A stretch of DNA of 63,475 nt from NCBI GenBank assembly GCA_050947035.1, contig JBMNVW010000005.1:1-63475 (forward strand). Direction: 5' to 3'. A program made the position numbers and the translations under genes. Positions 1 to 63,475 of this stretch are shown here, piece after piece; position 1 is the stretch's first letter; every line of letters starts with the position of its first letter. The notes beneath the pieces were generated by a model, which was given only the letters and a program-made list of their open reading frames with translations, did no database searches and was not told the origin of the DNA. This DNA comes from Patescibacteria group bacterium (GTDB taxonomy: Bacteria > Patescibacteriota > Microgenomatia > 0-14-0-10-38-17).

Positions 1-1
1 T

Positions 2-550
2 AATGCTCTAGAGCCGGATCTTTTTAAACAGGAAAAATTAATTATTCTTGACGATTTTCAAAAATTTTCTCTTTCACAACAAAAAAAAATTGCTCAAATA
101 ATTAACCAGTTTTCTTCTGAAAAAAAAATTATTATTTGGGCAAACAAAAACCTGCCCGCAAAGACCCTAAAGCTTTTTCCTAAAAAGCAAGACCAGCTGT
201 TTAAACCAGACAAAACTATCTTTTCTTTTCTAGATTCCCTTTCCCCTGATAATAAAAAAAAGTCTCTTTATCTTCTTAACCAAACTCTTAAAAAAGAGGC
301 GGTTGGCTTGGTCTTCTATCTTTTAGTTGGCCGAATTGAAGATCTGATTATTGCCAAATCCGAACATCAAAAAGAACTTAAAAAAGCCCCTTGGCAAAAG
401 AAAAGGCTAATCAAACAGGCAGAAAATTTTTCTCAAAACCAATTAGAAAAAATGCTAAAAGGGCTGATTCTTTTGGATTATCAACAGAAAACTGGCCAAA
501 TGTCTTACTCTTTTGAATTTGGTCTTGAACTTTTAATCGCCAATCTTTAA
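2..550 (+). CDS. holA: DNA polymerase III delta subunit (HolA-like), C-terminal part; 5' end outside window
   Basis: Frame 2 is open from the window edge to TAA at 548-550. The helical C-terminal region (LYLLNQTLKKEAVGLVFYLLVGRIEDLII ... LILLDYQQKTG) looks like a clamp-loader delta subunit. Track ORF 308..550 is only its last part. Confidence 0.5.
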   Translation, partial: NALEPDLFKQEKLIILDDFQKFSLSQQKKIAQIINQFSSEKKIIIWANKNLPAKTLKLFPKKQDQLFKPDKTIFSFLDSLSPDNKKKSLYLLNQTLKKEAVGLVFYLLVGRIEDLIIAKSEHQKELKKAPWQKKRLIKQAENFSQNQLEKMLKGLILLDYQQKTGQMSYSFEFGLELLIANL

Positions 551-565
551 AATCCTAAACTAATA

Positions 566-1936
566 ATGGATCCCAAAATTTTTTCCACTTATGATATTCG
601 CGGTCTTTATCCTGACCAATGGGATAAGGATGATGCTAGGCTTCTTGGTCAAGCCTTTGGCACTTTTTTTACCAAAAACAAAGTCACCAGTGTTTACCTT
701 GGCCAAGACAATCGTCAAAGCGGTCCCGAAATTACTAAAAAAATTTCCCAAGGCTTGATTTCTGCCGGTCAAAACGTTGTTAATTTAGGAACAATAATCA
801 CTCCCATGATTTATTTTTCTTGGTACCATTATCAGTCGCCAGCGACTATGATGATTACCGCCAGCCATAACCCAGCCGGATATAATGGTATCAAGTCAGC
901 GCTTAAAAAAAATATTATTTATGGTGACCAACTTCAAGATATTAAAAAAATTATTAAAAACAAAGACTTCATTAAAAAAAATCAAGGAAAAATCGAAAAT
1001 AAAACTATCGCCGAAAAATATATTGATTACATCACTAAAGACATTAAAATCAAAAAACCGCTAAGAATCTTGATCGACACCGGCAACGGCACAACTGGTC
1101 TTTTTGCCAAAAAAATGTTTGAAAAGGTTGGTTGCCAAACAAAAATTTTGTTCGAAAAATCCGACGGTTCTTTTCCTAACCACCCCGCCTATCCTCAAAA
1201 AGAGGAACACTACACTAAAATGAAGAAAGAGCTTCAAGATAACAATTACAATTTGGGATTAGCTTTTGATGGCGATGGTGATCGAATTGGTGTTTATAGC
1301 CCTGAAGGAAAATTTATTGAAAATGATATTACCGCCGCTATTTTTGCCAAAAAAATTTGCCAAAATCATCCCGGGGCCAAAATCGTCTTGAATGTTTCCA
1401 CTACCATGGCTGTCTTAGAAACTATTCGCGCCAATGGCGGCCAACCAATTCTTTGGAAAACAGGTTTCCCGCTAATTACCGAAAAAATGCAACAAGAAAA
1501 GGCTATTTTTGGCGGAGAAATCTCCGGCCATTTCTTTTTTACCGACCGCTATTTTGGTTATGATGACGCTTTTTACGCCGCCTTAAGATTACTAGAAATT
1601 ATTTCTCAGGGACCGGGAATTGGTCAATTAACCAAAGAACTACCTCAATACCACCAAATTCCTGAATTTCGACTTAAACTACCCCAAGGAATTGATAAAT
1701 ACCAAATAGGTGAAAAAATTGCCAACGAGATAAAGTCAGAATATCCAAGCGCCAAAGTCTTAGATATCGACGGGGTTCGTTTTTCTTTCGAAAATTCCTG
1801 GGGACTGCTTCGCCCTTCTAATACAGAGCCTTTGCTTTCTGGTCGAGCTGAGGGCAAAACTAAACAAGACTTAGAAAAAATTAAAACGATTATTAATGAT
1901 AAACTGAATAAGTATCAATTCCAACAAAGAATTTAA
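566..1936 (+). CDS. Phosphomannomutase/phosphoglucomutase (alpha-D-phosphohexomutase family)
   Basis: 456 aa with the active-site loop TASHNPAGYNGIK, metal-binding FDGDGDR, a GEISGH sugar loop and C-terminal RPSNTEP. Confidence 0.9.
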   Translation: MDPKIFSTYDIRGLYPDQWDKDDARLLGQAFGTFFTKNKVTSVYLGQDNRQSGPEITKKISQGLISAGQNVVNLGTIITPMIYFSWYHYQSPATMMITASHNPAGYNGIKSALKKNIIYGDQLQDIKKIIKNKDFIKKNQGKIENKTIAEKYIDYITKDIKIKKPLRILIDTGNGTTGLFAKKMFEKVGCQTKILFEKSDGSFPNHPAYPQKEEHYTKMKKELQDNNYNLGLAFDGDGDRIGVYSPEGKFIENDITAAIFAKKICQNHPGAKIVLNVSTTMAVLETIRANGGQPILWKTGFPLITEKMQQEKAIFGGEISGHFFFTDRYFGYDDAFYAALRLLEIISQGPGIGQLTKELPQYHQIPEFRLKLPQGIDKYQIGEKIANEIKSEYPSAKVLDIDGVRFSFENSWGLLRPSNTEPLLSGRAEGKTKQDLEKIKTIINDKLNKYQFQQRI

Positions 1937-2325
1937 TGACTAAAGAAATTCAATACTCACAAAAAACGATTAAGCCCTGGGGTTGGGAAATTTTATTTAC
2001 TCCCAAAAATCTGCCCTACACCGGTAAAATTCTTTTTGTTAAGGCCGGTAAACGCCTAAGCCTTCAATATCATGATCAAAAACAAGAAACCCTAAGTCTT
2101 CTTGAAGGAGAGACCAAGCTTATCCTGGAAAACGAGAAAGGAAAAATGGTTTCCTTGATGATGATTCCCAAAAATGGTTATACTATTAATCAGGGCAAAA
2201 AACATCGTCTTGAGGCAATCACCGATTGTTTAGTTGTTGAAGCCTCAACCCCAGAAATTGGCAAAACTTATCGAGTTGAAGACGACTATAGTCGAAAAGA
2301 TGAAAAATTAACCGAAAAAAGCTAA
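1936..2325 (+). CDS. Cupin-domain protein (type II mannose-6-phosphate isomerase-like cupin)
   Basis: 129 aa with KPWGWE ... LSLQYHDQKQETLSLLEGE ... HRLEA cupin His motifs. TAATG stop/start overlap with the phosphohexomutase gene. Confidence 0.6.
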   Translation: MTKEIQYSQKTIKPWGWEILFTPKNLPYTGKILFVKAGKRLSLQYHDQKQETLSLLEGETKLILENEKGKMVSLMMIPKNGYTINQGKKHRLEAITDCLVVEASTPEIGKTYRVEDDYSRKDEKLTEKS

Positions 2326-2450
2326 GAAGTAGCGAACCCGTGTCGTATACCCTAAGTGGTATTGCGATTAGTTCACGCTAAATAAAAAAAACGATTCAAC
2401 AATTAAACAAAATAACAATAAATTTCATTAAAAATTAAAATCCTATTCCT

Positions 2451-4712
2451 GTGCCTGCCAAAAACTTATCCTTCATTACCAACATTGGCCAAGCCGACAA
2501 CAATAACCAAATCTTAGTCGGGGATAAGGGAGCCTCTTTGGGCGAAATTAATAAACTTGGTCTGGCCACCCCTCCCGGTGTTATTGTCACCACCAAGGCC
2601 TATGACTATTTTATTAAAGAAAACGGGCTTCGACCAAAAATTAGCTCTCTTCTAGAAAGCGTTAATTTTAAAAAACCGGAAAACTTGCAAGAGGTCTCAG
2701 GCCAAATCAAAAAATTAATTCTCGCCAGCCAAATGCCCGAAGACCTGGCTTGGCAAATCATTAAAGCCTACGCTTCACTTGGTCGATTAACCAACCCCCC
2801 GGTTGCTGTCCGCTCTTCGGCGGTTGGTGAAGATTTGCAATCTTCATTCCTAAATGTTTCCGGAGAAGCCAACGTGGTTAAAAAAGTCCAAGAGTGCTGG
2901 GCGTCATTTTTTGAACCACGAGGGATCTTCTTTCGTCAAAAAGCCAAAAAAAATCTTTTCGGTCAGGGCATGGCGGTGGTTATCCAAAAAATGATTCAGG
3001 CCAAAACCGCCGGTGTTCTGTTTACCGCTGATCCGACTGGAGTGAAAAAAAACGTTCTTATCATTGAAGCTATTTGGGGTTTAGGAGAATACCTAGTTCA
3101 AGGCCAAGTCACCCCTGATCAATATTTAATTAACTTTAAAAATGGAAAAATTATTAACCAAAAAATAAATTCCCAAAAAGTTTGTTTAACTAAAAAAAAT
3201 AATAAAAATGTTAAAAGCCTAGTCGCCAAGAAAAAAATTAACCAAGCTAAGCTTTCAGAAAATGAAATCAAACGGCTGGCAGATCTAGCAAAAAAAATCC
3301 ACCAATTTTATTTTTTCCCTCAAGAAATAGAATGGGCTAAAGATAAAAATCAATTTTTTGTTCTCCAATCTCGCCCCTTAGCAACCATTGCCCCTAAAGA
3401 GAAAAAGCCAACCGGAAGAAAAACAATCAAAACTCCACCGCCTATTCTTGAAGGAATTGCTGCTAGTCCAGGAATAATTTCTGGTCCAGTTAAAAAAATA
3501 AAATCCGCCAAAGAAATTAAAAAAATAAAAAAGGGTGACATTTTAGTCGCCCCAATGACAACGCCCGATTTTATTCCGGCTATGCGCCTGATTGGCGGCA
3601 TTATTACCGATCAAGGCGGACAGACTTCCCATGCGGCAATTATTTCTCGAGAATTAAGCATTCCTTGTATTGTTGGCACAAAAAAAGCCACCAAAATCCT
3701 TAAAAATAAGCAAATTGTTACCATCGATGGGCACCAGGGCCAAGTTTTTACCGGCCAAAGAAAAAAATCTTCTAAAAAAACCAAAACTAGAATTAATCCC
3801 AAAAAGGCAAAAAAAATTAAAACCGCTACTAGAATTTATGTTAATTTAAGCGAGCCGGAGGTAGCCAAAACTATTGCCAAAAGAGCCGTTGATGGCGTTG
3901 GCTTGCTACGAGCCGAATTTATGCTAGCCAAAATCGGCACCCATCCCCAGGTCCTAATTAATAAGGGCAAGGAAAAAACTATTATTAAAGAATTATCAAT
4001 TGGCTTAGAAAAAATTTGCCAGGCTTTTTCTCCTCGTCCGGTTGTTTATCGATCCAGCGACTTTAAAACCAATGAATACCGACACTTAACTGGTGGTAAA
4101 AAATATGAACCAGAAGAAGAGAACCCCCTTCTTGGCTCCCGCGGTGCTAGTCGCTATATTGCTAATAGCCGAGTCTTTTCTTTAGAATTAGAGGCAATTA
4201 AAAATATCCGAAATAAAAAAGGTTTAAAAAATCTTTGGTTAATGCTTCCCTTTGTCCGTACTCCAGAAGAATTAATTGAGGTTAAAAAAATTATTGCCAC
4301 CCATGGTTTATCTCGCGGTCCAAGTTTTAAGCTTTGGTTAATGGTAGAAACTCCAGGCAACGTTATTAACTTAGAGAAATTTATCAAGGCTGGTATTGAC
4401 GGTGTTTCTATCGGCACTAACGACTTAACAATGTTGATGTTGGGTGTTGATCGGGATAATGCTAAACTAAATAAACTATTTGATGAAACTAATCCGGCTG
4501 TTCTTTGGGCGATCAAAAAAATTATTAAAACCTGTCAAAAACACGAAATTACTAGTTCAATTTGCGGACAAGTAGTTTCTGATCAACCCGAAAATATTAT
4601 AGAAAAATTAATTTCCTGGGGAATTAGCAGCGTTTCTGTTAACCCTGATGTTATTGAAGAAACCCGACAACTAGTTGCTTGGGCTGAAGAAAAAAATATT
4701 AAAAATGGCTAA
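2451..4712 (+). CDS. ppsA: Phosphoenolpyruvate synthase / PEP-utilising enzyme
   Basis: 753 aa with an N-terminal ATP-grasp-like region (VGDKGASLGE), the phospho-His swivel motif GGQTSHAAIISRELSIPCIVG and a C-terminal PEP/pyruvate TIM-barrel (GVSIGTNDLT). GTG start. Confidence 0.85.
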   Translation: MPAKNLSFITNIGQADNNNQILVGDKGASLGEINKLGLATPPGVIVTTKAYDYFIKENGLRPKISSLLESVNFKKPENLQEVSGQIKKLILASQMPEDLAWQIIKAYASLGRLTNPPVAVRSSAVGEDLQSSFLNVSGEANVVKKVQECWASFFEPRGIFFRQKAKKNLFGQGMAVVIQKMIQAKTAGVLFTADPTGVKKNVLIIEAIWGLGEYLVQGQVTPDQYLINFKNGKIINQKINSQKVCLTKKNNKNVKSLVAKKKINQAKLSENEIKRLADLAKKIHQFYFFPQEIEWAKDKNQFFVLQSRPLATIAPKEKKPTGRKTIKTPPPILEGIAASPGIISGPVKKIKSAKEIKKIKKGDILVAPMTTPDFIPAMRLIGGIITDQGGQTSHAAIISRELSIPCIVGTKKATKILKNKQIVTIDGHQGQVFTGQRKKSSKKTKTRINPKKAKKIKTATRIYVNLSEPEVAKTIAKRAVDGVGLLRAEFMLAKIGTHPQVLINKGKEKTIIKELSIGLEKICQAFSPRPVVYRSSDFKTNEYRHLTGGKKYEPEEENPLLGSRGASRYIANSRVFSLELEAIKNIRNKKGLKNLWLMLPFVRTPEELIEVKKIIATHGLSRGPSFKLWLMVETPGNVINLEKFIKAGIDGVSIGTNDLTMLMLGVDRDNAKLNKLFDETNPAVLWAIKKIIKTCQKHEITSSICGQVVSDQPENIIEKLISWGISSVSVNPDVIEETRQLVAWAEEKNIKNG

Positions 4713-5991
4713 AATTATCGCTGTTGGCGCCCGAGAGATAATTGATTCTCGAGCCACTCCTACCATCGAAACAACCATCTTTTTAGATAATGATATTTTT
4801 GCTACTGCCTCTGTTCCTTCTGGCGCTTCCGTTGGCTCCCATGAAGCCCTAGAGTTGCGAGACGAGGATAAACAGCGCTATTTGGGCAAGGGAGTTTTAA
4901 AAGCTATTTATAACATAGAAAAGGTTATTGCTCCTAAAATTATTGGCCTAGATATAGGAGATCAGGAAAAAATTGATCAAACAATGATCGATTTAGATGG
5001 AACTAAAAATAAAAGCAATTTGGGCGCTAATGCTATTTTGTCTTGCTCTATCACGGCGGTTAAAGCCGCCGCCTTCCATTATCAACGTCACCTATTTGAA
5101 TATGTTTCCGAATTGGCAAAAAATTTTGACCTTAATATTCCTGATAATCAAAAAATGCCTGTTCCCGTTCTTAATTTGATCAACGGCGGCAAACACGGAG
5201 CGGGGAATTTAGAATTCCAAGAATTCCATATTGTTCCCTTGGGAATAAAGACTTTTGCCAATCAAGTTCGAGCAGCTGCCGAAATTTACAAACATGTTGA
5301 AATGGTTTTAACAGAAAACAAGGCTATTCATTCGGTCGGTGATGAGGGCGGTTTTGCTCCTAATCTTTTTACTAATCTTGACGCCCTAGAAGTAGTGGCT
5401 CGGGCCACTAATCGAGCCGGATATATTCTTCATAAAGATGTTTATTTAGGTCTTGATGTGGCGGCCGATTTTTTTTACAAAAAAGGTTATTACAATATTC
5501 GCGACCGAACCTCACCAATGCCTACTCAAGATTTTATTGCCTTTTATCGTCAATTAAGAGAACAATACCCTCTGCTTCTTCTGGAAGATCCTTTATACGA
5601 AGACGACTGGAAGGGTTGGAGTCGTCTAGCTCAAACTCTAGATCTAAACAAGGTTACTCTTGTAGGCGATGATCTTTTATGTACCAACCCGGAAAGAACC
5701 AAAAAAGCCATTCAAGAAAAATCTTGCAACGGCATTTTGGTTAAACCAAATCAGGTAGGAACTATTTCCGAAACCCTGAAAGTTATCAAGATGGCCAAGG
5801 AGGCTGGCTGGAAAACGGTTATTTCTCATCGCAGTGGTGAAACCGCTGATAATTTTATTGCCGACTTTGCTGTTGGTGTTGGTGGTGATTTCGTTAAATT
5901 TGGCGCTCCAGCTCGAGGAGAAAGAACAACAAAATATAATCGACTAATGAAAATTGAAGAAATTCTTAATAACAACCAAGCTAACCATTAA
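4705..5991 (+). CDS. eno: Enolase
   Basis: MAKIIAVGAREIIDSRATPTIE start, SVPSGASVGSHEALELRD, LVKPNQVGTISET and SHRSGETAD motifs. ATG at 4705 preferred over the upstream track start at 4675. Confidence 0.95.
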   Translation: MAKIIAVGAREIIDSRATPTIETTIFLDNDIFATASVPSGASVGSHEALELRDEDKQRYLGKGVLKAIYNIEKVIAPKIIGLDIGDQEKIDQTMIDLDGTKNKSNLGANAILSCSITAVKAAAFHYQRHLFEYVSELAKNFDLNIPDNQKMPVPVLNLINGGKHGAGNLEFQEFHIVPLGIKTFANQVRAAAEIYKHVEMVLTENKAIHSVGDEGGFAPNLFTNLDALEVVARATNRAGYILHKDVYLGLDVAADFFYKKGYYNIRDRTSPMPTQDFIAFYRQLREQYPLLLLEDPLYEDDWKGWSRLAQTLDLNKVTLVGDDLLCTNPERTKKAIQEKSCNGILVKPNQVGTISETLKVIKMAKEAGWKTVISHRSGETADNFIADFAVGVGGDFVKFGAPARGERTTKYNRLMKIEEILNNNQANH

Positions 5992-5998
5992 TTAATTA

Positions 5999-7627
5999 AT
6001 GATGAATAATAACGATCCTACCGTTTTAATTATTCTTGATGGTTGGGGGTTGGCTAATACCCAAACCGGCAACGCTATTCTTCAAGCTAAAACCCCAAAC
6101 TTTAATAAATACTGGGCTTCTTTCCCTCATACTCAACTAATTGCTTCCGGCGAACCAGTTGGCTTACCAAAAGGAGAAAAGGGTAATTCTGAAACTGGTC
6201 ATCTTAATTTAGGGGCTGGCCGAATTGTGCTTCAAGACCTGGTCCGAATTAATATGAGTGTTGCCGATGGGACATTTTTTGAAAATAAGGCCTTTTTAGA
6301 GGCCATTGCCTTCAGCAAAAAAAACGATCAACCTCTCCATCTTTTAGGAATGATTGGTTCAGCTGGAGTTCATGCCAATAATCAGCATCTATTTGCTCTG
6401 CTAAGATTGGCCAAAAAAGAAAAAGTAAAAAAAGTTTATCTACATCTTTTTACCGATGGCCGGGACTCACCTCCCAAGTCGGCCCTAACATTCTTAGAGC
6501 AAGTTGAAAACCAAATGGCTAGCTTGGAAGTGGGAGAAATTGCCAGCATTATGGGACGGTTTTGGGCAATGGATCGAGATAATCGTTGGGAAAGAACTCA
6601 AAAAGCCTATCAGGCCATTGTTGAAGGCCAAGGCATATCGGCCCCAAGCGCCAAGGAAGCTATAAAACAAGCCTACCAACGCCAAGAAACAGATGAATTT
6701 ATTAAACCCACTATTATTAATGGTCCAAACCAAACGTCCAAGACCATTAAAGATGGTGACGGGGTAATTTTCTTCAACTTTAGAATTGACCGGCCCCGGC
6801 AACTCACCAAGGCCATTGTTTTAGAAGATTTAGAAAACTACCAACCTAAAAAAGCCGCCTTTGATCCTTACGCGGAAAAATACGGCCAAAAACTATATGC
6901 CCCGATTGAAAAAATCCAAACATTCCAAAGGAAAAAGAAATTAACCAACATTTTCTTTGTCACCATGACTGAATACGAAAAGGGCCTGCCTGTCCATGTT
7001 GCCTTTCCTTCTCGAGAAATTCCTCTACCCTTGGCTCAAGTAATTTCTCAAGAAGGAAGAAGACAGCTTCATATTGCTGAAACCGAAAAAGAACGTTTCG
7101 TTACCTACTACTTTAATGGTTTTCGTGAAAAGCCCTTTGCCGGAGAAGAATGGTTCGAGGTCTCCTCACCGCCAGTTAAAACTTATGACCAAAAACCGGA
7201 AATGAGCGCTCCAGAGGTAACCGAAGAAGTCTTGAAAAGATTGAGAAAAAACAATCTTGATTTTATTTTAATTAATTTTGCCAATCCCGACATGGTCGGT
7301 CACACTGGGGTTTTGGAAGCTGGAATTAAGGCCTGTGAAGCCACTGATCAAGCTTTAGGAAAAATTATTAATCAAATCTTTGCTACTGGCGGAACAGCGG
7401 TTGTTACCGCCGATCATGGCAATGTCGAGGAAATGATTAATCTTTCTACTGGAGAAATAGACACCGAACATTCGGCCAACCCAGTTCCTTTCATTCTAGT
7501 TGGTAAAAAATTCTTAGGTCAATCTCAAATGCTTCCTAGGGGAATATTGGCCGATGTTGCTCCATCAGTTCTGTCATTAATGAACATTTCCTCGCCTGTT
7601 AATATGACCGGTCATAGTTTAATCTGA
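5999..7627 (+). CDS. gpmI: 2,3-bisphosphoglycerate-independent phosphoglycerate mutase
   Basis: 542 aa with LIILDGWG, GNSETGHLNLGAGR, NFANPDMVGHTG and TADHGN motifs. Ends at a TGA stop. Confidence 0.95.
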   Translation: MMNNNDPTVLIILDGWGLANTQTGNAILQAKTPNFNKYWASFPHTQLIASGEPVGLPKGEKGNSETGHLNLGAGRIVLQDLVRINMSVADGTFFENKAFLEAIAFSKKNDQPLHLLGMIGSAGVHANNQHLFALLRLAKKEKVKKVYLHLFTDGRDSPPKSALTFLEQVENQMASLEVGEIASIMGRFWAMDRDNRWERTQKAYQAIVEGQGISAPSAKEAIKQAYQRQETDEFIKPTIINGPNQTSKTIKDGDGVIFFNFRIDRPRQLTKAIVLEDLENYQPKKAAFDPYAEKYGQKLYAPIEKIQTFQRKKKLTNIFFVTMTEYEKGLPVHVAFPSREIPLPLAQVISQEGRRQLHIAETEKERFVTYYFNGFREKPFAGEEWFEVSSPPVKTYDQKPEMSAPEVTEEVLKRLRKNNLDFILINFANPDMVGHTGVLEAGIKACEATDQALGKIINQIFATGGTAVVTADHGNVEEMINLSTGEIDTEHSANPVPFILVGKKFLGQSQMLPRGILADVAPSVLSLMNISSPVNMTGHSLI

Positions 7628-8334
7628 GGAGGATGTTTTTTTAAAGATAAAACTACAGTTATCTCACCTTTAATTTTTTTATTTTCCAACTTATCCAAAA
7701 CCTCTTTCAAATTACCAGCAATTTTTTCTTCATGAACCTTGGTTAATTCTCTAGCAATCACCACCTGAGTATGAGCAGGAAAAATCTTCTGAGCAAGACT
7801 TAAGGTTTTGAGCAAACGATAGGGTGACTCATAAAAAACTAAAGTGGGAAAAATAGGGGAGTCGGCCAAATTAGCAAAGGCCTGAAACATTTTTTTTATT
7901 TTACCCTTTTTCTTAGGCAAAAATCCCAAAAATAAAAACTTATCCGTTGGCAAACCGGAAATTGATAGGGCGGTGATGGCCGCATTGGGACCAGGAACAC
8001 CAACCACCTCAATTCCTGCCCCAAGACAAGCTCGAACCAACTTAAAACCCGGATCAGCAATAACCGGCGTGCCGGCATTAGTTACCAGAGCCACATCATT
8101 ACCATTTAATAGTTTGGCCAAAATTTCCGGTTGTTTTTTTAATTCATTGCCTTCAAAAAAAGGCAGCAGGGGAGGAGGGGTTTTTTCTGATGGCAAAATC
8201 TCTTTTAGAAGTCGGCCGGTCTTTCTGGTATCCTCGGCTAAAACCAAATCCACTCCTTCTAAAACTTCTATCGCTCGAAAAGTAATATCAGCCAAGTTGC
8301 CAATTGGTGTCGCTACTAAAAATAATTTCCCCAT
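7612..8334 (-). CDS. rsmI: 16S rRNA 2'-O-methyltransferase RsmI (tetrapyrrole-methylase fold)
   Basis: 240 aa with LFLVATPIGNLADITFRAIEVL ... AEDTR ... GTPVIADPG. Convergent 16-nt overlap with gpmI. Confidence 0.85.
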   Translation of the reverse strand: MGKLFLVATPIGNLADITFRAIEVLEGVDLVLAEDTRKTGRLLKEILPSEKTPPPLLPFFEGNELKKQPEILAKLLNGNDVALVTNAGTPVIADPGFKLVRACLGAGIEVVGVPGPNAAITALSISGLPTDKFLFLGFLPKKKGKIKKMFQAFANLADSPIFPTLVFYESPYRLLKTLSLAQKIFPAHTQVVIARELTKVHEEKIAGNLKEVLDKLENKKIKGEITVVLSLKKHPPQIKL

Positions 8335-8375
8335 AACCCTATTATAACAATAACTTACTAACTCACCTCCCCCTA

Positions 8376-8394
8376 TTCCACCTTCGAGGTGGAA
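8376..8394. repeat. REP-like hairpin, variant of the CCACCTT-N-AAGGTGG family
   Basis: TTCCACCTTCGAGGTGGAA is a perfect palindrome in the rsmI/dedA divergent intergenic region. It has the same arms as the hairpins at 29853, 30613 and 35201. Confidence 0.6.
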
Positions 8395-8468
8395 TACCCT
8401 AAGGTAGACCTACCATTTGCTAAACGGCGATTAAAATGGTTATAATGACAGCCATTGAATGAAAACTT

Positions 8469-9137
8469 ATGTTTGAAATTGTTGATCAAATTACCAACTG
8501 GATCGTTACGGCCATTGGTAAAAATGGCACTTGGGCGATTTTCTGGGGCGGTATTATCGAACAAATCATCATCCCCATTCCTTCTCCTCTAATTACTATG
8601 GCTGGCGGTTTCTTGCTTGTCGCCAAAGAGCAGCCTCTTCTTTCAGCTTTGGGGGAGATATTCTTAAAAATTACCCTACCTTACTCCGTCGCCGCCGTCT
8701 TAGGATTGGGGATTGTTTATTTTATTGCTTATTTCGGCGGCAAACCGTTGATTGAAAAATTCAGTCATTTTATTGGTTTCTCCTGGCAAGATATTAAACA
8801 TCTTCAAAAAAAATTTAAAGGCACCTGGCATGACGATTTACTAGTTTTTATCTTGCGAGCCATTCCCGTTATTCCTATCTCAATCATTTCCGGTGTGGCT
8901 GGGGCTATCCGCATGCCTATTGTCGATTTTTACCTTGCTTCTGCTTTGGGAGTTCTACTCAGAAGCTTTATTCTAGGTTTTATCGGCTGGCAGGTGGGCG
9001 AGGCCTATGAGTCAATGGCTCAGGGCCTAGATCAAATTTCAGATATTCTTACTATTCTAATTGCGGCGGCTATTTTTGGTTTTTTGGTCTGGGGTTACAA
9101 AAAAAGAAGCAAATTCTTAGAAGAACAAAAAAAGTAA
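8469..9137 (+). CDS. DedA/VTT-domain membrane protein
   Basis: 222 aa, multiple TM helices, and the typical FWGGIIEQIIIPIPSPLIT re-entrant motif. Confidence 0.75.
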   Translation: MFEIVDQITNWIVTAIGKNGTWAIFWGGIIEQIIIPIPSPLITMAGGFLLVAKEQPLLSALGEIFLKITLPYSVAAVLGLGIVYFIAYFGGKPLIEKFSHFIGFSWQDIKHLQKKFKGTWHDDLLVFILRAIPVIPISIISGVAGAIRMPIVDFYLASALGVLLRSFILGFIGWQVGEAYESMAQGLDQISDILTILIAAAIFGFLVWGYKKRSKFLEEQKK

Positions 9138-9140
9138 AAT

Positions 9141-9764
9141 TTACTCACCAAACTTTCTAATCACTCCCTTTACTCGACCCTTAATCGCCACATTTTTAGC
9201 AAAAATGGGTTTCATGCTGCTGTTAGCCGGCTCCAGACGAATACGAGTTTTTTCTTTAAAATAGCGCTTTAGGGTGGCCAAACCATCTTCTAAAATCGCC
9301 ACCACAATATCACCGTCTTTGGCCTGTTCTCTTTCCTCAACAACTACAAAATCACCATCTAAAATCCCCTCATCAACCATTGATTCTCCCTTAACTTGCA
9401 AAACAAAGCTTCTTTTTTTGCCGGAAACTAAATTCGCTGGCACCGATAAAGAGGCATTGGGATCGGTATAAGTCTCAATTGGCGCTCCGGCGGCAATAAA
9501 ACCCAAAATCGGCACCTCAACTTGGGGAGTATTATCGTCAGCCAAGTCTTCATCCAAAATTTCAATACCGCGAATTTTGCCTTTATAACGTCTTAAAACG
9601 CCTTTTTTTTCCAAATTATTTAAGTGCTCGTGAACCGTCGCCAAAGAAGAAACACCAATAGCATCAGCGATTTGCTGTAGAGTAGGGGAAACACCAAATT
9701 TTTGAATATACTGGGCAATAAAATCGAGGATTTGTTTTTGGCGTTTATAAAGAGTAACTGGCAT
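9141..9764 (-). CDS. lexA: LexA repressor
   Basis: wHTH N-terminus (LYKRQKQILDFI ... SPTLQQIADAIGVSS ... HLNNLEKKGVLRR) and an S24 peptidase C-terminus (VKGESM ... GDIVVA ... LKR). ATG at 9764 preferred over the TTG at 9806. Confidence 0.9.
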   Translation of the reverse strand: MPVTLYKRQKQILDFIAQYIQKFGVSPTLQQIADAIGVSSLATVHEHLNNLEKKGVLRRYKGKIRGIEILDEDLADDNTPQVEVPILGFIAAGAPIETYTDPNASLSVPANLVSGKKRSFVLQVKGESMVDEGILDGDFVVVEEREQAKDGDIVVAILEDGLATLKRYFKEKTRIRLEPANSSMKPIFAKNVAIKGRVKGVIRKFGE

Positions 9765-9777
9765 AAGCTTACTCAAA

Positions 9778-9806
9778 AATTTACCAAAGAAAACCCAAAA
9801 AGTCAA
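9778..9806 (-). promoter_or_regulatory. Candidate sigma70-type promoter of lexA
   Basis: On the minus strand: TTGACT (9806-9801), a 17-nt spacer, then TAAATT (9783-9778). This would give a very short leader before the ATG at 9764. Confidence 0.35.
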
Positions 9807-9813
9807 TATTCAT

Positions 9814-9838
9814 TTTTTACACCCCCGGGGTGTAAAAA
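9814..9838 (-). terminator. Perfect 12-bp-arm hairpin directly after the map stop codon
   Basis: TTTTTACACCCC-C-GGGGTGTAAAAA, with A/T runs on both sides (bidirectional terminator shape). It lies about 50 nt upstream of the lexA start. Confidence 0.6.
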
Positions 9839-9839
9839 T

Positions 9840-10601
9840 TTAGCTTAAAGTTAAAATTTCGGCTCCGTTTTTAGTAATCAAAACTGAATGTTCCCATTGG
9901 GCCGACAAAGCTCCATCAAGAGTCCGAACCGTCCAGCCATCGTCAGCATCGGTTCGAACCCGATAATTATCAGAGGCGTTAATCATCGGCTCAATCGTTA
10001 AAATCATACCTGGTTTTAATAAAACATCCTCAAAGCCCAGGTTAAAATGAAAAACAGATGGATCTTCGTGAAATTCTAATCCCACCCCATGACCAGTTAA
10101 GGATCGAACTGAAGCATAGCCAAATTGTTTAACATAATCTTCAATTACTCGACCGACACAATGGTTTAAATATTTACCCGGGGATAAAGCTTCAATTGCT
10201 TTCATTGTGGCCTTTTTGGTTTCGGCAACTAATTTTTTAGCCTCTTTGGCCACTGGCTCAATTAAAAACATTCGCGAAGTATCGCCATAAAAACCGTCCA
10301 AGATTGTTGTCACATCAACATTTAAAATGTCACCTTTTTTTAAAATATCTTCAGGGGAGGGGATACCATGACAAACAACCTCGTTTAAAGAAGTGCAGAC
10401 ACTTTTAGGAAAACCCTGGTAACCAAGAGAGGCTGATTTGGCCCCATGATCAATAATAAATTGATGGGCCAAATCGTTTATTTTCTGAGTGCTAACCCCT
10501 TCCTCAACAAAAGGGGTAAGATAATCTAAGGTTTGAGAAGCCAATCGACAAGAGCGCCTGATACCCTCAATTTGCTTATCGTTTTTAATAATTACTTTCA
10601 T
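9840..10601 (-). CDS. map: Methionine aminopeptidase, type I
   Basis: 253 aa with metal ligands in the VCHGIP, DVTT..DGFYGD, GHGVG and EPM contexts. Confidence 0.95.
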   Translation of the reverse strand: MKVIIKNDKQIEGIRRSCRLASQTLDYLTPFVEEGVSTQKINDLAHQFIIDHGAKSASLGYQGFPKSVCTSLNEVVCHGIPSPEDILKKGDILNVDVTTILDGFYGDTSRMFLIEPVAKEAKKLVAETKKATMKAIEALSPGKYLNHCVGRVIEDYVKQFGYASVRSLTGHGVGLEFHEDPSVFHFNLGFEDVLLKPGMILTIEPMINASDNYRVRTDADDGWTVRTLDGALSAQWEHSVLITKNGAEILTLS

Positions 10602-10624
10602 AATGGCATTGTAGCACTCTTTTT

Positions 10625-12619
10625 TTAGACAATTCTCTTGATCGCTTCGCGAATTTCAATCGCTTGTTCAAAGTCCAGCTCATCAGCGGTGGTCTTCATT
10701 TCCTTTCTTAGCTTTTTAATTAGTTTCTTTCTTTCCACCGGTACTAACGAGGAAGCTTTTTTAACCTCCTCCTGCCAAACCGAACGCTTTTTTTCTTCTT
10801 CCTGATGTTCAATTAACCGATCCCTAATTGGCTTAGTAATTGACCGAGGAGTAATATTATGCTCTTTGTTATACTCCAACTGAATTTGGCGTCGACGATT
10901 AATCTCTTCAACCGCCCCCTTAATTGAGCCAGTTTTCCTATCGGCATATAGAATCACTTCTCCCTCAACATGACGAGCGGCTCGACCCATAATTTGGATT
11001 AGGGAGGTCTTGCTTCGCAAAAAACCCTCTTTGTCCGCATCCAAAATGGCCACTAAAGAGACTTCCGGCAAATCCAATCCCTCTCGCAAGAGGTTAATTC
11101 CTACCAAACAATCAAACTTGCCTCGTCTCAAATCGGCCAAAACATCACTTCTTTTTAAGGTCTCAATCTCCGAATGCAAATACTGAACCCGTAAACCTTC
11201 TTTAGCCAAAAAATCGGCTAAATCTTCGGCCAAGCGCTTAGTTAAAGTCAACACCAAAGTTCGCTGCTTTTTATCAGCCCGGGCCTTAACCTCGCTAATT
11301 AAGTCCTTAATTTGATTTTTGATGGTATGAATGGAAACTTTTGGGTCCGGCAAACCAGTAGGGCGAATTAATTGTTCAACCACTTGTCCGGAAGTTTTAG
11401 ACAAAGACAGCTCCCAGCTATCAGGGGTGGCGCTAACATAGATCGTCTGGTGGGTTTTTCGAGAAAATTCTTCAAACTTTAGGGGCCGATTGTCAAAAGC
11501 GGCCGGCAAACGAAAACCAAAATCAATTAAAGTTTTTTTTCGGGCCTGGTCGCCTCGATACATGCCTCGAATTTGAGGAATGCTCATATGAGACTCGTCA
11601 ACAAAAAGAAGCCAATCATCTCCATAGGCTTCGTTATAATAGTCTATTAAAGTGTAAGGAGGTTCGCCGGGGGAGCGGCCATCAAAATAACGAGAATAGT
11701 TTTCAATTCCATTAACATAACCTAGCTCCTCAATCATTTCCAAATCATAATTAACCCGCTCCTCAATTCTTTGGGCCTCAATCAAACGATTGTCTTTTTT
11801 AAATTTCTTAACCTGCTTTTTTAAATCTTGTCTGATTTGGGCAAAAACTTCTTTTTGGCTTTTAGCAACCAAATAGTGTCGAGCCGGGTAAACAATAACC
11901 CGCTCTAAATCTTTCTCCTCTTTCAAAATTTGGCCGGTTAACGGATCAAAACGGCTAATTTTTTCTATTACTTCATTAGATTGAACTATTCTAACAGCCA
12001 AATCTTTATGGGAAGGAAAAATATCTAATTGACCGCCTCGAACCCGGAAAGTGTTTCTTTGCAAATCAAACTCATTGCGCTGATAGCCCACCGCCACCAA
12101 CTGCCGCAAAATTTCTTTTTGCCCAATCGCCTGTCCCTTTGATAAATGAAGAACCTGTTTTTTAAATTCTTTTGGCGAACCCAAACCATAAAGACAAGAA
12201 ACTGAGGCGACCGTCAAAACATCGTCTCGAGATAAAATGTTGGCCGTGGCCTCAAGGCGTAGTTTTTCAACTAAATCATTAATGTCGGTTTCTTTGGCAA
12301 TATAGGTATCGGTAGTAGAAAGATAGGCTTCCGGCTGATAGTAATCATAATAAGAAACAAAATAAGAAATAGCATTGCCAGGGAAAAAATCGCGAAATTC
12401 CTGATACAGCTGGCCGGCTAAAGTTTTATTATGGGAAATTATCAGGGCCGGTTTTTGTAATTGTTCAATTACTTTGGCCACCGTAAAAGTCTTGCCACTG
12501 CCAGTTACCCCAAGAAGAACCTGGTGTTTCATACCTTGCTTTATTCCGCTAACCAATTTTTTTATTGCTTGGGGCTGATCGCCGGTAGGAGAAAAGTCCG
12601 ATTTTAGCTTAAATTTCAT
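10625..12619 (-). CDS. uvrB: Excinuclease ABC subunit B
   Basis: 664 aa with Walker A GVTGSGKT, VDESH, helicase motifs, a beta-hairpin region and a C-terminal UVR domain (ELDFEQAIEIREAI). Confidence 0.97.
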   Translation of the reverse strand: MKFKLKSDFSPTGDQPQAIKKLVSGIKQGMKHQVLLGVTGSGKTFTVAKVIEQLQKPALIISHNKTLAGQLYQEFRDFFPGNAISYFVSYYDYYQPEAYLSTTDTYIAKETDINDLVEKLRLEATANILSRDDVLTVASVSCLYGLGSPKEFKKQVLHLSKGQAIGQKEILRQLVAVGYQRNEFDLQRNTFRVRGGQLDIFPSHKDLAVRIVQSNEVIEKISRFDPLTGQILKEEKDLERVIVYPARHYLVAKSQKEVFAQIRQDLKKQVKKFKKDNRLIEAQRIEERVNYDLEMIEELGYVNGIENYSRYFDGRSPGEPPYTLIDYYNEAYGDDWLLFVDESHMSIPQIRGMYRGDQARKKTLIDFGFRLPAAFDNRPLKFEEFSRKTHQTIYVSATPDSWELSLSKTSGQVVEQLIRPTGLPDPKVSIHTIKNQIKDLISEVKARADKKQRTLVLTLTKRLAEDLADFLAKEGLRVQYLHSEIETLKRSDVLADLRRGKFDCLVGINLLREGLDLPEVSLVAILDADKEGFLRSKTSLIQIMGRAARHVEGEVILYADRKTGSIKGAVEEINRRRQIQLEYNKEHNITPRSITKPIRDRLIEHQEEEKKRSVWQEEVKKASSLVPVERKKLIKKLRKEMKTTADELDFEQAIEIREAIKRIV

Positions 12620-12683
12620 ATCTTGTTAATTATAACACTCTTCCAGCCTCAAATGAGGATTGGACATGATATGATAAGTCTAA

Positions 12684-13319
12684 ATGGTCAGAACTCTAAA
12701 ACTTGTCTCTGCTATTCTGACTGCTTCTGGATTGGTAATCTTGTTAGTCATTTTTGGACCGCTAATAAAACAAGAAATTATCTTTCAATATAATAAATTA
12801 ATCGGCACCTCATACTATATATATAATAATAATCAGGATCATGATGGCTACCTTAAGGAAAGGGGGGGCATTATCCCCAAGAGCACCGATTTTGGCATCA
12901 TTATCCCCAAAATCAACGCTAATGTGCCAATTTTTGCTAACATTGATCCCTTTAACGAAAAGGAATTTTTGCCCATTTTAAAAGAGGGCATTGCCCATGC
13001 TAAAAATACTTCCTTTCCCGGTCATGGCGGCAACATTTTTCTTTTTGCCCATTCGGCCACTGATAATCTCTTAGAAATTAAGCAATACAACGCTGTCTTT
13101 TACCTCATTCAAAAATTAGACCAAAATGATGAAATTGTTGTCTTCTATAAAGAAAAGCCCTACTATTACTATGTCTTTGAAAAAAGAATTGTTCCCGCTG
13201 AGGCAATAAAATATTTGGAAAGTGCTGATGAGGAAATCTTAACTTTACAAACTTGCTATCCTCCGGGAACCACTTTAAAAAGACTAGTGGTTAGGGCTAA
13301 ACCAAAAAACAACTCTTGA
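12684..13319 (+). CDS. Sortase-family transpeptidase
   Basis: N-terminal TM anchor, catalytic His context LFAHS, TLQTC catalytic Cys motif and a downstream Arg (RLVVRA). It lies directly upstream of an LPXTG substrate. Confidence 0.85.
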   Translation: MVRTLKLVSAILTASGLVILLVIFGPLIKQEIIFQYNKLIGTSYYIYNNNQDHDGYLKERGGIIPKSTDFGIIIPKINANVPIFANIDPFNEKEFLPILKEGIAHAKNTSFPGHGGNIFLFAHSATDNLLEIKQYNAVFYLIQKLDQNDEIVVFYKEKPYYYYVFEKRIVPAEAIKYLESADEEILTLQTCYPPGTTLKRLVVRAKPKNNS

Positions 13320-13394
13320 CAACCGATAACAAAAGTTATATAGATAGTGTTAGTAGTTGCCAAATATTTTCTCCTGCCGACAACATAAATATAT

Positions 13395-16300
13395 ATGTAT
13401 AAAAAAAGCCTAGCCTTTAAGCTTTTCTCTCTTTTTGCCTCCCTAAACCTTGCCCTACAACCAATTGTCAGTCTTATAATTGTCAATCAACCTTTAGTTT
13501 TTGCCCAAGAAGAACCAATCGAGCAAGAAGTCGTCATTGAAGACCAAGCTGAGGAAAAAGAGGACCAAGAAGAAGATGGTTCTCAAAACGAAGAAGAATC
13601 TCCTTTGCCAGAAGAAGAAATTACCCCCACCCCCACTCCTATTCCTGATCCAACTCCCCCTCCTCAAGAAAATAATCAGCCAATAGATGAAGGCGCCGAT
13701 GATCAACAAGACCCAGAAACTACTCCCACCCCTACCCCCGTTCCCACCCCCACGCCTACTCCACAAGAAAATGAAAAAGATGCCGAAGAAGAAGAGGATT
13801 CGAACCAAAAAAATCTTGACATTAACCCCAGCCCCGAATTTGAGGAAAGTGCCAAGCTAAATGAAAATCCGCCAGAAGAAGAGCCGGCAGAAGTAGTAAA
13901 AGTTTGTCTTGAAGAAGGAGCTGAATTAACCCAAAGCGTTAATGGTGATTGGGAAATAAATGAAGAAGAAGGTTTTGCCCAAACCCTAAACCCGGTTCAG
14001 CTAGGAGTAACCTATATCTATCCCCAAGAAGAAAAAGTTACCGTTACTTTTACTTGTTTACCAGAAAACGAAAGCCTGCGCAGTCCATTAAAAATTCAAA
14101 AAGTAAAAATATCTGATCTTAATTTACCGGAAGATTTTAATGCCTACGGTGAATATGCCTACGACATTACTACCGATATGGCCAATGGCACTTTTGAATA
14201 TGATGTCACTTTGCCAAAGCCGAAAAACACAACTGCGGAGGTTTCTTATATCGAGAAAACAGCAGAGAAGATCAAAAACCAAACAGAGCCATTAAAAGAA
14301 AATGAGCTAAAGCTTGTTGAAGAAGAAAAAACAATTCAAGAAGGAGACAAGGTTAAAGTTGGGGCTCTCAATCACTTCACGATTTTTGTTATATCGGAAA
14401 CAGTTGGTTCTACTACAAAAGATCCAAGCGCAGACCCTGATAATTCTAAATATTACTTGCGCTATGTGGGTAATCCTGCACCCGAGGGTTATGCTCATTA
14501 TTATCAATGGGCCGAGCCCTTCTATATGTGCGATCCAAATAATTCTGAAGTAAATTTTTCAGGAGAAATAAATGTTTCTTCTATGGCTGTGGGGGATGTT
14601 GCCTTTGTTGGGCTCATAGACAAAGGCTTATTGGAAGGAGGTTCTTCGGGATTTCAGAGTGGTGCCTACGCCTATTTATACAGAATAAGCTCTGACCACA
14701 TGCGCATAGGTCCTACTGATGGAAATAATAGCGGAGAAATAGTTCAGGTTTACAGAGATTATTCGATCCCAAGCGATGGGATATTCAATCTTATTATCCA
14801 AATATATAATGGGAATATTGTTATAACTGTTGATGATGATACGCCAATCTCTGATACATATGGTGAAGTAAAAACGTTAAACAACTCTTTTTTGTATGAT
14901 TGGGGAGAATTTGAGCATGGTGCAATTCCTGGATGGGATAATTGGCCTCAAACTAATATGCCTTACTCGTTTGAGATAAATGGGTGTCGTAAGATTTCTA
15001 CTGACAAAATTACTATTTGTCATGCAACAGATAGTCACCAAAACCCCTATACGGTTAATACACCAAATAAATCAGGAACTTTAAACGGACATGTTGACCA
15101 TACTGGTCCAGTTTGGTATTCGGGAATTGCTGATCATTCCTGGGGAGATATAATTCCACCCTTCATATATTTTGAATGTCCTACTGAAGAAGAAGCCTAT
15201 AATAGTAACGATAACTCAAAAGCCTGTAAAAAGAAAATCGATGGTTCCTGGAAATATGCTGATAAGACCGAACATCAATATCCCGGACTAAACTGGGAAG
15301 AGGGTCGAGCAATTTGGGAGAACGACTGTGAAATCCCATCCCCACCATCGGAAGAGTGTGGAAATGGCATTTTAGAAGGAGAAGAAGAATGTGATTATGG
15401 TGATCTTAATGGCCAATCCAATTGTTCCTCTGAGTGTCAATGGATAACGCCTACTTGTGTTCCAGAAGTTAACGTTGTTACCAATAGCTCTTTTAATATT
15501 CCAAGCGTAACCCACCCCTTATTGTGGAATATTTTTGATAATAACGAGGTTCCGGGCTGGACATCCGAGTGGTACGAAGGTTCAAGTTCTTATACCGGCA
15601 CTCAACGCCCAGAACCAAAAATAGAAATTCATGCCGGAGTTAATGATTGGGGATCAAGCTATGACCAACATGTCGAATTAGATAGCGATTGGGATGGCCC
15701 GGGTGGCAGTTTAAATGGAGAGCCGGCTTCTATTTATCTTTATCAGAAGATACCAACGATTATTGGTGACCAATACACTCTATCTTGGGATTATTCTCCA
15801 AGACCGAATCACAACAATAACCAAATCAAAGTTGAAATTAATGGCACAGAGATTTCTAATAGCAATAACATCTCAGGAGGAAGCAATATTAACTGGCAAA
15901 AAGAAACATATACCTTCACTGCCACAACAAATTTAACAGAAATTCATTTTACTGAAGTGGGCACACCTGACTCTTTTGGCATGTTTTTAAACAATGTCGA
16001 AATGGAATGTTTGGGTGAAGAAACCCCAGAGTGCGTGGAAGAAGGACCTGTTTGGGCCGATAAAGTTGGTTCAGTCACTACTGGTACTTTATATAATGGA
16101 AATGAAATCACTGATTCTATTAGATTTGATCCAGGAGAGGCCTTGGGTGAAGCTGATGGAAATTTTTATAGTTTAGGTAGTGGTGGAGAAATAATCTTAA
16201 ACTTTAATTATTACATAGCAAATGTTCCGGGTAATGATTTATCTGTTCACGAAATAACTTGGAATAGGCTTTTGGATATTGAAGAAAAGGCTGAATTTTG

Positions 16301-17594
16301 GGTTAAAAATGATCATACAGGCTGGATATATCTTGGTGAGGCCAGTAGTTTTAGTGATGGGAACGGCGATGGAACCAGAGACGGTATAAATTACTTTGAT
16401 CTTAGCGATATTGGGCTATCATGGATCAATTCCGTGAAATTAGTTGAATCTTCTGTTGGGCAAGCGGGAAATGATGATGGATTTGATTTAGATGCAGTGG
16501 ACGCAACTCAAAGGGTTTGTGAGGAACCTGTTGTTCAGTGTGGTGACGGGGTTAAAAATCAAGATTCTGAAGAATGCGATGGTGAAGACGAGGTTGTTCC
16601 AGGAGAAAACTTTTGTACTGCCAACTGTAAATTGGTGCCAATTTATAACGGTGAAAACAAATGTCCACCAGGAACCGTAAGAGGTAAAAATCCTATTGAT
16701 AGCACAACTGTTTCATCTACTAATCTAAATGGAGAGGTTTTATCAAGTTTAACAGCTGGCGGTAAATATCTTTTTGAGACTTCAGGGACTTTCCGACCCA
16801 CTGATCCTAAGTGGCACAAAGATCCTTGGGCTGATGCTGGATATACAACACTAGAGGGCTGGCCAACACTTGCAACTCAATATGGAATAAAAGGAACAGG
16901 TTCTGATTATGGCGCTCACGCTCTACTCGCTGACCTGGGAGAGGGAGTGGGAATAGTTGAGTGGGGCAATTTTAACGAAAACCATGTTTATACCAAATAT
17001 TACGAGCCGACAACTAACCAAGTTCAATTCTTAATTGGCGATCGTTACGGCAGCTGGTTTAATACCTCTTGGGATAATCAAGCAGGAATGAACGATAACG
17101 AAGGGTCTTTAAATTTAGATGTTTACGAGTGCGTAACTCCTGTAGAAGTTGAAATTTGTAAAGAGGATGACTTAGGAAATAGGCTTTCTGGTTGGGAAGT
17201 GGCCCTGGCTTCAGAAAAAGTAGACGGACCAACGCCAATAAACGTTTCTGACTCCTCTGGAACAAATAGCTCTGATTTAGAGACCGGAAAATATTTAATA
17301 AAAGTTGGCGGTACTTACCGCTATGGTAGCTCCCAAATGATTGCTGATGCCGGCTACTCTTACCGACCAAGCAATATCCCCAGCGGATGTGATTGTTGGC
17401 TAAGCGGGTTTGATTTACCAAGCGGCAATGGCCTAATGGTTCAGATTAATAATAATACTGTTAATTGGGGAACGCTCAACGAACCCCTTCATTCTTATAC
17501 ACATGTTTACGATCACTCCGGCGGACCAATAAACTTTTCAATCCACGACGATAATTACAACGATAACCTAAATAATGACGATCTTCTGTTTTAA
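13395..17594 (+). CDS. Giant secreted surface protein, N-terminal 1399 codons (signal peptide; ends at in-frame TAA)
   Basis: Contains a signal peptide, a Pro/Thr/Glu-rich linker, a CH..NPY..GH..H motif block (ITICHATDSHQNPYTVN..GHVDHTG), two Cys-rich ECGNG/QCGDG ... EECD repeats, a DUF642-like beta-sandwich (NSSFN..VPGWT..VELDSD..FLNNVEMEC) and Cna-B/prealbumin-like repeats. Confidence 0.85.
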   Translation: MYKKSLAFKLFSLFASLNLALQPIVSLIIVNQPLVFAQEEPIEQEVVIEDQAEEKEDQEEDGSQNEEESPLPEEEITPTPTPIPDPTPPPQENNQPIDEGADDQQDPETTPTPTPVPTPTPTPQENEKDAEEEEDSNQKNLDINPSPEFEESAKLNENPPEEEPAEVVKVCLEEGAELTQSVNGDWEINEEEGFAQTLNPVQLGVTYIYPQEEKVTVTFTCLPENESLRSPLKIQKVKISDLNLPEDFNAYGEYAYDITTDMANGTFEYDVTLPKPKNTTAEVSYIEKTAEKIKNQTEPLKENELKLVEEEKTIQEGDKVKVGALNHFTIFVISETVGSTTKDPSADPDNSKYYLRYVGNPAPEGYAHYYQWAEPFYMCDPNNSEVNFSGEINVSSMAVGDVAFVGLIDKGLLEGGSSGFQSGAYAYLYRISSDHMRIGPTDGNNSGEIVQVYRDYSIPSDGIFNLIIQIYNGNIVITVDDDTPISDTYGEVKTLNNSFLYDWGEFEHGAIPGWDNWPQTNMPYSFEINGCRKISTDKITICHATDSHQNPYTVNTPNKSGTLNGHVDHTGPVWYSGIADHSWGDIIPPFIYFECPTEEEAYNSNDNSKACKKKIDGSWKYADKTEHQYPGLNWEEGRAIWENDCEIPSPPSEECGNGILEGEEECDYGDLNGQSNCSSECQWITPTCVPEVNVVTNSSFNIPSVTHPLLWNIFDNNEVPGWTSEWYEGSSSYTGTQRPEPKIEIHAGVNDWGSSYDQHVELDSDWDGPGGSLNGEPASIYLYQKIPTIIGDQYTLSWDYSPRPNHNNNQIKVEINGTEISNSNNISGGSNINWQKETYTFTATTNLTEIHFTEVGTPDSFGMFLNNVEMECLGEETPECVEEGPVWADKVGSVTTGTLYNGNEITDSIRFDPGEALGEADGNFYSLGSGGEIILNFNYYIANVPGNDLSVHEITWNRLLDIEEKAEFWVKNDHTGWIYLGEASSFSDGNGDGTRDGINYFDLSDIGLSWINSVKLVESSVGQAGNDDGFDLDAVDATQRVCEEPVVQCGDGVKNQDSEECDGEDEVVPGENFCTANCKLVPIYNGENKCPPGTVRGKNPIDSTTVSSTNLNGEVLSSLTAGGKYLFETSGTFRPTDPKWHKDPWADAGYTTLEGWPTLATQYGIKGTGSDYGAHALLADLGEGVGIVEWGNFNENHVYTKYYEPTTNQVQFLIGDRYGSWFNTSWDNQAGMNDNEGSLNLDVYECVTPVEVEICKEDDLGNRLSGWEVALASEKVDGPTPINVSDSSGTNSSDLETGKYLIKVGGTYRYGSSQMIADAGYSYRPSNIPSGCDCWLSGFDLPSGNGLMVQINNNTVNWGTLNEPLHSYTHVYDHSGGPINFSIHDDNYNDNLNNDDLLF

Positions 17595-17729
17595 ATATAC
17601 AAAATACAAGATGGATATTATGGTCAAACTGAAGAAAACGGCTGTGTTTCTTTAAATGTTATTCAGGGCGAATATATTTTAGATGAGGTCCTACCAAACG
17701 ATTGGATTAACCTGGAAGGGAAAGGAAGC

Positions 17730-19562
17730 TTGGTACAGGTTGGCAGTGAAAATAACAGCTTCATTCTAAAAAACAAAATTGACGCTCCTGTTACTATCAT
17801 TGCTCATAAAATTGTTTGTAATGATGAGTCGCATCTTCCTAATTGGGGCGCCGTTAAAAGCCATGGCAATCCAATTACCGCTGATACTGCCCAAAACTTT
17901 GTTGATAATAGCCAGGGTAATTGCTGGTTTGAAGAAGACTGGGGCTTTGAATGGGGTCCGGCCGATTCCGGTTATAGCGGAGATGACCTGATTGGCTCCG
18001 CTGGCGGCAAATGGAATGCTTTTGGACCAACCAACGAAAATGGTAAAACCCAAGTTGAAATTAATAATCTGTCAAGCCTTGGTAACCGGATCGAAATGAG
18101 AGAAGTTTTAAAAGAGGGTTATGTTCCTTTCACCTATGCCACTTCGGGAAACAATAATTCAAATAATGTGTCGGCCGAATTTTATTGCCATCGCGATGTT
18201 ATGAATTATGATAACTGGGAATGGATTAATAGCCCACAATACGGTCAAGCCTATCATTGTGTTGCTTTCAACGCGCCTCTTCACGGCTCTGCCGAAATTT
18301 ATAAATTCGATGATGAAAATGCCAACGGCACTCAAGATGAAGGCGAAAATTTTCTTTCAGATTGGGAAATTGTTTTGGGAGAAAAAACCGAGACCACCGA
18401 CAACGACGGAAAAGTTATCTTTGCCGATCTTAACCCAGGCCAATATGATTTAAGTGAAATTTTAAAAGAAGGTTGGGGGCAAACTAACATTTATTGTCTT
18501 GGCGACCAAGAGGAACCTGACAATAACAATATTGAACCTACTCCATCCCCACCTCTTGAAGCGACCGGCGTTTTGGGTTTAGCTAATACTGTTTTTGCTC
18601 AAGCCCAAGAAAACAATAGCCATCAAATAACCGTCAATCCCGGCCAAACCACCACCTGCTATATTGGTAACTTCGATCTTGGGCAAATTTCTGGCTATAA
18701 AATTTACGATCGAAACGATAATGGCACCAAAGAAGAGGGGGAAGAAGGAATCGAAGATTGGGAAATTTGTCTGACTGGCGATAATCTGGAAACCCAAAAT
18801 TGCACCAAAACCGATAGTAATGGCTACTATGAATTCACCGGTTTAACGGCCGGAACCTACACCGTCACCGAAGAAGACCGAAGCGCTGAAGGCTGGCGAG
18901 CCAGCAACCCAGAAAGCGGAACGTATGAAAATATTGAAATTGCCTCCGGCAGTAATGTCGAGGCCGATTTTTATAATGCTCCACCAGCCAATATTTGGTT
19001 AACTAAAAATAATAATACGACTGGTTCGGTTGGTGTTGGCCAAACCATTGAATATACCCTTACCATTACCGTTGGCCAAAGAACTTTATCAGAAATGAAG
19101 CTAAGAGATGTTCTTCCTGATGGTTTTGTTTATCAAACCGGCACCAGCACCATTGATGGTGCCACCGTTGAACCCACAACCAACGAGGGCAAAACCCTAA
19201 TCTGGAATTGGGATGAGGAAGTCCCCGGCGAATCAGTCGTAGTGGTCAAATATACTATTCAAATTGAACCAACTAACAAGCCGGCCACCTATACCAATAT
19301 CGCCCACGTCTATGGTTATGGTTCACCCACCCTGGTTGAAAGCAGTATCGTTGACTCTTCGGTAAAAATTGACCCCGAATACCAAGTTGAGGGCCGAACT
19401 GTTGGCGGCCAAGTCTTGGGAGCAGCTACCGAGGGCAAAGTTTTAGGCGCTACTACTTTGCCAGCTACCGGCGCCAATACCTGGTATTCAATTGTTGCTC
19501 TAATTTTAATCGCCGGCGGTATCACTTTAAGAGTAAAAACTAAAAAATTTGAAGATAATTAA
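17730..19562 (+). CDS. C-terminal part of the same surface protein (LPATG sorting signal); no credible own start
   Basis: Same reading frame as 13395..17594. The frame is open from 17595, directly after the TAA. Repeated Cna-B-like modules (EIYKFDD.., GYKIYD..), then C-terminal LPATG, a hydrophobic helix and a basic tail. The track start at 17730 is a TTG. Confidence 0.8.
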   Translation: MVQVGSENNSFILKNKIDAPVTIIAHKIVCNDESHLPNWGAVKSHGNPITADTAQNFVDNSQGNCWFEEDWGFEWGPADSGYSGDDLIGSAGGKWNAFGPTNENGKTQVEINNLSSLGNRIEMREVLKEGYVPFTYATSGNNNSNNVSAEFYCHRDVMNYDNWEWINSPQYGQAYHCVAFNAPLHGSAEIYKFDDENANGTQDEGENFLSDWEIVLGEKTETTDNDGKVIFADLNPGQYDLSEILKEGWGQTNIYCLGDQEEPDNNNIEPTPSPPLEATGVLGLANTVFAQAQENNSHQITVNPGQTTTCYIGNFDLGQISGYKIYDRNDNGTKEEGEEGIEDWEICLTGDNLETQNCTKTDSNGYYEFTGLTAGTYTVTEEDRSAEGWRASNPESGTYENIEIASGSNVEADFYNAPPANIWLTKNNNTTGSVGVGQTIEYTLTITVGQRTLSEMKLRDVLPDGFVYQTGTSTIDGATVEPTTNEGKTLIWNWDEEVPGESVVVVKYTIQIEPTNKPATYTNIAHVYGYGSPTLVESSIVDSSVKIDPEYQVEGRTVGGQVLGAATEGKVLGATTLPATGANTWYSIVALILIAGGITLRVKTKKFEDN

Positions 19563-19563
19563 A

Positions 19564-20541
19564 ATGAAAAAAACCATTCTTTTTCTAATCACTCTGGCAA
19601 CGGGCTTTCTTTTGGCCAGTCCGGCCCTAGCCGCTCTAAAACTTACCTTGTCGCCAATTCCTGAATACCAAGATTCGGCTAATTTTCGTCTTTATTATGC
19701 TTACCTTGATACCGAAGACAATGAAGCTACCGTTAATCTTTATGTTCAAAAAGAGGGGGGCTCCTGGCGACAGACCAGAGACAAAAATAAAACTGAAGTG
19801 TCCGGTTATTTTCAAATTGAGGATGCTGATATTTATGATGGCGAGGGAAAATATAATTTTTACGCTCAAGCAAAAACTGCCAATCTAGCCGAAAACAGCC
19901 CCACCGTTTCTGTTGTTATCGACCGATCCAATCCCGATAAGGTAATCAACTTTAAAAAAGAGCGAGTAGGGGAGACGGCCTATCGACTTTCTTGGACTAA
20001 TCCTGATAATGATGATTTTTATCAGGTTTATCTTTATCGTTCCCAAGACAAAAGCTTTACCGCCAACTCTTCTACCAAAATTGGCGAAGCCGGAGGGTCG
20101 GCAAATGAAAAAATGACCTTTGAAGACAGTGGCCTAGAAAAAGATACCACCTATTATTACGCCTTAAGGGTAATTGACCAGGCTGGTAACGCTTCCGGAC
20201 TGGTAACCGACGCCCCAGGCGAAGTAATTGCCGGCGAAGTCGCCGGAGTGACCACCGAAGAGGGAACAGGAGGCATAGAAGATATCGACGAAACTGAAGT
20301 TATTTTACTAACCGAAGAAGAAGAACAAGCCCGAGAAGAAATCGCCGACACAATTGAAGAAGACAAAAAAGAGAACGAAGAAGAAGGAACACTACTTGAT
20401 GAAGGCCAAACTGCTGAAAAAGAAGGCCAGGTTATGGGCGAAGAAGACGACCAAAGTTTAACAAAAAAGCTCTGGCTTATTATTCCTCTAGGGCTCTTAT
20501 TTTTGGCCGCTGCCTTTTTCTTCTTCGGAAAAAAAGCCTAA
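19564..20541 (+). CDS. Secreted, C-terminally membrane-anchored protein with a fibronectin-III-like domain
   Basis: Signal peptide MKKTILFLITLATGFLLASPALA, FN3-like YRLSWTNPDNDDFYQVYLYRS ... YYYALRVIDQAGN, an acidic linker and a C-terminal TM helix. ATG at 19564 preferred. Confidence 0.7.
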   Translation: MKKTILFLITLATGFLLASPALAALKLTLSPIPEYQDSANFRLYYAYLDTEDNEATVNLYVQKEGGSWRQTRDKNKTEVSGYFQIEDADIYDGEGKYNFYAQAKTANLAENSPTVSVVIDRSNPDKVINFKKERVGETAYRLSWTNPDNDDFYQVYLYRSQDKSFTANSSTKIGEAGGSANEKMTFEDSGLEKDTTYYYALRVIDQAGNASGLVTDAPGEVIAGEVAGVTTEEGTGGIEDIDETEVILLTEEEEQAREEIADTIEEDKKENEEEGTLLDEGQTAEKEGQVMGEEDDQSLTKKLWLIIPLGLLFLAAAFFFFGKKA

Positions 20542-20560
20542 TTAATAACTTCCTCTCCCT

Positions 20561-20579
20561 GATAGATCCTGGATCTATC
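20561..20579. repeat. Palindrome GATAGATCC-T-GGATCTATC (second copy of core at 43703)
   Basis: Perfect 9-bp arms, intergenic between the FN3 protein gene and uvrA. No T-tract follows. Confidence 0.5.
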
Positions 20580-20643
20580 CAGCCTAGTCCCAAATAAAAC
20601 CCTAACAATTTTTGCCAAACTAAGCTATAATGATAGGTTGCTT

Positions 20644-23559
20644 ATGCAAGATAAAATTATTATCCGCGGCGCCCGAGAACACAACCTAAAAAATATTAAT
20701 CTAGAACTGCCCAAAAACAAATTAATTGTTTTTACCGGCCTATCCGGTTCCGGCAAGTCTTCCTTGGCCTTTGACACTCTCTACGCCGAGGGCCAACGCC
20801 GCTATGTTGAGAGTCTAAACACTTACGCCCGTCAGTTTTTGGGGGTAATGGATAAGCCAGACGTTGATATTATTGATGGTTTGTCACCGGCTATTGCCAT
20901 TGACCAAAAAGCCACTTCTAATAACCCCCGTTCCACCGTCGGCACCGTTACCGAAATTTATGATTACCTGCGCATTCTTTATGCTCGAATCGGCCACCCC
21001 CATTGCCCTAAATGCGGCCGGGAAATTTCCCGCCAATCGCCGGAACAAATTATTGGCCAAGTTAAAAACTTGATTGCTCAAAAACTGAAAAATAAATCTT
21101 TGGCCCGGGTTTTTATTCTCTCCCCGCTGGTAAGAGGTAAAAAAGGAGAATTTAGCGGCCTATTTCAAAACTTAATGAAAAAGGGGTTTACCCAGGTGCG
21201 GGTTGATAATCAATTTTTTGATTTAGGCGATGATTTTAACTTGCTAAAAAACAACCAACACAACATTGACGTTGTCGTTGATCGATTAAGCTTTACCAAA
21301 AAAGATTTACAAGAAAAAAGTAACCAACAAAAACGACTGGCTGAGGCAATTCGATCGGCCCTGACCCTTTCTAACGGTCAGGTTGTTGTTTTAGAGATTA
21401 ACGACGCCTCTTTTGAAATGCCCAAAAAACCAAGAAAAACGGTTGATCATCTTTTTTCCGAGCTATTCGCCTGTCCGATATGCAATATTTCCTTCCCTAA
21501 AATTGAGCCTCGAACCTTTTCCTTTAACTCCCCCTTTGGGGCTTGTCCTAAATGTAACGGCATCGGCGCCTTATTGCGCTTTGACCCCAATCTATTTCTT
21601 AACACCAATCTGTCTGTTTCCGAAGGCGGTATTAACCCGATGGTAAAAATTTATTACCAAGACACCTGGTTTGCCCGAATCTTAAGACAAGCAGCTAAAG
21701 AAGAGAACATCCCCTTAAGAAAACCCCTAAAACAATTATCAAAAAAACAAACCAAAAAACTATTATGGGGAACAGGAGAAAAATATTTTCTCGTTTCCGG
21801 CTCAAACCGCCATGGCCAAAAAACTACTATTGAAGAAAAATTTTCCGGCATTATTCCCGAGCTAGAACGACGCTATCAAGAAACTGATTCCGATTTTATC
21901 CGTCACTCATTGGAACAATTTATGATTTATCAAAAATGCCCTCAATGCCAAGGCGATAGATTAAAAGAGCTAGCCTTAAAAATTACCATTAACGGTCAAA
22001 ATATTAGCCAATTAACCGCTTTAAACATCAAAAAAATTCGGGCTTTTCTTAAAGAAATGGTCAAAGCGGCCAGCTCTTCTAAACGAGAAAAGGCAATAAT
22101 CGAGCCGGTTTTAAAAGAAATTAATACTCGATTAAAATTCTTGTCTTCTGTTGGTCTAGATTACCTAACCTTGGATCGAACCACCGGCACCTTGGCCGGC
22201 GGCGAAGCCCAACGAATTCGCCTGGCTTCCCAAATCGGCACCGGCCTAACGGGAGTTTTGTATGTCTTAGACGAACCAACTATCGGTCTTCATCCTCGAG
22301 ATAATGGCCGATTGATTAAAACTTTAAAAAACCTGCGTAATTTGGGCAACACTGTTGTTGTTGTCGAACACGACCGACAAATTATGGAAGAGTCTGACCT
22401 AGTGGTTGATTTTGGCCCTGGAGCCGGCAGCCGGGGAGGACAAATTGTAGCCAAAAACAGCCCGGAAAAATTAAAAACCAACCCTAAATCGCTAACCGGC
22501 CAATACTTATCCGGTAAAAAGAAAATTTCTCTCCAACCAAAAAAACACTCTCCAAACAACAAAACCCTAACCATTGAGGGGTGCTCAGAGCATAATTTAA
22601 AAAACATTAATGTCTCTTTCCCTTTAGGCAAGCTAATTTGCGTTACTGGCGTATCTGGCTCTGGCAAGTCTACCCTAATTAACGAAACTCTTTATCCGGC
22701 TCTAATCAGAGCTTTGGGCAAGACCAGCAAAGAGGCGCCCGGTCAACACAAGAATCTAAAGGGGAGCGAACAAGTGGCCCGCACTTATTTGGTTGACCAA
22801 TCACCCATCGGCCGTACTCCTCGTTCTAATCCCGCTACCTACACCGGGATTTTCACCGATATAAGAGAGCTTTTTGCCCAAACCCCGGAAGCCAAAATCA
22901 GAGGTTACAATATCGGCCAATTTTCTTTCAATACTAAAGGCGGCCGTTGTGAGGCTTGTTCCGGCCATGGCCAGTCAAAAATTGAAATGCAATTTTTACC
23001 TGATGTTTATGTTAAATGCGAGGTCTGCCAGGGTAAACGTTATAATGCTGACACCCTAGAAATTCTTTATAAAGAAAAAAATATTGCCCAAGTTTTAGAT
23101 ATGACTATTGATGAGGCCCAAGAGTTTTTTAAAAATGTTCCCAGCATTAGTAAAAAGCTGGCTGTTTTAATTCAAGTCGGCCTGGGTTATTTAAAATTAG
23201 GTCAACCGGCACCCACTCTTTCCGGCGGCGAAGCCCAAAGAATAAAAATTGCCCACGAATTGGTCAAACAAAGCCCTGAACACATTCTATATATCTTAGA
23301 TGAACCAACAACCGGCCTTCATTTTGCTGATTTGGAAAAACTAACCGCGGTTTTAAGACAGTTAGTAGCCGATAATAATACCGTCATTGTTATTGAGCAC
23401 AACTTAGATCTGGTTAAAAATGCTGACTGGATTATCGATCTAGGACCAGAGGGCGGGGAGAGGGGAGGGGAAATTGTTGCTCAAGGCGACATAAAAAGTA
23501 TTGTCCAAAAAACCCAATCTTACACTGGTCAGTTTTTAAAAAAGGTTTTAGCTGATTAA
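20644..23559 (+). CDS. uvrA: Excinuclease ABC subunit A
   Basis: MQDKIIIRGAREHNLKNI start, two ABC ATPase modules (GLSGSGKSS, GVSGSGKST, LSGGEAQR twice) and zinc-finger Cys clusters. Confidence 0.97.
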   Translation: MQDKIIIRGAREHNLKNINLELPKNKLIVFTGLSGSGKSSLAFDTLYAEGQRRYVESLNTYARQFLGVMDKPDVDIIDGLSPAIAIDQKATSNNPRSTVGTVTEIYDYLRILYARIGHPHCPKCGREISRQSPEQIIGQVKNLIAQKLKNKSLARVFILSPLVRGKKGEFSGLFQNLMKKGFTQVRVDNQFFDLGDDFNLLKNNQHNIDVVVDRLSFTKKDLQEKSNQQKRLAEAIRSALTLSNGQVVVLEINDASFEMPKKPRKTVDHLFSELFACPICNISFPKIEPRTFSFNSPFGACPKCNGIGALLRFDPNLFLNTNLSVSEGGINPMVKIYYQDTWFARILRQAAKEENIPLRKPLKQLSKKQTKKLLWGTGEKYFLVSGSNRHGQKTTIEEKFSGIIPELERRYQETDSDFIRHSLEQFMIYQKCPQCQGDRLKELALKITINGQNISQLTALNIKKIRAFLKEMVKAASSSKREKAIIEPVLKEINTRLKFLSSVGLDYLTLDRTTGTLAGGEAQRIRLASQIGTGLTGVLYVLDEPTIGLHPRDNGRLIKTLKNLRNLGNTVVVVEHDRQIMEESDLVVDFGPGAGSRGGQIVAKNSPEKLKTNPKSLTGQYLSGKKKISLQPKKHSPNNKTLTIEGCSEHNLKNINVSFPLGKLICVTGVSGSGKSTLINETLYPALIRALGKTSKEAPGQHKNLKGSEQVARTYLVDQSPIGRTPRSNPATYTGIFTDIRELFAQTPEAKIRGYNIGQFSFNTKGGRCEACSGHGQSKIEMQFLPDVYVKCEVCQGKRYNADTLEILYKEKNIAQVLDMTIDEAQEFFKNVPSISKKLAVLIQVGLGYLKLGQPAPTLSGGEAQRIKIAHELVKQSPEHILYILDEPTTGLHFADLEKLTAVLRQLVADNNTVIVIEHNLDLVKNADWIIDLGPEGGERGGEIVAQGDIKSIVQKTQSYTGQFLKKVLAD

Positions 23560-23596
23560 TTGAACTACCCGTCTAATCCATGATTAAATAAAGCTT

Positions 23597-25459
23597 ATGT
23601 TGAGATTAGAAAAATTAGTAAAAACTCTCCTCTTTTTTCTGGCTATTTTTCTTCTTTTGCCCGCAAAAACTACCCTAGCCCAAGACGAATTCACCATTAG
23701 CCAAGAAATCGCCTATCAAATAAATCAAGCCGGAGAAGCCCAAATAACTCACGATATTAACATGGTTAATAATTTTTCCAGTATTTATGCCACCCAATAC
23801 TCTTTGACAATCACCGGCAGCCAACTAATAAAAGACATTACCGCTGTTTCCCAAGAGCAAAACCTTAGAACCAGCACCGATCGCTCTAATCGAAACTTAA
23901 CTAAAATTACCGTTTTCTTTGATCCACCTATTACCGGAAAGGATAAGGCAAATCAGTTCAAAATTAGCTATCAAATTGATGGCTTTGTGGAAAATGTCGG
24001 CCAAACCAAGCGAATTACTGTCCCTAAAATTAATAATATTGATCAAACCAACGAAACTAAATTAACTATTATTGTTCCCGATGAATTTGGCCCACTTTCC
24101 TTTATTTCTCCTAAAAATTTTAGGAAAGAGGCTGAAAATAACCAAACTATTATTACCTTTCATCAAACCGATTTATTTGAGAAAGAAGTCATGGCTATAT
24201 TCGGAGATGTTCAATTAATGCAATTTGATTTAAAATATTTTTTGGAAAATCCCACTAAACAAACAGTCCGACAAATTATTGCCCTTCCCCCTGATACCAG
24301 CTACCAAAAAATCTTTTTGACTGACCTTGACCCTCAGCCAGAAAAAGTGGTTATTGATGATGACGGCAATTGGCTGGCCCACTTTCTCTTAGAGCCAGAA
24401 GAAGTCATTAACATTACCGCCCAAGGGGTCGCCCAAATTACCGCCGAACCCAAAAACAGTCCTCTTGAACCAGAAGACTTTTCCCTTTATTTAAAAGAGG
24501 ATCGTTATTGGGAAACAAACAATGAAAAAATTAAATCCTTGGCTAAAAATTTAAAAACAGCTGACCAAATTTATCATTACGTTGTCAATAACCTCCAATA
24601 TAATTTAGACCGAGTTAAAAATAGGCAAATTGACCGCCAAGGAGCGCTGTTGGCCCTAGAAAACCCTGATCAGGCCATTTGTACTGAATTTACCGATTTG
24701 TTTATTGCTTTGGCCCGGGCGGCGGGAATTCCCGCCCGAGAAATAAACGGCTACGCCTATTCGGCTAACCCACAAATACTCCCCTCAACCCTTTATGCTG
24801 ATGTTTTACATTCTTGGCCGGAATATTGGGACAACAACACAAACACCTGGCGCCAAGTTGACCCCACCTGGGAATCAACCAGCAATATTGATTACTTCAA
24901 TAAAATGGATATGGCTCACTTGGCCTTTGTTATTCACGGAAAGAATAGCCAATCTCCTTTACCGGCCGGTGCTTATCAAAGAGAAAAAGAACACCAAAAA
25001 AGCGTTAATATTGCTTTTAGTCAAAACTTACCCAATCTAGAAACCAAGAAGCTTGTTGTTGATTCTAACTTAGCCAAAGAGGTAGCCATTGGCCAAAACC
25101 TAAGCGGAGAAATTATTATCACCAACCCCAATAATCGAGCCTTTTACCAGATTGAAGTCGAAATAGCCGGCCAGGGGTTAGGTGTTAGTCCTAAAAAAAC
25201 TCTTATTAACGCTTTACCACCCTGGGGTGAAATAGAAATTCCTCTGGTTGTTTATGGTCAATCATTTTGGGGCCAAACCGACAGCCATTTACTGGTTGAT
25301 ATTAGTAATGATAATTTCAACAACCAAGAAACTATTTCCATCAAAAGCCTGTCACCAATCAGTTGGCAAAGCCTAGTTCGTTATTGGTATTTCCTCTTAA
25401 CCGGTATTATCTTATTAACTGTCAGCGGCTTTATTATCGGCAAAAAAATTAAAAAATGA
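23597..25459 (+). CDS. Transglutaminase-like domain protein (secreted, C-terminal TM anchor)
   Basis: Signal peptide, transglutaminase core (AICTEFTDLFIALARAAGIPAREINGYAY ... HSWPEYWD ... VDPTW) and a C-terminal TM helix. Confidence 0.8.
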   Translation: MLRLEKLVKTLLFFLAIFLLLPAKTTLAQDEFTISQEIAYQINQAGEAQITHDINMVNNFSSIYATQYSLTITGSQLIKDITAVSQEQNLRTSTDRSNRNLTKITVFFDPPITGKDKANQFKISYQIDGFVENVGQTKRITVPKINNIDQTNETKLTIIVPDEFGPLSFISPKNFRKEAENNQTIITFHQTDLFEKEVMAIFGDVQLMQFDLKYFLENPTKQTVRQIIALPPDTSYQKIFLTDLDPQPEKVVIDDDGNWLAHFLLEPEEVINITAQGVAQITAEPKNSPLEPEDFSLYLKEDRYWETNNEKIKSLAKNLKTADQIYHYVVNNLQYNLDRVKNRQIDRQGALLALENPDQAICTEFTDLFIALARAAGIPAREINGYAYSANPQILPSTLYADVLHSWPEYWDNNTNTWRQVDPTWESTSNIDYFNKMDMAHLAFVIHGKNSQSPLPAGAYQREKEHQKSVNIAFSQNLPNLETKKLVVDSNLAKEVAIGQNLSGEIIITNPNNRAFYQIEVEIAGQGLGVSPKKTLINALPPWGEIEIPLVVYGQSFWGQTDSHLLVDISNDNFNNQETISIKSLSPISWQSLVRYWYFLLTGIILLTVSGFIIGKKIKK

Positions 25460-26745
25460 TCAATAAGCAAGAAATAGATTTAAAGAAATTTACTCCTAAA
25501 AAAATCCCCCAAAAATCAGGAGCTTATCTTTTCCTTAACAAAAATAAACAGCCAATTTACATTGGCAAAGCGGCTAATTTGCGCTCTCGCTTATCAAGCT
25601 ACTTTCAAAAAAATATCACTAAAAAAACCGGCCAAATTATAAAAAATGCCAAAACGGTTAAGTTTTTTATTACCAAATCAGATTTTGCTGCCTTGCTTTT
25701 GGAGGCTAAATTAATTAACCAATATCAGCCCAAATATAACGTAGTTTTAAAAGATGATAAGCGTTACCTTTATATCAAAATTACTCAAGAAGACTTTCCT
25801 CAAATTGGCACTGCCAGAAAGACTACACCTGGAGCCACGCTTTTTGGCCCCTTTCCTTCAGCTAAAACCGTTCGTTTCATCTTAAAACAAATTCGAACCA
25901 TTTTCCCTTATCGGTCTTGTCGGAAAATACCCTCAAAAGCTTGCCTCTATTATCATCTTGGCCTTTGTCCGGCCCCGTGTATTAATAACAACCCAAAAGA
26001 TAGAAAAGACTATCAAAAACAAATCGAAAAAATTAAAAAAATCCTTTCCGGACAAAGCCAATCAATTATTGACCAATACCAAAAAATAATGAAACAGGCC
26101 GCCCAAAAAGAAAATTATGAAACGGCCCAAAAAGCAAAAAAGATTGTCGATGGTTTGATCTTTTTAACTCAACAACGAGTCGACCCTAATCTTTTTTTGG
26201 CCGGTCCTGATCGGCAACTAGATTATCAAAGTCGTCTCAAAACCCTAAAAAAACTTCTTAATAATTACTTTGATTTAAAAAGCCTAAAAAGAATTGAGGC
26301 CTATGATATTGCCAATCTTTCCGGCCAAGAAGCGACCGGATCAATGGTGGTTTTTTCTGACGGCCAGGCAGACACCGGTCAATATCGGCAATTTAAAATT
26401 AAACAATCTGGCCCCAACGATCCAAAAATGATCGCCGAAACGATAGATCGACGGCTAGGCCATCCCGAATGGCCATATCCCAATTTAATCGTTGTTGATG
26501 GCGGCAAACCGCAATTAGGAGCCGTTGAGCAGGTTTTTAAAAAGAAAAAAGTTAATCTTCCTCTTTTGGGCTTGGCTAAAGAAGAAGAAAAGATTATTAT
26601 TAAAAAGGGGAGAGGGTATCAAACAATTTCTTTAAGTAATAAAAATCCCGCTCGCCTGCTCTTACAGGCCATAAGAGACGAGGCCCATCGTTTTGCTCAA
26701 AAATATCATCACTATTTAAGAAAAAATAAAATAAAATATGATTAA
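25456..26745 (+). CDS. uvrC: Excinuclease ABC subunit C, short form (no C-terminal helix-hairpin-helix pair visible)
   Basis: GIY-YIG (GAYLFLNKNKQPIYIGKAANLRSRL), a UVR domain (ENYETAQKAKKI) and an RNase-H-like endonuclease region (IEAYDIANLSG ... VVDGGKPQL). Only 429 aa. ATGA overlap with the upstream gene. Confidence 0.9.
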   Translation: MINKQEIDLKKFTPKKIPQKSGAYLFLNKNKQPIYIGKAANLRSRLSSYFQKNITKKTGQIIKNAKTVKFFITKSDFAALLLEAKLINQYQPKYNVVLKDDKRYLYIKITQEDFPQIGTARKTTPGATLFGPFPSAKTVRFILKQIRTIFPYRSCRKIPSKACLYYHLGLCPAPCINNNPKDRKDYQKQIEKIKKILSGQSQSIIDQYQKIMKQAAQKENYETAQKAKKIVDGLIFLTQQRVDPNLFLAGPDRQLDYQSRLKTLKKLLNNYFDLKSLKRIEAYDIANLSGQEATGSMVVFSDGQADTGQYRQFKIKQSGPNDPKMIAETIDRRLGHPEWPYPNLIVVDGGKPQLGAVEQVFKKKKVNLPLLGLAKEEEKIIIKKGRGYQTISLSNKNPARLLLQAIRDEAHRFAQKYHHYLRKNKIKYD

Positions 26746-27142
26746 ACTAATTAAAAAGTGGCTCTTCTTGATTGGTCTTGTTTATTTATCTTCTCTTGTT
26801 GTGGGCAATGTTGGTTTTGAAAAAAACTTTACCACTATCACCATTCTGGCTTTGTTAATAATGTTTATCCAATGGCTTTTTGGACCCCTAGAAAGGACCC
26901 TTCTTGAGCCGCTAAATAAAATTAGTCTTGGCCTAGCTGGACCAATCGCCTATGTTTTGGCTATTTGTTTTATCTCTTTTTCCTTTAATCAAGTTAATTT
27001 CAGTATTTTTACCAATCAAAACTTGCCGAAGTGGTTAAATAATTTTGCTCCTCAAGTTTATTTGGCTGGTTTCTGGTCTTTATTACCGTTTTCAGCTATA
27101 ATAGGGATCATTGATTGCCTGCTAATTAAGTCTAAAAAATGA
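26738..27142 (+). CDS. Hypothetical integral membrane protein
   Basis: 134 aa with 4 predicted hydrophobic helices. Overlaps both neighbours (operon-like). Confidence 0.5.
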   Translation: MIKLIKKWLFLIGLVYLSSLVVGNVGFEKNFTTITILALLIMFIQWLFGPLERTLLEPLNKISLGLAGPIAYVLAICFISFSFNQVNFSIFTNQNLPKWLNNFAPQVYLAGFWSLLPFSAIIGIIDCLLIKSKK

Positions 27143-27348
27143 CTCTTATCCTAAACATCATTCAAATAATTGTCTCCCTTTTGCTGATTGCCATTATTTT
27201 ATTTACTGTTCGCGGGGGCGGCTTTTCTCAAGGCGCCATAAGCAACCCACCAACTAAAACCGGCAGTGAAAAAATAATTTTTTATAGCCTCATTGTTTTG
27301 GCAATTATATTTGCCACTCTCTCAATCACTCGACTATATTTCTTTTAA
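27139..27348 (+). CDS. secG: Preprotein translocase subunit SecG-like
   Basis: 69 aa with two TM helices separated by a Gly-rich loop (LLLIAIILFTVRGGGFSQG). Confidence 0.5.
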   Translation: MTLILNIIQIIVSLLLIAIILFTVRGGGFSQGAISNPPTKTGSEKIIFYSLIVLAIIFATLSITRLYFF

Positions 27349-27366
27349 TCGTTATTTTTCTCAAAA

Positions 27367-28734
27367 ATGGCAACTGAAAAAAGGCGTTTTCGCTTTTATT
27401 GGCACCTATCTTGGGAATTTCTAAAACGCCATCGAGCTATTTTTATTGGCCTGATTATTTTGGCCGGGTTAACATTTTTTTTAGATCTTAAGTTTAGTTT
27501 TTTTCAAAGGCAAACTTTGCGTCTTGGTCTGACCGGCCAATATAAAACCCACACCCTTCCTCAAGAAATAACCAAATTAATCAGCCAGGGACTAGTTGAG
27601 GTTAACCCTGACGGCAGCTTCTCTCCGGCGGCAGCTCGAGATTGGCAAATTAATAATGATGGTAAAGAATATATCTTTTGGCTTCGAGATGATCTGGTTT
27701 GGGATGATGGCCGATCACTAACAGCCGATGATATTAACTACTCTTATCAAGACTTATCCGTTACTGTTCAAGATAAAAACACCCTAATAATCAGACTAAA
27801 AGAAAAATTTTCTCCTCTTTTAACTCTTTTGTCCCGGCCTATTTTTAAAAAAAACTTGGTCGGCCTGGGTGGTAATTATCGAGCTAAAAAAATTACTTAC
27901 CAAGGCAGTTTTATTAATTCTATTAACCTTGAGCCAAAAAAAGATCAGCCATTTATAAAAATCATTTTTTATCCTGACGAAAAATCACTAAGAAACGCCT
28001 TTAAACTTGGAGAAATTGACATTGTTTGGGGGGTAGCCGATCCGGGCCAATTAGTTTATTATCCCAACATTAAAACTCATACCGAGCTGACTAGTCAACA
28101 ATACAACGCCATCTTTTTTAATCTTGATGATGATCTATTAGGCTTTAAGCCTTTACGCCAAGTTCTTTCTTATGCTACACCAAAACCTCAAGGTAAATCA
28201 CGAGCGAAGGGGCCAATTAGCCCTGATTCTTGGGCCTATAACGATTTTGTCAAAACTTATGACCTTGATTTAGTTCATGCTCGACAACTTTTGGAAGACA
28301 ACAAAGAAGAACTGCCTGAAGAAATTGAAATCACCTTAACCACCCTGCCTCATTTGCTTGAAATAGCGGAAAAAACTAAAAATTCTTGGGAAGAAGTTGG
28401 CATTAAAACTAACATTCAAGTGGTTAGCTTTATTCCCGACAATTTCCAGGCCCTATTAATTACCCAAAGTGTTCCTCAAGATCCAGACCAATATTGGTTT
28501 TGGCATTCTTCCCAAGTCCAAACTAACCTAACTCGTCTGGGTAATTTAAGAATTGATCAGCTATTAGAGGAGGGAAGACAAACTATGGATATTAAAGAAA
28601 GACGAGAGAAATATCTTGATTTTCAAAGGTTTTTATTAGAGGAGTCACCGGCCATATTTATTTCTTATCCCACTTATCACTACATTTACCGCCAGGGTTT
28701 TGAAAACGCCCAAATACCGTTATATAATAGGTAA
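27367..28734 (+). CDS. ABC-transporter substrate-binding protein, family 5 (peptide/nickel type), orphan
   Basis: 455 aa with an N-terminal TM/signal anchor and SBP_bac_5-like blocks (GLVEVNPDGSFSPAAARDW..DGKEYIFWLRDDLVWDDG..LTADD). No permease or ATPase genes adjacent. Confidence 0.7.
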   Translation: MATEKRRFRFYWHLSWEFLKRHRAIFIGLIILAGLTFFLDLKFSFFQRQTLRLGLTGQYKTHTLPQEITKLISQGLVEVNPDGSFSPAAARDWQINNDGKEYIFWLRDDLVWDDGRSLTADDINYSYQDLSVTVQDKNTLIIRLKEKFSPLLTLLSRPIFKKNLVGLGGNYRAKKITYQGSFINSINLEPKKDQPFIKIIFYPDEKSLRNAFKLGEIDIVWGVADPGQLVYYPNIKTHTELTSQQYNAIFFNLDDDLLGFKPLRQVLSYATPKPQGKSRAKGPISPDSWAYNDFVKTYDLDLVHARQLLEDNKEELPEEIEITLTTLPHLLEIAEKTKNSWEEVGIKTNIQVVSFIPDNFQALLITQSVPQDPDQYWFWHSSQVQTNLTRLGNLRIDQLLEEGRQTMDIKERREKYLDFQRFLLEESPAIFISYPTYHYIYRQGFENAQIPLYNR

Positions 28735-28771
28735 GGCCAAATTGGTGCTCTTTGATATTACTCGATTTTGG

Positions 28772-28856
28772 GCCGAAGTGGCGGAACTGGCAGACGCGTA
28801 CGGTTCAGGGCCGTATGGACTCTAAGTCCATGTGGGTTCAATTCCCACCTTCGGCA
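28772..28856 (+). tRNA. tRNA-Leu(CAG)
   Basis: Cloverleaf by hand: acceptor GCCGAAG/CTTCGGC, anticodon arm TACGG-TTCAGGG-CCGTA, long variable arm GGAC..GTCC, T-arm GTGGG-TTCAATT-CCCAC. CCA is not encoded. Confidence 0.9.
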
Positions 28857-28878
28857 CACTACATTATAATAAACTATT

Positions 28879-29055
28879 GAGCGGACGTGTCCCGCCTAAA
28901 ACGGCGGGCAGGTGGAACTTGAAGCGAAGTGAAATCCGCCTATAATCGCAGCATAAGGCGTGAGTGAATAACTCCCCAAAGCCGCATGCTAAGATATGGC
29001 GGAGGCAAAAAATAAAGCTTTAGTTGGTATTTAACAAATTATCGAGCGGACGTGT
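28879..29055 (+). other. 12-nt direct repeat (5' end of tRNA-Leu(GAG)) bracketing a 153-nt GC-rich structured spacer
   Basis: GAGCGGACGTGT occurs at 28879-28890 and 29044-29055. The spacer holds hairpins CCCGCC-TAAAAC-GGCGGG and GGTGGA..TCCGCC, plus GGCGGA able to compete for TCCGCC. Confidence 0.6.
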
Positions 29056-29132
29056 TGGAACTGGCAGACAAGCAAGCTTGAGGAGCTTGTGGGCGCAAGC
29101 CCGTGGAGGTTCAAATCCTCTCGTCCGCACCA
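29046..29132 (+). tRNA. tRNA-Leu(GAG), CCA encoded
   Basis: Acceptor GCGGACG/CGTCCGC, anticodon arm CAAGC-TTGAGGA-GCTTG, variable arm GGGC..GCCC, T-arm GGAGG-TTCAAAT-CCTCT, then ACCA. Confidence 0.9.
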
Positions 29133-29267
29133 GAAAAGAGAGGATGCAGAACCTCCAAAAAAAATTCTGATCTTGGAGATTTTAACCGACAGTCGTGCTG
29201 TTGGTATACCAGTAGACGAGGGGAAAAAGACGGTTCGTGTCGTCTTCAAATCCTCTCGTCCGCACCA
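29133..29267 (+). repeat. tRNA-linked element, copy A (ends in a 23-nt duplicate of the tRNA-Leu(GAG) 3' end)
   Basis: Hairpin GAGG-ATGCAGAA-CCTC mimics the Leu T-stem. Conserved blocks AAAATTCTGAT, GACAGTCGTGCTGTT and GACGGTTCGTGTCGTC follow. It ends with TTCAAATCCTCTCGTCCGCACCA (29245-29267), identical to 29110-29132. Confidence 0.75.
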
Positions 29268-29282
29268 TTTATTTTATTGTTT

Positions 29283-29356
29283 GGATCCGTAGCTCAGTTG
29301 GCTAGAGCGCCCGGTTTACATCCGGAAGGTCACAGGTTCAAGTCCTGTCGGATCCA
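29283..29356 (+). tRNA. tRNA-Val(TAC)
   Basis: Acceptor GGATCCG/CGGATCC, D-arm AGCTCAGTTGGCTAGAGC, anticodon loop TTTACAT, T-arm ACAGG-TTCAAGT-CCTGT. Confidence 0.9.
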
Positions 29357-29382
29357 CAAAACATGATAAAATAGGATTGTTT

Positions 29383-29455
29383 GCCAGGGTAGCCAAGGTG
29401 GTCACGGCGCGTGTCTGAAAAACATGAGATCCCGGCTCAACTCCGGGCCCTGGCA
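29383..29455 (+). tRNA. tRNA-Phe(GAA) with an atypical T-loop
   Basis: Acceptor GCCAGGG/CCCTGGC, anticodon arm CGTGT-CTGAAAA-ACATG, T-arm CCCGG-CTCAACT-CCGGG (C instead of T at loop position 1). Confidence 0.75.
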
Positions 29456-29464
29456 CTTATTTTT

Positions 29465-29536
29465 GCGGCGGTAGTTCAGTGGTAGAATACCTCCTTGCCA
29501 AGGAGAAGGTCGCCGGTTCAAGTCCGGTCCGCCGCT
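29465..29536 (+). tRNA. tRNA-Gly(GCC)
   Basis: Acceptor GCGGCGG/CCGCCGC, anticodon loop TTGCCAA, T-arm GCCGG-TTCAAGT-CCGGT. Confidence 0.9.
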
Positions 29537-29626
29537 CAAAAAATATCAGCGCCAAGTCAGACTTGGCTACTCCAAACAAAGAAATAGCGAACTTTAGTTC
29601 GCGCCAAAAAAATTTTCTTTAATTAT

Positions 29627-29698
29627 TGGGGAGTAGTGTAATGGTAACACGCCAGTCTTTGGAACTGGTTACTCTAGGTTCGAATCCTAGCTCCCCAA
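29627..29698 (+). tRNA. tRNA-Gln(TTG)
   Basis: Acceptor TGGGGAG/CTCCCCA (U1-A72 as in bacterial Gln), anticodon arm CCAGT-CTTTGGA-ACTGG, T-arm CTAGG-TTCGAAT-CCTAG. Confidence 0.9.
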
Positions 29699-29827
29699 CA
29701 TTAAGCTAGGTGAGAACCTAGTAAAAATTCTGATTAACAGAATAACAAAAGACAACCGTGCTGTTATTACACCAACCAACAAGGTAAGAAAGCGGTTCGT
29801 GTCGTCTTCGAATCCTAGCTCCCCAAC
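29699..29827 (+). repeat. tRNA-linked element, copy B (ends in a 21-nt duplicate of the tRNA-Gln 3' end)
   Basis: Hairpin CTAGG-TGAGAA-CCTAG mimics the Gln T-stem. Conserved blocks AAAATTCTGAT, GACAACCGTGCTGTT and AGCGGTTCGTGTCGTC follow. It ends with TTCGAATCCTAGCTCCCCAAC (29807-29827), a duplicate of the tRNA-Gln sequence from T-loop to 3' end. Confidence 0.75.
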
Positions 29828-29852
29828 TAAAAGGCAGGGGAGGCCAGAATTC

Positions 29853-30627
29853 CCACCTTCAAGGTGGTTTTTACCTTGAACCTTATTAGCAACCTTGCTA
29901 AACTAAAACTGTGCCGGGAAGAAAGATAGTTTTAGCTACAGATCAGGTTTACCATCTTTTTAATCGGGGTAATTCATCTCAACCCACTTTCTTGAATGCT
30001 TTTGATTATCGTCGTTTTTTAAAGACAATTAATTTTTACCGTTTCGCTCCTCATTCAGCTAAGCTTTTCCAATTTTTAGAGTTTTCAGAAAAAAGAAGAA
30101 AAGAATATTTTGATAACCTTAAGAAGAAGACAAAAGAATTAGTTTCCATCTTTTCTTTTTGTCTGATGCCCAATCACTATCATCTTTTAGTCAGACAAGA
30201 AGTAGAAAATGGTATTTCCAAGTTCATGTCTCAACTGCAAAACAGCTATACCAAATATTTCAATCTTAAAAGAAAAAAAGCCGGTTCTTTATTCCAGGGC
30301 CATTTTAAAGCGGTCAGAGCAGAGACAGATGAGCAATTAATCCACCTTTCAAGGTATATTCATCTTAACCCCTATTCTTCATATGTAGTAAAATTAATTA
30401 ATAATCTAGAGACTTATCCCTGGTCATCCTTACCTGATTATCTGGGAGAAAAAAAACATTTTTTTGTTAAAAAGAAACCGATTCTCGATTTATTCAAAAA
30501 CAAAAAAGACTACCAGAAATTTGTTTTTGATCAAGCAGACTATCAAAGAGAATTAGAAAAGATTAAACACTTAACTTGGGAGTGATAGAATTAACAAGGT
30601 GTAAAGAGTAAACCACCTTGAAGGTGG
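29853..30627 (+). mobile_element. IS200/RAYT-type unit: HUH Y1 transposase gene flanked by inverted REP-like hairpins
   Basis: CCACCTTCAAGGTGG (29853-29867) and CCACCTTGAAGGTGG (30613-30627) sit in inverted orientation around the single gene 29911-30585. Their flanks match as reverse complements (AAACCACCTTGAAGGTGG). Confidence 0.7.
29911..30585 (+). CDS. REP-associated tyrosine transposase (RAYT / IS200-like Y1 HUH transposase, COG1943-like)
   Basis: 224 aa with YHLFNRGN, the HUH motif in LMPNHYHLLV, GSLFQGHFK and the catalytic Tyr context SRYIHLNPY. GTG start. Confidence 0.8.
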   Translation: MPGRKIVLATDQVYHLFNRGNSSQPTFLNAFDYRRFLKTINFYRFAPHSAKLFQFLEFSEKRRKEYFDNLKKKTKELVSIFSFCLMPNHYHLLVRQEVENGISKFMSQLQNSYTKYFNLKRKKAGSLFQGHFKAVRAETDEQLIHLSRYIHLNPYSSYVVKLINNLETYPWSSLPDYLGEKKHFFVKKKPILDLFKNKKDYQKFVFDQADYQRELEKIKHLTWE

Positions 30628-30651
30628 TATCATACGATAACGGATCGTTGA

Positions 30652-31080
30652 TTGCTATTAATGTTCGGTCAAAAAGTGTGCTACTTGTTTTGCTGTCCAA
30701 TCTGGGTATCCCAGCTCAGTTGTCCAGTCAGTCCTTCGGAAAACATACCATCGTTCGAAAGAGATTGTCAGGAAATAAAAGAAGTTTTTGGGCGAGGTCA
30801 GGGCTTTGGCGAATGGAATAACCCTAAACTTAAAAGGGACAAACAGGCACTCGAAAAAGCTGGTTTCGAGATAATTTACGCCCAAGATTTTTTTTATAAC
30901 GAATTCTATCCAACATACGGAGACTTAGACTTATTCCTTCAAGGCGTGCCAATTTTCGAAGATTTTGATTCTGAGAGGGATAAAGAACCGCTTAAAACAT
31001 ATATAGAAAAGTTCAAAACCAACAAGGGTATCAAGTTCCCCCGACACAGAATTGTTATCGTGGCTAAAAAGAGAAGTTAA
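30652..31080 (+). CDS. Hypothetical protein; possibly the 3' remnant of a gene truncated next to the RAYT unit
   Basis: 142-aa ORF. Only the C-terminal ~90 aa look protein-like (EKAGFEIIYAQDF ... HRIVIVAKK, reminiscent of the C-terminus of class I methyltransferases). The N-terminus is Cys-rich nonsense-like and begins right after the REP hairpin. Confidence 0.3.
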   Translation: MLLMFGQKVCYLFCCPIWVSQLSCPVSPSENIPSFERDCQEIKEVFGRGQGFGEWNNPKLKRDKQALEKAGFEIIYAQDFFYNEFYPTYGDLDLFLQGVPIFEDFDSERDKEPLKTYIEKFKTNKGIKFPRHRIVIVAKKRS

Positions 31081-31081
31081 T

Positions 31082-31426
31082 CTATTCTTGGGGCTTACTT
31101 TTAGAAGATTCCAATTCTATTGCAAAAACTCCCAACTTTTCCTTAAATGGAGGATATAAACTTCTCAAAACCCTAAGAATTTCACCCTTTGGCATTCCTG
31201 GCACAATTCTCTCGGTCTCCTCATGCTCTAACATTTCAGAGAAAGCAAGATACCTTCTTACATCTTTAATCCCAACCTCATGCTCCTCATTCAGGAGAAG
31301 TCTCATGCCAGGCTTTAACTCTTGGATATTCCTATAACCAACCCGAACTTCAACCGTCTTCTTACCATCCAAAATTTCTTCAAGAAATTGTCTTTTTATC
31401 CAGAGTGTTTTTGGTCTTGTGTCCAT
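31082..31426 (-). CDS. ASCH (PUA-like) domain protein
   Basis: LWIKRQFLEEILDGKKTVEVRVGY ... GMRLLLNE matches the ASCH pattern. ATG at 31426 preferred over the TTG at 31444. Last gene of the operon. Confidence 0.6.
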   Translation of the reverse strand: MDTRPKTLWIKRQFLEEILDGKKTVEVRVGYRNIQELKPGMRLLLNEEHEVGIKDVRRYLAFSEMLEHEETERIVPGMPKGEILRVLRSLYPPFKEKLGVFAIELESSKSKPQE

Positions 31427-31440
31427 TTTTTGTTTCTTAT

Positions 31441-32106
31441 TCAAAAATTAGATGCTATAAATTCTATTAATTTACTTTTCACTTCGTCTGGGGAAATATC
31501 CGAGGTGTCAATGGAAAGTGATTTTTCAAAATTAGCGTCAATTATATCCATGAATAAAGGTCTTTCATCTAAATACGCTTGCATCCTCTTCCTGTAGTGC
31601 TCTGGCGTCTCTAGTCTGCCACTACTATCTCGTTGAGATATTCGCTGTAACGCTACCTCCTCTCTTACATCTAAATATAGAGCTAAATTTAGTCTTACGC
31701 CGTTTCTGCGTGCCCAAGCGACCAGGTCTTCTGCTTCGCTCTTTTGTCTAGGTAAACCATCCAAAATAAACCCAACATCTTTAACTTTAAGAATATGGGG
31801 TGCAACGACGCTTATTACAAAATCGGCTGACCAGGAATTATTGTGCCCAAATTGAGCCATAATTTGTCTTGACAGATCACTATCTGTTTGCAACTCCCTT
31901 CTGGTTATCTCACCAAGAGAAATATAATTGGGTTTTGGTTTGATACTGTTCACTAAAGTAGATTTCCCAGCTCCAGGGAGCCCCATCATTACAATATTAA
32001 TTTGACTTATCTTTGCTTCTGCTTCTTCAAATTTTAACCTCTCCATACAAGTGGACTCGGTCGGTTTTGCACCAACTTTTCTCCTTGCGGAGCGTTTTAA
32101 CTGCAT
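31441..32106 (-). CDS. Adenylate-kinase-family nucleoside monophosphate kinase
   Basis: P-loop MMGLPGAGKST, ISLGEITRRE, FILDGLPRQKSEAEDL, and an LID-less short-type region (ALQRISQR). ATG at 32106 lies 4 nt after the upstream stop, which is more plausible than the overlapping track start. Confidence 0.75.
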   Translation of the reverse strand: MQLKRSARRKVGAKPTESTCMERLKFEEAEAKISQINIVMMGLPGAGKSTLVNSIKPKPNYISLGEITRRELQTDSDLSRQIMAQFGHNNSWSADFVISVVAPHILKVKDVGFILDGLPRQKSEAEDLVAWARRNGVRLNLALYLDVREEVALQRISQRDSSGRLETPEHYRKRMQAYLDERPLFMDIIDANFEKSLSIDTSDISPDEVKSKLIEFIASNF

Positions 32107-32110
32107 ATAA

Positions 32111-32950
32111 CTACGAGCCCTTTTCTTTTTTAGGAAAAATGATTGGTAAGGGATCGGATTCAAATTTGTGTCCAGAATAAACTTGGGCACGCTCAAGCAT
32201 AGTAGGAGTATAAATCATAATTGAGTTGGGTAATAAATACCTAATTGTGTTACCAACTAAAGCCTCGCTTGAGGCTATAACTTCTGATCGTTCTTTGATT
32301 TGTTCATCAGTCCACCCAAACAAGTCATAAAACTTTTTACCCCTTTCAATTATTCTCTCAAGAGTTCTTTGCGAAATTGGCAACGGATCGATTTTAATTC
32401 CCTTATAACCAATGGTATCAAACAAAAAAGGAAAAAGCTCACTCAGCAATTCAAACTTCATATCTTTAGGAATATATTTTTTAAGGTTTTTGATGTTTAT
32501 TTTTAGGTCATCAGTCTCTGTAATCGTTTTTTCAGGTTGCTCCACTGCTACATCAAAGAATATGGCTCTAGAAGGTTTGCAACAAAATCCTAATTTCTCT
32601 GTCTTCTTAGTAATATCTTGCAACATTTTGATGCCCCAGCGTGAAGTGTTACCTACATCATCAATTCTAAACCCGTGAACGCCTTTGCCTTTTTTGTAAG
32701 AAGGGCAAAATAAAGCATAAAATTCGAGAGGGTTTTCCTTATTTGAATTGGCTAAAATTCTAGCTAATTTTTGAGTTACTAATTTTGGTCGCCATCCTAT
32801 TGTTTCGATTGATTGAAGATATGAAAACCAATCTAGAACCATTTTATTCTCGCCTATTTCTTCAACGACTATTCTGAGATCGTCATACTGCCATTTAGGT
32901 ATCTTTTGACCACCAAGGTAATTGTTAAGTAATTTATTTATCGAAATCAT
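32111..32950 (-). CDS. Hypothetical protein (279 aa), no family recognised
   Basis: Long ORF that overlaps the CYTH gene by 17 nt and ends 4 nt before the kinase start. I see no diagnostic motif. Its central position in the operon argues that it is real. Confidence 0.6.
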   Translation of the reverse strand: MISINKLLNNYLGGQKIPKWQYDDLRIVVEEIGENKMVLDWFSYLQSIETIGWRPKLVTQKLARILANSNKENPLEFYALFCPSYKKGKGVHGFRIDDVGNTSRWGIKMLQDITKKTEKLGFCCKPSRAIFFDVAVEQPEKTITETDDLKINIKNLKKYIPKDMKFELLSELFPFLFDTIGYKGIKIDPLPISQRTLERIIERGKKFYDLFGWTDEQIKERSEVIASSEALVGNTIRYLLPNSIMIYTPTMLERAQVYSGHKFESDPLPIIFPKKEKGS

Positions 32951-33515
32951 TGAATCTCATGTGAGGCTTAAACGGTAGACCTTTTTTCTTTCGCCACTCT
33001 TGAAAAAGGGTGTCAACAGGTTTAGTTAAGCCTTCCTTAATATCAAATCCAAACTCTTTTGCCAGCTTTTCTATAATTTCCTTTTTTCCCTCAATTTCAA
33101 TTATGTCAGCGTAAGGATATTCATCTAAAGTAACATGCGCCCCATCTATTTCCCATCCAGTCTGATAACGTTCGTAACTTGTGGTGGGTGTAAATTCCAT
33201 TGCTCCAAGGATTTTTTCTATCTCTCCTTTGGGATCCCGAAAAGATATCTCATATTCTATTTCTCTTTTGGCTCCATTTATGGGAGAGAGGGGTTTTTTA
33301 TAGGTAAGAGTTTTATCTCCTGTGTCTCCCAGAATTCTAACCCTGATTCTACCGTTGGTTGTTTGCATAATTCTACTAGGGTTATCAAACATAACGCTGC
33401 TTTGATATTGACGGGCTATTTTAGAAAAGGCTCTAGTATCTAAAACTCTAACCAGAGCTTCTCCGTCTTTAACCCAAAACTTATACTCTAATTCTATATT
33501 TTGTTTATTTTTCAT
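32934..33515 (-). CDS. CYTH-domain protein (triphosphate tunnel metalloenzyme / class IV adenylyl-cyclase-like)
   Basis: N-terminal ExExK signature (IELEYKF), RIRVR, LTYKKP, REIEYEI and LDEYPYADIIEIEG strands typical of the CYTH barrel. ATGA overlap with folE. Confidence 0.75.
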   Translation of the reverse strand: MKNKQNIELEYKFWVKDGEALVRVLDTRAFSKIARQYQSSVMFDNPSRIMQTTNGRIRVRILGDTGDKTLTYKKPLSPINGAKREIEYEISFRDPKGEIEKILGAMEFTPTTSYERYQTGWEIDGAHVTLDEYPYADIIEIEGKKEIIEKLAKEFGFDIKEGLTKPVDTLFQEWRKKKGLPFKPHMRFNDFDK

Positions 33516-34123
33516 AGGGGATGATTAAAATTAGTAGCCAAAGCTAAAAATTCATCTCTTGTTCGCTCATAATTTTTAAAATCCCCTTTGACAGCTGAGG
33601 TTTTGTTCACCGCTTCGCAGTGGACACCTCTCATCTTCATACAAAGGTGAACTCCAGATACCACAATTGCTAGCCCTTGTGGTTTAAGTCTTTTATAAAA
33701 CAAATCAACCGCTTCCTGAGTAAAATCTTCTTGATTCATTGGTCTTTTGGCAATGTGGCGTAGAATGCGAACAGTTTTAGAAAAACCGATTTGTTCACCT
33801 TTTTTGGGAATATAAGCAAAGGCAATGTCATAAATAACTGGTAACATGTGATGAGAACACAGAGAGTAAACCCTTATTGGGCTTTGGACTAACATTCCTT
33901 TATATTCGACTCTCCTGCCGTTGTGTTTGGGAAATAAAACTCTAAAATGTTTCTCTAATTCACTTTTTGATTCTTCTCGGAGCGAAGAGGTAAATTCAGC
34001 CAGCACCTCTACCATCCTCTTGGGAGTGCCTTCATAGTTAGGATCTTTAAGATCTAGACCAAGATTCAATAACAGCTCTTTAGCTGCCAACTCAGCTTTG
34101 GTTAGATTTAATGTTTTTCCCAT
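33512..34123 (-). CDS. folE: GTP cyclohydrolase I (FolE type)
   Basis: 203 aa with GTPKRMVEVL, CSHHMLPV (Cys/His zinc site; Ser replaces the usual Glu), GFSKTVRI, QEDFT and HLCMKMRGV. Confidence 0.85.
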   Translation of the reverse strand: MGKTLNLTKAELAAKELLLNLGLDLKDPNYEGTPKRMVEVLAEFTSSLREESKSELEKHFRVLFPKHNGRRVEYKGMLVQSPIRVYSLCSHHMLPVIYDIAFAYIPKKGEQIGFSKTVRILRHIAKRPMNQEDFTQEAVDLFYKRLKPQGLAIVVSGVHLCMKMRGVHCEAVNKTSAVKGDFKNYERTRDEFLALATNFNHPL

Positions 34124-34170
34124 TTTCGTTGTATAAAAACCCCCTTGTATTATAATGGTCTAAGTGAAAA

Positions 34171-34374
34171 TTATAGCACTACCACCCGCTCCTTACAACT
34201 ATAGGTGGTGCTTAATGCTAGTAGTTGATGAATATGCTTAAATGTGAGTTCTGGGAATTCCAGGATGTCTAACCAGTTAGCTGACCTAAAATCGTTCCAT
34301 TTGTCCAACAGATCGGGCAAACAAGGGCGTTTGGTTGTGGCGCAAGCCGAGACGCCCACCGTGGCCAGCGCCAA
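34171..34374 (-). CDS. Possible small leader ORF or decayed gene fragment upstream of folE
   Basis: 67-codon TTG-initiated ORF in a locally GC-richer stretch. A second overlapping frame (34269..34520) is also partly open. No family recognised. Confidence 0.2.
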   Translation of the reverse strand: MALATVGVSACATTKRPCLPDLLDKWNDFRSANWLDILEFPELTFKHIHQLLALSTTYSCKERVVVL

Positions 34375-34485
34375 GAATCCGTCATTTTGATATTTTGGGC
34401 GTACAATAAAAAGTAGAAACGCAAAATTTTATTTAAGTGATAATATTCATATATATTGAATATTAATAATTTAAAAAATGTAAAT

Positions 34486-34764
34486 ATGAGCAACAAGGTA
34501 GCCGTTAATAACCCAAGCACTAATAAAAAGGATTTAGTAGATTACATAGGTATTAATGGACTTTTTATTGTGGCTATCATCAGTTTCTTCTTTTTTGGTG
34601 GGAGTATCGTTGCAATGTTAGGTACCATTTGCGGGATAGCCGGACTTATATATCTCATTAAAAGGAGGAAAATATTGTCAAGTAGGGATAAATATAGTGG
34701 ATGGGGTTTATTTATACTTTGGATAATTGTTTGGATATTTGTCGCTAGTAAAGGAAATTATTAA
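34486..34764 (+). CDS. Small membrane protein (2 TM helices)
   Basis: ATG at 34486. Two hydrophobic helices flank RRKILSSRDKY. Very AT-rich. Confidence 0.45.
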   Translation: MSNKVAVNNPSTNKKDLVDYIGINGLFIVAIISFFFFGGSIVAMLGTICGIAGLIYLIKRRKILSSRDKYSGWGLFILWIIVWIFVASKGNY

Positions 34765-34777
34765 CCTAAATTAAGTT

Positions 34778-35116
34778 ATGAACTATATAATTCAAATCGC
34801 CGGAACTATATTATTTACCTGTTTATTTGCACTTTTTTTACTAAAGACAACGAAGAGAAAGCCGACGCGCATTACCCTTACAGGTTTCGCTACGCTATTG
34901 CACATTGTATTAGAATTTGGGGCAGAAAGAAGCTTGCCTTTATCAATTTTATCTGTGGCTGGTGGTATTCCTATATATTATTTTTCTTTAGTCGAATCAA
35001 ACGAATTTCTACAAAAATGTTATGAAACAAAAATCAGTAAATCTTTAAAAATATTTATAATCGGATGTTTTGTCTTTCTTATTTTATGGTTCGGACTTTT
35101 GACATTCGGAGGTTAG
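34778..35116 (+). CDS. Small membrane protein (3-4 TM helices)
   Basis: 112 aa, hydrophobic throughout, 13 nt after the preceding small membrane ORF. Confidence 0.45.
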   Translation: MNYIIQIAGTILFTCLFALFLLKTTKRKPTRITLTGFATLLHIVLEFGAERSLPLSILSVAGGIPIYYFSLVESNEFLQKCYETKISKSLKIFIIGCFVFLILWFGLLTFGG

Positions 35117-35200
35117 TTGCGAAAATATGCAAACTAGTAATCCGACACCAACGCATCGCAATAAACTAGAAAAAGGTGAAAAAAACTTGAAAAGGGAAAA

Positions 35201-35215
35201 CCACCTTGAAGGTGG
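35201..35215. repeat. Solo REP-like hairpin CCACCTTGAAGGTGG
   Basis: Identical to the hairpin at 30613-30627, including the AAA 5' flank, and in the same orientation. Confidence 0.7.
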
Positions 35216-35236
35216 TGTCCCTAGTATCAAAACCAC

Positions 35237-35461
35237 ATGACAAACCCAGAAAGCCCAAATTTAGATACCCTACAAATGGCTGATTTGCAAAAATTCTTAA
35301 CCGGACGCCCCAGAGAACAACTAGAAAAAGATCTCCAACAGTTGATCAACGATTCTCAGACCGATAAAGGACCATATCACTCGGGCGGTACTCCAGCCAA
35401 TGTCTCTAGGACCTATATTATTATCCAAGAAACCCTGGAACAATCGGCTAAGGAGAAATAA
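35237..35461 (+). CDS. Hypothetical small protein (possible antitoxin partner)
   Basis: 74 aa, hydrophilic. Its TAATG stop/start overlap with the next ORF suggests a two-gene module. Confidence 0.4.
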   Translation: MTNPESPNLDTLQMADLQKFLTGRPREQLEKDLQQLINDSQTDKGPYHSGGTPANVSRTYIIIQETLEQSAKEK

Positions 35462-35700
35462 TGGTGACCAAGATAATTTATACCAACCATGCCGTCAAAA
35501 GAATCCCTGACCAAGGCCTAGAGAAGTGGCAAGTCAAAAAAACCCTTAACAAACCCGATCTGATTCGCCCCTCAACCGCGCCAGGTTGTAAAAATTATGT
35601 CCGGGTCAACAACCACCTCGAAATTGGGGCAACCGTCAAAAAAACTGACGATGGTAATTGGTTGGTTATCTCCGCCTGGAAGAGAGAATTGACAAAATAA
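35461..35700 (+). CDS. DUF4258-like small protein (putative toxin)
   Basis: 79 aa. The IIYTNHAVKRI ... WLVISAW pattern resembles DUF4258. Confidence 0.45.
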   Translation: MVTKIIYTNHAVKRIPDQGLEKWQVKKTLNKPDLIRPSTAPGCKNYVRVNNHLEIGATVKKTDDGNWLVISAWKRELTK

Positions 35701-35706
35701 ACCCAT

Positions 35707-35735
35707 AAAAAAAGGGCCCAGTGGGGCCCTTTTTT
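35707..35735. terminator. Bidirectional rho-independent terminator
   Basis: AAAAAAA-GGGCCC-AGTG-GGGCCC-TTTTTT between convergent genes. Confidence 0.85.
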
Positions 35736-35759
35736 AGTTTGGACACTTGGCAAAAAAGA

Positions 35760-36188
35760 TTATTCGGTCAATCCTTTTCGACCACCTCTCATAGCACCCC
35801 GGTATTGAGACAGGGTTTGGCAATCAAGATCTTGCTCTTCCATCCAAGTTTTCATTTCCTCTCGATGGGCCTCTCGCTGGACCTCCCTCTCTTGCCACTT
35901 AGCCTCCAGGGCCTGCTTTTGCTCAGCAGAAATTGCTCCATCAGCTACCGCCTGCTCCAAATCCGCTTCCGGCTTTTGGCCGCCGCGTCTGAATCCACCA
36001 TCTTGGCGAAACTGATTAACTTCTTCTTCTACCTGAGCCTGTTCCAAGCCAAACCGCTGGGCTAATCTTTCCACCAGGCTAACCGGCTCTTCTTGAGCGG
36101 CTACATTCTGAGTCGCCAAAAAAGCGCCTCCGGCTATAATAGCTGTTAACAAAACCGCTGTTAATATTTTTTTCATTTTTTTCTTCAC
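35760..36188 (-). CDS. Secreted helical protein (envelope-stress/Spy-like character), first gene downstream of the two-component system
   Basis: Signal peptide MKKKMKKILTAVLLTAIIAGGAFLA, followed by a charged helical repeat (EQAQVEEEVNQFRQ, AEQKQALEAKWQERE). Confidence 0.55.
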   Translation of the reverse strand: MKKKMKKILTAVLLTAIIAGGAFLATQNVAAQEEPVSLVERLAQRFGLEQAQVEEEVNQFRQDGGFRRGGQKPEADLEQAVADGAISAEQKQALEAKWQEREVQREAHREEMKTWMEEQDLDCQTLSQYRGAMRGGRKGLTE

Positions 36189-36254
36189 CTCCTTTATCTT
36201 TCTAGAATATATTCATATTAGAAAACTAACCTGAGGAAAAGCTTAAAGAGGGGC

Positions 36255-37307
36255 TTAGCTTTTTTGGGGAAGGGTGATAGTAAAAGTGGTTCCCTTGCCA
36301 ACCTGGCTTTTAACCTCAATTTTGCCCTGATGAAGGCTAATAATTTCTTTAGCTAAGGCTAAACCCAAACCATAGCCCTCTTGGGTTTCTTTTTGCCGCG
36401 CCTGGTCGGCCCGCCAAAAACGCTCAAAAATATGGGGTAAATCTTTTGGGGCAACACCAACGCCATTATCTTTTACCAAAATCTGCCAATTGTTACCCGT
36501 CTTTTTTGTTGTCACCAAAACTTCGCCCCCAACCGGAGTATATTTAACCGCATTATCCAACAAAATCAACAACACTTCCTCTAAAGCGGGCCGATCAGCC
36601 TTAATTTTCCCAGGAATAAGCTTAAGTTTTAGGCTAATTTTTTTCTTCTTGGCCAAAGGGGCGACCTTTTTATCAACCGATTTAATTAATTCTTTTAAAG
36701 AAAAGCCGATTTTTGCTATAGTTTGGCCATTTTCCTGATAGCGGGTTAATGATAATAGCCTATTAACTAAAGAAGACAAATTATCAACCTCCTTCAAGTT
36801 GTCCTCAAGGGCTTTTTTGGCCTCCAAGGCGGTTAAATTTTTATCCCGCAAAACCACTTCGGTGGCCGTTTTTAGAGCCGTTAGCGGAGTGCGTAGTTCA
36901 TGAGAAGCGTCGGCCACGAAACGTTTTTGTCTTGTCATCGCCTTTTCAATTGGCGCTAGGGTTTTGCCGGCTAAAAAATAACCCAAACCGGCCGAAGCCG
37001 ACAAGACTGCCAAATCAATAAAAATAATTCTTTTTAAAATATTTTGCCGCGCCTCTTTTAAACTCTGATCAAAATAGGCAACAACCTCTTTCCTGGTTTC
37101 CACCGGCAAATCAAGAAAGGCTTTTCCGGGGGATAGGGGAGTGTCGGGATTTTTTATTTTCATCATCATTCCCGCTCCGGCCTGATGAAAACCTCGCTCC
37201 AAAACTTGAGAAAGGGAAAAATAGATAATGCCACTAAAAAATATCACCACTAATGTCATAACCAATAAATACCAACCGGCTAATTTTATTCTCGCTGACT
37301 GAAACAT
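36255..37307 (-). CDS. Sensor histidine kinase
   Basis: Two TM helices, H-box SHELRTPL, N-box LLDNAVKYTP, G1 DNGVGV and G2 GYGLGLA. Confidence 0.9.
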   Translation of the reverse strand: MFQSARIKLAGWYLLVMTLVVIFFSGIIYFSLSQVLERGFHQAGAGMMMKIKNPDTPLSPGKAFLDLPVETRKEVVAYFDQSLKEARQNILKRIIFIDLAVLSASAGLGYFLAGKTLAPIEKAMTRQKRFVADASHELRTPLTALKTATEVVLRDKNLTALEAKKALEDNLKEVDNLSSLVNRLLSLTRYQENGQTIAKIGFSLKELIKSVDKKVAPLAKKKKISLKLKLIPGKIKADRPALEEVLLILLDNAVKYTPVGGEVLVTTKKTGNNWQILVKDNGVGVAPKDLPHIFERFWRADQARQKETQEGYGLGLALAKEIISLHQGKIEVKSQVGKGTTFTITLPQKS

Positions 37308-37315
37308 AAGTTTTT

Positions 37316-37999
37316 TTAATTATTTTTAGCTTGCCTAATTTGATAACCAAACCCCCGCACCGTTTTAATTAATTTTTTCTTGAAAGGTTTATCGATTTTC
37401 TTTCGCAAATAGCCAATATAAACCTCAACCGTATTAGGCAAAATATCCGCCTCATAATCCCAAACATGATCAATGATTTGTTGTTTGGAAACAATTTGCC
37501 CTTTTTGAGCCAGTAAATACTTCAATAGGGTGTATTCTTTTTTGGATAACTTAATTTCTTTGCCCGCTCTTTTAACTAAAAACTTATTAGTATCTAGGGT
37601 TAAATCGCCGGCCTCTAAAATCTGGCCGAGGCGATTTTTGGGCCGGCGCGATAAAGCCCTGAGACGAGCCAAAAGCTCAGCAAAAGCAAATGGCTTAACT
37701 AAATAGTCATCGGCCCCAGCATTCAAACCAGCTACTCGATCATCCAGCTCGCCTTTGGCAGTTAGAATTAAAATCGGCGTCTGGACCTTTTCTTCTTGAC
37801 GCAAGCGGCGGCATATTTCTAATCCCGAAATTTCCGGCAACATCAAATCCAAAACAATCACGTCATAATCTTGGCCAACGGCCAAATCAAAACCCGCTTG
37901 TCCATCATAGGCCACATCAACCACATAAGCTTCTTGTAATAAGCCTTTTTTGATAGAGTTGGCAATTTTATGCTCGTCTTCGACCACTAATATTTTCAT
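37316..37999 (-). CDS. OmpR-family response regulator
   Basis: Receiver domain (MKILVVEDE, DVIVLDLMLP, LTAKG) and a winged-helix output domain (EYTLLKYL, VRGFGYQI). Confidence 0.92.
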   Translation of the reverse strand: MKILVVEDEHKIANSIKKGLLQEAYVVDVAYDGQAGFDLAVGQDYDVIVLDLMLPEISGLEICRRLRQEEKVQTPILILTAKGELDDRVAGLNAGADDYLVKPFAFAELLARLRALSRRPKNRLGQILEAGDLTLDTNKFLVKRAGKEIKLSKKEYTLLKYLLAQKGQIVSKQQIIDHVWDYEADILPNTVEVYIGYLRKKIDKPFKKKLIKTVRGFGYQIRQAKNN

Positions 38000-38114
38000 T
38001 TTTCCCTGTTAAGCACAATTATATCAACCTGGCTGAAAAATAGCTGAAAATGTGGTTGTATTTGTCAAAAAAGATTTTTTTGACAAATTACTACCATTAA
38101 ACTATTATCAAATT

Positions 38115-38798
38115 ATGACAGAAACAGAAGGTTCCCCAACTCCACCCCCCACAGAAAAAAATGAAAAAATTACCATTCTTTCTCCTCTGCCTGAACAAAG
38201 AAAAAATGAATTTAGCAAGCGCACTGCTGAATTAACCAATCAAACTGGTAGTTGGACTAATGGTGTTACCGAAACAGTTACTAAAAATTGGGAAACCATT
38301 AACAACAGAGTCGTGCAACCCGCAGCCTCCTTTGAGGAAAAAGGAACCAGGGGACTAGAACAACAAGCCGATCAAGGCAAAAAAGAGGCCACCAAAAAAG
38401 CAGAAAGCATTAAAGAAAATTGGCACAACACTTATAAGAGCCTTGTTCTTAATAATATGGAAAAGCTAGTTGTCCAAGAAAAATTACCTCAACCGGAAGC
38501 TATCGAAATAGGTAATAGAATATTAAATATAATATCGCAAATGAGAACTGAACAAACAAGCACATTTTCCATAACCGATAGCGCCCTTAGGAAAATAAAA
38601 CAAGCAATTTATCAAATAATCAAAAAAACCAACAACCCGGAAATCAACCGCATAGTCGGCGGAAGGGATATGGCTCAGGAAATATCAGTAGAAAAAAGAA
38701 GAAAAGAATCAGATGAGAAAATATATCGTCTCCATAAAGAGTATTTTGGATTAATAAACGAAATAGTTTCTGCCCGTCAACCACTAGACAAGAATTAA
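38115..38798 (+). CDS. Hypothetical protein
   Basis: ATG at 38115 (MTETEGSPTPPP) preferred over the GTG at 38052. Helical and charged, no recognised motif. Confidence 0.5.
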   Translation: MTETEGSPTPPPTEKNEKITILSPLPEQRKNEFSKRTAELTNQTGSWTNGVTETVTKNWETINNRVVQPAASFEEKGTRGLEQQADQGKKEATKKAESIKENWHNTYKSLVLNNMEKLVVQEKLPQPEAIEIGNRILNIISQMRTEQTSTFSITDSALRKIKQAIYQIIKKTNNPEINRIVGGRDMAQEISVEKRRKESDEKIYRLHKEYFGLINEIVSARQPLDKN

Positions 38799-38858
38799 TT
38801 TTGGCCCTCTTTATTAAGGAAATAATTATTTCCTTGAAAAGTTTATTATATCGCCATT

Positions 38859-39536
38859 TTGACTCCTGTTAAAAAACGAACTAAGATTAAGCTAGACGTG
38901 AAGGTTACCATTATCTACGACAACACTACCTACGACAAAAGACTGCAAGCCGATTGGGGCTTTGCTGCCTTAATTGAAATCCCCAACACCCCGACCATTT
39001 TGTTTGATACCGGCGCTAACGGTAAAATTTTACTAGACAACATGGCCAAGCTAGATATTAACCCTAAAAAAATTGAAGAAGTTTTCATCTCTCACCATCA
39101 CTACGATCACGTTGGCGGCTTATCAGAATTTCTCACTGTTAATCCTGATGTTAAAGTCTATGTTCCACCTTCCTTTCATGGTTTAAAAAGTGGTCAAGCA
39201 GTAATAATAAAAAAGGCTCAAAAAATCCATAATAACCTTTTCTCCACTGGTGAATTAGAAAATATCGAACAAGCCCTAGGGATTATCACCAAGAAAGGGA
39301 CAGTTTTAGTCGTCGGCTGTTCTCATCCAAAAATGAATAAAATTTTAAAAGCTGGACGAAAATACGGCACTCTTTACGGCATCATCGGCGGTTTGCATGG
39401 TTTTTCTAATTTTGAATTACTAAAAGAATTAAAATTAATTTGTCCCACTCATTGCACTCAATACCAAAAAGAAATAAAAGAACTTTATCCAAAAGAATAT
39501 CTTCCTGGCGGAACTGGACAAATAATTAAAATTTAA
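38859..39536 (+). CDS. Metallo-beta-lactamase-fold hydrolase
   Basis: HxHxDH motif (SHHHYDHVGG) and a downstream His (GCSHP). TTG start; the GTG at 38898 is an alternative. Confidence 0.75.
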   Translation: MTPVKKRTKIKLDVKVTIIYDNTTYDKRLQADWGFAALIEIPNTPTILFDTGANGKILLDNMAKLDINPKKIEEVFISHHHYDHVGGLSEFLTVNPDVKVYVPPSFHGLKSGQAVIIKKAQKIHNNLFSTGELENIEQALGIITKKGTVLVVGCSHPKMNKILKAGRKYGTLYGIIGGLHGFSNFELLKELKLICPTHCTQYQKEIKELYPKEYLPGGTGQIIKI

Positions 39537-39538
39537 CC

Positions 39539-40540
39539 ATGAAAAGGGCAAGCCTTATTACAATTGCCGTCTTAATTTTTCTATCCGGAGGATTTTGGGG
39601 TTGGCTTATCACCAGCAATCGTCTAACAGAGCCGGGGATTATTGGCCCCGTTGCCAGTCCCACCCCAGCTCCCAAACCCCTACTGGTCTTTACTTTTGAG
39701 GCTTTGGCCCAAAGAGAATATCAAGGCAGTCAAATTGAGATTGGCGAAGATTTAGACAATGAAGACGAGGGCTATACGGCCCAGCTGTTTTCCTTTTATT
39801 CTGACGGCAAGAAAGTTACCGGCCAAATTAATTTCCCCCTAACGGAAAAATCAAACAAGCTACCGGTTATTATTCTTCTTCGTGGTTGGGCTAACCAAGA
39901 AACCTACCGCACCGGTATGGGTACCGAAAAAGCCGCCGCCGTCTTTGCTCAAAATGGTTATATTACCCTGGCCCCAGATTTCTTGGGCTATGGGGGTTCT
40001 GATAATCCGGAAAATGATGTTTGGTGGGAGCGATTCAATAATCCAGTCATTGTTTTAAATTTATTAGCTTCAATTAAAAATTTGCCCCAGACCGACCCGG
40101 AAAGGGTGGGCATTTGGGCCCACAGCAACGGCGGCCAAATTGCCCTATCAGCCTTGGCTATCTCCCGACAAGAAATTCCCACTACTCTTTGGGCACCGGT
40201 AACCAAACCCTTTCCTTACTCAATTCTCTACTTTACTGATACTTTTGAAGACGAAGGTAAGGCTTTGCGAGCCCAAATTTGCCGCCTGGAAAAAGACTAT
40301 AACGTGGCCGATTATTCTTTGACTAATTATCTAGACCAAATTAAGGCCCCTTTGCAAATCCATCAGGGAACCGCCGATAAATCGGTACCCGTATCTTGGA
40401 GTGATGAATTTGCCGAAAAGCTAGAAGAGTTAGAAATTGTCAACAACTATTTTCGCCACTCCGGGGCTGATCATAATCTGGTTGGGGCTTGGAACCAAGC
40501 TATTGAACAAGATTTAGAATTTTTTGAAGAAGAAATATAG
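39539..40540 (+). CDS. Alpha/beta hydrolase (S9 / dienelactone-hydrolase-like), membrane-anchored
   Basis: N-terminal TM helix, nucleophile elbow GIWAHSNGG, and later D/H contexts (GTADKSVP, GADHNL). Confidence 0.7.
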   Translation: MKRASLITIAVLIFLSGGFWGWLITSNRLTEPGIIGPVASPTPAPKPLLVFTFEALAQREYQGSQIEIGEDLDNEDEGYTAQLFSFYSDGKKVTGQINFPLTEKSNKLPVIILLRGWANQETYRTGMGTEKAAAVFAQNGYITLAPDFLGYGGSDNPENDVWWERFNNPVIVLNLLASIKNLPQTDPERVGIWAHSNGGQIALSALAISRQEIPTTLWAPVTKPFPYSILYFTDTFEDEGKALRAQICRLEKDYNVADYSLTNYLDQIKAPLQIHQGTADKSVPVSWSDEFAEKLEELEIVNNYFRHSGADHNLVGAWNQAIEQDLEFFEEEI

Positions 40541-40565
40541 AACCGAAAAATAGGTAAAAAAATAA

Positions 40566-41633
40566 CTAGAGCAGAGAGATAAGTTTTAAAACCATCCTTT
40601 CCGTTTCTTCTCGATGTAAGTAGCCCTCTTGTTCAAGACAGCTATTAAGGGGAATAATAAAGTGATCAATAAGGGTCATGCCACCATCTCGACTAGTTTG
40701 AGTTTTGGTTTCAAATTTGGTTAATGATTGACAAAAAGTTTTTCCGGTCGGCATACAGTTTAGAGTAGTAAGCAAACCGCCGGTAAACAAATGTTCTCTC
40801 ACCTGAAAAGCCTGCAAAAACCGGCCATCAATTGGCAAATCTTCTTTTTTGAAAGCGTCTTTAGGAAACTTTACTCTTTGATCACTACCACCCCCTCCGG
40901 TCATCATTTTATTTTCTCTCTGAGCGGGTTTTTTGGACTCCGGATTTTTCTTAGCTGGAGGAGGATAAAAATATACCGCCGGATAACCACGGAAATCACC
41001 CTTTTTGTAAACAACACCGCTATCGGCAACTTGTCTGACGGCTTGGGCTGAAGCCGCTTTAATCTTTTCTAATGCCTCGGCCATTTTTTCCTCTGAGACC
41101 CCTTGTTTTTGGGCCGCTTCTTTGACGGCCGGATTATTAAAAACATCAACTAAAGTCATATTATCTGCTCCGGGAACCGGGCTATTAGCCAAACCAATAC
41201 TAAACTGGTTAACATAATTTTCCAGCGACTGGGCGGCAGTTTTCTCGTCTTGAAATTTGGCGACATTAATATCGGACCAAAAATCACATTCTTCCGGTTG
41301 TTCTTTATTAATATCTCGTCTTAATTTTTCAATTTTTTCAACACTAAACCCGGGCAAAAACCCCATATTAGCCAAGCCAATCATGGCTTCATAAAAATCC
41401 GTCATGCTGCCTTTTTTGGTGGAAATACCCACGGTGGAAGTGGTCTCAATAACGTTGCCTCGCCGCTCTTCTTTTATAACCCTGTTCGACTGACCATAAA
41501 CGGGGTCAATATTAACTTCTGGGTTTAAATGGCCAATTCGAAAAAGAAGCTGTCTTTTGCCAACCACTCTTTTTATTTCCCGCCACCGAGAAAGATCGGC
41601 AAATTGACTAAGTTGAAGTTTTTCTAAATCCAT
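40566..41633 (-). CDS. Hypothetical protein
   Basis: 355-aa ORF with no recognisable motif. Confidence 0.5.
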   Translation of the reverse strand: MDLEKLQLSQFADLSRWREIKRVVGKRQLLFRIGHLNPEVNIDPVYGQSNRVIKEERRGNVIETTSTVGISTKKGSMTDFYEAMIGLANMGFLPGFSVEKIEKLRRDINKEQPEECDFWSDINVAKFQDEKTAAQSLENYVNQFSIGLANSPVPGADNMTLVDVFNNPAVKEAAQKQGVSEEKMAEALEKIKAASAQAVRQVADSGVVYKKGDFRGYPAVYFYPPPAKKNPESKKPAQRENKMMTGGGGSDQRVKFPKDAFKKEDLPIDGRFLQAFQVREHLFTGGLLTTLNCMPTGKTFCQSLTKFETKTQTSRDGGMTLIDHFIIPLNSCLEQEGYLHREETERMVLKLISLL

Positions 41634-41645
41634 AAAGAAGAAACT

Positions 41646-41735
41646 CTACCTAAACCAGAAAAAAACCTCCAAGCCCACTAAAATAATTGTCACTAGACTA
41701 GCTCCGATAATAATTAACAAGTCTTTCTTTGTCAT
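41646..41735 (-). CDS. Possible 29-aa single-TM mini-protein
   Basis: MTKKDLLIIIGASLVTIILVGLEVFFWFR. Its ATG directly abuts the upstream stop (TAAATG). Below the ORF-track size cutoff. Confidence 0.3.
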   Translation of the reverse strand: MTKKDLLIIIGASLVTIILVGLEVFFWFR

Positions 41736-42428
41736 TTATTCTAAAACAAACATCCCCGGCAGAGTTCTAACCAAAAACTCTTCTCCTTTTTTTACTACCT
41801 CAATAACAAACTCTGTTTCATTAATAAACTGACCACCAACATGGCTGCTATTAACATAAACCTGGCCGTCTTCTTCCAAATAATTAACCCGAAATAAAAA
41901 AACATCTTCTCCGGAGACCGGTTCCTTAACACTTAAAATTCTTATCTTTGTCTTAGCCCCCTCCTGGGAACAAATTTCTTCTAAAATAGCAACCCGATCG
42001 TTTAGTCCGGAAGTTATCCCAAAAACGCTTTCCAACAAATCCTCGTTAACATATTGCCAATCAACCAATTTTACCGCCTCCTCATAGTCCTGAGAATCAA
42101 GATGGAAATAAAAATCGCCCAGGGCCTTGGCCGCCCTTTGGGTATCAGCACTCATATTTTTTGTTTCCAAAATTTTAGTTTCCGGTTCAGACTCTTCTTC
42201 AACCTCAACTTTTGAAGAAGAATTGCCTTTGGCAACTTCAGTAGTTGGAGCAGGGGAGAGGGTTATTTCTTCCAAAAAAGTTTCCTTAACGGAACCTTTG
42301 GCTTGCTTTTTGCCAAGAAGAAAATAAGTGCCAAAACCAGAAAAAATAGCACTAATAACAATCACCAAAATAGCCAAAAAAATAATTTCGCCCTTTTCTT
42401 TAAACATTAGGATAATTCTTGACCACAT
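41736..42428 (-). CDS. Hypothetical membrane-anchored protein
   Basis: 230 aa with one N-terminal TM helix. Overlaps the upstream gene by 22 nt. Confidence 0.5.
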   Translation of the reverse strand: MWSRIILMFKEKGEIIFLAILVIVISAIFSGFGTYFLLGKKQAKGSVKETFLEEITLSPAPTTEVAKGNSSSKVEVEEESEPETKILETKNMSADTQRAAKALGDFYFHLDSQDYEEAVKLVDWQYVNEDLLESVFGITSGLNDRVAILEEICSQEGAKTKIRILSVKEPVSGEDVFLFRVNYLEEDGQVYVNSSHVGGQFINETEFVIEVVKKGEEFLVRTLPGMFVLE

Positions 42429-43537
42429 TTAGAACAAAACTTGCTCTCGGGGTTATTTTTAGTCCCGCAAGCAGAGCAATAAACCGCTTCTTCTTTGGTT
42501 TTTGGTTCTTCTTTTAGCGGCTCCTTCTTCCCATCATCTGGTTGTTTCTCTTTATCCTTTCTAGTTAGCAAAAATATGGTTACCCCAATAATCACCAAAA
42601 CAGTAATCAAAATTAAAACCACTAAACCCCCAATCTTGCCCAAAAAGGGTTTGACCGGCAAAAACCCCTCATCATTATCATCAGTGTTGGCCGTTGCTGT
42701 CTTGCCCTCATCGGGTAGATCACTGCTAAGGCTTAACTGATATTGGCTAGCCCCAGATTGATCGGCGTTATAATCGCCAACCGCCACCGCAACATAAAAG
42801 GGGCCGTTTTTTTCCGCCTTAATCGAGGTTTCTGCCGCCACACCCGAGCCCTGAGGGTTATCACTGGCTACCTCGTCCCCATTATCATCATAAATTACCA
42901 AATCTAAATATAAGCCTCGAGGCGGCGTGGCTTTAACAGTTAAATTTTGCCCTCGACTAAGATTAACTTGATAAAAATCTTCCCCGTCTTGGGCATCATA
43001 ATTAAAGTCAAGAAAGCCAGTATGTTGGCCTAATTCAACCGGCAAAGCACTATTAAGCGTATTACCGGCATCAGTTTGGCTTTTGGCATCAAAGCGGTCA
43101 ACCACCTCAATACTGACTAAATCAAGGGTGGCCTTATTAATCGCCTGATTCTTAATTTGTAAATAATATTTTTGCTCTTCCTGGGAACCGTTAGGCCAAT
43201 AAAAAGAAAGATCATCATTAGGACCCAAATACTCTTTATAGGTTAGAACCTGATAATCTTGATCGTAAAAATATATGCCAAGATTGGTTTCACCGCTAAA
43301 TAAAACTTTAGCCCTAATTTCCTGGCCGGGTAAAACTTCTTCATCAATAAGATAAAAAACACTCTCTCCATCAGGCAGGGAATAATTACCATATTCGCCA
43401 AGAGAGAGGGGAGTGGCGGCTACTATGGCTTCACCACCAGCAGGAAGAGTGTTTTGGGCAAAAGATTGGCAGGGAAAAACGGAAAATAGCAAGCTAAATA
43501 GGAAAAAAAAGCAAAACAAGCGCCCTTTCTTTATCAT
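42407..43537 (-). CDS. Secreted protein with PPC-like beta-sandwich repeats, a TM helix and a cytoplasmic zinc ribbon
   Basis: Signal peptide, two pre-peptidase-C-terminal-like modules (..DGESVFYLIDEEVLPGQEI.., ..GEDFYQVNLSRGQNLTV..LDLVIYDDNG), a TM segment, a Lys/Glu tail and YCSACGTKNNPESKFCSKCG. Confidence 0.55.
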   Translation of the reverse strand: MIKKGRLFCFFFLFSLLFSVFPCQSFAQNTLPAGGEAIVAATPLSLGEYGNYSLPDGESVFYLIDEEVLPGQEIRAKVLFSGETNLGIYFYDQDYQVLTYKEYLGPNDDLSFYWPNGSQEEQKYYLQIKNQAINKATLDLVSIEVVDRFDAKSQTDAGNTLNSALPVELGQHTGFLDFNYDAQDGEDFYQVNLSRGQNLTVKATPPRGLYLDLVIYDDNGDEVASDNPQGSGVAAETSIKAEKNGPFYVAVAVGDYNADQSGASQYQLSLSSDLPDEGKTATANTDDNDEGFLPVKPFLGKIGGLVVLILITVLVIIGVTIFLLTRKDKEKQPDDGKKEPLKEEPKTKEEAVYCSACGTKNNPESKFCSKCGQELS

Positions 43538-43702
43538 GTTAATTCCAACTTAGACCATTAATTCTCTTCTGTCAAGAACCAACCTTGGCCTATATCTAAA
43601 TATCTAAAATAGCCTGGTAAAAATTTTTATTCGAGGCGCGGAGAAAAATTAACTAGCCAACTCCTCGCTTCAGTATGAAAATCCTCTCCTTTTGGCATAT
43701 CA

Positions 43703-43718
43703 ATAGATCCTGGATCTA
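43703..43718. repeat. Palindrome ATAGATCC-T-GGATCTA (copy of the 20561 core)
   Basis: 16 of 16 nt are identical to 20562-20577. Confidence 0.5.
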
Positions 43719-43770
43719 CCAAGTAATTAAAGCTAGTTTTCCTATAGTTTTGAATCTTTAAAAGGACCTT

Positions 43771-43967
43771 GTCAACCTTGGCTGTCTTAACTTTGGCCTG
43801 GGACAATATTTAGTTATCGAGGATAATAATTTAAAATTTTACGATTTAGATTATTAGTTCAAAAAAGAGAGGATTTCTCGCTTAAATACTTTACCGTATT
43901 TAAATAGTTGGGCATAAATTATTTTTACAAAATTTTTCACAATTTTAAAAAGGAGAGTCCTTAAAAA
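43771..43967 (+). repeat. Module copy A: last ~90 nt of a metallophosphoesterase gene plus ~110 nt of downstream sequence
   Basis: Aligns with 54544-54740. The gene fragment still reads in frame as VNLGCLNFGLGQYLVIEDNNLKFYDLDY*. The block TTAAATACTTTACCGTATTTAAATAGTTGGGCATAAATTA is identical in all three copies. Confidence 0.85.
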
Positions 43968-44153
43968 TATGGGCTAGTGGAAGATAAACGCTATTGTCTT
44001 GGCCCACAAAGACGAGATAAACACGTCACCCTTTTTAGGCTTTGGTAATGTATCCGACGTTTTTATTAAACTTATAATTTTATAATGACTTTGTTCCCCC
44101 CAAGAAAATTCAAGACACCCCTAATTTGCTAAAATAAACCCAATAACCAAACC

Positions 44154-44957
44154 ATGAGGCCAAAAAGAAAAAGTAAATTTTCTCTCTTTTGCTGGAATAT
44201 TGGCAACCCTTCAGAGGAAAGGGCCAAAAGACAGGCGATCTGGCTTGATAAACGCCCAGAGCATGTCTTCGTCTTAACGGAAACAAAAAATAGTAGTGGT
44301 TGTTTATTCATCGAAAAATACTTCCAAGAAAGAAATTATGATGTTTTCTTTCCTAAACCCAAAAACAATGAATATGGCACTATGATCATCAGCAAATATT
44401 CATTAAAAACCAGTAATTTCTCAAATAAAATTACTTATCTTCGCTCTCGGATAGCCTCTGTTAAACTAGAGCTCTCAACAGGATTACTAGAAATAATTGG
44501 GGTTTACGTTCCTTCTCGTAATTCAGAACCCAAAAAAGTGATTAAGAAAAAACGTTTTTTAGAAAACCTTATTGGGACTCTTAAAAAAAAGCCCACTTCT
44601 TCAAAAACCATCTTTTGCGGAGATTTAAATATTCTAGAACCCAATCATATTCCCCGCTACTCCTTTTTTCAAAAATGGGAATACGGCTTTTACCAAAATT
44701 TAACAGACAATAAACTCACAGACGCTTTTCGCCATCTAAGCCCCAGGGCTAAAGAGTATAGCTGGATTGGCCGCACCGGAGATGGGTATCGCTATGATCA
44801 CTGTTTTGCCTCAAAAGATCTCTTATCCTCATTGCACGAAAGTTACTACCTTTCCCAACCAAGGAAAATGAAATTAAGCGACCATTCCGCTTTAGTTACG
44901 ACATTTAATCTTAAACCCCTTAACCTAAAACCAAAAACAAACCCAATGCTATTCTAA
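44154..44957 (+). CDS. Endonuclease/exonuclease/phosphatase (EEP) family protein, exonuclease-III-like
   Basis: 267 aa with FCWNIG, VFVLTETK, GDLNI and LSDHSAL motifs. Confidence 0.8.
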   Translation: MRPKRKSKFSLFCWNIGNPSEERAKRQAIWLDKRPEHVFVLTETKNSSGCLFIEKYFQERNYDVFFPKPKNNEYGTMIISKYSLKTSNFSNKITYLRSRIASVKLELSTGLLEIIGVYVPSRNSEPKKVIKKKRFLENLIGTLKKKPTSSKTIFCGDLNILEPNHIPRYSFFQKWEYGFYQNLTDNKLTDAFRHLSPRAKEYSWIGRTGDGYRYDHCFASKDLLSSLHESYYLSQPRKMKLSDHSALVTTFNLKPLNLKPKTNPMLF

Positions 44958-44986
44958 ATCAACCCCAACCCGCATAGCGCTGCCCC

Positions 44987-45006
44987 TAAATACTGTAGTG
45001 TATTTA
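44987..45006. repeat. Fourth TAAATAC-N6-GTATTTA palindrome
   Basis: TAAATAC-TGTAGT-GTATTTA, 30 nt after the EEP stop. It has the same arms as the palindrome inside module copies A, B and C. Confidence 0.6.
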
Positions 45007-45287
45007 AATCATTGAAGTTCAAACTATTTTCCTTAGGTTCCCAAGAAACAAACATAATTCTATCCCAGGCGAAAATAAAAACAAAAAATGGATTAAGAGA
45101 AGAAAACTCTTAATGCTGGCGGTCAGCCCTTGAGGTGGTCTTTACAGTTGATCAGAGAATCCTTGAAAAAAATCCTTTGAAAATAACCCTTGAAAATGCC
45201 TCTCAGGTGGAAAAAAACCAAGAAGAAAAAAGTTTTCTTCATTAATTAGGATTATGGCGGATCTGTTGGATAAGGAGATTTACTTTC

Positions 45288-46072
45288 CTATCTACTATTG
45301 TCAAATCTTCCCTTCTCGACTACATGAGTAGGGCCATCTACATAAACCTTAGCAGCAATTTGCTCCAATTTACTTACACTCCAAGAGACTATCGGTAGAG
45401 ATTTTCCTCCGGTAGCCTCTAATATATAAACCCCTTGTTCATTGCGAGAAAGAGAAAATCAAAGTCGTTCATATTGACAACCACCATAGGTATAGGGAAA
45501 ACCATCCCCCTCCTTATAATCCCAAACCAAAGCGGTGTAGCACTTAATCATTTCCATACTATCTTCTCCTCTAGCAGATATATCTCGAAAACATTGCTGT
45601 AAAAAATCTAGTTTTTCTTGTTCTTGACGGCTACGGGAATATTTATCTTGTGGATTTACCGGCCTAGACATAAGCTCGAGATCAAGACCAGAAAAAGCGT
45701 AGACCTCTCCCGTTAGTGATGACCACGACCCAACTTGAACCTCTGAAATCACACCTAGCTTCGCTGGAGTAGGATCAATTCGCTTCTCCCGTTTTTTACG
45801 ACCAAAAAGGGTGGTAACAGTACTGCGTTCAGGAGTGCAATAATAAAGATCCATATCCTCTCTTAAATCCTCTAGAACACCAATTGCGCCAGATTCACTC
45901 AATTTTTGAACAAAAGGTAAGGCATAATTTCGAGCAATTTCTTCATGCCTTATATATACCGCATATATACCGCGTCTATACTTTCGGTTAATTTTCTCTC
46001 TTGTTCTATCTCCCAATTAAGAGCCTCTTGTTTTGCCCGCCTTCGTCTTTCAATCTCCTTTTTAATTCCCAT
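45288..46072 (-). pseudogene. Disrupted hypothetical gene: 11-bp tandem duplication (frameshift) plus in-frame TGA
   Basis: ATG at 46072 opens MGIKKEIERRRRAKQEALNWEIEQERKLTESIDAVY.., and ATATATACCGC is duplicated in tandem at 45952-45973. Removing one unit fuses this frame to track ORF 45459..46016. After the TGA at 45459-45461, 56 more codons stay open (FSLSRNEQGVYILEATGGKS ..) up to the TAG at 45288. Confidence 0.55.
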
Positions 46073-46261
46073 TTGAGCCTATAATATCACCTTCGCACTC
46101 TTGACGCAAGGCCCAATATAAACCCAGCTATCCAGCTATAGTAAGCCCTTTTCCTTTAAAAAATCAAAAGAGGGAATTGTTCTTAATAAATTTTATAAAA
46201 ATCCTCGAGACAAAAAGACAATCCCATCTCTCAAATGAGAACAGTCAAATTATTATGCCAT

Positions 46262-46306
46262 AAAAAAACCTCGCCCAGGCCAGCTAAATAGCTAGCCTGG
46301 ACGAGG
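46262..46306 (-). terminator. Rho-independent terminator after the S66 peptidase gene
   Basis: On the minus strand, CCTCGTCCAGGCTAGCT-ATT-TAGCTGGCCTGGGCGAGG is followed by TTTTTTT. Confidence 0.8.
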
Positions 46307-46409
46307 TGATGATATTTATATTTTACTGCATTAACACCGGTGTCGATAAAAAAACACAATCTTGATTATCATGAAGAACTAATAAAATTAAAAAAATTAT
46401 TAAAAAACT

Positions 46410-47396
46410 TTAGTGCTTAATTATTTTTATCTGACAGTTTTTCCCGCTGACAATCCTCGCCGTTCCACCAAGGGGTAAGGTAACCTTCGGCGTTGTGTGC
46501 CCAAAATCAACATTAGCAATAACTGGAATATTACCAATTACCCCCTTATTTCTCTTGATTATTTTTTCTAACAATTTTACACTGATATCACTCCTTATTT
46601 GGAATCTACCAAAAACCATCCCCACACAGCTTGCAAAGCCCTTATTTAAACACAAAGAAATTATATTTCTATTTAAATGATCTATTTCATACTCGTCATC
46701 GTCTTCAATAAATAAAACATATTTTTCTTCTCCTACCGGCCAGTATTCTGTCCCCCGAAGAAGCTGTAAGGTTGAGATATTACCACCTATTATTACCCCC
46801 TCAGCTTCTCCTTCTTGAATTGACAAGTATCCTTTATTTTTAAAAAAATGCCTGTCATTCTGGTTTTTCCCCCATTTTTCATCGCTCCATAAGCTAGATT
46901 CTCGCAAATCATAATTATTTTCCTGAAAGAGACATTTCTTAAAATATTCCATAGTATAACTAAAACCTCTTAACTCGCCAAAATCAAAGTAATGGGGACC
47001 ATAATATGTAACCAAGCCACTCTTAGTATAAATACCACTTAAAAGTGCGGTTATATCTGAATATCCACAAATAATTTTGGGATTACTTTTAATAACTTCA
47101 TAATCTAAATAGGGAAGTATCTCGATAGAGTTATAACCCCCGATAGCTGTAATAATCGCCTTAACGTTTTTGTCTCTGAAGGCTTCATGTAAATCTTTAA
47201 CTCTTTTTTCAATCGAAGACGAAGATAAATAGTCTATAGCCATCACGTTAGAAGCAAAAGTGAGCCTTAGACCTAATTCTTCAAATCTTCTATTGGCAAC
47301 CGCTTTTAATTCTTCAGTAAGCCAAGGCAAGGCCAAGCTTCTGGCTGGTGCGATAACTCTAACTTCATCGCCAAACTTAAGTTTAGGGGGGATCAT
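46410..47396 (-). CDS. S66 serine peptidase (LD-carboxypeptidase / MccF-like), copy 1
   Basis: 328 aa with VRVIAPA, the nucleophile context CGYSDITAL, the acidic FIEDDDE and His in DFGHTTP. Confidence 0.85.
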   Translation of the reverse strand: MIPPKLKFGDEVRVIAPARSLALPWLTEELKAVANRRFEELGLRLTFASNVMAIDYLSSSSIEKRVKDLHEAFRDKNVKAIITAIGGYNSIEILPYLDYEVIKSNPKIICGYSDITALLSGIYTKSGLVTYYGPHYFDFGELRGFSYTMEYFKKCLFQENNYDLRESSLWSDEKWGKNQNDRHFFKNKGYLSIQEGEAEGVIIGGNISTLQLLRGTEYWPVGEEKYVLFIEDDDEYEIDHLNRNIISLCLNKGFASCVGMVFGRFQIRSDISVKLLEKIIKRNKGVIGNIPVIANVDFGHTTPKVTLPLGGTARIVSGKNCQIKIIKH

Positions 47397-47435
47397 GTTT
47401 TCTCGTTATTTACTGCTTGATATAAATATACTTCA

Positions 47436-47903
47436 TTATACCTCGATGTTTTCTAGGCCCAAATATTCCATGCAAAATAAAAGCTCCTCTGCAGAATCGA
47501 TTTTATGAAAACCATTAAAAATAACCTCAAAACCGCTTTTCTCATCCCGAAAGGTTTTTCTTAAGCCATACCTAGAGCGCAAAGAGTTATCCAGAGATAA
47601 AAAATACCCCCAGGAAGAGCCCACATCATTAATCAATCTACGGATTGTGTTCCCCTTCACATGGCTAACAATAAGAACATAATAATCTTCTCCAAAATTG
47701 CTTTCTAAATAAGCCTTTAAAAACACCCCTAAAACTTCTTTCGAAAAATCCTTGCGGTATATAGCCTTAACAACTTGAGAAAAATTAGTTTTCTTATATT
47801 TCCCTAAAATTGAATATCCCCTTCTGCTTATATCCAAACAAATATTGTCTATCTCGCTCGCACATTCTGGTTTGACTATTAACAAAGAAAGATCTCTCTT
47901 CAT
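47436..47903 (-). CDS. Nucleoside-diphosphate-kinase-fold protein (divergent)
   Basis: LLIVKPE start as in NDK (IKPD), NTIRRL, and NGFHKIDSAEE aligning with N.VHGSDS.E (catalytic His retained). ATGA overlap with the upstream gene. Confidence 0.55.
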   Translation of the reverse strand: MKRDLSLLIVKPECASEIDNICLDISRRGYSILGKYKKTNFSQVVKAIYRKDFSKEVLGVFLKAYLESNFGEDYYVLIVSHVKGNTIRRLINDVGSSWGYFLSLDNSLRSRYGLRKTFRDEKSGFEVIFNGFHKIDSAEELLFCMEYLGLENIEV

Positions 47904-48622
47904 TGTATAATCTTTTCTGGCATAACTTCTTTTATAGAGTTCTTTTCCAAAAGCGTCATCATTAACCTATCGAAACTAATAAATACTCCTAAGCAAGGGG
48001 GAAGCCCTCTTTTAAACTCCTCTAAAAACCCAATATCCAGTCGGGCGTCAGGACGTTCTCTTTTTACCACCTCAAATTGTGATAACAACCTAGAAAGTAC
48101 CTGCTGGTAATCTTCCCCCTTCGCGCTGTGCGTCGAAAATGGCACTATATTTGCTGTCCCCGAATAGGGTGACATTATCCTACTATCTACCTCTGTTAGC
48201 CCATATTGCAGAAGGCTACTTCTGATTATTTCTTTTGCCCTTGCTCTACTTACTAACAATTCTTTAAGACTAAGATCTTCTCCTTCGTAACTCTCTGGCC
48301 TAGAAAACAAATGAAATCCTTCTACAAACAAACTCGTTTGACCACTGTTTGTAGCCCCAAGGTTTCCTACACACCGCACAAAGTCACCAGTTTTAATATC
48401 GAAAGGAGAGTTGTTATCCAAATTTTCAAAGACAATCTGTGTTTGAGTTAAGCCATTATAAACGTCACAAAACATTGTTCACTTATGTTTCCTTACCGCA
48501 ATTACTCTTCCTTCCACCTCTGAGCGGCCAACACCCTCTCCAACCCCTTGATCTTCTGAGCCACCTTGATACACTTCCCTCATTATATGAAGGATTTTAC
48601 CACCAGATCCAACTTTTTGCAT
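47900..48622 (-). pseudogene. LysRS-derived (class IIb aaRS) mini-protein lacking the catalytic core, interrupted by an in-frame TGA
   Basis: The OB fold is split by the TGA at 48479-48481 (..EVEGRVIAVRKHK*TMFCDVYNGLTQTQIVF..). The motif-1 region is LLQYGLTEVDSRIM, and VPFSTHS aligns with RPFITHH. It then jumps to motif 3 (GLPPCLGVFISFDRLMMTLL..SIKEV). About 230 aa of a normal catalytic domain are absent. Confidence 0.6.
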
Positions 48623-48664
48623 ATCTACTAAATGGTTATCAAAATAAACAATAAATATTTTTCA

Positions 48665-48975
48665 CGAAAAATATAACCAGAAAATTGAGACCAAGGCCAA
48701 AAAATATTTAAGAAGAAACCAAATCTTGGTTTGCGGCCATACTCACCTGGCCCAAAAAGACCCCAAGAAAGGTTTTATCAACCTTGGCTGTCTTAATTTT
48801 GGCCTAGGGCAATATTTAGTTGTCGAGGATAATAATTTAAAATTTTACGATTCGGATTATTAGTTTAGAAAAAAAGAGGGGATGCTTATTTAAATACTTT
48901 ACCGTATTTAAATAGTTGGGCATAAATTACTTTCACAAAATTTTTCACAATTTCAAAAAGGAGAATCCTTAAAAA
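48665..48975 (+). repeat. Module copy B: last ~190 nt of a metallophosphoesterase gene plus downstream sequence
   Basis: Aligns with 54428-54740. The fragment reads ..CGHTHLAQKDPKKGFINLGCLNFGLGQYLVVEDNNLKFYDSDY*. Most differences from copy C are synonymous or conservative. Confidence 0.85.
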
Positions 48976-49135
48976 TAAATACCTTATCTTTTACAACACT
49001 AAAAGAGTCCATCAAAGTCTAGACTATGAGACACCGATGGACTATATCATCAAAAAGGGAGGAATGTCGAATATGTATCGAGCCCGTACATAAGCTTTAA
49101 TTTATGACATATTTGTGATAGAATGTGTTTCACAT

Positions 49136-49387
49136 ATGGTAAATCCGGAAATTAAAATTAACCAAACACCTAATCACATAGATATTGTTATTAGGCAAGA
49201 AAGTTCTAGTAAAGCCGCTGTCGTTCATATTCCTTTTGGTGGAAAATCAGCCGAGACAAGTAGGATAGATCACTGGGCAAGCCCCGATGAACTATTTATG
49301 CGGCGAGAGTCCGCCATTGATATTAAAGCACCTATCGAAGAACGACCAAGAGATCATTGGGCCGGACCGGATGAATTGATGAGATAA
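49136..49387 (+). CDS. Small hypothetical protein with a duplicated C-terminal DHWA.PDEL motif
   Basis: 83 aa from the ATG at 49136 (the track starts at the GTG at 49115). Contains RIDHWASPDELFMRR and RDHWAGPDELMR-stop. No obvious SD. Confidence 0.4.
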   Translation: MVNPEIKINQTPNHIDIVIRQESSSKAAVVHIPFGGKSAETSRIDHWASPDELFMRRESAIDIKAPIEERPRDHWAGPDELMR

Positions 49388-49538
49388 TAGAATAATATAG
49401 TGAGATTTTAACTACTTTGCTCCGATTAGGCGCTGAGTAATTTGAGCCATTATGCCCCTAAGCCTAATCTCTTTTTGGTAAAATCAAAGGCTTAAATAAA
49501 GGAAAAAGTAATGCAAAATATGCAAAAAGGTATTTTGT

Positions 49539-50537
49539 ATGATTGATAAAATTTACCCCCCAAAATTATCGAAAGGCGATAAAATTGGTGTAATTGCTAC
49601 TTCAACACCAATCACGACTTTAAAGGAAGGACAAATTAAACAAGGCTATCACTATCTTGAAAGCAAAGGATTTACTGTTATTGAGCATCCTCAGTGTCGT
49701 AAAAAGAAAGATTATACAGCAGGAACAGTTAAAGAACGTGTTCGGGCTATTCACCAATTTGTTAAAGATAAAGAAATAAAATGCATTATGGCTTTTTGGG
49801 GTGGCTTAAACACAAATCAGATATTGGATTATTTGGATTATGATTTGATAAAAGCCAACCCGAAAATTTTTATTGGATATTCTGATACTTGCGCTTTGCT
49901 TCAGGCTCTTACTACAAAAACTGGTTTGGTTACCTATATGGGACCGGCAGTCATTACTTTTGCTAAACCAGACCCCTTCAATTATTCTTGGGAATATTTT
50001 AGCAAAATGTGTATCAAAGACTCAAAAGAAGTTGCAATCAAGGATTCTAAGGTTTTTGCCGACGATCTGTATTTTCTAAGAAAAGACAACGACCACCGGA
50101 TTATTCAAAAAAACCCGGGAATAAAAATATTTCGGGAAGGAAAAGCGCAGGGTTCAATAGTGGCATGTAATCTCTCTACTCTTTTAGCCCTTTGGGGGAC
50201 GGAGTATTTTCCTTTTCTAAAAGAAAAAATTCTTTTCATAGAAGAAGCGGAAGATTTAGATTACCGCTGGATACACCGTTTTATGACCCAATTAAAACAA
50301 ATAGGAGCTTTTAAATTAATAAAAGGTTTGGTTATCGGAAAATTTATGACTGCTTCAAATATTAGCGAAAGTCAACTTTTAGAAATTCTAAATGAAGTAA
50401 TTGGTAAAATCGAAATACCGGTAATCTATGATGCGAATTTTGGCCATACTGACCCCATCTTCACCGTTCCTAACGGTGGAAAATGTAAAATAAATACATT
50501 TTTCAATAAGATTTCATTTATCCAAGACAGAATTTGA
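49539..50537 (+). CDS. S66 serine peptidase (LD-carboxypeptidase / MccF-like), copy 2
   Basis: 332 aa with IGVIATS, IGYSDTCAL, FIEEAED and NFGHTDP. Overlaps the next gene. Confidence 0.85.
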   Translation: MIDKIYPPKLSKGDKIGVIATSTPITTLKEGQIKQGYHYLESKGFTVIEHPQCRKKKDYTAGTVKERVRAIHQFVKDKEIKCIMAFWGGLNTNQILDYLDYDLIKANPKIFIGYSDTCALLQALTTKTGLVTYMGPAVITFAKPDPFNYSWEYFSKMCIKDSKEVAIKDSKVFADDLYFLRKDNDHRIIQKNPGIKIFREGKAQGSIVACNLSTLLALWGTEYFPFLKEKILFIEEAEDLDYRWIHRFMTQLKQIGAFKLIKGLVIGKFMTASNISESQLLEILNEVIGKIEIPVIYDANFGHTDPIFTVPNGGKCKINTFFNKISFIQDRI

Positions 50538-50539
50538 AT

Positions 50540-51778
50540 ATGAGAATATCAAAGGAATCGGAAAAACATTATAATCTGTCCCATTCAGAAGAGATATTGG
50601 GGATAAGAAAAAAACTTGAGGAGACCTTTTTATCATTTTATAAAAAACATGGTTATAGTTGGGTTTCTCCCATTCCGCTTATTCCAGGGGAAATTGATCC
50701 ATCTGTAACGTTTACTGGGGCAACGGTGAATGGTTGGAAGCGATACTTAACAGGAGAAAATAAATTACCAAATAGGGGAATATATACAGCCCAACCATGT
50801 TTAAGAACCCAAAATGCGACTTCAATTTACGATTTTGAAACCACTCCTAAGTTTGGAAGTTATTTCTCAATGGCGGGGGTACTATCACCAGCCGGAAGAT
50901 TACCTGATATTTATCACGAAGCGCTTTCCCTTTTAACTGAAGAACTTGGAGTTGCCAAAAAAGATATTGTGGTTCATATTGCCTCTGACCATGAGGAAAT
51001 TAGCACTTGCGCGAGAGAGGGACCGTACGAGATAAAAATAGAGACCGATCAGATTGGTTATTATAAATGGAATTATGGAATAGAGGGGGTTTTAGGCGAA
51101 GGGTTAACAATAGCCTTATTAAACAAAAGGAGCCAAGAATTTGAAGAAATAGGGAATATTGTGTTAATTAAAAATAGTGGAAAAGCGATAGCAACTGAAT
51201 GGGGATTTGGACTGGAAACAACTACATCTAGACTTTTATCTTTACCACACCCTGTTTTTGCCTCTCCTGTAATTCGATTTATTGAAAAAGATGTTCTTTC
51301 AACTCCTTTGGGCGTTCGTTTGGGAGATTCTCTTGTTGCAATTTCTGCCCTTTTGGCCAATGGAACCGATCTTAATTCCTCAAATCAGAAAGTGGCGAGA
51401 GTTTTGGAAAAATATAAAAGAGGTATTGCCTACCTTGCTGCACTAGAAGAAATACCAGGAACTACGGTAGTAGAAATAATAACCAAGATTGTCAGCTCCC
51501 TCTCCCCCGAAGTTAGGGTATCGCCAGAAACAATAGAACAACTAGTTGGGTATTTTTCAAATGCCGGAAAGAGACAAAATGATTTCCTTAATTCTGTAAG
51601 GGGAATCCTCACTAACCCTGTCTATAGAACTAACCCGGAGCGTGCGGCAAAAAGTCTTCAAAGAACAGCTAAAAATTATGGATTTCATAATTTGAAAGTT
51701 ATTCGGGGTATAATTAGCTTCAACGCCAGGTTATTTACAAAAGAAGATCTTAATTTTTTAAAATGCCTACAAAACTAA
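50540..51778 (+). CDS. Stand-alone paralogue of the alanyl-tRNA synthetase catalytic domain
   Basis: Aligns by eye with the AlaRS N-terminus: IRKKLEETFLSFYKKHGY.. (IRQAFLDFF..KGH), DPSVTFTGA (DPTLLFTNAG), AQPCLRT (SQRCVRA), YFSMAGVLS (FFEMLGNFS), EIGNIVLI (EIWNIVFM), EWGFGLET (DTGMGLER). At 412 aa it has no editing or C-Ala domains. Confidence 0.65.
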   Translation: MRISKESEKHYNLSHSEEILGIRKKLEETFLSFYKKHGYSWVSPIPLIPGEIDPSVTFTGATVNGWKRYLTGENKLPNRGIYTAQPCLRTQNATSIYDFETTPKFGSYFSMAGVLSPAGRLPDIYHEALSLLTEELGVAKKDIVVHIASDHEEISTCAREGPYEIKIETDQIGYYKWNYGIEGVLGEGLTIALLNKRSQEFEEIGNIVLIKNSGKAIATEWGFGLETTTSRLLSLPHPVFASPVIRFIEKDVLSTPLGVRLGDSLVAISALLANGTDLNSSNQKVARVLEKYKRGIAYLAALEEIPGTTVVEIITKIVSSLSPEVRVSPETIEQLVGYFSNAGKRQNDFLNSVRGILTNPVYRTNPERAAKSLQRTAKNYGFHNLKVIRGIISFNARLFTKEDLNFLKCLQN

Positions 51779-52581
51779 CTCCCAAATTCATATACTCCCT
51801 TCCCTACACCGAGTTTGTGGGATTAGTTAACCAATGGAATGTTCCACCCGGGGCTTTTTCTACAGTTAATAAATGGGCTAAATTTGGTAATGTTAATCAG
51901 GATTCAAATGTTTTAGAATTGGGGTGTTCGACTGGATTTTCTTTAAGAGAGTTAACAGCTTTAACTTCTTGTAGGGGTTTAGGAATAGACATTTCTGAAG
52001 CTTCTGTGAAGACAGCCACGCTCAATAAAAATCTTTGTACTCCTGGAGCCAGAATAAAATATAAAAAGATAGACGCTTATAAGTTTCAACCAACAGAAAA
52101 ATTTTCGCATGTCGTTTTTGGAGCAGCTTTAAGATTTTTTCCGAATCCACCCAAGATACTAAAGTTAGCTACTGGCTGGTTGACAGATCCTGGGTATATA
52201 CTTTCATGCGAATTTTACACTATTCAACCAATCCCCAAAAATTTAGTAGAAAAAGCAAAAAAAATTTTTGACATAGAAATTACTCAAGTTGGCTACAAAG
52301 AAGTGATGAAAATCTACCATGATCTGGAATTAATATATGAGGAAAGAAATTCTATTTTTGAGGAGACGGCGGAAGAACTTAGCTTTTATTGTCAATCAAC
52401 TATTTCTAGAGCTTGTAAGCTTCTGAATATTACAGATAAAAAAATATATGATGCCATGTATAAGAGACTCTATGAAATAAAAAATATGTCCAACAGGCTT
52501 CGACCCTATCAAAACTATAATGTTTTAGTCCATCGATTTAGAAAAAAATTCTACCAAAAACGTTTTGTGGAGTTATTCTAA
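51763..52581 (+). CDS. Class I SAM-dependent methyltransferase
   Basis: Motif I VLELGCSTGFSL, a post-I acidic residue (GLGIDIS) and an FGAAL motif IV region. 16-nt overlap with the AlaRS-like gene. Confidence 0.7.
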   Translation: MPTKLTPKFIYSLPYTEFVGLVNQWNVPPGAFSTVNKWAKFGNVNQDSNVLELGCSTGFSLRELTALTSCRGLGIDISEASVKTATLNKNLCTPGARIKYKKIDAYKFQPTEKFSHVVFGAALRFFPNPPKILKLATGWLTDPGYILSCEFYTIQPIPKNLVEKAKKIFDIEITQVGYKEVMKIYHDLELIYEERNSIFEETAEELSFYCQSTISRACKLLNITDKKIYDAMYKRLYEIKNMSNRLRPYQNYNVLVHRFRKKFYQKRFVELF

Positions 52582-52591
52582 AAAAATAAAA

Positions 52592-53119
52592 ATGATATTA
52601 ACTGGCGAAGAAATAAAAAAACAGGTAAAACTTGGGAATATTCATATTAAACCTTTTTGCGAAGAATTAATAAATCCAAATAGTTACAATTACAGAATAG
52701 CTCCTGAATTATTAGAAATTGAGGAGGAAATAATTGATTCAAAAAATCCATACAAGACGAAAACGGTTTGGATGGACCAACAAAGCGGATTTATGCTCAA
52801 ACCTCACCGGCTATACCTGGCAAAGACCTATGAGGAAATTGGCAGTAGAGAATTTGTCACCATTTTAATAGGACGTTCGTCTGTGGGTAGACTAGGATTG
52901 TTTCTCCAAATTACCGCAGATTTGGGTCACGTAGGATGTCAACATTGTTGGACTTTGGAGCTAAAAGTGGTTCAGCCTCTTATTATTTATCCATTTATGA
53001 AAATTGGACAAGTCGGTTTCTGGATAAATTACGGTTCTAAAAATAAAAAATATTCTGGGGAGTACGGAAAATATTCAATTCCCTATCCAAGCAAACTCTA
53101 TAAGGAGCTTAATAAATGA
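52592..53119 (+). CDS. dcd: dCTP deaminase-fold protein (dUTPase superfamily), catalytic Glu present
   Basis: MILTGEEIKK.., NPNSYNYRI, and GRSSVGRLGLFLQITADLG..CWTLELKV, which aligns with GRSSLARLGL..IVLEF of Dcd. ATG at 52592 preferred. Confidence 0.75.
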   Translation: MILTGEEIKKQVKLGNIHIKPFCEELINPNSYNYRIAPELLEIEEEIIDSKNPYKTKTVWMDQQSGFMLKPHRLYLAKTYEEIGSREFVTILIGRSSVGRLGLFLQITADLGHVGCQHCWTLELKVVQPLIIYPFMKIGQVGFWINYGSKNKKYSGEYGKYSIPYPSKLYKELNK

Positions 53120-53631
53120 TACTCACGGGAAAAAAAATTAAGGAGGAAGTAAAAAAGGGTAAGATAGTTATCGACCCCTTTGATGAGAGTAAAATCAACC
53201 CAAACTCTTACGACTTCAGGTTGTTTAATAAGATAAAAATCTATAAAGAGCGAATATTGGATGTCAAAAAAGTGAATGAAGCTGAGGAGGTGGAAATACC
53301 CCCTTCGGGATTTGTATTAAAGCAAGACGTTTTATACCTCAGCTGTACGGTGGAAATTATGGGCAGTAATTTTTATGTGCCAATCATTCGAGGAAGATCT
53401 TCAACGGCAAGGCTTGGGATATTTATCCATATAACTGCCGACCTAATTGATATTGGCTCAATAAACAGGTGGACATTAATGATGCACGCTGTTCAACCAG
53501 TTAAAATTTATCCCTATATGCTAATAGGGCAGGTAACGTTTTGGGTTCCTAAAGGAAAAATAACTTTATATAAGGGTAAATACCAAGGAAGTAAAAAACC
53601 AATGTCATCATTAGCTTATAAGGATTTTTAA
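53116..53631 (+). CDS. dCTP deaminase-fold paralogue with the catalytic Glu replaced (TLMM)
   Basis: MILTGKKIKE.., NPNSYDFRL and GRSSTARLGIFIHITADLIDIGS..RWTLMMHA. ATGA overlap with the preceding paralogue. Confidence 0.7.
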   Translation: MILTGKKIKEEVKKGKIVIDPFDESKINPNSYDFRLFNKIKIYKERILDVKKVNEAEEVEIPPSGFVLKQDVLYLSCTVEIMGSNFYVPIIRGRSSTARLGIFIHITADLIDIGSINRWTLMMHAVQPVKIYPYMLIGQVTFWVPKGKITLYKGKYQGSKKPMSSLAYKDF

Positions 53632-53777
53632 AGAAGTTAAGTTTTTAGTCAATTAGGATTAATTAAATTTGGGGGTCTCTTTAATTACTATAATCAGCAG
53701 CATAGTAATCCAAACATTAGCCATATTCTATCTAACAACCAATAACATCTGCAACTCTCAAGGGGTTAAATTGCTAG

Positions 53778-53820
53778 GTCAAACCCCCACGAGGTCTTTG
53801 ACCCTTTAATCTTTTTCTTA
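53778..53820 (+). terminator. Candidate terminator of the 49.1-53.6 kb operon
   Basis: GGTCAAA-13 nt-TTTGACC followed by the T-rich CTTTAATCTTTTTCTT. Confidence 0.4.
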
Positions 53821-53985
53821 GCCAATTATTTAATCCCCATTCGATAACTCTTAGTTTTTCTTGAGACCGATTTCACTAAAATCCGTCCCTATGCTAGTAT
53901 GTAAAATACTGTTTTCTAAAAACCATTTAGGGCGAGCCCTTATAGGGGGGGCATTAAAATAAACCAAAGACTAAAAAGACTCACT

Positions 53986-54630
53986 ATGAAAACCCTAATT
54001 TTTTCCGATACTCATTTAACCAATAAGCCCGACCCCAAACGAATGGCTTTTTTGAAAAAGATTATCAACGAGGCTGACCGGGTAATTATCAACGGCGATT
54101 TTTGGGATGGAGTGTTTATTAGTTTTGATCAGTTTTTATCTTCCCCTTGGCAAGAATTATTTCCTTTATTAAAAAAGAAAAATACCATTTATGTTTATGG
54201 CAACCACGATAAAAAAGAGCGTTGCGACGAAAGAGTAAGCCTGTTTTCCAACCACCAGGCCGAAAGCTATTCTTTATCTCTAGGAAACAAAACCTTGCTA
54301 ATTACTCACGGCCACAACTTAAATTTATCCTTTACCAAAACAGTCAAAATCTTAAAAATCTGCCGGCCACTATTCCGCCTTGATCATTTTTTGGCCAATA
54401 TTTTGGGCCGAAAATATCTTTATTGGTCAAGAAAAAAATATAATCAGGAAGTTGAAAAAGAAGCCAAAAAACTTTCCCAAAGAAACCAAATTTTGGTTTG
54501 CGGCCATACTCACCTGGCCCAAAAAGACCCCAAGAAGGGTTTTATCAACCTTGGTTGTCTTAATTTCGGCTTAGGGCAATATTTGATTGTTGAAGATAAT
54601 AGCCTAAAATTTTATGATTTAGACTATTAG
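53986..54630 (+). CDS. Calcineurin-like metallophosphoesterase (LpxH/YfcE-like)
   Basis: IFSDTHL, NGDFWD, YGNHD, ITHGH and CGHTH motifs. This is the only full-length copy of the gene whose 3' end is repeated at 43.8 and 48.7 kb. Confidence 0.8.
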   Translation: MKTLIFSDTHLTNKPDPKRMAFLKKIINEADRVIINGDFWDGVFISFDQFLSSPWQELFPLLKKKNTIYVYGNHDKKERCDERVSLFSNHQAESYSLSLGNKTLLITHGHNLNLSFTKTVKILKICRPLFRLDHFLANILGRKYLYWSRKKYNQEVEKEAKKLSQRNQILVCGHTHLAQKDPKKGFINLGCLNFGLGQYLIVEDNSLKFYDLDY

Positions 54631-54740
54631 TTTAGAAAAAAAGAGGATTTCTCGCTTAAATACTTTACCGTATTTAAATAGTTGGGCATAAATTATTTTC
54701 ACAAAATTTTTCACAGCCTCAAAGGGGGAATCTTTAAAAA
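54428..54740 (+). repeat. Module copy C (reference copy: 3' part of the intact metallophosphoesterase gene plus ~110 nt downstream)
   Basis: Homology to copies A and B ends at the same point in all three, just after TTAAAAA (43967, 48975, 54740). Confidence 0.85.
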
Positions 54741-54856
54741 CACTTCAATTTTTCACTTCATTCCTCAAGCCCTAAAACCTAGCTACCTAACCATCTAGCG
54801 AAAGGCTTTTTGTTCCGTTACAATAAAACTAATCCTAAAATTTGAGTTCCTGCCTG

Positions 54857-55537
54857 ATGAGTAAAAATTATTCTCTCCAAAGCCTGCCACCGGAAGAACG
54901 GCCCCGGGAAAGACTAAAACAATTAGGGGCAGAAAATCTTTCCCTTCAAGAACTCCTGGCCTTGGTTATCGGCCGCGGCACTAAAAACAAAAATGTTTTA
55001 CAATTAGCCCAAGAATTGCTTTCTTTCTTTGGTAATTTACAAAATCTTCGCCAAGCCTCGCTGGAAGAACTAAAACAAATTAGGGGCATCGGCCCGGCCA
55101 CGGCTTGTAAAATAAAAGCGGCCCTGGAAATAGGGAAGAGGAGTAGCAAAAACTTTCAGCAATACCAGCAAAAAATTGCCAAACCGGTTGATGTTTTCAA
55201 ACTCTTAAAACCCCAAATCGGCGATAAGAAAAAAGAACATTTCGTTTTGCTTTCTCTAGATACTAAAAACAATATTATCAACCTGGATACAATTTCTATC
55301 GGCTCCTTAAATATTAGCCTGGCCCACCCCAGGGAAATTTTCCAAACCGCCATCAAAAACTCCGCCGCCACCATTATTCTAGCCCATAATCACCCTTCCG
55401 GCGATCCCACCCCCAGCGACAACGACCTCAAAATTACCAAACGGCTATCAGAAATCAGTAAATTGGTAGGAATTAGGTTAATCGACCATATCATTATCGG
55501 TCAAAGTGGGTACTACAGTTTTAGCAACCAAGACTAA
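54857..55537 (+). CDS. radC: RadC-like JAB-domain protein
   Basis: PPEERPRERL, an HhH region (LRQASLEELKQIRGIGPATA) and the JAMM motif HNHPSGDPTPSDND. ATG at 54857 preferred. Confidence 0.9.
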   Translation: MSKNYSLQSLPPEERPRERLKQLGAENLSLQELLALVIGRGTKNKNVLQLAQELLSFFGNLQNLRQASLEELKQIRGIGPATACKIKAALEIGKRSSKNFQQYQQKIAKPVDVFKLLKPQIGDKKKEHFVLLSLDTKNNIINLDTISIGSLNISLAHPREIFQTAIKNSAATIILAHNHPSGDPTPSDNDLKITKRLSEISKLVGIRLIDHIIIGQSGYYSFSNQD

Positions 55538-55585
55538 AAGGCCAAAAATCGGCCGGAAAGCAATATCAATGATAAAATAAGAGCA

Positions 55586-56515
55586 ATGCTGTTCAAAAAG
55601 GGGAGTAACGATAATCTAACTCCGGTTAAAAGGAAGAATATAAAGCTGGAAAAATCCCTCCAAAGCTTAACAGAAAAAAATTTGGAGGCGATTTTTGGTT
55701 TAGAATTTATTTCCACCGAGTTTCAAGTTGACAATCTTCGAATCGACACCCTCGCCTTTGATAACGAAACTCAGTCTTTTGTCATTATCGAATACAAAAG
55801 AAACCGAAGTTTTAGCGTTGTCGATCAAGGTTTTGCTTACCTTTCCCAAATGTTAAATAAAAAAGCCGAATTTATTTTAGAATATAACGAAAAAAGGGAA
55901 CAGAACCTCAAAAGAAACGATATCGATTGGTCGCAATCGCGCATAATTTTTATCGCCGGCTCCTTTACAACCCACCAGCAAAAAGCCATTAACTTTCAAG
56001 ATTTACCGATTGAGTTATGGGAAGTAGAAGAATATAAAAATAGCCTGATTAAATATGAACAATTAAAAACTCCCGGCGCCACCGCTTCAATCAAGGACCT
56101 TGGCACAAGTCAAACTATCTCAAGGATTAGTCAAGAAGTAAAGAAATACACTATAGAGGACCATTTTCACGAAGGATGGGATAATTCAAGAGAGTTGTTT
56201 GAGGAAATTAGAGAAAGGATATTAAGTCTCGACGATCAAATCGAGGAAAACCCCGTTAAGCATTATATTGGTTATAAAATCGCTGGTAGTGTTTTAACCG
56301 CAATAAGAATACAAAAATCTAAACTGATAGTTGACCTAAATAGAGTTCAGCCTAAAGATCTGGAAGATCCGGAAAAGGAAGTTTATTACCAAAAAAACAG
56401 TATGAAATATTACAATAAGCATATGAGTCAATTCAATATTAAGAAATCCGAAGACATCGATTACGCCATATTTCTAATCAAACAACTGCACAAAAAATTC
56501 GCGGATGAGTTTTAA
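55586..56515 (+). CDS. PD-(D/E)XK (NucS/DUF91-like) nuclease-domain protein with a DUF5655-like C-terminus
   Basis: LRIDTLAFDNETQSFVIIEYKRNRSFSVVDQGFAYL matches the D..ExK core of NucS-type nucleases. The C-terminal half is of a type I recall as common next to R-M loci. Confidence 0.55.
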   Translation: MLFKKGSNDNLTPVKRKNIKLEKSLQSLTEKNLEAIFGLEFISTEFQVDNLRIDTLAFDNETQSFVIIEYKRNRSFSVVDQGFAYLSQMLNKKAEFILEYNEKREQNLKRNDIDWSQSRIIFIAGSFTTHQQKAINFQDLPIELWEVEEYKNSLIKYEQLKTPGATASIKDLGTSQTISRISQEVKKYTIEDHFHEGWDNSRELFEEIRERILSLDDQIEENPVKHYIGYKIAGSVLTAIRIQKSKLIVDLNRVQPKDLEDPEKEVYYQKNSMKYYNKHMSQFNIKKSEDIDYAIFLIKQLHKKFADEF

Positions 56516-56518
56516 ATC

Positions 56519-56650
56519 ATGAACGGAAAAAAACACAATGAAATTGTAAGTTTTATTTGGAGCATTGCTGATGATGTTCTTCGAGATGTTTTTAATAGGG
56601 GAAAATATAGAGACGTAATCTTGCCTTTATTGCTTAACCATAAGGGTTAA
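56519..56650 (+). pseudogene. hsdM: Remnant of a type I R-M methyltransferase (HsdM N-terminus, 43 codons)
   Basis: MNGKKHNEIVSFIWSIADDVLRDVFNRGKYRDVILPLLL matches the conserved HsdM N-terminal helix region (..W..AD.LR......Y..VILPL..). It then stops. No remaining hsdM, hsdS or hsdR follows. Confidence 0.55.
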
Positions 56651-57222
56651 TCCAAACTATCCAGTTTTTCTCTAGCAAAAATGTCTTCTTGCCAATCAAA
56701 ACGACGAATCCGATCAAAATTATAAAAAGCAATATGGCTGGCTTTCTCGATCAACGGCATATTAATCTTAGTTAATAGGCGATCAATTTCCGCTTCTTTC
56801 TCATCTTTGGGCACAGCCATTCCGGCACAATATTGCCAACCATTATCTTTTTCATCACGCGCCGACATGCCAACAATCATTTGATAATCATCTTCCGCCT
56901 GAGCAACGCCAAGCAAGGCTAGACCGCGATAACCAACATCATCATCTTGAGACCAAGGTTTATCATTTTGCCAAATTTCATTTTTAACCGGATAAAGGTG
57001 GGAATAATGTAACAAAGCAATAACCCCATCCACCACTCTAATTTTAGTTTCCCGAAGATAGGCCTTGGCGACAAACCTAATTTTTTTTAATAAATCCTCT
57101 GGATTAGAAAAGACCCAATCTAATTGATGTAAAAATTTAACCTCTTCATCTTCTAGCAATAGTCCGCCAACAAAACAATGGTCAGGAAAATCGTCCTTAG
57201 TAATCTTTATTTTAGAATTCAT
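56647..57222 (-). CDS. Hypothetical protein
   Basis: 191-aa ORF with no recognised motif. Confidence 0.45.
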   Translation of the reverse strand: MNSKIKITKDDFPDHCFVGGLLLEDEEVKFLHQLDWVFSNPEDLLKKIRFVAKAYLRETKIRVVDGVIALLHYSHLYPVKNEIWQNDKPWSQDDDVGYRGLALLGVAQAEDDYQMIVGMSARDEKDNGWQYCAGMAVPKDEKEAEIDRLLTKINMPLIEKASHIAFYNFDRIRRFDWQEDIFAREKLDSLD

Positions 57223-57394
57223 GCCAATTCAAATTTATTTTACAATAAAAAACAGCCTAAAACCTAGCCACCTGGCCAACTAGACAGAACGATGGGCTTC
57301 TGTTAGAATAGGGAAAACCGAAGAAAACACAAAACTTATCTCAAGAATTAGAGTTAATGGTAAAATAGAAACATTGAAAATTTAGGCAAGAAAA

Positions 57395-59146
57395 ATGGCA
57401 AAAAACCTTTTTGACGAATTAAAATCTCTTCTTGAAAAAGATGAACGGTTGGTTAGCGAAGGCAAATTGTTAAAAAATAAAATCGTCGAGTCAGCCATAG
57501 TTTTAGATAAAGACCTTCTTGAACCTCTCCTATCTCACCCAAAAATCAAAGAAATATTCTTTACTCAAGTTGGCAAGACAACCGTTTTTGATAAAGACAA
57601 ATTCATTAAATTCATTGCCAACAAGCAATTCCTTCCGGACAGCTACACCGCCTTTAAAAATAAGATTGGGCTAGTTAATAACGACGAATTTATCAGCCAA
57701 AAAGAAGAAGTTGTTCTTGCCTGGCCTTATAAAGACTGTGTTTTGGAGGGTGGGCAAACCAAAGAAGAGGTAAAAAGAGAAGAAATTTTTTGGAACCAAG
57801 CCTTGGCACCAGATGAAATCAGTCGTCTTTTAGACCCCAAAGTTTTTACTAATGCCAAACGAGTAGACAAAAACGGCGAACATCGTTTCGGTCATTCTGA
57901 ACTTGATTCAAAATCCTTTTTTAATCACCGAAAAGACGGCGCTATTTCTGATAACTTAATTATCAAAGGCAACAACCTTTTAGCTCTTCATTCCCTTAGA
58001 AAACAATTCGCCGGAAAAGTAAAATTAATTTACATTGACCCGCCATACAATACCGGCAATGATTCATTTGGTTATAACGATCGCTTTAACCACTCTTCTT
58101 GGTTAACCTTTATAAAAAACCGACTAGAAGTAGCACAAGAGGTTCTTTCTAAAGATGGAACTATATATATTCATATTGATCACAATGAGTCTGCCTATCT
58201 AAAAATCTTGATGGACGAGATCTTCGGTCGAAAAAACTTTTTGAATGAAATTGTATGGGCCTATAAGGAGAGAGAGACTTCTACACGATTTTATAATCGC
58301 AAACATGACACAATACTTTTTTATGCGAAGGATGCTTTATCGGCGTATCCTTTTAACTATGATGAAATTCGCGAAGATTATTCATCTGTAACCATAAGAA
58401 AATTTAAATATATAGACAAAAATGGTAGACGCTATAGATTACGTACCAAGGACGGAAGAAATGATCCGGCAGAAGAATCAGAAAATACATACAGACAATA
58501 TCTTAATAAGGAAAGCGGCCCGTTACCCAGAGACTGGTTCATTATGCCCTTTGTAAATCAAGCTGCAAAAGAGAGGGTTTTTGACACACAAAAACCGGAA
58601 GCCCTACTTAAGCGACTTATTACCGCCTCAACAAATCCAGGAGATATTGTATTAGATTTCTTTGCCGGAAGCGGTACAACTGGAGCCGTGGCTCATAAAA
58701 TGAAAAGGCAATACATTCTAATAGAACAACTAGAAGAACATACAGAAATTCTCCAAGAACGCCTTAAAAAGGTTATTGCTGGTGAACAGGGCGGCATTTC
58801 AAAAGAGGTCAATTGGAAGGGGGGCGGTGATTTTGTCTATATGGAATTGGCAAAATGGAATGAGGTTTTCGTTGAGCAAATTAAAAAAGCCAAAACAAGC
58901 AAAGATTTACAAAACCTTTGGGAAACATTAAAAGAAAAGGCCCACTTAAGCCATAAAATTGACATTACTACATTCGATAATAGCGCTAAGGAATTTCCCA
59001 ATCTGTCACTCAAAAATCAAAAAAGATTTCTCCTAGAAACCCTAGACCAAAATCATCTTTATGTTAATTACAGCGAGATTGAAGATGAGGAGTATGGAGT
59101 AAGTGCGAAAGATAAAAAATTAAATAAAGAGTTTTATGGCGAATAA
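57395..59146 (+). CDS. mod: Type III restriction-modification DNA methyltransferase (Mod), beta-class amino-MTase
   Basis: Catalytic motif IV IYIDPPYNTGND precedes SAM motif I LDFFAGSGTTG (beta permutation). The variable middle is a putative target-recognition region. Followed in the operon by a Res helicase-nuclease. Confidence 0.9.
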   Translation: MAKNLFDELKSLLEKDERLVSEGKLLKNKIVESAIVLDKDLLEPLLSHPKIKEIFFTQVGKTTVFDKDKFIKFIANKQFLPDSYTAFKNKIGLVNNDEFISQKEEVVLAWPYKDCVLEGGQTKEEVKREEIFWNQALAPDEISRLLDPKVFTNAKRVDKNGEHRFGHSELDSKSFFNHRKDGAISDNLIIKGNNLLALHSLRKQFAGKVKLIYIDPPYNTGNDSFGYNDRFNHSSWLTFIKNRLEVAQEVLSKDGTIYIHIDHNESAYLKILMDEIFGRKNFLNEIVWAYKERETSTRFYNRKHDTILFYAKDALSAYPFNYDEIREDYSSVTIRKFKYIDKNGRRYRLRTKDGRNDPAEESENTYRQYLNKESGPLPRDWFIMPFVNQAAKERVFDTQKPEALLKRLITASTNPGDIVLDFFAGSGTTGAVAHKMKRQYILIEQLEEHTEILQERLKKVIAGEQGGISKEVNWKGGGDFVYMELAKWNEVFVEQIKKAKTSKDLQNLWETLKEKAHLSHKIDITTFDNSAKEFPNLSLKNQKRFLLETLDQNHLYVNYSEIEDEEYGVSAKDKKLNKEFYGE

Positions 59147-59975
59147 AAAATTTCTAGAAGAATATCCATTATATAGGAAGTTCTTAACCGAACTTAAAAC
59201 CTATCATCGTTTGAGCGATATTCCTAAGCCCTCTATTCATATGCATTGCAAGCAATGTCAATCGGGGCAGACTTTTAATATGGTCAACGAATACAACGAA
59301 ATTGATTATTACTCAAATAATAAAATTCCTGGCATTGTCATCAGATTAAAATATAAGTGTACTGGCTGCCATAACTATATAAGATATTTTCTAGTCCATT
59401 TTGCTACCGCTGAAATAGAAGTTAAAAATGACAAGGGAGAAAAAGAATATCAGGAAGTTATTTATATGGAAAAAGTTGGTCAATATCCGGCTTGGAGTAT
59501 TGAAATGGACAAGGAATTGGAAGAAATACTTGGCGATCATGCTGAATATTATAAAAGAGGTTTAATATGCGAATCTCAAAGTTATGGCATTGGTGCTTAT
59601 GCTTACTTTCGTAGAGTGACCGAAGATGTAGTTGATGACTTGCTAGAATTAATCTTGGATTTAGTGGAAGAAGATGAGCAAGAAAAATACAAAGAAAAGC
59701 TAGAAGAAGCAAAAAAGGAAAAGGTTGCGGAGAAAAAGATAAATTTAGTAAAAGATTTATTGCCAAAATCTCTTCAAGTTGAAGGAGTGAATCCCCTCAA
59801 GGAGTTATATAGAGTGTTAAGTAAAGGAGTACACAATAAGACAGACGAAGAATGTATGGAAAAGGCCGAAGCGATTCGTGGTATTTTAGTTTTTCTTGTC
59901 AATCAAGTTATCAGAACGAAAAAAGATAAAAAATCATTTACTGAGGGCATGAAAAAGATTTTGAATAGCAAATAA
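59136..59975 (+). CDS. Zinc-ribbon plus DUF4145-like helical protein embedded in the R-M operon
   Basis: CKQC ... CTGC four-Cys pair, then a helical region (YAYFRRVTEDVVDDLL ... LSKGVHNK) of the DUF4145 type. Overlaps the mod stop by 11 nt. Confidence 0.45.
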   Translation: MANKKFLEEYPLYRKFLTELKTYHRLSDIPKPSIHMHCKQCQSGQTFNMVNEYNEIDYYSNNKIPGIVIRLKYKCTGCHNYIRYFLVHFATAEIEVKNDKGEKEYQEVIYMEKVGQYPAWSIEMDKELEEILGDHAEYYKRGLICESQSYGIGAYAYFRRVTEDVVDDLLELILDLVEEDEQEKYKEKLEEAKKEKVAEKKINLVKDLLPKSLQVEGVNPLKELYRVLSKGVHNKTDEECMEKAEAIRGILVFLVNQVIRTKKDKKSFTEGMKKILNSK

Positions 59976-59982
59976 TAATTTT

Positions 59983-60879
59983 ATGGCTGATCCGTTTACA
60001 ATTCGCATATTTGTGCCAGAAGGAAATCCGGAAAGTGTAAGGATTATTGATAGGTTAAGTTCTACAGGCATATTTTTTGCGTTTCCGCGGGCCAAGTGGG
60101 GCGATTTGCGTCATCGGCAAGAATTAAATCAAGCTGGAATTTATATTTTAAGCGGCTATGCCGATCCAGAAGATGAGTTGCCTACTATTTATGTTGGACA
60201 GGCAGATGTTGTCAGGAATAGGATTGATCAGCACATAAAAAACAAAGATTTTTGGGATAAGGCAGTTATTTTTGTTTCAGCAAATAAAATGAATGCTACT
60301 CATGCACGATGGCTCGAATATGCTTTGGTAAAACGTGCAGTGGAAGCGAATAGAAGCAAACTGGAAAATGGTAATAGTCCGCAGGAGCCGTCTATATCAG
60401 AATCAGAAAAAGCTGATATGAAAGTTTTCTTGCGAGAGATCTATCAAACATTGCCATTGGTTGGAATGAATGTGTTTGAAATACCAAAAACTGTTGCGCA
60501 GCCGCAAACACAAAAACAGCAAAAGAATGAAAAGAATACTATCATTGTTCCCGCACAGGAGGATGGCTTTAAAAGAGTATTTCTTGGAGAAAATGCATGG
60601 TGGGCAGTGAGAATTTCCGGAGGTATGCTTGAAAAAATTAAATACATCGCAGCATACCAAACGGCGCCAGTATCGGCTATCACGCATGTAGCACCGGTTA
60701 ACAGGATTGAACCTTATGGCGAGGAAGGAAAATATAAACTCATATTTTCTGAACCGGCGAACAAGCTTAAAAGGCCAATTCCATTCGGAAATTCTCCTCA
60801 AGGTTTAATGCAGGGTCCAAAATATACGATTTTTAACAAATTAAAAACAGCACAAAAAATTGCTGATTTGCTTAATTAA
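59983..60879 (+). CDS. GIY-YIG nuclease-domain protein with a DUF4357-like C-terminus
   Basis: AGIYILSG ... TIYVGQADVVRNRIDQH ... ARWLEYALV (GIY-YIG core). C-terminal beta-rich region. 2 nt before the res ATG. Confidence 0.6.
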   Translation: MADPFTIRIFVPEGNPESVRIIDRLSSTGIFFAFPRAKWGDLRHRQELNQAGIYILSGYADPEDELPTIYVGQADVVRNRIDQHIKNKDFWDKAVIFVSANKMNATHARWLEYALVKRAVEANRSKLENGNSPQEPSISESEKADMKVFLREIYQTLPLVGMNVFEIPKTVAQPQTQKQQKNEKNTIIVPAQEDGFKRVFLGENAWWAVRISGGMLEKIKYIAAYQTAPVSAITHVAPVNRIEPYGEEGKYKLIFSEPANKLKRPIPFGNSPQGLMQGPKYTIFNKLKTAQKIADLLN

Positions 60880-60881
60880 CT

Positions 60882-63475
60882 ATGCTTTACCAAACCTTCA
60901 ATTCGATAAAAGAGTCCTTTGGCCAAGATTATTTTATTTCCCGCCTTGACGATCAAATAGTCCAAAACCTAAACTCAAAATTCGAGTTGCGAGAATACCA
61001 AAAAGAAGCCTTAGGAAGATTTGATTTTTACTTTAGCGAATACCAAAAACGGGCTCATCCGGCCCAACTACTTTTTCATATGGCTACCGGGTCCGGCAAA
61101 ACCCTTATTATGGCCGCCAACATCCTCCAGCTTTACCAAAAGGGTTATCGAAACTTTATTTTTTTTGTTAACAGCACTAATATTATCGAAAAAACCCGGG
61201 ACAATTTTTTGAATGAAATTTCAAGCAAATATTTGTTCTCCGAAAAAATAAAATTTGGTGAAAAAGAAGTAAAAATAAAAGAGGTCGATAACTTTGAAGC
61301 GGCCAACCAGGATAATATTAATATTGTCTTTACCACCATTCAGGGTTTGCACACTAGATTAAACTATCCTAAAGAAAACGCCCTAACATATGAGGACTTT
61401 GAAAATAAAGAAATTGTTCTTATTTCTGACGAGGCCCACCATATCAACACCTTAACTAAATCAAAACTTAATAAAACAGAGCAGGAAGAGGTTCACAGTT
61501 GGGAGGGGACAGTCGAGCGAATTTTCCAAGCCAGTCCCAAAAATATTTTGCTAGAGTTTACCGCCACAATTGATCTATCTAACCCCGCCATTAACGAAAA
61601 ATACCAAGACAAAATTATTTTCCAATACGATCTTAAACAATTCAGGCTAGACGGCTATTCCAAAGAAATTGAAGTGTTGGAGGCTGATATGGAACCAGTT
61701 GATCGAGCCTTGCAAGCAATAATTATCAGTCAGTATCGGCGAAAAATTGCCGAAAAAAACGGCATTCCTCTAAAACCGGTGGTAATGTTTAAGGCCAATT
61801 ATGTTAACCCGCCCTCAAAACCCAACCCCAATGCGGTGGTTTCGGCTCAGTTTAAGGAAGAATTTCTAAAAAAAATAAAAAATTTACAGCCCCGGGACTT
61901 GGCTAAATTTAAAAATAGCCGCAGTAAGGTATTGCAAAAAGCCTTTGAATATTTTGCCAACAATAAAATTAGCCTAGAAAATTTAATTTTAGAAATCCAA
62001 AATGACTTTGACGAGACAAAATGCTTATCGGTAGACTCAAACGAAGATAAAGAAAAAAACCAGGTTTTAGTTAATACCCTAGAAGCAGAAGATAATGAAA
62101 TTCGAGCGGTATTTGCAGTGGAAATGTTAAACGAGGGTTGGGATGTTTTAAACCTGTTTGATATTGTCCGGCTTTATGATACCCGCGATGCTAACAAAAA
62201 TAGGCCAGGTAAAACCACTATGGCTGAGGCTCAATTAATTGGCCGAGGGGCAAGATACTACCCTTTTGTTACTGGTAACGAGCAAGATCAATTTAAAAGA
62301 AAATTTGATCAAGAAACCAATAATGAATTGCGAATCCTAGAACAGCTTTATTATCACAGCGCCCATAACCCCCGCTATATCCAAGAGCTAAAAACCGCCC
62401 TTACCGATATCGGCATTATGCCGGAAAAATATATTCAAAAAGAAATTTTTGTTAAAAATTCGTTTAAGAAAACGGATTTTTGGAAAAAGGGGGTTATCTT
62501 CTTAAACGAAAGGGTTAAAAACCCCAAAGAAAATATTTTTAGCTTAGATGATGCCAACATTGCCAAAGAACATAGCTTTCAATTAAAAACAGGGGAGGCA
62601 ACAGAAGAAACCCTGCTAGGACAGGCAGTTGATTTTAACGATCAAAATTTCTCTACTGAACCCTCAAGGAAGGTTTATTTTTTGGCCGATTTTGATGAGA
62701 ATATTGTTCGAGCGGCGCTTGACAGAATCGAATTCTATCAGTTTGCTAACCTAAAAGGATATTTCCCTAATCTTAAATCAGTTTCGGAGTTTATTACATC
62801 TAGCAAGTATCTTGCCGGCGTTAGAATCGAAGTTACTGGCGCTAAGAAGGCAATAAAAAATTTATCCTCTTTAGAAAAATTGGCTATTAGCTTATTTGTT
62901 TTGAAAAAAATTGCTCAAGAGGCGAAAGCAAACACTGCCGAATATATAGGAACCAGACTGTTCAGGGTAAAGCAAATTAAAGATGTGTTTGCCGATAGTA
63001 AGGTTATCAAGCTAGCAAACGACGATGAAAGGGTAAGAGATATTAGGGAAATAAATTTAGCGGCTAAGTCCTGGTTTGCTCAAAACGATTTTTATGGTAC
63101 CAGTGAGGAAGAAAGCTTTATTGACTTTTTTGAAAAAAGTTTAGATTTTATGAGAAAAAAATATGACAAAGTAGCATTATTAAGAAACGAAAGACATTTT
63201 AAGATATTTGATTTTGAAGAGGGAAGAGCTTTTGAGCCGGACTTCTTGCTAATCTTAAAAAAGAAAAGCTCACAAAAAAATACCGTTCTTCAGGTATTTA
63301 TCGAACCAAAAGGTGATCAATTCAAAGACGCCGATGGCGGTTTTGAGCAGTCAAAAGAGGGCTGGAAGCAAAAATTACTTTTAGGGTTAGAAAAAGAATC
63401 CAAATTAGATTTGAAACTGGAAAATGAGAATTTTAAATTGTTGGTCTTACCTTTTTATAACGAAAGCTTAAAACA
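60882..63475 (+). CDS. res: Type III restriction enzyme Res subunit (SF2 helicase plus C-terminal endonuclease), 3' end outside window
   Basis: Not in the ORF track because no stop is reached. I translated the frame by hand, and it is open from the ATG at 60882 to the window end. Walker A MATGSGKT, DEAH box LISDEAHH, motif VI-like QLIGRGAR and a C-terminal EPKG nuclease-type region. Confidence 0.9.
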   Translation, partial: MLYQTFNSIKESFGQDYFISRLDDQIVQNLNSKFELREYQKEALGRFDFYFSEYQKRAHPAQLLFHMATGSGKTLIMAANILQLYQKGYRNFIFFVNSTNIIEKTRDNFLNEISSKYLFSEKIKFGEKEVKIKEVDNFEAANQDNINIVFTTIQGLHTRLNYPKENALTYEDFENKEIVLISDEAHHINTLTKSKLNKTEQEEVHSWEGTVERIFQASPKNILLEFTATIDLSNPAINEKYQDKIIFQYDLKQFRLDGYSKEIEVLEADMEPVDRALQAIIISQYRRKIAEKNGIPLKPVVMFKANYVNPPSKPNPNAVVSAQFKEEFLKKIKNLQPRDLAKFKNSRSKVLQKAFEYFANNKISLENLILEIQNDFDETKCLSVDSNEDKEKNQVLVNTLEAEDNEIRAVFAVEMLNEGWDVLNLFDIVRLYDTRDANKNRPGKTTMAEAQLIGRGARYYPFVTGNEQDQFKRKFDQETNNELRILEQLYYHSAHNPRYIQELKTALTDIGIMPEKYIQKEIFVKNSFKKTDFWKKGVIFLNERVKNPKENIFSLDDANIAKEHSFQLKTGEATEETLLGQAVDFNDQNFSTEPSRKVYFLADFDENIVRAALDRIEFYQFANLKGYFPNLKSVSEFITSSKYLAGVRIEVTGAKKAIKNLSSLEKLAISLFVLKKIAQEAKANTAEYIGTRLFRVKQIKDVFADSKVIKLANDDERVRDIREINLAAKSWFAQNDFYGTSEEESFIDFFEKSLDFMRKKYDKVALLRNERHFKIFDFEEGRAFEPDFLLILKKKSSQKNTVLQVFIEPKGDQFKDADGGFEQSKEGWKQKLLLGLEKESKLDLKLENENFKLLVLPFYNESLK

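Follow-up and report, generated by a model that had tools for sequence, protein, structure and literature searches.

Homologous, host-matched elements directly downstream of two tRNA genes in a CPR bacterium: candidates for miniature integrative elements or co-transcribed RNAs

Non-autonomous elements derived from larger integrative ones include the CIMEs, which are cis-mobilisable, att-flanked and gene-poor ICE derivatives that undergo tandem accretion, as illustrated by ICESt1 of Streptococcus thermophilus. Other elements are programmed by a guide, through guide/target pairing in IS608, a bridge RNA in IS110 and EBS/IBS pairing in group II introns. For integration inside a tRNA gene, a close described case is mycobacteriophage Ms6, whose 26-base attP core equals the tRNA-Ala 3' end and exchanges strands in the 7-base T-loop, and which can be retargeted to other tRNAs through editing of the core (PMC1762012). 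The elements reported here are two homologous non-coding cores of 112 and 107 nt, located directly 3' of tRNA-Leu(GAG) and tRNA-Gln(UUG). They resemble Ms6-type tyrosine-integrase elements by their position behind an intact tRNA and by a direct repeat that begins in the T-loop and takes in the remainder of the tRNA. Unlike those elements, they measure ~110 nt, carry neither an integrase nor any other gene, have no parent element that we could find, display a distal left half-site that is not T-stem-like and carry the host T-arm a second time, in inverted form. With CIMEs they share a non-autonomous nature, attL/attR-like repeats at a tRNA-type site and tandem occurrence, whereas CIMEs extend over kilobases and can be traced to a parent ICE whose att sites they share; the present elements are about the size of an attP and have no known parent. 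Like MITEs and PATEs (miniature IS derivatives, including those of IS200/IS605), they are small, non-coding, hairpin-containing and variably present between genomes, but they have no terminal inverted repeats of their own, their repeat of 21-47 nt starts at a fixed tRNA position, they occupy two loci only and their ends match the host and not the element. Their tRNA-like end recalls tRNA-linked RNAs (tRNA-like domain of tmRNA, mascRNA-type 3' ends) and could use tRNA-processing enzymes; unlike these RNAs, they contain only the 3' strand of the acceptor/T-arm, with no conserved partner strand (a partial one, in Leu copies only). As in guide-programmed elements, internal complements of the target change with the target while the rest is conserved, a lead given by sequence complementarity; unlike in such systems, no transposase, recombinase or intron-encoded protein is associated, and none of them matches the geometry and the long direct repeat seen here.

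The window (the whole 63,475-nt stretch of DNA that was analysed) comes from an uncultured CPR bacterium of the Microgenomates/Shapirobacteria and contains a six-tRNA operon in which the two element sites are 560 nt apart (Table 1). Both elements are enclosed in a predicted transcription unit, from a strong promoter-like site at 28700 to a terminator at 29853, and no promoter is predicted within an element.

Table 1. Coordinates of the host tRNA genes, element bodies and repeated tRNA pieces in the window.
Feature	Position	Strand	Evidence
Host tRNA-Leu(GAG)	29046..29132	+	ARAGORN, Rfam
Leu direct repeat copy 1, T-loop to CCA	29110-29132	+	repeat analysis
Leu element body, 112 nt, non-coding	29133..29244	+	alignment to Gln element; orthologues; empty sites
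Leu hairpin GAGAGG-ATGCAGAA-CCTCC	29138..29156	+	sequence reading; reverse complement of Leu T-arm, positions 48/49-66
Block 1 of Leu element, AAAAATTCTGAT	29160..29171	+	repeats, comparison of copies
Block-2 hairpin of Leu element CCGACAG-TCGTG-CTGTTGG, includes GACAGTCGTGCTGTT	29186..29204	+	predicted fold
GACGAGGGGA, second internal complement of tRNA-Leu positions 60-69	29216..29225	+	MFE fold
Block 3 of Leu element, CGGTTCGTGTCGTC	29231..29244	+	repeats, comparison of copies
Leu tRNA 3' piece copy 2, positions 54-76, exact	29245..29267	+	repeat analysis
Host tRNA-Gln(UUG)	29627..29699	+	ARAGORN, Rfam
Gln direct repeat copy 1	29679-29699	+	repeat analysis
Gln element body, 107 nt	29700..29806	+	alignment, repeats, comparison of copies
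Gln hairpin GCTAGG-TGAGAA-CCTAG	29705-29721	+	sequence reading
Block 1 of Gln element	29723-29734	+	
Block 2 of Gln element	29751-29765	+	
Block 3 of Gln element	29793-29806	+	
Gln tRNA 3' piece copy 2, positions 54-74, exact	29807..29827	+	repeat analysis

A prior sequence-only reading had proposed that the two elements are related and that their ends match their hosts, and both proposals are confirmed. Local alignment of the cores gives a score of 46 versus 14.3 ± 2.2 for shuffles (z = 14.4), a value reached by none of 2000 dinucleotide shuffles. The blocks AAAAATTCTGAT, GACAnnCGTGCTGTT (starting at 29188 in the Leu element) and CGGTTCGTGTCGTC are common to both, and the 17-mer CGGTTCGTGTCGTCTTC has two sites in the whole window, both in the elements, against 0.04 expected; the z-score and the confinement of the 17-mer to these two sites rule out chance similarity. 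The direct repeats are exact at both tRNAs (23 nt for Leu, TTCAAATCCTCTCGTCCGCACCA; 21 nt for Gln, TTCGAATCCTAGCTCCCCAAC), with a minimal repeat of 21 nt (positions 54-74) at Leu and Gln alike; direct repeats of this kind recur at the element sites of the relatives. The left hairpin is host-matched as described; instead of a copy of the T-stem, however, it is the reverse complement of the host T-arm. The Leu T-arm reads GGAGG/CCTCT with a G49.U65 pair and the hairpin AGAGG/CCTCC with an A.C mismatch at that place, and the G just 5' of the hairpin stem is complementary to C66. Leu and Gln versions have the hairpin loop in common while their stems are host-specific. A second internal complement, GACGAGGGGA, pairs with 29250-29259 in the MFE fold; it is restricted to Leu copies and has variants among those of the relatives. 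Block 3 forms the right end of the Leu element and adjoins the repeated T-loop. Its GGTTCG motif, previously likened to a T-arm, is part of a small hairpin, and the alignment scores do not show the bodies to be tRNA-derived: local alignment against all six tRNAs yields z ≤ 2.3, which rejects a degenerate tRNA pseudogene, and ARAGORN detects no tRNA or tmRNA in the element bodies. The two element ends (GAAAAGAGAGG... and ...GTGTCGTC) lack the symmetry of inverted repeats.

Comparison with related genomes bears out the suggestion that the elements are inserts. Orthologous copies are found in four related assemblies (L022, L032/L033, L034 and L038), and the Leu element is absent, with a clean site, from three more distant relatives (L035, L041 and L046). 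In L035, where the Gln site is empty as well, tRNA-Leu is followed by a 15-nt spacer and then tRNA-Val, and tRNA-Gln by an A-run and then a gene. The elements are absent in distant relatives and are therefore real, conserved and tRNA-targeted. The distribution among genomes agrees with a single old insertion at each site followed by vertical inheritance, and does not show ongoing transposition. The copies of the relatives also reveal tandem accretion. In L034, a second, non-identical tandem unit begins after the repeat, and the Gln site of L022 contains a partial tandem copy made of a second hairpin and a decayed block 1. The Gln repeat extends into the trailer in two relatives, to about 36 nt in L032 and to 47 nt, second hairpin copy included, in L022. 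In L038, the tRNA-side copy ends with CGCACCA|GGAAAG and the distal copy with CGCAC|TATTC, the latter resembling the CCA-less empty sites of L041, L035 and L046. The elements are 83-86% identical between genomes that have 55% identity at third codon positions, and the duplicated tRNA piece shows zero substitutions between the compared genomes. This conservation suggests a present function rather than parasitism.

The search for further copies, recommended along with the initial description, returned orthologues in relatives and otherwise delineates a tiny family confined to two sites in one clade. A pattern of block 3 plus T-loop gave seven chance matches and no further copy in 596 Gb of genome representatives, and 16 chance matches plus one orthologous contig in JGI metagenomes; an nhmmer profile run over all fetched loci (0.77 Mb) recovered the known copies only. 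Four scans of viral contigs (block 3; Leu 3' piece; Gln 3' piece; block 2 plus block 3) revealed no counterpart; they returned chance matches, one phage tRNA-Leu gene and one conserved, unrelated phage sequence, and yielded neither a phage attP nor a phage parent. Taken together, the scans of viral contigs (four), genomes (one) and metagenomes (one) and the 0.77 Mb of loci revealed no autonomous relative with the same att arms, within the limited sensitivity of searches that required exact blocks. In line with the earlier statement that no described family was recognised, Rfam 15 contains no match to either element at gathering thresholds or at E ≤ 10, which rejects a known RNA family (only the six tRNAs pass, and no match overlapping the element bodies reaches half of its family gathering score), and our literature search found no description of such elements. 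As also stated before, a RAYT is the only recombinase found in the window: 51 of the 54 ORFs were scanned with no integrase detected, the element bodies are without ORF and nothing ties the RAYT to the elements.

Three origins had initially been offered: a small non-autonomous element inserting into T-loops, remnants of tRNA-targeting integrative elements, and a structured RNA transcribed together with the tRNAs. Each of them stays tenable in a modified version and none is proven. The best reading, which we favour tentatively, is a miniature, non-autonomous integrative element that is reduced to its att site and targets the T-arm/3' end of tRNAs. In essence it would be a gene-less attachment site with short arms. 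It would enter a tRNA gene at the T-arm/3' end without destroying the tRNA, since its far end supplies positions 54-74/76 once more. If the element passes through a circle, its recombination site would take the shape of a dyad matched to the host, with the T-loop and the 3' strand of the T-stem (TTCRAAT-CCTxxC) as its left half and an inverted copy of this half, i.e. the 'hairpin', as its right half. Both halves would be separated by 13-15 bp, and the centre of the dyad would lie at tRNA position 73/74, the exact end of the minimal 21-nt repeat in both tRNAs. A recombinase acting in trans could exchange strands at the dyad centre or in the T-loop, like the integrase of phage Ms6, and the conserved blocks 1-3 may provide arm or accessory sites.

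Several observations are consistent with such an integrative origin. A direct repeat that starts in the T-loop and covers the rest of the tRNA is what T-loop integration is expected to leave, the asymmetric junctions of L038 are what one would see had the native tRNA end been displaced to become the distal copy, and tandem accretion is typical of site-specific integration. The clean empty sites of the relatives, the equal extent of the minimal repeat at both tRNAs and the highly significant homology of the cores speak for it as well. We also count in its favour that the tRNA cluster is an integration hot spot: in L041, a large-serine-recombinase island adjoins tRNA-Gln at about position 73; L022 contains a different insert of ~115 nt with a tRNA-Gly 3' repeat, absent from the window; and a mirror-image family at the locus carries copies of the tRNA-Leu 5' end. 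The island of L041 was rejected as a parent of the elements, its junction sequence being different and its far end lying off the contig. Attachment sites of large serine recombinases are imperfect dyads of about 40-50 bp with a central crossover; the dyad proposed here would measure 39-47 bp, centred on tRNA position 73/74, with a different spacer in L032. If the elements are indeed att-only, a gene-less integration module of about 130 bp can persist and spread as a parasite, even in the very small genomes of CPR bacteria, whose tRNA operons would then be active recombination hot spots.

On the other side, the searches revealed neither a recombinase nor a circular form nor an autonomous partner sharing the element arms, and two sites in one clade are a poor record for a mobile element. 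A protein of fixed specificity cannot explain stems that are re-matched to the host (GAGG versus CTAGG) around a loop that is kept. The distal Leu junction reads GTCGTC-TTCAAAT-CCTCT, and its left half-site is element-specific, unlike GGAGG or CTAGG, instead of the T-stem-like inverted repeat predicted for a tyrosine-recombinase core; inverted core-type half-sites flanking a 7-bp overlap do not occur at both junctions. Moreover, the spacer of the L032 Gln copy (22 nt versus 13) breaks the proposed dyad geometry. Finally, the high identity of the elements and their unchanged duplicated piece suggest a function and not parasitism.

The main rival, which we consider possible but less than probable, is a conserved RNA with a structure of its own that is transcribed as part of the tRNA operon. 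It would have arisen once behind one tRNA, been copied to the other and now be retained for a role at the RNA level. Its 5' hairpin is perfectly antisense to the two strands of the adjacent T-arm, and the other end mimics the 3' half of a tRNA; it could assist pre-tRNA folding or processing, act as a decoy or be a substrate of 3'-end enzymes. The conservation far above neutral (86% and 83% versus 55%), the unchanged duplicated piece and the location within the transcription unit speak for this RNA, as do the predicted folds: z = -3.7 versus shuffles on the + strand for Leu and Gln each, the - strand being weaker for Gln (z = -1.5) and similar for Leu. Hairpin stems are invariant in four lineages while loop and flanks vary, the block-2 hairpin of L032 displays a compensatory change (C-G to T-A), and the hairpin of the L032 Gln copy is preserved through a G.U pair and a register shift while its match to the host decays. 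In addition, RNAalifold pairs the 5' strand of the hairpin with the 3' strand of the repeat T-stem, which closes the element, and two of these pairs are changed on both sides. Against this, no Rfam family matches, block 1 pairs with one partner in the Leu copies and with another in the Gln copies, the L032 Gln copy has a disrupted block-2 hairpin and no single consensus fold is supported (folding term of -12.2, covariation term of only -0.75), covarying pairs being confounded with host identity. The exact 21-23-nt host copy points to a copying mechanism and not to convergent selection, and some relatives live without the element. If the elements are RNAs, they would define a new class embedded in tRNA operons, with ends matched to the neighbouring tRNA, and would bear on pre-tRNA folding and processing in organisms with a reduced RNA-processing machinery.

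An unlikely explanation is a one-off local rearrangement without dedicated machinery. The near-identical T-loops (AGGTTCRAATCCT) of neighbouring tRNA genes would have been the sites of a replication template switch or of microhomology-mediated repair, by which the core was copied from one trailer to the other. Re-entry at the T-loop would generate the host-matched repeat automatically. Such an event would agree with just two copies, separated by 560 nt within a single operon and confined to one clade, with the lack of a detected recombinase, with a left repeat boundary at the T-loop (the longest microhomology among these tRNAs) and with a right boundary that differs by lineage (21, about 36 and 47 nt); direct and inverted copies together also resemble complex template-switch products. 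It leaves unexplained the origin of the first copy, the homologous hairpin loops with host-specific stems, the strong conservation and the recurrence of unrelated inserts with tRNA-end repeats (the Gly insert of L022 and the 5' family).

Two further proposals appear improbable to us, to the same degree. In the first, the element would recognise its tRNA by base pairing and not through a sequence-specific protein, as a small programmable unit aimed at tRNA genes or tRNAs. Each strand of the 5' hairpin is complementary, in the Watson-Crick sense, to a part of the T-arm sense strand in the host (positions 61-66 and 49-53), the T-loop would stay unpaired opposite the conserved 6-8-nt loop, and 21-23 nt of the tRNA are present in sense orientation at the 3' end. 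The unit might work like a guide for a recombinase or transposase supplied in trans, or might be an RNA docking on the T-arm of its own tRNA; retargeting from Leu to Gln would require a stem swap, with loop and core kept. In the second, the elements would be decayed scars of large prophages or islands at these tRNAs, whose interior was deleted and whose attL and attR arms were fused. The direct repeats do resemble attL and attR, L041 does harbour its serine-recombinase island at tRNA-Gln, and the Gln repeat is immediately followed by a variable segment of 5.6 kb in the window and in L032, though not in L022. However, two independent deletions would need to leave the same ~110 nt, the conservation is well above neutral in streamlined genomes and no island with these arms occurs in any relative or viral contig examined. 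The bounds of the 5.6-kb segment carry neither element parts nor the tRNA-Gln repeat, which also rejects it as cargo of the element.

A RAYT is a Y1 HUH transposase acting on single-stranded hairpins, and the presence of one (29911-30585; Y1_Tnp E = 1.7e-10) 84 nt past the Gln repeat in the window and L032, the hairpins of the elements and the partly pairing-based target finding of Y1 transposons might evoke REP/REPIN-like elements made or moved by it; this is largely refuted and very improbable, since the inverted REPs that belong to the RAYT (CCACCTT[C/G]AAGGTGG at 29853, 30613 and 35201) are unrelated to the element hairpins, Y1 elements have similar end hairpins and no target duplication while the ends of the elements are unlike each other, and L022 has both elements without the RAYT.

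Whether the elements are att-only modules or RNAs, the host-matched inverted copy of the T-arm with its conserved loop constitutes a concrete and testable anatomy, which also accounts for broken or odd-looking assemblies and annotations of such tRNA clusters.

The two elements behind tRNA-Leu(GAG) and tRNA-Gln(UUG) were recovered, at the coordinates given, with all the features that the sequence-only reading had given them, and their relatedness is borne out by the alignment of their cores, which scores 46 where dinucleotide-shuffled sequences reach 14.3 ± 2.2 (z = 14.4, 0/2000). The exact copies of the host tRNA 3' part are separated by 112 nt (Leu) and 107 nt (Gln), with three conserved blocks common to both elements. 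Since these bodies align to none of the six tRNAs (z ≤ 2.3), decayed tRNA copies were ruled out. The element is real, beyond a duplication artefact. The DNA is cellular, from an uncultured Microgenomates/Candidatus Shapirobacteria (CPR) bacterium, and the locus neighbours uvrA, a transglutaminase-like gene, uvrC and a family-5 solute-binding protein (SBP) gene, whose nearest named homologues are found in 'Microgenomates bacterium 39_6' and Shapirobacteria MAGs.

Coordinates of the elements, recombinases and other features (window unless stated)
Feature	Position	Remark
tRNA cluster Leu(CAG), Leu(GAG), Val, Phe, Gly, Gln	28772-29699	directly after SBP gene
Leu repeat, 23 nt, TTCAAATCCTCTCGTCCGCACCA	29110-29132; 29245-29267	first copy, tRNA-Leu(GAG) end
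Gln repeat, 21 nt, TTCGAATCCTAGCTCCCCAAC	29679-29699; 29807-29827	first copy, tRNA-Gln end
5'-side family	28867-29055	
Gly-Gln spacer, 88 nt	29538-29626	hairpins GCCAAGTCAGACTTGGC and GCGAACTTTAGTTCGC
RAYT	29911-30585	
REP-like palindromes CCACCTT[C/G]AAGGTGG	29853-29867; 30613-30627; 35201-35215	around RAYT
Left REP + flank, AATTCCCACCTTC	29848-29860	13 nt identical to tRNA-Leu(CAG), 28840-28852
RAYT-containing segment, 5.6 kb	29828-35464	
Serine recombinase island	L041 5338-6633 / L048 10884-12179	large; Resolvase + Recombinase + Zn_ribbon_recom
tRNA-Gly(GCC) insert, ~115 nt	L022 ~5290-5400	minus strand
CCCGCC-loop-GGCGGG palindrome	28891-28912; L022 pseudo-Gly T-loop; L041 ~4454-4474; L042 5011-5117	
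Split tRNA-Val(TAC)	L042/L045 4959-5140	107-nt insert
Uninterrupted tRNA-Val(TAC)	L046 4959-5033	
Three-copy repeat, ~200-300 nt	43769-43969; 48667-48977; 54434-54743	81-91% identical

One scan of metagenomes, together with retrieval of loci through SBP homologues, brought up the locus in eight further lineages, and the search for relatives with uninterrupted loci succeeded for both tRNAs. At the empty Leu sites, 15-19 nt separate tRNA-Leu from tRNA-Val; at the empty Gln site, an A-run lies between tRNA-Gln and the next gene. Such empty sites show that the elements are insertions, but the pattern of presence and absence fits one old insertion per site in the ancestor of the clade of at least 80% identity. 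Signs of later activity are a second, non-identical unit right after the repeat in L034, a second hairpin and decayed block 1 after the Gln element of L022, and a Gln repeat whose extent varies by lineage (21, about 36 and 47 nt).

State of the two sites in related loci (identity of SBP amino acids to the window; for L022, of DNA across the locus)
Locus	Identity	Sites
L022	~98% (DNA)	both elements present
L038	92%	Leu element present; contig without Gln gene
L030	91%	contig stops inside tRNA-Leu(GAG); not scorable
L032/L033	80%	both elements present
L034	SBP identical to L032's	Leu element present
L041	78%	Leu empty; serine-recombinase island abuts tRNA-Gln
L035	75%	Leu and Gln empty
L046	55%	Leu empty

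In the L034 contig (ENA k141_1188940), an SBP and Leu(CAG) region from the 80% lineage is joined to a Leu(GAG) gene whose sequence, like that of its element, belongs to the window/L022 lineage; this points to recombination or to a chimeric assembly at the conserved tRNAs. A further contig, identical to the window (L012, Logan SRR31066156), stops within the repeated 3' part of tRNA-Leu, at 29122, which may reflect strain variation at the site.

The minimal repeat has the same 21-nt extent at both tRNAs (positions 54-74), and the T-loop and positions 61-66 form with their inverted copy a dyad of 39-47 bp, whose centre at position 73/74 is the repeat end. The right end of the element (block 3) is nearly invariant and the left end host-specific. 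At the Leu site of L038, the copy on the tRNA side has a CCA end that continues into element sequence, and the distal copy ends CGCAC|TATTC, resembling the CCA-less empty sites. Taken together, this anatomy is more consistent with a site-specific recombination site than with a transposon that brings its own termini. The left hairpin had been taken for a copy of the host T-stem; it proved to be the reverse complement of the host T-arm. The G49.U65 pair of the tRNA-Leu T-arm (GGAGG-TTCAAAT-CCTCT) becomes an A.C mismatch in the Leu hairpin (G-AGAGG-loop-CCTCC) and the G before the hairpin complements C66, so that both hairpin strands are perfect complements of the tRNA-sense strand, at positions 61-66 and 49-53. 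Since the loops (Leu, TGAAGAA or ATGCAGAA; Gln, ATGAGAA or TGAGAA) are closer to each other than to T-loops, the hairpin is a homologous part of the element with stems re-matched to each host. This re-matching argues that recognition works through base pairing and not through a protein whose specificity is fixed. The nearest known non-autonomous, att-flanked elements are CIMEs. The reading we favour, tentatively, is a miniature, gene-less integrative element that consists of att sites only and targets the T-arm and 3' end of the tRNA. Among known mechanisms, the T-loop integration of phage Ms6 (PMC1762012) comes nearest.

The main rival, in which a conserved RNA is transcribed together with the tRNAs, is somewhat unlikely. 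The cluster is bracketed by a strong promoter-like site (28700) and a terminator-like hairpin (29853). The window and L032 share 76% identity in the SBP gene (55% at third-codon positions), yet 86% in the Leu element and 83% in the Gln element, and the duplicated tRNA pieces show zero substitutions. The hairpin stems are invariant across four Leu lineages while loop and flanks vary, and the block-2 hairpin shows one compensatory change (C-G to T-A). In the Gln element of L032, a G.U pair and a shift of register preserve the local hairpin although its match to the host decays. Three observations speak against a single functional fold: the partners of block 1 differ between the Leu and Gln copies, the block-2 hairpin is broken in the Gln element of L032, and the RNAalifold consensus is weak. 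The element fits no Rfam family. The Gly-Gln spacer of the window matches that of L032 at ~96% identity, whereas L035 has an unrelated 53-nt spacer instead, so that it might be a further insert or else an RNA.

A one-off template-switch copy is improbable, less so than scars of larger islands; both are less likely than an integrative element or an RNA. As for islands, the large serine recombinase island of L041 adjoins tRNA-Gln at about position 73, with a junction that differs from those of the elements. This island (also in L048) is integrated at the extreme 3' end of tRNA-Gln, the gene being altered after position 72.

Integrase-bearing elements, MITEs and REPINs were each rejected as a class for the element on membership tests. 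As first noted, the RAYT is the only recombinase-type protein among the ORFs scanned with Pfam (51 of 54 predicted window ORFs of at least 110 aa). The inverted REP palindromes that flank its gene bear no relation to the elements, and L022 keeps both elements without the RAYT or the whole 5.6-kb segment, so a RAYT link was rejected. This segment (RAYT, ASCH, adenylate-kinase-like, CYTH, GTP cyclohydrolase I and small ORFs) is shared by the window and L032, with 43 nt in its place in L022. The 13-nt match of the left REP in tRNA-Leu(CAG) spans T-loop to acceptor 3' strand.

A scan for more copies had been proposed; none was found beyond the two sites and their orthologues in genome representatives and JGI metagenomes. 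Block 3 with a generic T-loop pattern gave no real match in 596 Gb of genome representatives, its sole true match in JGI metagenomes being the orthologous L022 contig. Four viral scans gave no element counterpart, and a core profile over all fetched DNA returned the known copies only. The known range is thus a pair of sites within a single operon, in a single clade, which is the main reservation on the finding, although diverged members could be missed because the pattern searches needed exact blocks.

Other small inserts occur at tRNA genes. A mirror-image family lies 5' of tRNA-Leu genes in the window, L022, L030, L038 (in tandem) and L041, and is absent in L032 and L035. It consists of a 10-17-nt copy of the host tRNA 5' end (plus leader), a ~150-nt conserved body (...GGTGGAACTTGAAGCG...GAATCCGCC...GGCGGAGGCAGA...) and the full tRNA, is host-matched at three different tRNA-Leu genes, and carries a conserved promoter-like TTGAAG-N16-TATAAT. 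A different insert behind tRNA-Gly(GCC) of L022 ends in an imperfect Gly T-arm/3'-end copy; it is found in L022 and not in the window, and so two genomes of ~98% identity clearly differ by an insertion here. The GC-rich palindrome CCCGCC-loop-GGCGGG(CAGG) is a recurrent nested insertion in loops of tRNA genes or fragments. In a 55%-identity relative (L042/L045), a 107-nt insert interrupts tRNA-Val(TAC) behind position 37 of the anticodon loop, and within it a second, complete tRNA-Val(TAC) lies between CCTGCCCGCC... and ...GGCAGGCGGG; the gene is uninterrupted in L046, another sample with an identical SBP protein. Finally, the three-copy window repeat is spaced at 5.0 and 5.8 kb.

Follow-up and report, generated by a model that had tools for sequence, protein, structure and literature searches.

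In folate synthesis, GTP cyclohydrolase I (GCH I), either FolE or its known substitute FolE2, is paired with the Nudix phosphohydrolase FolQ/NudB. FolE also heads the 7-deazaguanine clusters, both those for queuosine/preQ0 and the phage cluster FolE-QueD-QueE-QueC-DpdA. Isonitrile synthases (IsnA/PvcA/PIsnA) have a class-I-aaRS-like fold and, with no need for a cofactor, link the amine of an amino acid to a ketose phosphate. ASCH domains have a PUA-like fold that binds RNA or modified bases. In Chlamydia, RibA and TrpF bypass FolE and FolQ, which is a precedent for the exchange of GCH I and GCH II (PMC4161248).

The window analysed here was the whole 63,475-nt stretch of contig JBMNVW010000005.1 from a Patescibacteria group bacterium, which is ultra-small and uncultured. 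Five co-directional, tightly packed ORFs were read from its minus strand at 31082-34123, in the order FolE-like (with a CSHH motif), CYTH, a 279-aa protein termed protein X, ADK-like kinase and ASCH. The original prediction of a five-gene operon was borne out for all five ORFs and their domain calls, which are as follows:

34170..34198, minus strand, candidate operon promoter (TTGTAA-17-TATAAT, TG extended -10; 10/12 matches; consensus match only)
33512..34123, minus strand, FolE-like GTP cyclohydrolase I, 203 aa (PF01227, E 7.6e-41)
32934..33515, minus strand, CYTH/triphosphate-tunnel metalloenzyme (TTM), 193 aa (PF01928, E 2e-13)
32111..32950, minus strand, protein X, 279 aa (no significant family)
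31441..32106 or 31441..32046, minus strand, ADK-like NMP kinase of the short-lid type (PF00406, E 2.7e-17)
31082..31426 or 31082..31444, minus strand, ASCH-domain protein, 114-120 aa, last gene of the operon (PF04266, E 1.2e-8)

The promoter-like site (34198-34170) preceded the FolE start by 47 nt. FolE and CYTH overlapped by 4 nt (ATGA, 33512-33515) and CYTH and X by 17 nt (32934-32950), and a 14-nt gap (31427-31440) separated the kinase stop at 31441 from the ASCH ATG at 31426. The earlier claim that no gap exceeded 14 nt stood for these three junctions. At the fourth, the X stop (32111) was followed by a kinase ATG at 32106 (gap of 4 nt) or by Met51 at 32046 (gap of 64 nt); this start is ambiguous because the kinase relatives (201-211 aa) aligned from Met51 only. 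The Met at 32046 appeared more likely than the ATG at 32106. The tRNA cluster and transposase noted nearby were present as six tRNA genes (28772-29699) and an IS200/Y1, REP-associated-type tyrosine transposase (29911-30585). None of the 27 flanking ORFs scanned (17.7-47.4 kb of the window) was a folate, queuosine or riboflavin gene.

The three-gene core, comprising a GTP cyclohydrolase, CYTH and X, is the real conserved unit, not the five-gene set. The core was found at 69 non-redundant loci in Patescibacteria, Saccharibacteria and gut Firmicutes MAGs, with constant order, overlapping genes and unrelated flanks. Upstream sequence was sufficient at 55 of the non-redundant X loci; 52 of these had a GTP cyclohydrolase within four genes of X and 49 had CYTH, always in the order cyclohydrolase-CYTH-X; three loci carried CYTH-X with no adjacent cyclohydrolase. 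The overlaps were also kept across loci (4 or 1 nt from cyclohydrolase to CYTH, and a median of -17 nt from CYTH to X). The complete five-gene set occurred in the same order at four metagenome loci, at ~73% nucleotide identity to the window operon and with unrelated flanks. This order at four loci, together with the core at 69 loci, indicated that the arrangement did not arise by chance. The objection that the genes might not co-occur elsewhere failed, because they do. The kinase is a frequent accessory rather than a core member, ASCH was found at four other loci and FolE was replaceable. The block did not occupy a syntenic core position, and its flanks differed at every locus. The module was found in 27 of 185,579 species genomes, patchily across phyla, and its neighbours included REP/RAYT in the window and a serine integrase and IS elements at other loci. 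The best explanation is that the window operon represents, with FolE as its cyclohydrolase, a module that moves horizontally and has not been described before, a short pathway that would convert a guanine nucleotide into a non-canonical guanine-derived phosphorylated metabolite (pterin-type or ring-opened pyrimidine-type). A probability of about 0.5 was given to this explanation as a whole.

Four kinds of cyclohydrolase were found across the loci, namely FolE (24), FolE2 (4), a GCH II~TTM fusion (20) and canonical GCH II (4), with at least one swap within the X tree. Because the four are interchangeable, the ring-opening of GTP is the required activity. The exchange of FolE and FolE2 is shared with folate synthesis. 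The exchange of FolE and GCH II implies, as in Chlamydia, that GCH II plus one more enzyme is equivalent to FolE plus a pyrophosphatase; unlike the Chlamydia route, which ends in folate, the module has no TrpF-like isomerase, unless X should take that role.

PF01227 covered the window FolE over its whole length (residues 12-195), and the protein scored below every NCBIfam FolE cut-off (best 145 vs. 162 bits; TIGR00063 126 vs. 182). Alignment to solved GCH I structures and E. coli FolE showed that the Zn ligands Cys110, His113 and Cys181 were retained, as were His112, His179, Ser135 and Gln151-Glu152 (E. coli numbering). The earlier reading of C-S-H-H instead of C-E-H-H was correct. CSHH was present in 25 of 28 module FolEs and the canonical CEHH in two module loci, so the variant is clade-typical and not required by the module. 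It is not diagnostic of new chemistry, because a CSHH FolE of a Pseudomonas phage adjoins a QueE-like gene. The gut fusion protein (~510 aa) is GCH II-like with a TTM-fold domain at its C terminus, and it has Leu where RibA has Tyr105. From work on Streptomyces GCH II, Leu at this position is predicted to retain the formyl group. Such retention would be hard to fit into a single scheme, and it counts against the best explanation.

The module begins, like FolE/FolE2 plus FolQ/NudB, with a GCH I that has its catalytic residues, followed by a triphosphate-directed phosphohydrolase. Its chemistry might be ordinary pterin/folate or queuosine-precursor metabolism built from non-orthologous parts, with FolE making dihydroneopterin triphosphate, CYTH in place of FolQ/NudB, X performing a later step and the other genes elsewhere in the genome. 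The retained catalytic residues of FolE, the CEHH loci, the phage CSHH FolE beside a QueE-like gene and the substitution by FolE2 are consistent with this, as are a Qng1-like queuosine-salvage gene inserted in nine gut loci and FolD beside the module in L041. However, the phosphohydrolase is a CYTH/TTM and not a Nudix enzyme, GCH II-type versions would need an extra isomerase to yield pterins, and the module adds X and NMP/NDP kinases; the kinase, NDK and NTPase partners lie outside folate or queuosine synthesis. FolB, FolK and FolP were absent from the operon, the scanned window ORFs and the called genes of related loci. Like the 7-deazaguanine clusters, the module is a compact, mobile, guanine-retailoring operon headed by FolE; in contrast to them, QueD, QueE, QueC, TGT and DpdA were missing from all 69 loci, judged by the Pfam domains of the loci looked up (the queC/D/E and tgt genes also from the scanned part of the window), and CYTH, X and the kinases belong to no deazaguanine pathway. 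Phage Dp-1, by comparison, carries a full 7-deazaguanine cluster. The absence of partner genes from related loci and scanned flanks agreed with the original view that the operon does not serve standard folate, queuosine or archaeosine synthesis. The rarity of the module, its patchy distribution, unrelated flanks and mobile-element neighbours are also unlike core metabolism. We consider the ordinary-metabolism explanation unlikely.

In the CYTH protein, E8xE10xK, R56xR58, K73, E85xE87, SYER (S113-R116), D131 and E140xE142 were invariant among 24 module CYTHs. The window CYTH has a conserved C-terminal extension, and its nearest solved relative is Pyrococcus PH1819. Assignment as a class IV adenylate cyclase (CyaB, TIGR00318) was rejected because the score, 33 bits, fell short of the cut-off (58). 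Where GCH II was of the canonical, Tyr-containing kind, CYTH was missing and NTPase_I-T stood in its place. The invariant TTM residues, the fusion of a TTM to GCH II and this swap for NTPase_I-T indicate that CYTH is tied to the cyclohydrolase.

The kinase has a P-loop and an overall ADK domain, and its best NCBIfam Adk score (73 bits) was far below the cut-off of 187. Glu took the position of Gln92, the residue with which E. coli Adk reads adenine, in 25 of 27 module kinases by motif, and the two with variant motifs also had Glu there when read by eye. The low scores and this Glu suggest an NMP kinase of ADK fold that is probably not AMP-specific; a true adenylate kinase was rejected, the protein being below the equivalog cut-off and without Gln92. 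The kinase occurred in 15 of 24 FolE-type loci and in none of the gut GCH II~TTM type. Fusions included ADK-FolE, ADK-GCH II and X-ADK, as well as NDK-X, and NUDIX and Qng1-like genes were further nucleotide-handling neighbours. The first two resemble viperin-kinase fusions, in that an NMP kinase is fused or adjacent to an NTP-consuming enzyme and plausibly supplies its substrate; unlike those fusions, the module has no radical-SAM viperin, and the PADLOC match was weak (E 4e-3).

Another explanation is an anti-phage or conflict system in which infection would trigger GTP depletion or a toxic or chain-terminating guanine analogue, with kinases supplying or activating it as in viperin-kinase fusions. 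The patchy, horizontal distribution, the unrelated flanks and the common mobile-element neighbours would suit this explanation; at L034 these extended to a reverse transcriptase with RT-16 RNA, AAA_5 and MazE, and Gre-factor genes adjoined six loci. The kinase also matched VakA and pVip-kinase of PADLOC weakly (E 4e-4 to 4e-3). However, PADLOC-DB 2.0 had no match for FolE, CYTH or X, those for the kinase (E 4.5e-4 to 9e-3) and ASCH (one match, E 0.036) were all below threshold, and a literature search gave no match either, in line with the first impression that the gene set is no named system. The loci had no sensor, nuclease, membrane or NADase-type effector, and many were surrounded by housekeeping genes (DnaK/GrpE, EF-P, NrdDG). 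X was found on only two viral contigs, where it sat at the edge of a prophage and the cyclohydrolase was disrupted, and its identity of 53-85% across phyla is very strong conservation, unusual in conflict genes. Among the alternatives, this was considered the least probable.

Protein X had no match in Pfam, NCBIfam, PHROG, PADLOC or PDB sequences, and 47 members of its family had no Pfam match even at E up to 5. There were 175 close homologues and 90 representatives of 50%-identity clusters, none of them named. C82, P83, Y85, G100, E137, Y208 and R221 were invariant in the family, and X carries the motif FCPSYKKG. The remote-homology and structure searches suggested for the 279-aa protein gave a confident AF2 model (pLDDT 93), whose best Foldseek matches were PIsnA/PvcA, TyrRS and cyclodipeptide synthases (CDPSs). 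The likeness was modest (TM 0.4-0.56 and ~10% identity in whole-fold comparison), and X is predicted to adopt a class-I-aaRS-like Rossmann fold. The cross-phylum conservation, the polar and basic invariant set and the confident model make X look like an enzyme. It appears to found a new family and to be the enzyme that marks the module.

The best structural match was to the isonitrile synthases (DIT1_PvcA; E 3e-4, TM up to 0.56). Unlike these, X has no sequence similarity to them, and its neighbours are nucleotide enzymes, not natural-product tailoring genes. A function as isonitrile synthase (PF05141) was rejected, with no Pfam match for X and the Fe/2-oxoglutarate oxygenase (IsnB/PvcB) in no locus. 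The secondary structure of the model puts Cys82 where the first Rossmann strand ends, which we take to be the position of the catalytic Ser of CDPSs. X resembles CDPSs in fold class and may share with them the placing of a nucleophile. CDPSs have a catalytic Ser with a Tyr/Glu/Tyr set and use aa-tRNA substrates; in the sequences of X, Cys82, Tyr85, Glu137 and Tyr208 are invariant. X differs from CDPSs in having no CDPS Pfam match, a TM of only 0.36-0.44 and no diketopiperazine tailoring genes.

A sister class, X', is a distant paralogue of the X in the window (25-35% identity). In six of seven sister-class loci a tRNA-Thr gene (anticodons TGT, AGT and CGT) lay directly upstream of X', and at these loci X' was fused to or followed by LPG_synthase_C/DUF2156, an aa-tRNA-dependent transferase domain, which is a further likeness to CDPSs. 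The tRNA-Thr link belongs to the X' class and not to the X class of the window.

The last gene, ASCH, scored 36 bits for PF04266 (cut-off 21.2) and also matched phrog_19935; its closest solved structures were the uncharacterised Pyrococcus PF0469 (E 1e-13) and PH0355. ASCH followed the kinase only in the window and four related loci, and is a lineage-specific accessory of one small subclade. Its amino acid identity among these loci (83-88%) was above that of X (75%) and the kinase (66-68%).

This conservation of ASCH, the X' loci, the placing of X by Foldseek among TyrRS catalytic domains and tRNA-bound CDPSs, and the Qng1-like nucleotide glycosidase of gut loci are consistent with an RNA- or tRNA-directed system. 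X would then work on or with tRNA, giving a GTP-derived moiety on RNA or an aminoacyl-tRNA-derived product that ASCH reads or trims. However, X has no anticodon-binding or extra RNA-binding domain and no HIGH or KMSKS motif, ASCH is missing from most loci, and the DUF2156 domain might be the only user of tRNA-Thr. The tRNAs near window-class loci varied in identity (Lys, Val, Asp, Gly, Asn), which fits insertion near tRNA genes better than substrate supply. We hold such a system to be somewhat less probable than ordinary metabolism.

For the preferred guanine-nucleotide pathway, the following steps were proposed. The ADK-like kinase, with its Glu reading the 2-amino-4-oxo face, would phosphorylate GMP (or a guanine-type NMP) once to give the diphosphate, and NDK or housekeeping enzymes would carry it to GTP. 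The cyclohydrolase, from knowledge of its family and its catalytic residues, would open the imidazole ring with loss of C8 as formate; the product would most likely be 7,8-dihydroneopterin triphosphate with FolE or FolE2, and a diaminopyrimidine ribotide with GCH II. As these products differ, it takes an additional assumption for X to have one and the same substrate in all versions. CYTH would hydrolyse or cyclise the triphosphate of the cyclohydrolase product as a counterpart of the FolQ/NudB step, as suggested by its invariant TTM residues, the gene overlap, the GCH II fusion and its replacement by NTPase_I-T at loci whose GCH II itself already splits off pyrophosphate. The kinase and triphosphatase pair looks futile unless the two act on different molecules. 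X may then act on the dephosphorylated intermediate in the committed step that defines the pathway, perhaps by condensation or by transfer of an acyl group onto an amine or keto-sugar-phosphate moiety. An amino acid or aminoacyl-tRNA might be the co-substrate, and the invariant Cys of X might stand where CDPS enzymes carry the acyl-accepting Ser. In this subclade only, ASCH could bind or trim either the product or an RNA to which it is attached. As first suggested, a guanine-derived nucleotide or metabolite remains the most reasonable product class, and the sensing, signalling and defence roles suggested with it had no direct support.

More tentatively, we speculated that the module is a new branch of GTP-cyclohydrolase chemistry leading to a molecule not known before, in which the invariant Cys of X, possibly with an aminoacyl-tRNA donor, decorates or re-closes the ring-opened guanine or pterin, and guanine-face-specific kinases keep the product in the nucleotide pool. 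If so, an aminoacylated pterin or an 8-substituted guanine nucleotide are examples of what the product could be, and ultra-small and gut bacteria would use it as a cofactor, as a signal or for building nucleic acids.

The original prediction placed five open reading frames in one tightly coupled operon. Its coordinates were right, and all five are on the minus strand:

33512-34123, minus strand, FolE-like protein (PF01227, E 7.6e-41)
32934-33515, minus strand, CYTH protein (PF01928, E 2e-13)
32111-32950, minus strand, protein X, 279 aa, without family match
31441-32106 (alternative start 32046), minus strand, adenylate-kinase-fold kinase (PF00406, E 2.7e-17)
31082-31426/31444, minus strand, ASCH protein (PF04266, E 1.2e-8)

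The junctions, predicted to be overlaps or gaps of 14 nt or less, comprised, from FolE to ASCH, overlaps of 4 nt (ATGA) and 17 nt and then gaps of 4 and 14 nt. The gap between X and the kinase may instead be 64 nt, because the kinase homologues are 201–211 aa long and align only from Met51 (32046). A sigma-70-like candidate promoter with an extended -10 was located by consensus match 47 nt upstream of FolE, and no riboswitch or other cis-regulatory RNA was found upstream of this operon or of nine related loci. The tRNA cluster near the operon was confirmed and contained six tRNA genes, and the neighboring transposase was of the IS200/Y1-type, REP-associated. The flanks encoded UvrA, UvrC, a transglutaminase-like protein, a two-component system, and hydrolases. 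In line with the earlier claim of missing pathway partners, no gene for folate, queuosine or riboflavin synthesis was seen among the 27 ORFs scanned in the flanks (17.7–47.4 kb of the window). The window sequence was found in landfill, leachate, bioreactor, and digester metagenomes, and a 5-kb contig from a separate study matched positions 29800-34803 with three differences; no match was obtained in the metatranscriptomes searched.

The loci bearing X were gathered by scanning a single genome for each species, by single-protein look-ups, and by a viral scan and a metagenome scan, the latter with distant homologues. Domains were mapped on 96 loci by seed searches, which gave 69 non-redundant X loci. 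X was present in 27 of 185,579 species, all of them MAGs. It had 175 close homologues at 53–85% identity, the range over which it is conserved from Patescibacteria to gut Firmicutes. Clustering at 50% identity left 90 representatives. No homologue or representative was named or carried a Pfam domain. Among the 55 loci with at least 1.3 kb upstream, a GTP cyclohydrolase lay no more than four genes from X in 52, and the CYTH gene was present in 49. The order cyclohydrolase, CYTH, X was invariable across the module loci. Overlaps were also kept, at 4 or 1 nt between cyclohydrolase and CYTH and at a median of 17 nt between CYTH and X, and the flanking genes differed between loci almost everywhere. 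Cyclohydrolase, CYTH, and X form a conserved, translationally coupled trio. Four GTP cyclohydrolases were interchangeable in it, and one exchange or more fell within the tree of X. Four architectures were distinguished:

Class 1: FolE-CYTH-X, with the kinase next in 15 of 24 loci, and ASCH after that in the window and four other loci
Class 2: GCH II-like protein (~510 aa)-CYTH-(Qng1-like Q_salvage gene, nine loci)-X
Class 3: FolE2(GCYH-IB)-CYTH-X(-ADK fusion)-NDK-(NUDIX)
Class 4: ADK-tRNA-Thr-X' (the distant homologue of X), fused to or followed by LPG_synthase_C/DUF2156-DegT aminotransferase-ADK~GCH II fusion-NTPase_I-T

Three class 1 loci carried an ADK-FolE fusion. The hosts of class 2 were gut Firmicutes, one Saccharibacteria MAG, and one Muribaculaceae MAG, and a kinase was never present there. 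In class 4, X' showed 25–35% identity, CYTH was absent, and a Gre-factor gene often adjoined.

The first step of the module is also that of the routes to folate, biopterin, queuosine, and riboflavin, but their later enzymes are absent from it. A reading as the first steps of housekeeping folate or queuosine synthesis fits poorly with the rarity of the module, its patchy cross-phylum spread, its unrelated flanks, and its GCH II versions and kinases. A literature search returned no paper describing the module.

All five genes of the window co-occurred in four other loci (L058, L059, L060, and L085), which settled the question of co-occurrence raised by the original prediction. Nucleotide identity to these loci was ~73% and was limited to the operon (window 31071-34139), and the protein identities were 86–87% for FolE, 73% for CYTH, 75% for X, 66–68% for the kinase, and 83–88% for ASCH. 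L042, the closest relative by X (83% identity), had no ASCH gene, and neither did L001 or L066. ASCH is a subclade-specific addition of the window and the four loci; an earlier inference from 45 loci that ASCH was unique to the window was overturned when the metagenome scan added those four.

Phage-borne cargo was considered and rejected. Only two viral contigs carried the module, at a prophage edge beside a serine integrase, and their cyclohydrolase was broken by a transposase fragment. The only cultured-isolate genome seen was the chromosome of Fusibacter sp. JL216-2 (CP192292; locus L046, 5587-12173). Here a methyltransferase gene, FolE2, and X' (split by an IS66 transposase) were followed by a GCH II-like protein with a C-terminal domain of the triphosphate tunnel metalloenzyme (TTM) fold and by CYTH, and the locus is apparently composite and inactivated.

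X had no match in Pfam, NCBIfam, PHROGs, PADLOC or PDB sequences, either alone or as a 47-member profile, and homology searches returned only "hypothetical protein" annotations. The AlphaFold model was of high confidence (pLDDT 93, pTM 0.90). Its top Foldseek matches in the PDB were PIsnA and PvcA, both isonitrile synthases (E 3e-4, TM up to 0.56), followed by TyrRS catalytic domains and cyclodipeptide synthases (CDPSs), and in a viral structure library only giant-virus Tyr/Trp-tRNA ligases and one CDPS were matched. These matches of the model suggested that X adopts a class-I-aaRS-like Rossmann fold, in which the HIGH and KMSKS motifs are absent. Cys82, Pro83, Tyr85, Gly100, Glu137, Tyr208, and Arg221 were invariant across the family. 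Cys82 ends the first strand, which would correspond to the position of HIGH in class I synthetases and of the acyl-accepting Ser in CDPSs. Distant homologues were fused to ADK, NDK, or an aminoacyl-tRNA-dependent transferase domain. X is an uncharacterised enzyme family and defines this putative GTP-cyclohydrolase-initiated biosynthetic operon.

In the alignment, the window FolE had every zinc ligand and each of the catalytic residues (His, Ser, Gln, and Glu), and the protein scored under every NCBIfam FolE cut-off. The CSHH zinc-site motif, remarked on earlier as a departure from CEHH, was real and represented a clade signature (25 of 28 module FolEs), but two module loci keep C-E-H-H. A FolE-like protein with C-S-H-H was also found in Pseudomonas phage vB_PpuM-Peetri (L098, 8992-9732), so this Glu-to-Ser variant is not confined to the module. 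The phage gene is clustered with genes that lack annotation and one for a QueE-like radical-SAM protein, and the QueE context requires ordinary dihydroneopterin triphosphate. The FolE of phage Dp-1, within a full queuosine cluster, has C-E-H-H. The idea that CSHH marks a FolE halting at the ring-opened intermediate was weakened by the two CEHH module loci and by the phage CSHH enzyme in its QueE context.

All residues that define an active TTM were invariant in 24 CYTH sequences, which shared a family-specific C-terminal extension. The ~510-aa "GTP_cyclohydro2" proteins of class 2 (L003, 4654-6192, and about 20 other loci of gut Firmicutes) combined a divergent GCH II domain with a TTM. They kept the zinc cysteines, had an invariant Leu at the RibA Tyr105 position and a 10-residue insertion, and QEGR was changed to QEGQ. 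The predicted structure (pLDDT 82) contained a C-terminal barrel that matched class IV cyclases as well as TTMs from archaea and bacteria (E about 1e-6, TM to target 0.6–0.65), which would mean that in class 2 a TTM domain is physically fused to the cyclohydrolase. By hhalign, this domain had no sequence-profile relation to CYTH or X. The class 4 GCH II was of canonical size and kept Tyr at the Tyr105 position, and its loci alone lacked CYTH and had NTPase_I-T instead. CYTH is an intact tunnel triphosphatase, and another NTP phosphatase substitutes where GCH II already releases pyrophosphate.

Gln92 of E. coli Adk is the residue that reads adenine. A Glu was present at this position in 25 of 27 distinct module kinases by motif, and also in the other two, which have variant motifs and were read by eye; kinases fused to FolE, GCH II or X were included. 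This substitution suggested that the kinase may be specific for a base that donates hydrogen bonds as the N1/N2 face of guanine does, a face retained in all cyclohydrolase products. Such putative guanine-type NMP kinases and NDK recur in the module.

In class 4, a tRNA-Thr gene lay directly upstream of X' in six of seven non-redundant loci, 45–80 nt away:

L035, 7918-7993
L047, 5849-5921
L048, 953-1026
L049, 5729-5802
L053, 372-445
L061, 102-175

Their anticodons were TGT, AGT or CGT; the amino-acid identity was kept and the anticodon was not. The gene arrangement suggests that threonyl-tRNA may be a substrate of the class 4 cluster. An RNA- or tRNA-directed function is compatible with these genes, with the fold of X, and with ASCH; however, X is without an RNA-binding extension, and tRNAs of mixed identity border classes 1–3. 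The tRNA-Lys beside X in three class 1 loci was dismissed as a substrate hint, being probably a chance or insertion-site effect, as Val, Asp, Gly, and Asn tRNAs were found elsewhere.

Genes of the GreA/GreB family, whose products are RNA polymerase secondary-channel factors, directly adjoined the module in six Patescibacteria loci, all non-redundant and of differing architectures (L001, 6448-6804; L040, 308-1144; L035, 12863-13336; L041, 4197-6292; L047; L049), which was above expectation for a gene of 1–3 copies. L001 also had a DksA/TraR gene (9521-9859). A full-length ROOL RNA (L015, 6449-7022; Rfam RF03087, 194 bits) was located ~1.3 kb downstream of the module in a Bacillales MAG from the gut.

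A REP-like hairpin, CCACCTT-S-AAGGTGG, occurred in four copies in the window (29853-29896, 30593-30631, 35181-35219, and 8378-8392), where 0.01 was expected by chance. Two inverted copies flanked the Y1/REP-associated transposase (29911-30585), and those at 30613 and 35201 were direct repeats around a 4.6-kb block that contains, besides the five-gene operon, orf142 and two small membrane ORFs. Just past a REP copy, two plus-strand ORFs of 74 and 79 aa (35237-35461 and 35461-35700) met in a 1-nt ATGA-type junction. They had no Pfam match at E 1e-3 and resemble a toxin-antitoxin-style pair. One biofilm metagenome contig joined position 30278 to 36161 and skipped 5.9 kb including the operon. This may represent a strain without the block or an assembly artefact, with only 24 nt on the shorter side and unknown letters between.

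A role in defence is suggested only by context, namely REP/RAYT in the window, integrase and IS elements by the loci, and a reverse transcriptase with an RT-16 RNA beside L034. In this FolE2 locus, the RT-16 RNA (4095-4255; Rfam RF03019, 86 bits) was followed by the reverse transcriptase (4366-5436), and AAA_5 and MazE-domain genes were nearby, so that the surroundings look like a defence-island neighborhood. However, the core proteins match no defence model, no effector is present, and many loci lie among housekeeping genes.

For this putative biosynthetic operon, the following pathway was proposed. The kinase would act together with NDK or enzymes of the host to supply GTP to the cyclohydrolase, CYTH would cleave off or cyclise the triphosphate of the product, and X would carry out the committed step. 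We speculated that X might condense or acylate this intermediate at an amine or at a keto-sugar-phosphate group, and that the co-substrate might be an amino acid or aminoacyl-tRNA; the class 4 tRNA-Thr upstream of X' is the strongest hint. FolE and FolE2 yield dihydroneopterin triphosphate and formate; GCH II yields diaminopyrimidine ribotide, formate, and pyrophosphate. The pathway is unreconciled with this product difference and with the Tyr-to-Leu change in the gut GCH II-like enzyme. GCH II and one extra enzyme can substitute for FolE and FolQ (PMC4161248).

With three to five genes and clear candidate substrates, GMP or GTP, the module is suited to reconstitution in vitro or in E. coli. 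If its product is a new nucleotide or cofactor, the module would be more novel than a variant operon. GTP cyclohydrolases start the folate, biopterin, queuosine, riboflavin, and methanopterin routes, and another compact route would extend this list by one product and assign a role to a protein family without annotation anywhere. The carriers belong to groups known for their minimal genomes and scarce biosynthetic genes, so the genes they retain are likely important to their lifestyle.

Follow-up and report, generated by a model that had tools for sequence, protein, structure and literature searches.

The window, a 63,475-nucleotide stretch from a Patescibacteria group bacterium (contig JBMNVW010000005.1), carries a hypervariable set of accessory genes of a Roizmanbacteria-like CPR lineage, arrayed between a conserved Zn-ribbon membrane-protein gene and radC with restriction-modification (R-M) genes. 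The array is divided by three direct copies (A, B, and C) of a metallophosphoesterase (MPE) gene tail and the module behind it: two decayed versions, and one that is intact, of a unit that consists of the MPE gene and a ∼105-nt two-hairpin module. Such built-in homology would allow accessory blocks of 5 kb to be acquired, dropped, or exchanged in this uncultured CPR bacterium by ordinary homologous recombination, without an integrase. We put the probability that cassettes are exchanged by homology-driven (Campbell-type) recombination at the repeated units, and not site-specifically, at roughly 65%. The features are listed below (L numbers and NPIE denote other assemblies and relatives).

29851-30616: IS200-like element with transposase (Y1_Tnp), 766 nt, own hairpin
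42407-43537: conserved Zn-ribbon membrane-protein gene, left flank
43621-43656 (+): final ∼12 codons left from a small cassette gene of 86 aa (blastn to L004 138-173)
43686-43755: NUDIX gene 5' end and NUDIX-MPE intergenic remnant (91-94% identity to L003 9860-9916 and 10810-10879)
43769-43857 (+): MPE fragment A, last 29 codons and stop
43858-43969 (+): module A (hairpin 1 core 43882-43903; TTTTCAC-type repeats 43922-43928, 43934-43940; hairpin 2 inner stem 43950-43962; right end 43969)
43970-48649: cassette 1 cargo (Pfam, NCBIfam), missing from L013/L031
44154-44957 (+): EEP/ExoIII-like (endonuclease/exonuclease/phosphatase) gene, cassette 1
44979-45031: decayed fourth module 3' of the EEP gene, cassette 1
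45459-46016 (-): truncated ORF, cassette 1
46268-46307 (-): intrinsic terminator, cassette 1
46410-47396 (-): MccF-clade S66 peptidase, cassette 1
47436-47903 (-): 155-aa gene of no assigned family, cassette 1
47900-48475 (-): LysRS-like gene, internally deleted, cassette 1
48650-48863 (+): MPE fragment B, 63 in-frame codons and stop (similarity begins ∼48650-48667)
48864-48977 (+): module B (hairpin 1 core 48890-48911; hairpin 2 inner stem 48958-48970)
48978-53985 (+): cassette 2 cargo, 98.2% identical in L013/L031
49115-49387 (+): small ORF, cassette 2
49539-50537 (+): MccF-clade S66 peptidase, cassette 2
50534-51778 (+): AlaRS-catalytic-domain-like gene, cassette 2
51763-52581 (+): SAM methyltransferase, cassette 2
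52565-53119 and 53116-53631 (+): two dCTP-deaminase-like (DCD) genes, cassette 2
53986-54630 (+): intact MPE gene, YfcE/Metallophos_2 type (Pfam)
54631-54743 (+): module C (hairpin 1 core 54656-54677; TTTTCAC repeats 54696-54702, 54708-54714; hairpin 2 inner stem 54723-54735)
54771-54826 (+): conserved promoter-like block ahead of radC, ACCTAACCATC-TAGCGA-17 nt-TACAAT (motif search; hexamers read by eye)
54857-55537: radC, right flank with R-M genes

A direct-repeat search and MAFFT alignment place copy A at 43769-43969 (weaker gene similarity back to ∼43756), copy B at 48667-48977 (gene similarity back to ∼48650), and copy C at the 3' end of the intact MPE gene with its module to 54743, all on the + strand and with start-to-start spacings of 5006-5008 and 5766-5767 nt. 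The homology covers 200-310 bp at an overall identity of 81-92%. Over the last 87 coding nucleotides, identity amounts to 92% (A-B), 84% (B-C), and 80.5% (A-C), and from the palindrome to the right end A and B are 95.5% identical. Similarity ceases at a common right end, after CCTTAAAAATA in A and B and after CTTTAAAAACA in C, a point that merely coincides with the base of hairpin 2 in the conserved element. The palindrome pattern occurs four times in the window (0.16 expected), and the 36-nt block after it three times (0 expected). Both gene fragments are in frame, and their differences from copy C fall preferentially on third codon positions (11 of 17 for A, p = 0.008; 16 of 30 for B, p = 0.019). 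A preliminary description of the locus had noticed the three diverged copies, their shared right boundary, and the mostly synonymous or conservative differences, all of which are borne out; its proposal that the copies diverged as parts of functional genes is compatible with the third-position bias.

Upstream of fragment A, the remnant at 43686-43755 matches two segments that sit either side of the MPE gene in L003. It marks the internal deletion that gave rise to fragment A, a derivative of a NUDIX-MPE pair. The same junction is found in L013/L031 and probably occurs in L003 too, whose contig stops just before. MPE homologues are present in Roizmanbacteria-like CPR. The 86-aa gene is followed by a module in relatives, where its "...IRGxEKN*" tail precedes modules in L004, L012, and L029 (1664-1924). 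Of the cargo genes, the LysRS-like gene lacks 478 nt that NPIE has, the L022 form is intact (402 aa), and the window gene is an internally deleted remnant. The gene at 47436-47903, previously called NDK-like, has no match in Pfam, NCBIfam, or PADLOC; the other identifications given before (EEP, two S66, LysRS-like, AlaRS-like, methyltransferase, two DCD, MPE, radC, and R-M) stand.

The independent assembly NPIE01004804.1 (NPIE) is collinear with window positions 37425-55539 and shows the order A-cassette 1-B-cassette 2-C at 98.5-98.8% identity; therefore, the repeats are not an assembly artefact. Logan contigs of 100% identity span 43896-48755 and 54670-59147. Other relatives differ in content, which supports the cargo-accumulating hotspot proposed earlier, and not every related genome has these three copies with identical cargo. 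L022 has the S66-155aa-LysRS block and fragment B (99.7% identity) in another context, with APH, an operon for an ABC transporter, and a further MPE tail to the left. In the more distant L029, the Zn-ribbon flank (72% nucleotide identity) on the left and radC with R-M genes on the right enclose different genes, separated by 5-7 modules.

In the L013/L031 lineage, the 5,008-bp cassette 1 is missing, with its edges precisely at the repeats, and there is only one copy, in which sequence corresponding to window 55539-48775 (98.2% identity) is fused directly to 43969-41771 (91.9%). This single copy is A-type at 8/8 discriminating sites (43759-43771) and B-type at 23/23 discriminating columns (43791-43957), and its module is identical to module B of the window. 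The change from A-type to B-type falls within 19 nt of the gene fragment (43772-43790), ∼90-110 nt before the palindrome. One reciprocal crossover accounts for the polymorphism, and copies A and B of the window are its two reciprocal products. The event is either an insertion or a deletion; with a left flank that matches the window at only 92%, L013 is neither directly ancestral to the window genome nor directly descended from it.

The copies are also linked by gene-conversion tracts. In a background otherwise 99% identical, copy B of NPIE departs from that of the window at eight sites, and all eight match copy C. Module C of the window carries A/B-type sequence where NPIE and L013 have a common different version with a 40-nt deletion. 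The 40-nt block TTAAATACTTTACCGTATTTAAATAGTTGGGCATAAATTA is the same, letter for letter, at 43882-43921, 48890-48929, and 54656-54695, but it is not invariant, as had been assumed: in copy C of NPIE, L013/L031, and L034 it is different and partly deleted, and in L031 and L034 module C gives no more than a shortened model match. Since sister strains differ in copy C, the identity of the block in this genome reflects conversion (concerted evolution). Of the two insertion routes considered previously, the crossover at 43772-43790 and the conversion tracts favor the homology-driven one over site-specific insertion at the palindrome or right boundary.

In homology-driven exchange, general homologous recombination of the RecA type would use the repeated units as portable anchors; relatives encode RecA. 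A circle or fragment with one unit and cargo could recombine with a resident unit by a Campbell-type single crossover, which would add the cargo and one extra unit copy, and the reverse crossover between two direct copies would delete a cassette. Non-reciprocal conversion would keep parts of the copies identical. The resident target would already have been a 5'-deleted remnant, in which a NUDIX 5' piece is fused to the final 90 nt of MPE, and cassette 2 would have brought in the intact gene, so that the fragments lie upstream and the intact gene last. The rightmost position of the intact gene is as described before but would not be unusual if the target was already truncated. We infer that there is a circular intermediate, whether each event was a gain or a loss, and the order of acquisition; among the assemblies compared, neither a circular junction nor a pre-insertion state of cassette 2 was seen. 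Pfam scans of the ORFs at 38.9-63.5 kb and a few elsewhere, together with reading by eye of the other translations of the window, revealed no integrase or recombinase domain. The earlier statement to this effect holds, although the window does contain the IS200-like transposase, 14 kb from the repeats and without relation to them.

The module is not the MPE gene's own downstream sequence, as first described, but one of a conserved family characterized by two covarying hairpins, whose members lie before or after many different genes in several CPR lineages. At 10 of 21 pairs both sides have changed, and none of 500 shuffles matches the observed score. In hairpin 1, the 11-bp arms combine an invariant inner AAATAC/GTATTT with covarying outer positions and enclose a variable 6-nt center, and hairpin 2 consists of two short stems with a bulge and a 3-nt loop. 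Module spacers vary within one genome, and variant modules of L029 carry an unrelated palindrome instead of hairpin 1. Our best guess is that the module is a cis-acting structured element that marks unit boundaries and, because it is conserved, could serve as a reusable homology anchor. Three known element types were considered and rejected. The right end (CTTGGAG/CTTAAAA) does not fit the attC R' core GTTRRRY, nor does the module form a single long hairpin; it fails as a canonical terminator, for which the textbook one at 46268-46307 provides the contrast; and unlike REP elements the modules are clustered in one orientation, with no REP-like copies beside the Y1 gene.

Same-strand module arrays between accessory genes occur in the window, L029/L030, L008, L004, and L020. 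ORF-module units (EEP, MPE, 86-aa, and 94-aa genes) recur with different neighbors in each genome, half-modules exist, and tandem CTTGGAGAC repeats (the right-end core) lie at module ends in L012 and L029. Plain homologous recombination requires neither the common orientation nor these units, half-modules, and repeats, which hint at an additional dedicated process.

It is possible, though less probable than homology-driven exchange and compatible with it, that the module is mainly an expression element, i.e. a structured RNA or a protein-binding regulatory region between accessory genes, that it recurs because of this function, and that the three MPE-linked copies arose only as a side effect of duplication and decay. 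Besides the covariation, this is suggested by the conserved single-stranded linker TTTTCAC-AAAA-TTTTTCAC with direct repeats spaced 12 nt and by an SD-like AAAGGAG sequestered in hairpin 2. Most modules begin 8-40 nt past the stop codon of a co-oriented gene, and most are followed by a σ70-like promoter block of the next co-oriented gene; blocks homologous to that of radC come after modules in L004, L008, L029, and L020, and a related one lies at 57256-57320, upstream of a Type III mod gene. An OmpR-type two-component system was read by eye 6 kb upstream, and its L003 homologues have HisKA/HATPase_c and Response_reg/Trans_reg_C domains. However, no Rfam family matches the module even at permissive E-values, it is not a canonical terminator, and it contains no conserved -35/-10. 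Pairing shows no clear strand preference (82% of cells pair on +, 87% on -), some modules lie between divergent genes, and clustering in one variable locus would be left unexplained.

That the module is a dedicated recombination site for an unlinked recombinase (host Xer-type or other) is doubtful. Hairpin 1 would then be a dif-like 11-6-11 core, as in dif/pdif sites (PMC6449649), or hairpin 2 a miniature attC-like folded site; the arrays would be integron-like or pdif/IMEX-like, and the MPE tails would merely hitch-hike. The stem-and-bulge layout of hairpin 2, the single orientation of each array, the recurrent units, and the half-modules and repeated right-end core would suit such a site, and the CPR relative L039 encodes a Phage_integrase-family recombinase with a SAM-like N-terminal domain (an Xer-typical pair). 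With only one polymorphic event mapped, a fixed site-specific crossover at 43772-43790 is formally possible. That sole crossover, however, lies off the palindrome, on both sides of which inter-copy homology continues, and neither the 63-kb window, by Pfam scans and reading by eye, nor the 20-kb L029 locus yielded a recombinase. The right end does not fit attC, the L029 variants and differing spacers point to structure over a specific protein site, and the GC skew shows no replication-related switch here. An old in situ tandem duplication of the MPE region, decayed and fixed without a hotspot, would fit copies 8-20% diverged, two of them truncated pseudogene pieces, but it is highly improbable, as is an assembly chimera: the inter-copy cargo is unrelated except for the S66 paralogues (37% identical), cassette number and content vary among close relatives, the conversion tracts mean ongoing exchange, and NPIE and the identical contigs over junction-adjacent segments contradict a chimera.

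Several known systems resemble the homology-driven array proposed here. Similar to REP/BIME elements with RAYT (Y1 HUH), palindromes lie just past stop codons and a Y1_Tnp gene is present; here, this gene is part of an IS200-like element, and the modules are clustered in one locus and not dispersed. Like integron arrays and CALINs (attC clusters without integrase), the array combines ORFs with a ∼100-nt structured element in one orientation, carries small accessory cargo (GNAT, NUDIX, nucleases), and shows the same cassette beside different neighbors. In contrast to integrons, it has no intI and no R''/R' cores (RYYYAAC/GTTRRRY), two separate hairpins with a conserved linker in place of one long imperfect hairpin, units with their own promoters, and 5-kb multi-gene cassettes whose genes lie on both strands.

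Acinetobacter pdif modules and IMEX at dif likewise have cargo without its own recombinase and sites repeated along an array (PMC6449649), and hairpin 1 is likewise laid out as 11-6-11, its palindromic inner part conserved and its outer part and 6-nt center variable. Here, the sequence is unrelated to known dif, the direct repeats lie inside a larger conserved 105-nt element, the crossover maps off the site, GC skew gives no terminus signal, and the palindromic spacers would give no polarity.

Tandem accretion of islands at a gene 3' end is known from SCCmec/ACME composites at rlmH (orfX) and from tRNA-gene islands, which use a dedicated integrase, have nearly identical core repeats of 15-60 bp, and leave the intact gene upstream. 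Successive cargo blocks are delimited by direct repeats of a gene 3' end here as well, but these measure 200-310 bp at 81-92% identity, with no integrase and the intact gene last.

Core defence or variable hotspots flanked by conserved genes and Neisseria "minimal mobile elements" (PMC3787668) exemplify variation in gene content at fixed chromosomal sites, driven by homologous recombination. With both, the present array shares different cargo between the same conserved flanks, cargo without a recombinase, exchange via homologous sequence, and mosaic and conversion patterns. Unlike in these systems, the homology is also repeated inside the array as gene tail and module and is not limited to the flanks. 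Individual cassettes can thereby be added one after another by Campbell-type accretion, or lost, which plain flank-to-flank replacement does not permit.

The window carries three direct copies of the 3' end of a metallophosphoesterase (MPE) gene, each with the ~105-nt module downstream of it, in agreement with the preliminary description. Repeat search and alignment place them as follows.

Direct copies of the MPE gene end and module in the window
43769-43969, direct: copy A
48667-48977, direct: copy B, with gene similarity back to ~48650
3' part of 53986-54630 (the MPE gene), then 54631-54743, direct: copy C

The repeats are 200-310 bp long and 81-92% identical among copies. Over the last 87 coding nucleotides, identity is 92% for A and B, 84% for B and C, and 80.5% for A and C; from the palindrome to the right end, A and B are 95.5% identical. 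The similarity of all copies ends at one common point, after CCTTAAAAATA or CTTTAAAAACA, which upholds the shared right-hand boundary reported earlier. The gene fragments are in frame, and their differences from copy C are in excess at third codon positions (11/17, p=0.008; 16/30, p=0.019), as expected from the claim of mostly synonymous differences. A 40-nt block shows no difference among the copies (43882-43921, 48890-48929, and 54656-54695). The window contains four occurrences of the palindrome TTAAATAC-N6-GTATTTAA, where 0.16 would be expected; the one outside the three copies lies 3' of an endonuclease/exonuclease/phosphatase (EEP) gene as part of a decayed module (44979-45031).

The arrangement is not an assembly artefact. 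The independent assembly NPIE01004804.1 (NPIE; GCA_015657915.1) is collinear with 37425-55539 at 98.5-98.8% identity and includes, in the same order, copy A, cassette 1, copy B, cassette 2, and copy C. Logan contigs with 100% identity to the window span 43896-48755 and 54670-59147. Several contigs end at the window equivalent of 48755, as expected because repeats break short-read assemblies.

Pfam confirmed the described cargo with two exceptions. The gene called NDK-like has no family match and is the 155-aa gene of an S66-155aa-LysRS block, and the LysRS-like gene (47900-48475) is a remnant with an internal deletion (junction at ~48109-48115). Its decay differs in near-identical strains: the gene is intact in the related loci L022 and L024 (402 aa), is split into 269+147 aa in NPIE, measures 240 aa in L025-L027, and is reduced to 191 aa in the window by a 478-nt deletion. 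The adjoining 155-aa gene is 100% conserved in all strains compared (window, L021, L022, L024, and L025-L027). The cassette-1 ORF at 45459-46016 has a full 257-aa form in NPIE, with no Pfam or PDB match. PADLOC returned only a weak methyltransferase match.

An S66 peptidase of the MccF clade is present in both cassettes, within the gene blocks at 46410-48475 (minus strand) and 49539-53631 (plus strand; also L022 134-2832 for the first block). Among solved structures, MccF and MccF-like proteins match best (E 1e-52 to 1e-62), compared with E ~1e-13 to 1e-24 for murein (muramoyl)tetrapeptide carboxypeptidases. The two S66 copies share 37% identity, and each has as operon partner a class II aaRS-like catalytic protein that stands alone, the partners being LysRS/EpmA-like (intact at 402 aa in L022) and AlaRS N-terminal-domain-like (414 aa). 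Nucleotide enzymes, namely two dCTP-deaminase-like genes and a SAM methyltransferase, stand beside them. Judged by their gene content, these operons of a CPR genome resemble modules for immunity to, or biosynthesis of, aminoacyl-nucleotides of the microcin-C type.

Comparison with relatives supports the proposal of an integration hotspot, as the cargo is not the same in the window, L013/L031, L022, and L029: L013/L031 lack cassette 1, and L022 and L029 carry other genes. L022 contains the S66-155aa-LysRS block and fragment B at 99.7% identity to the window, preceded on the left by APH, an ABC-transporter operon, and another MPE tail without module. The metagenome locus L029 (Ga0268279_1000046) is flanked on the left by a Zn-ribbon protein gene (72% nucleotide identity to that of the window) and on the right by radC and restriction-modification (R-M) genes. 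Its array between these flanks comprises radC1, a 311-aa gene, NUDIX, MPE (reversed), a 412-aa gene, NUDIX, EEP, and GNAT, interspersed with 5-7 same-strand modules. The EEP+module unit has different neighbors in the window, L008, and L029, and the EEP homologue of more distant CPR genomes sits in a housekeeping context with no modules. A seemingly recurrent "412-aa" gene beside modules proved to be a coincidence of length among three unrelated protein families.

Remnants of further units lie to the left of copy A, namely the tail of an 86-aa gene (43621-43656) and a NUDIX-5'/intergenic piece (43686-43755). In the related locus L003, the latter piece is located directly upstream of an intact MPE gene, which identifies copy A as the product of an internal deletion in a NUDIX-MPE pair. 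The R-M island 3' of radC also varies among near-identical strains (window 55586-63470, compared with L021 1-1788 and L031 8145-16011), so that NPIE has the cassettes of the window in common but a different island after radC.

R-M islands 3' of radC
Window and L033: DUF5655, a 191-aa gene, and Type III Mod/Res
NPIE and L031: Type I HsdM/S/R with a HEPN gene

The process behind this variation is best seen in L013 and L031, two assemblies of one lineage in which window positions 48775-55539 (98.2%) are joined directly to 41771-43969 (91.9%). The 5,008-bp cassette 1 is absent, and a single repeat copy remains. Up to 43771, every discriminating position of this copy is A-type, and the deletion junction of copy A is present as well; the copy is B-type at all 23 discriminating columns of 43791-43957 and beyond. 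The crossover is placed in the 19-nt interval 43772-43790, within the gene fragment. Copies A (resident-left, other-right) and B (other-left, resident-right) of the window are, by their sequence, the reciprocal products of one crossover. Such a pattern would result from Campbell-type integration of a circle carrying one unit and cassette 1, and equally from the reverse deletion. The step from 92% to 98% identity at the repeat indicates that exchange between lineages has also used the unit as an end-point.

Conversion is likewise apparent. Copy B of NPIE differs from copy B of the window at 8 sites, all of which match copy C. Module C of the window is of A/B-type sequence, and the version in NPIE and L013 differs from it at 8/45 nt and is without the 40 nt between two ATTTTTCAC repeats; module C of L031 and L034 matches the model over a shortened stretch only, as would be expected if these carried that deleted version. 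The 40-nt block is thus identical in the three copies here but not invariant, its uniformity being the result of concerted evolution in this genome. For the 97% identity of B and C at 48713-48775, conversion was dropped as an explanation; orthologues are 89-95% identical there, and the high identity is due to the GHTH catalytic motif that the stretch spans. The locus therefore shows what homology-driven exchange calls for: a breakpoint inside homologous sequence, reciprocal products, and conversion tracts.

General homologous recombination on the repeated units is, from these sequence comparisons, the best-supported account of the locus. The preliminary description had left open site-specific or homology-driven insertion; with the one mapped crossover inside the gene fragment, the second is supported and the first probably does not apply. 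It had also noted no integrase, and none was detected by Pfam in the scanned ORFs of the window or in the L029 locus, which homologous recombination on repeats would explain. On this account, the left boundaries differ as the points where deletions ended in genes that were once complete, all copies have one right boundary as the end of a conserved element, and the intact MPE gene comes last because the target already in place would have been a truncated remnant. A circle with cassette 2 and a complete MPE unit would cross over in the tail or module of the truncated resident, and the product would have a truncated copy on the left and the intact MPE gene beside radC. We infer the circular intermediate, as well as the direction and order of the events.

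The module had been taken for the MPE gene's own downstream sequence, but it belongs to a family found beside different genes in other assemblies. A degenerate pattern matched 2 genome and 12 metagenome loci, among them a Shapirobacteria MAG (L007), a MAG labelled Saccharibacteria (L008), and about nine metagenome contigs; of the metagenome loci, the matches in L011, L015, and L019 seem fortuitous. Further copies in the loci of relatives were found with a profile HMM and a covariance model. A stricter 33-nt pattern (27 specified bases) from the 40-nt block had 0 matches in species-representative genomes. Two different patterns found no module in IMG/VR viral contigs and no sign of a phage att site. 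With Rfam 15, only tRNAs reached the gathering score in the window, and module C and the modules of locus L010 had no meaningful match at E up to 10.

The consensus consists of an 11-6-11 palindrome with invariant AAATAC/GTATTT (hairpin 1), a conserved linker of ~37 nt (...TTTTCAC AAAA TTTTTCAC...), and a second hairpin, GCYTC-GGA-AAGGA-GAA-TCCTT-G-GAGRC, whose foot is the shared right boundary of the copies. Both hairpins covary: 10/21 pairs change on both sides and 82% of cells pair, a score reached by 0/500 shuffles, with slid controls pairing at 27-48%. Counts of G-U and A-C favor neither strand for folding. Modules lie 8-40 nt 3' of the stop codons of varied co-oriented genes (MPE, EEP, 86-aa, and 94-aa) and less frequently between divergent genes. 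Their orientation is uniform within each array, and they are confined to 43.8-54.8 kb of the 63-kb window. Two variant modules upstream of both radC copies of L029 (1955-2078 and 11601-11739) retain the linker and hairpin 2, with hairpin 1 exchanged for an unrelated, GC-richer palindrome, CTATGCAAGGCC.GGCCTTGCATAG. Some modules end on the right in two to three tandem repeats of the 3' half of hairpin 2, CTTGGAGAC or CCTTGGAGGC (metagenome locus L012 ~680-720; L029 11718-11775); slippage or recurrent joining at this position may account for them.

Usually 3' of the modules is a sigma-70-like block, ACCTGGCCATC followed by TAGACA-17 nt-TAnAAT, that serves the next gene (radC, mod).

Promoter-like blocks, ACCTGGCCATC then TAGACA-17 nt-TA(G/C)AAT
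54771-54826 and 57256-57320: window
~1498: L004, a related locus
1516 and 6712: L008
~11540 and ~2120: L029

Genes preceded by the block are radC, the Type III mod gene, and others of the array. Its layout is a good match to a sigma-70-type promoter, sometimes with a TG extension, and it may be a common promoter or operator for array genes.

Several features go beyond the needs of plain homologous recombination, namely same-strand arrays, ORF+module units, half-modules, and tandem CTTGGAGAC (L012 and L029). They keep a dedicated recombination role of the module alive, although we regard such a role as unlikely. In its fullest form, which we consider quite improbable, the module would be the recombination site of an undescribed cassette system of Microgenomates-type CPR, with same-strand ORF+module units exchanged between lineages. 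The recombinase would be encoded elsewhere, candidates including a host Xer-like enzyme and the RadC-type protein that is always adjacent, and the observed homologous events would be mere background on top. Such a system would resemble integron or pdif modules, but with a new kind of site.

A dif/pdif site has 28 bp, with two 11-bp arms whose inner, palindromic part is conserved, around a variable center of 6 bp (PMC6449649). Hairpin 1 matches this layout in 16 modules, with the invariant inner AAATAC/GTATTT, a variable center, and covarying outer positions (UA:6, GC:5 at one pair). A dif-type crossover at the site center failed, as the crossover interval 43772-43790 lies 92-110 nt upstream of the palindrome; moreover, homology among the copies extends past the palindrome on both sides. 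Unlike dif/pdif, the spacers vary within one genome, and hairpin 1 can be replaced by another palindrome. No Xer-type (Phage_integrase) domain was found among the Pfam-scanned ORFs of the window; a distant CPR relative encodes a Phage_integrase-family recombinase with a SAM-like N-terminal domain, the pair typical of Xer. A chromosomal dif would be expected at the replication terminus, where the skew switches. The cumulative GC-skew minimum at ~49 kb vanishes once gene orientation is factored out, leaving a replication component near -0.09 to the left and -0.10 to the right, with no switch within the 63 kb.

Integron arrays consist mostly of co-oriented single-ORF cassettes that each end in the site. 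L029/L030 and L008 have ORF+module units (EEP, GNAT, 94-aa, and 86-aa) with promoters of their own, and the cassettes of the window are 5-kb multi-gene blocks on both strands. The module differs from attC in having two separate hairpins and a ~37-nt linker instead of one imperfect hairpin with extrahelical bases, in lacking the R'' (RYYYAAC) and R' cores, and in ending on the right with CTTGGAGRC or CTTAAAAAT in place of the R' sequence GTTRRRY. An intI tyrosine recombinase beside an attI is likewise missing: no Phage_integrase domain was found by Pfam in ORFs of 38.9-63.5 kb and a few others, by eye in the remaining translations, or in the precomputed Pfam annotation of the 20-kb L029 locus. 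An integrase-type island at a gene 3' end, which would have short, nearly identical att core repeats and the intact target gene upstream, is rejected on the missing integrase, on repeats of 200-310 bp at 81-92% identity, and on the intact gene being the last copy. In L001, a 74%-identical relative on a 691-kb contig, a serine recombinase (Resolvase) gene (6246-6935) is located 3 kb upstream of MPE within hypothetical genes beside recA/recX; that locus has no modules.

The window also contains an IS200-like insertion sequence of 766 nt (29851-30616) with one Y1_Tnp gene (29911-30585) and a hairpin, CCCACCTTCAAGGTGG, upstream of it. It is 88% identical to a copy in L004 (1574-2327), located there just after a module and promoter block. 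The Y1 HUH transposase was rejected as the missing enzyme, its gene being in a self-contained element that simply came to lie near a module in L004. A REP/BIME system with RAYT does not fit either, as the modules are clustered and the IS200-like unit has a different hairpin and no modules around it. Next to this element (29627-29850), the last ~21 nt of tRNA-Gln, TTCGAATCCTAGCTCCCCAAC, are repeated ~108 nt downstream (~29807-29827), the classic kind of att-like scar that an element leaves at a tRNA gene on integration or excision.

Further candidates were rejected. TTTTTCACA fits the DnaA box TTWTNCACA, but the skew minimum is an effect of gene orientation and no DnaA-like protein was seen in the window. 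The hairpins are AT-rich without a T-tract, unlike the textbook intrinsic terminator at 46268-46307 (minus strand), after the S66 gene, which has an 18-bp GC-rich stem followed by T7; the organism therefore uses ordinary terminators. An internal sigma-70 promoter is rejected, as the module has no conserved hexamers and promoters lie downstream of it. A diversity-generating retroelement (VR/TR at a gene 3' end) and pilS-like silent cassettes are rejected: the differences, read by eye in the aligned copies, are mostly transitions, spread over all four bases and third-position-biased with no adenine bias, the Pfam scans of window ORFs gave no reverse transcriptase domain, and the proteins are not diversified.

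The genomes of CPR bacteria are tiny, and gene exchange among them is assumed, yet to our knowledge very little has been learned about its mechanisms. The locus is a concrete, sequence-level case in which built-in repeats allow accessory operons to be gained, lost, and swapped between lineages 8% apart, with no need for a mobile-element enzyme. The cargo exchanged includes MccF-type immunity genes, stand-alone aaRS-like enzymes, nucleases, and R-M systems. Such islands are probably under-reported in metagenome-assembled genomes because repeats break short-read assemblies. The most valuable by-product is the undescribed CPR module family itself, a conserved non-coding family with covarying hairpins, outside Rfam, that marks accessory-gene boundaries in several CPR lineages. 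Should the module prove to be a recombination site, it would define a cassette system of a new kind; should it instead act as an RNA or in regulation, a group that has hardly been studied would gain a new conserved cis-element.

Among known systems, the locus is closest to variable loci driven by homologous recombination, such as the minimal mobile elements of Neisseria (PMC3787668), and to the tandem accretion of islands at gene 3' ends. What is new here is that the homology is carried within the array by a conserved structured element.
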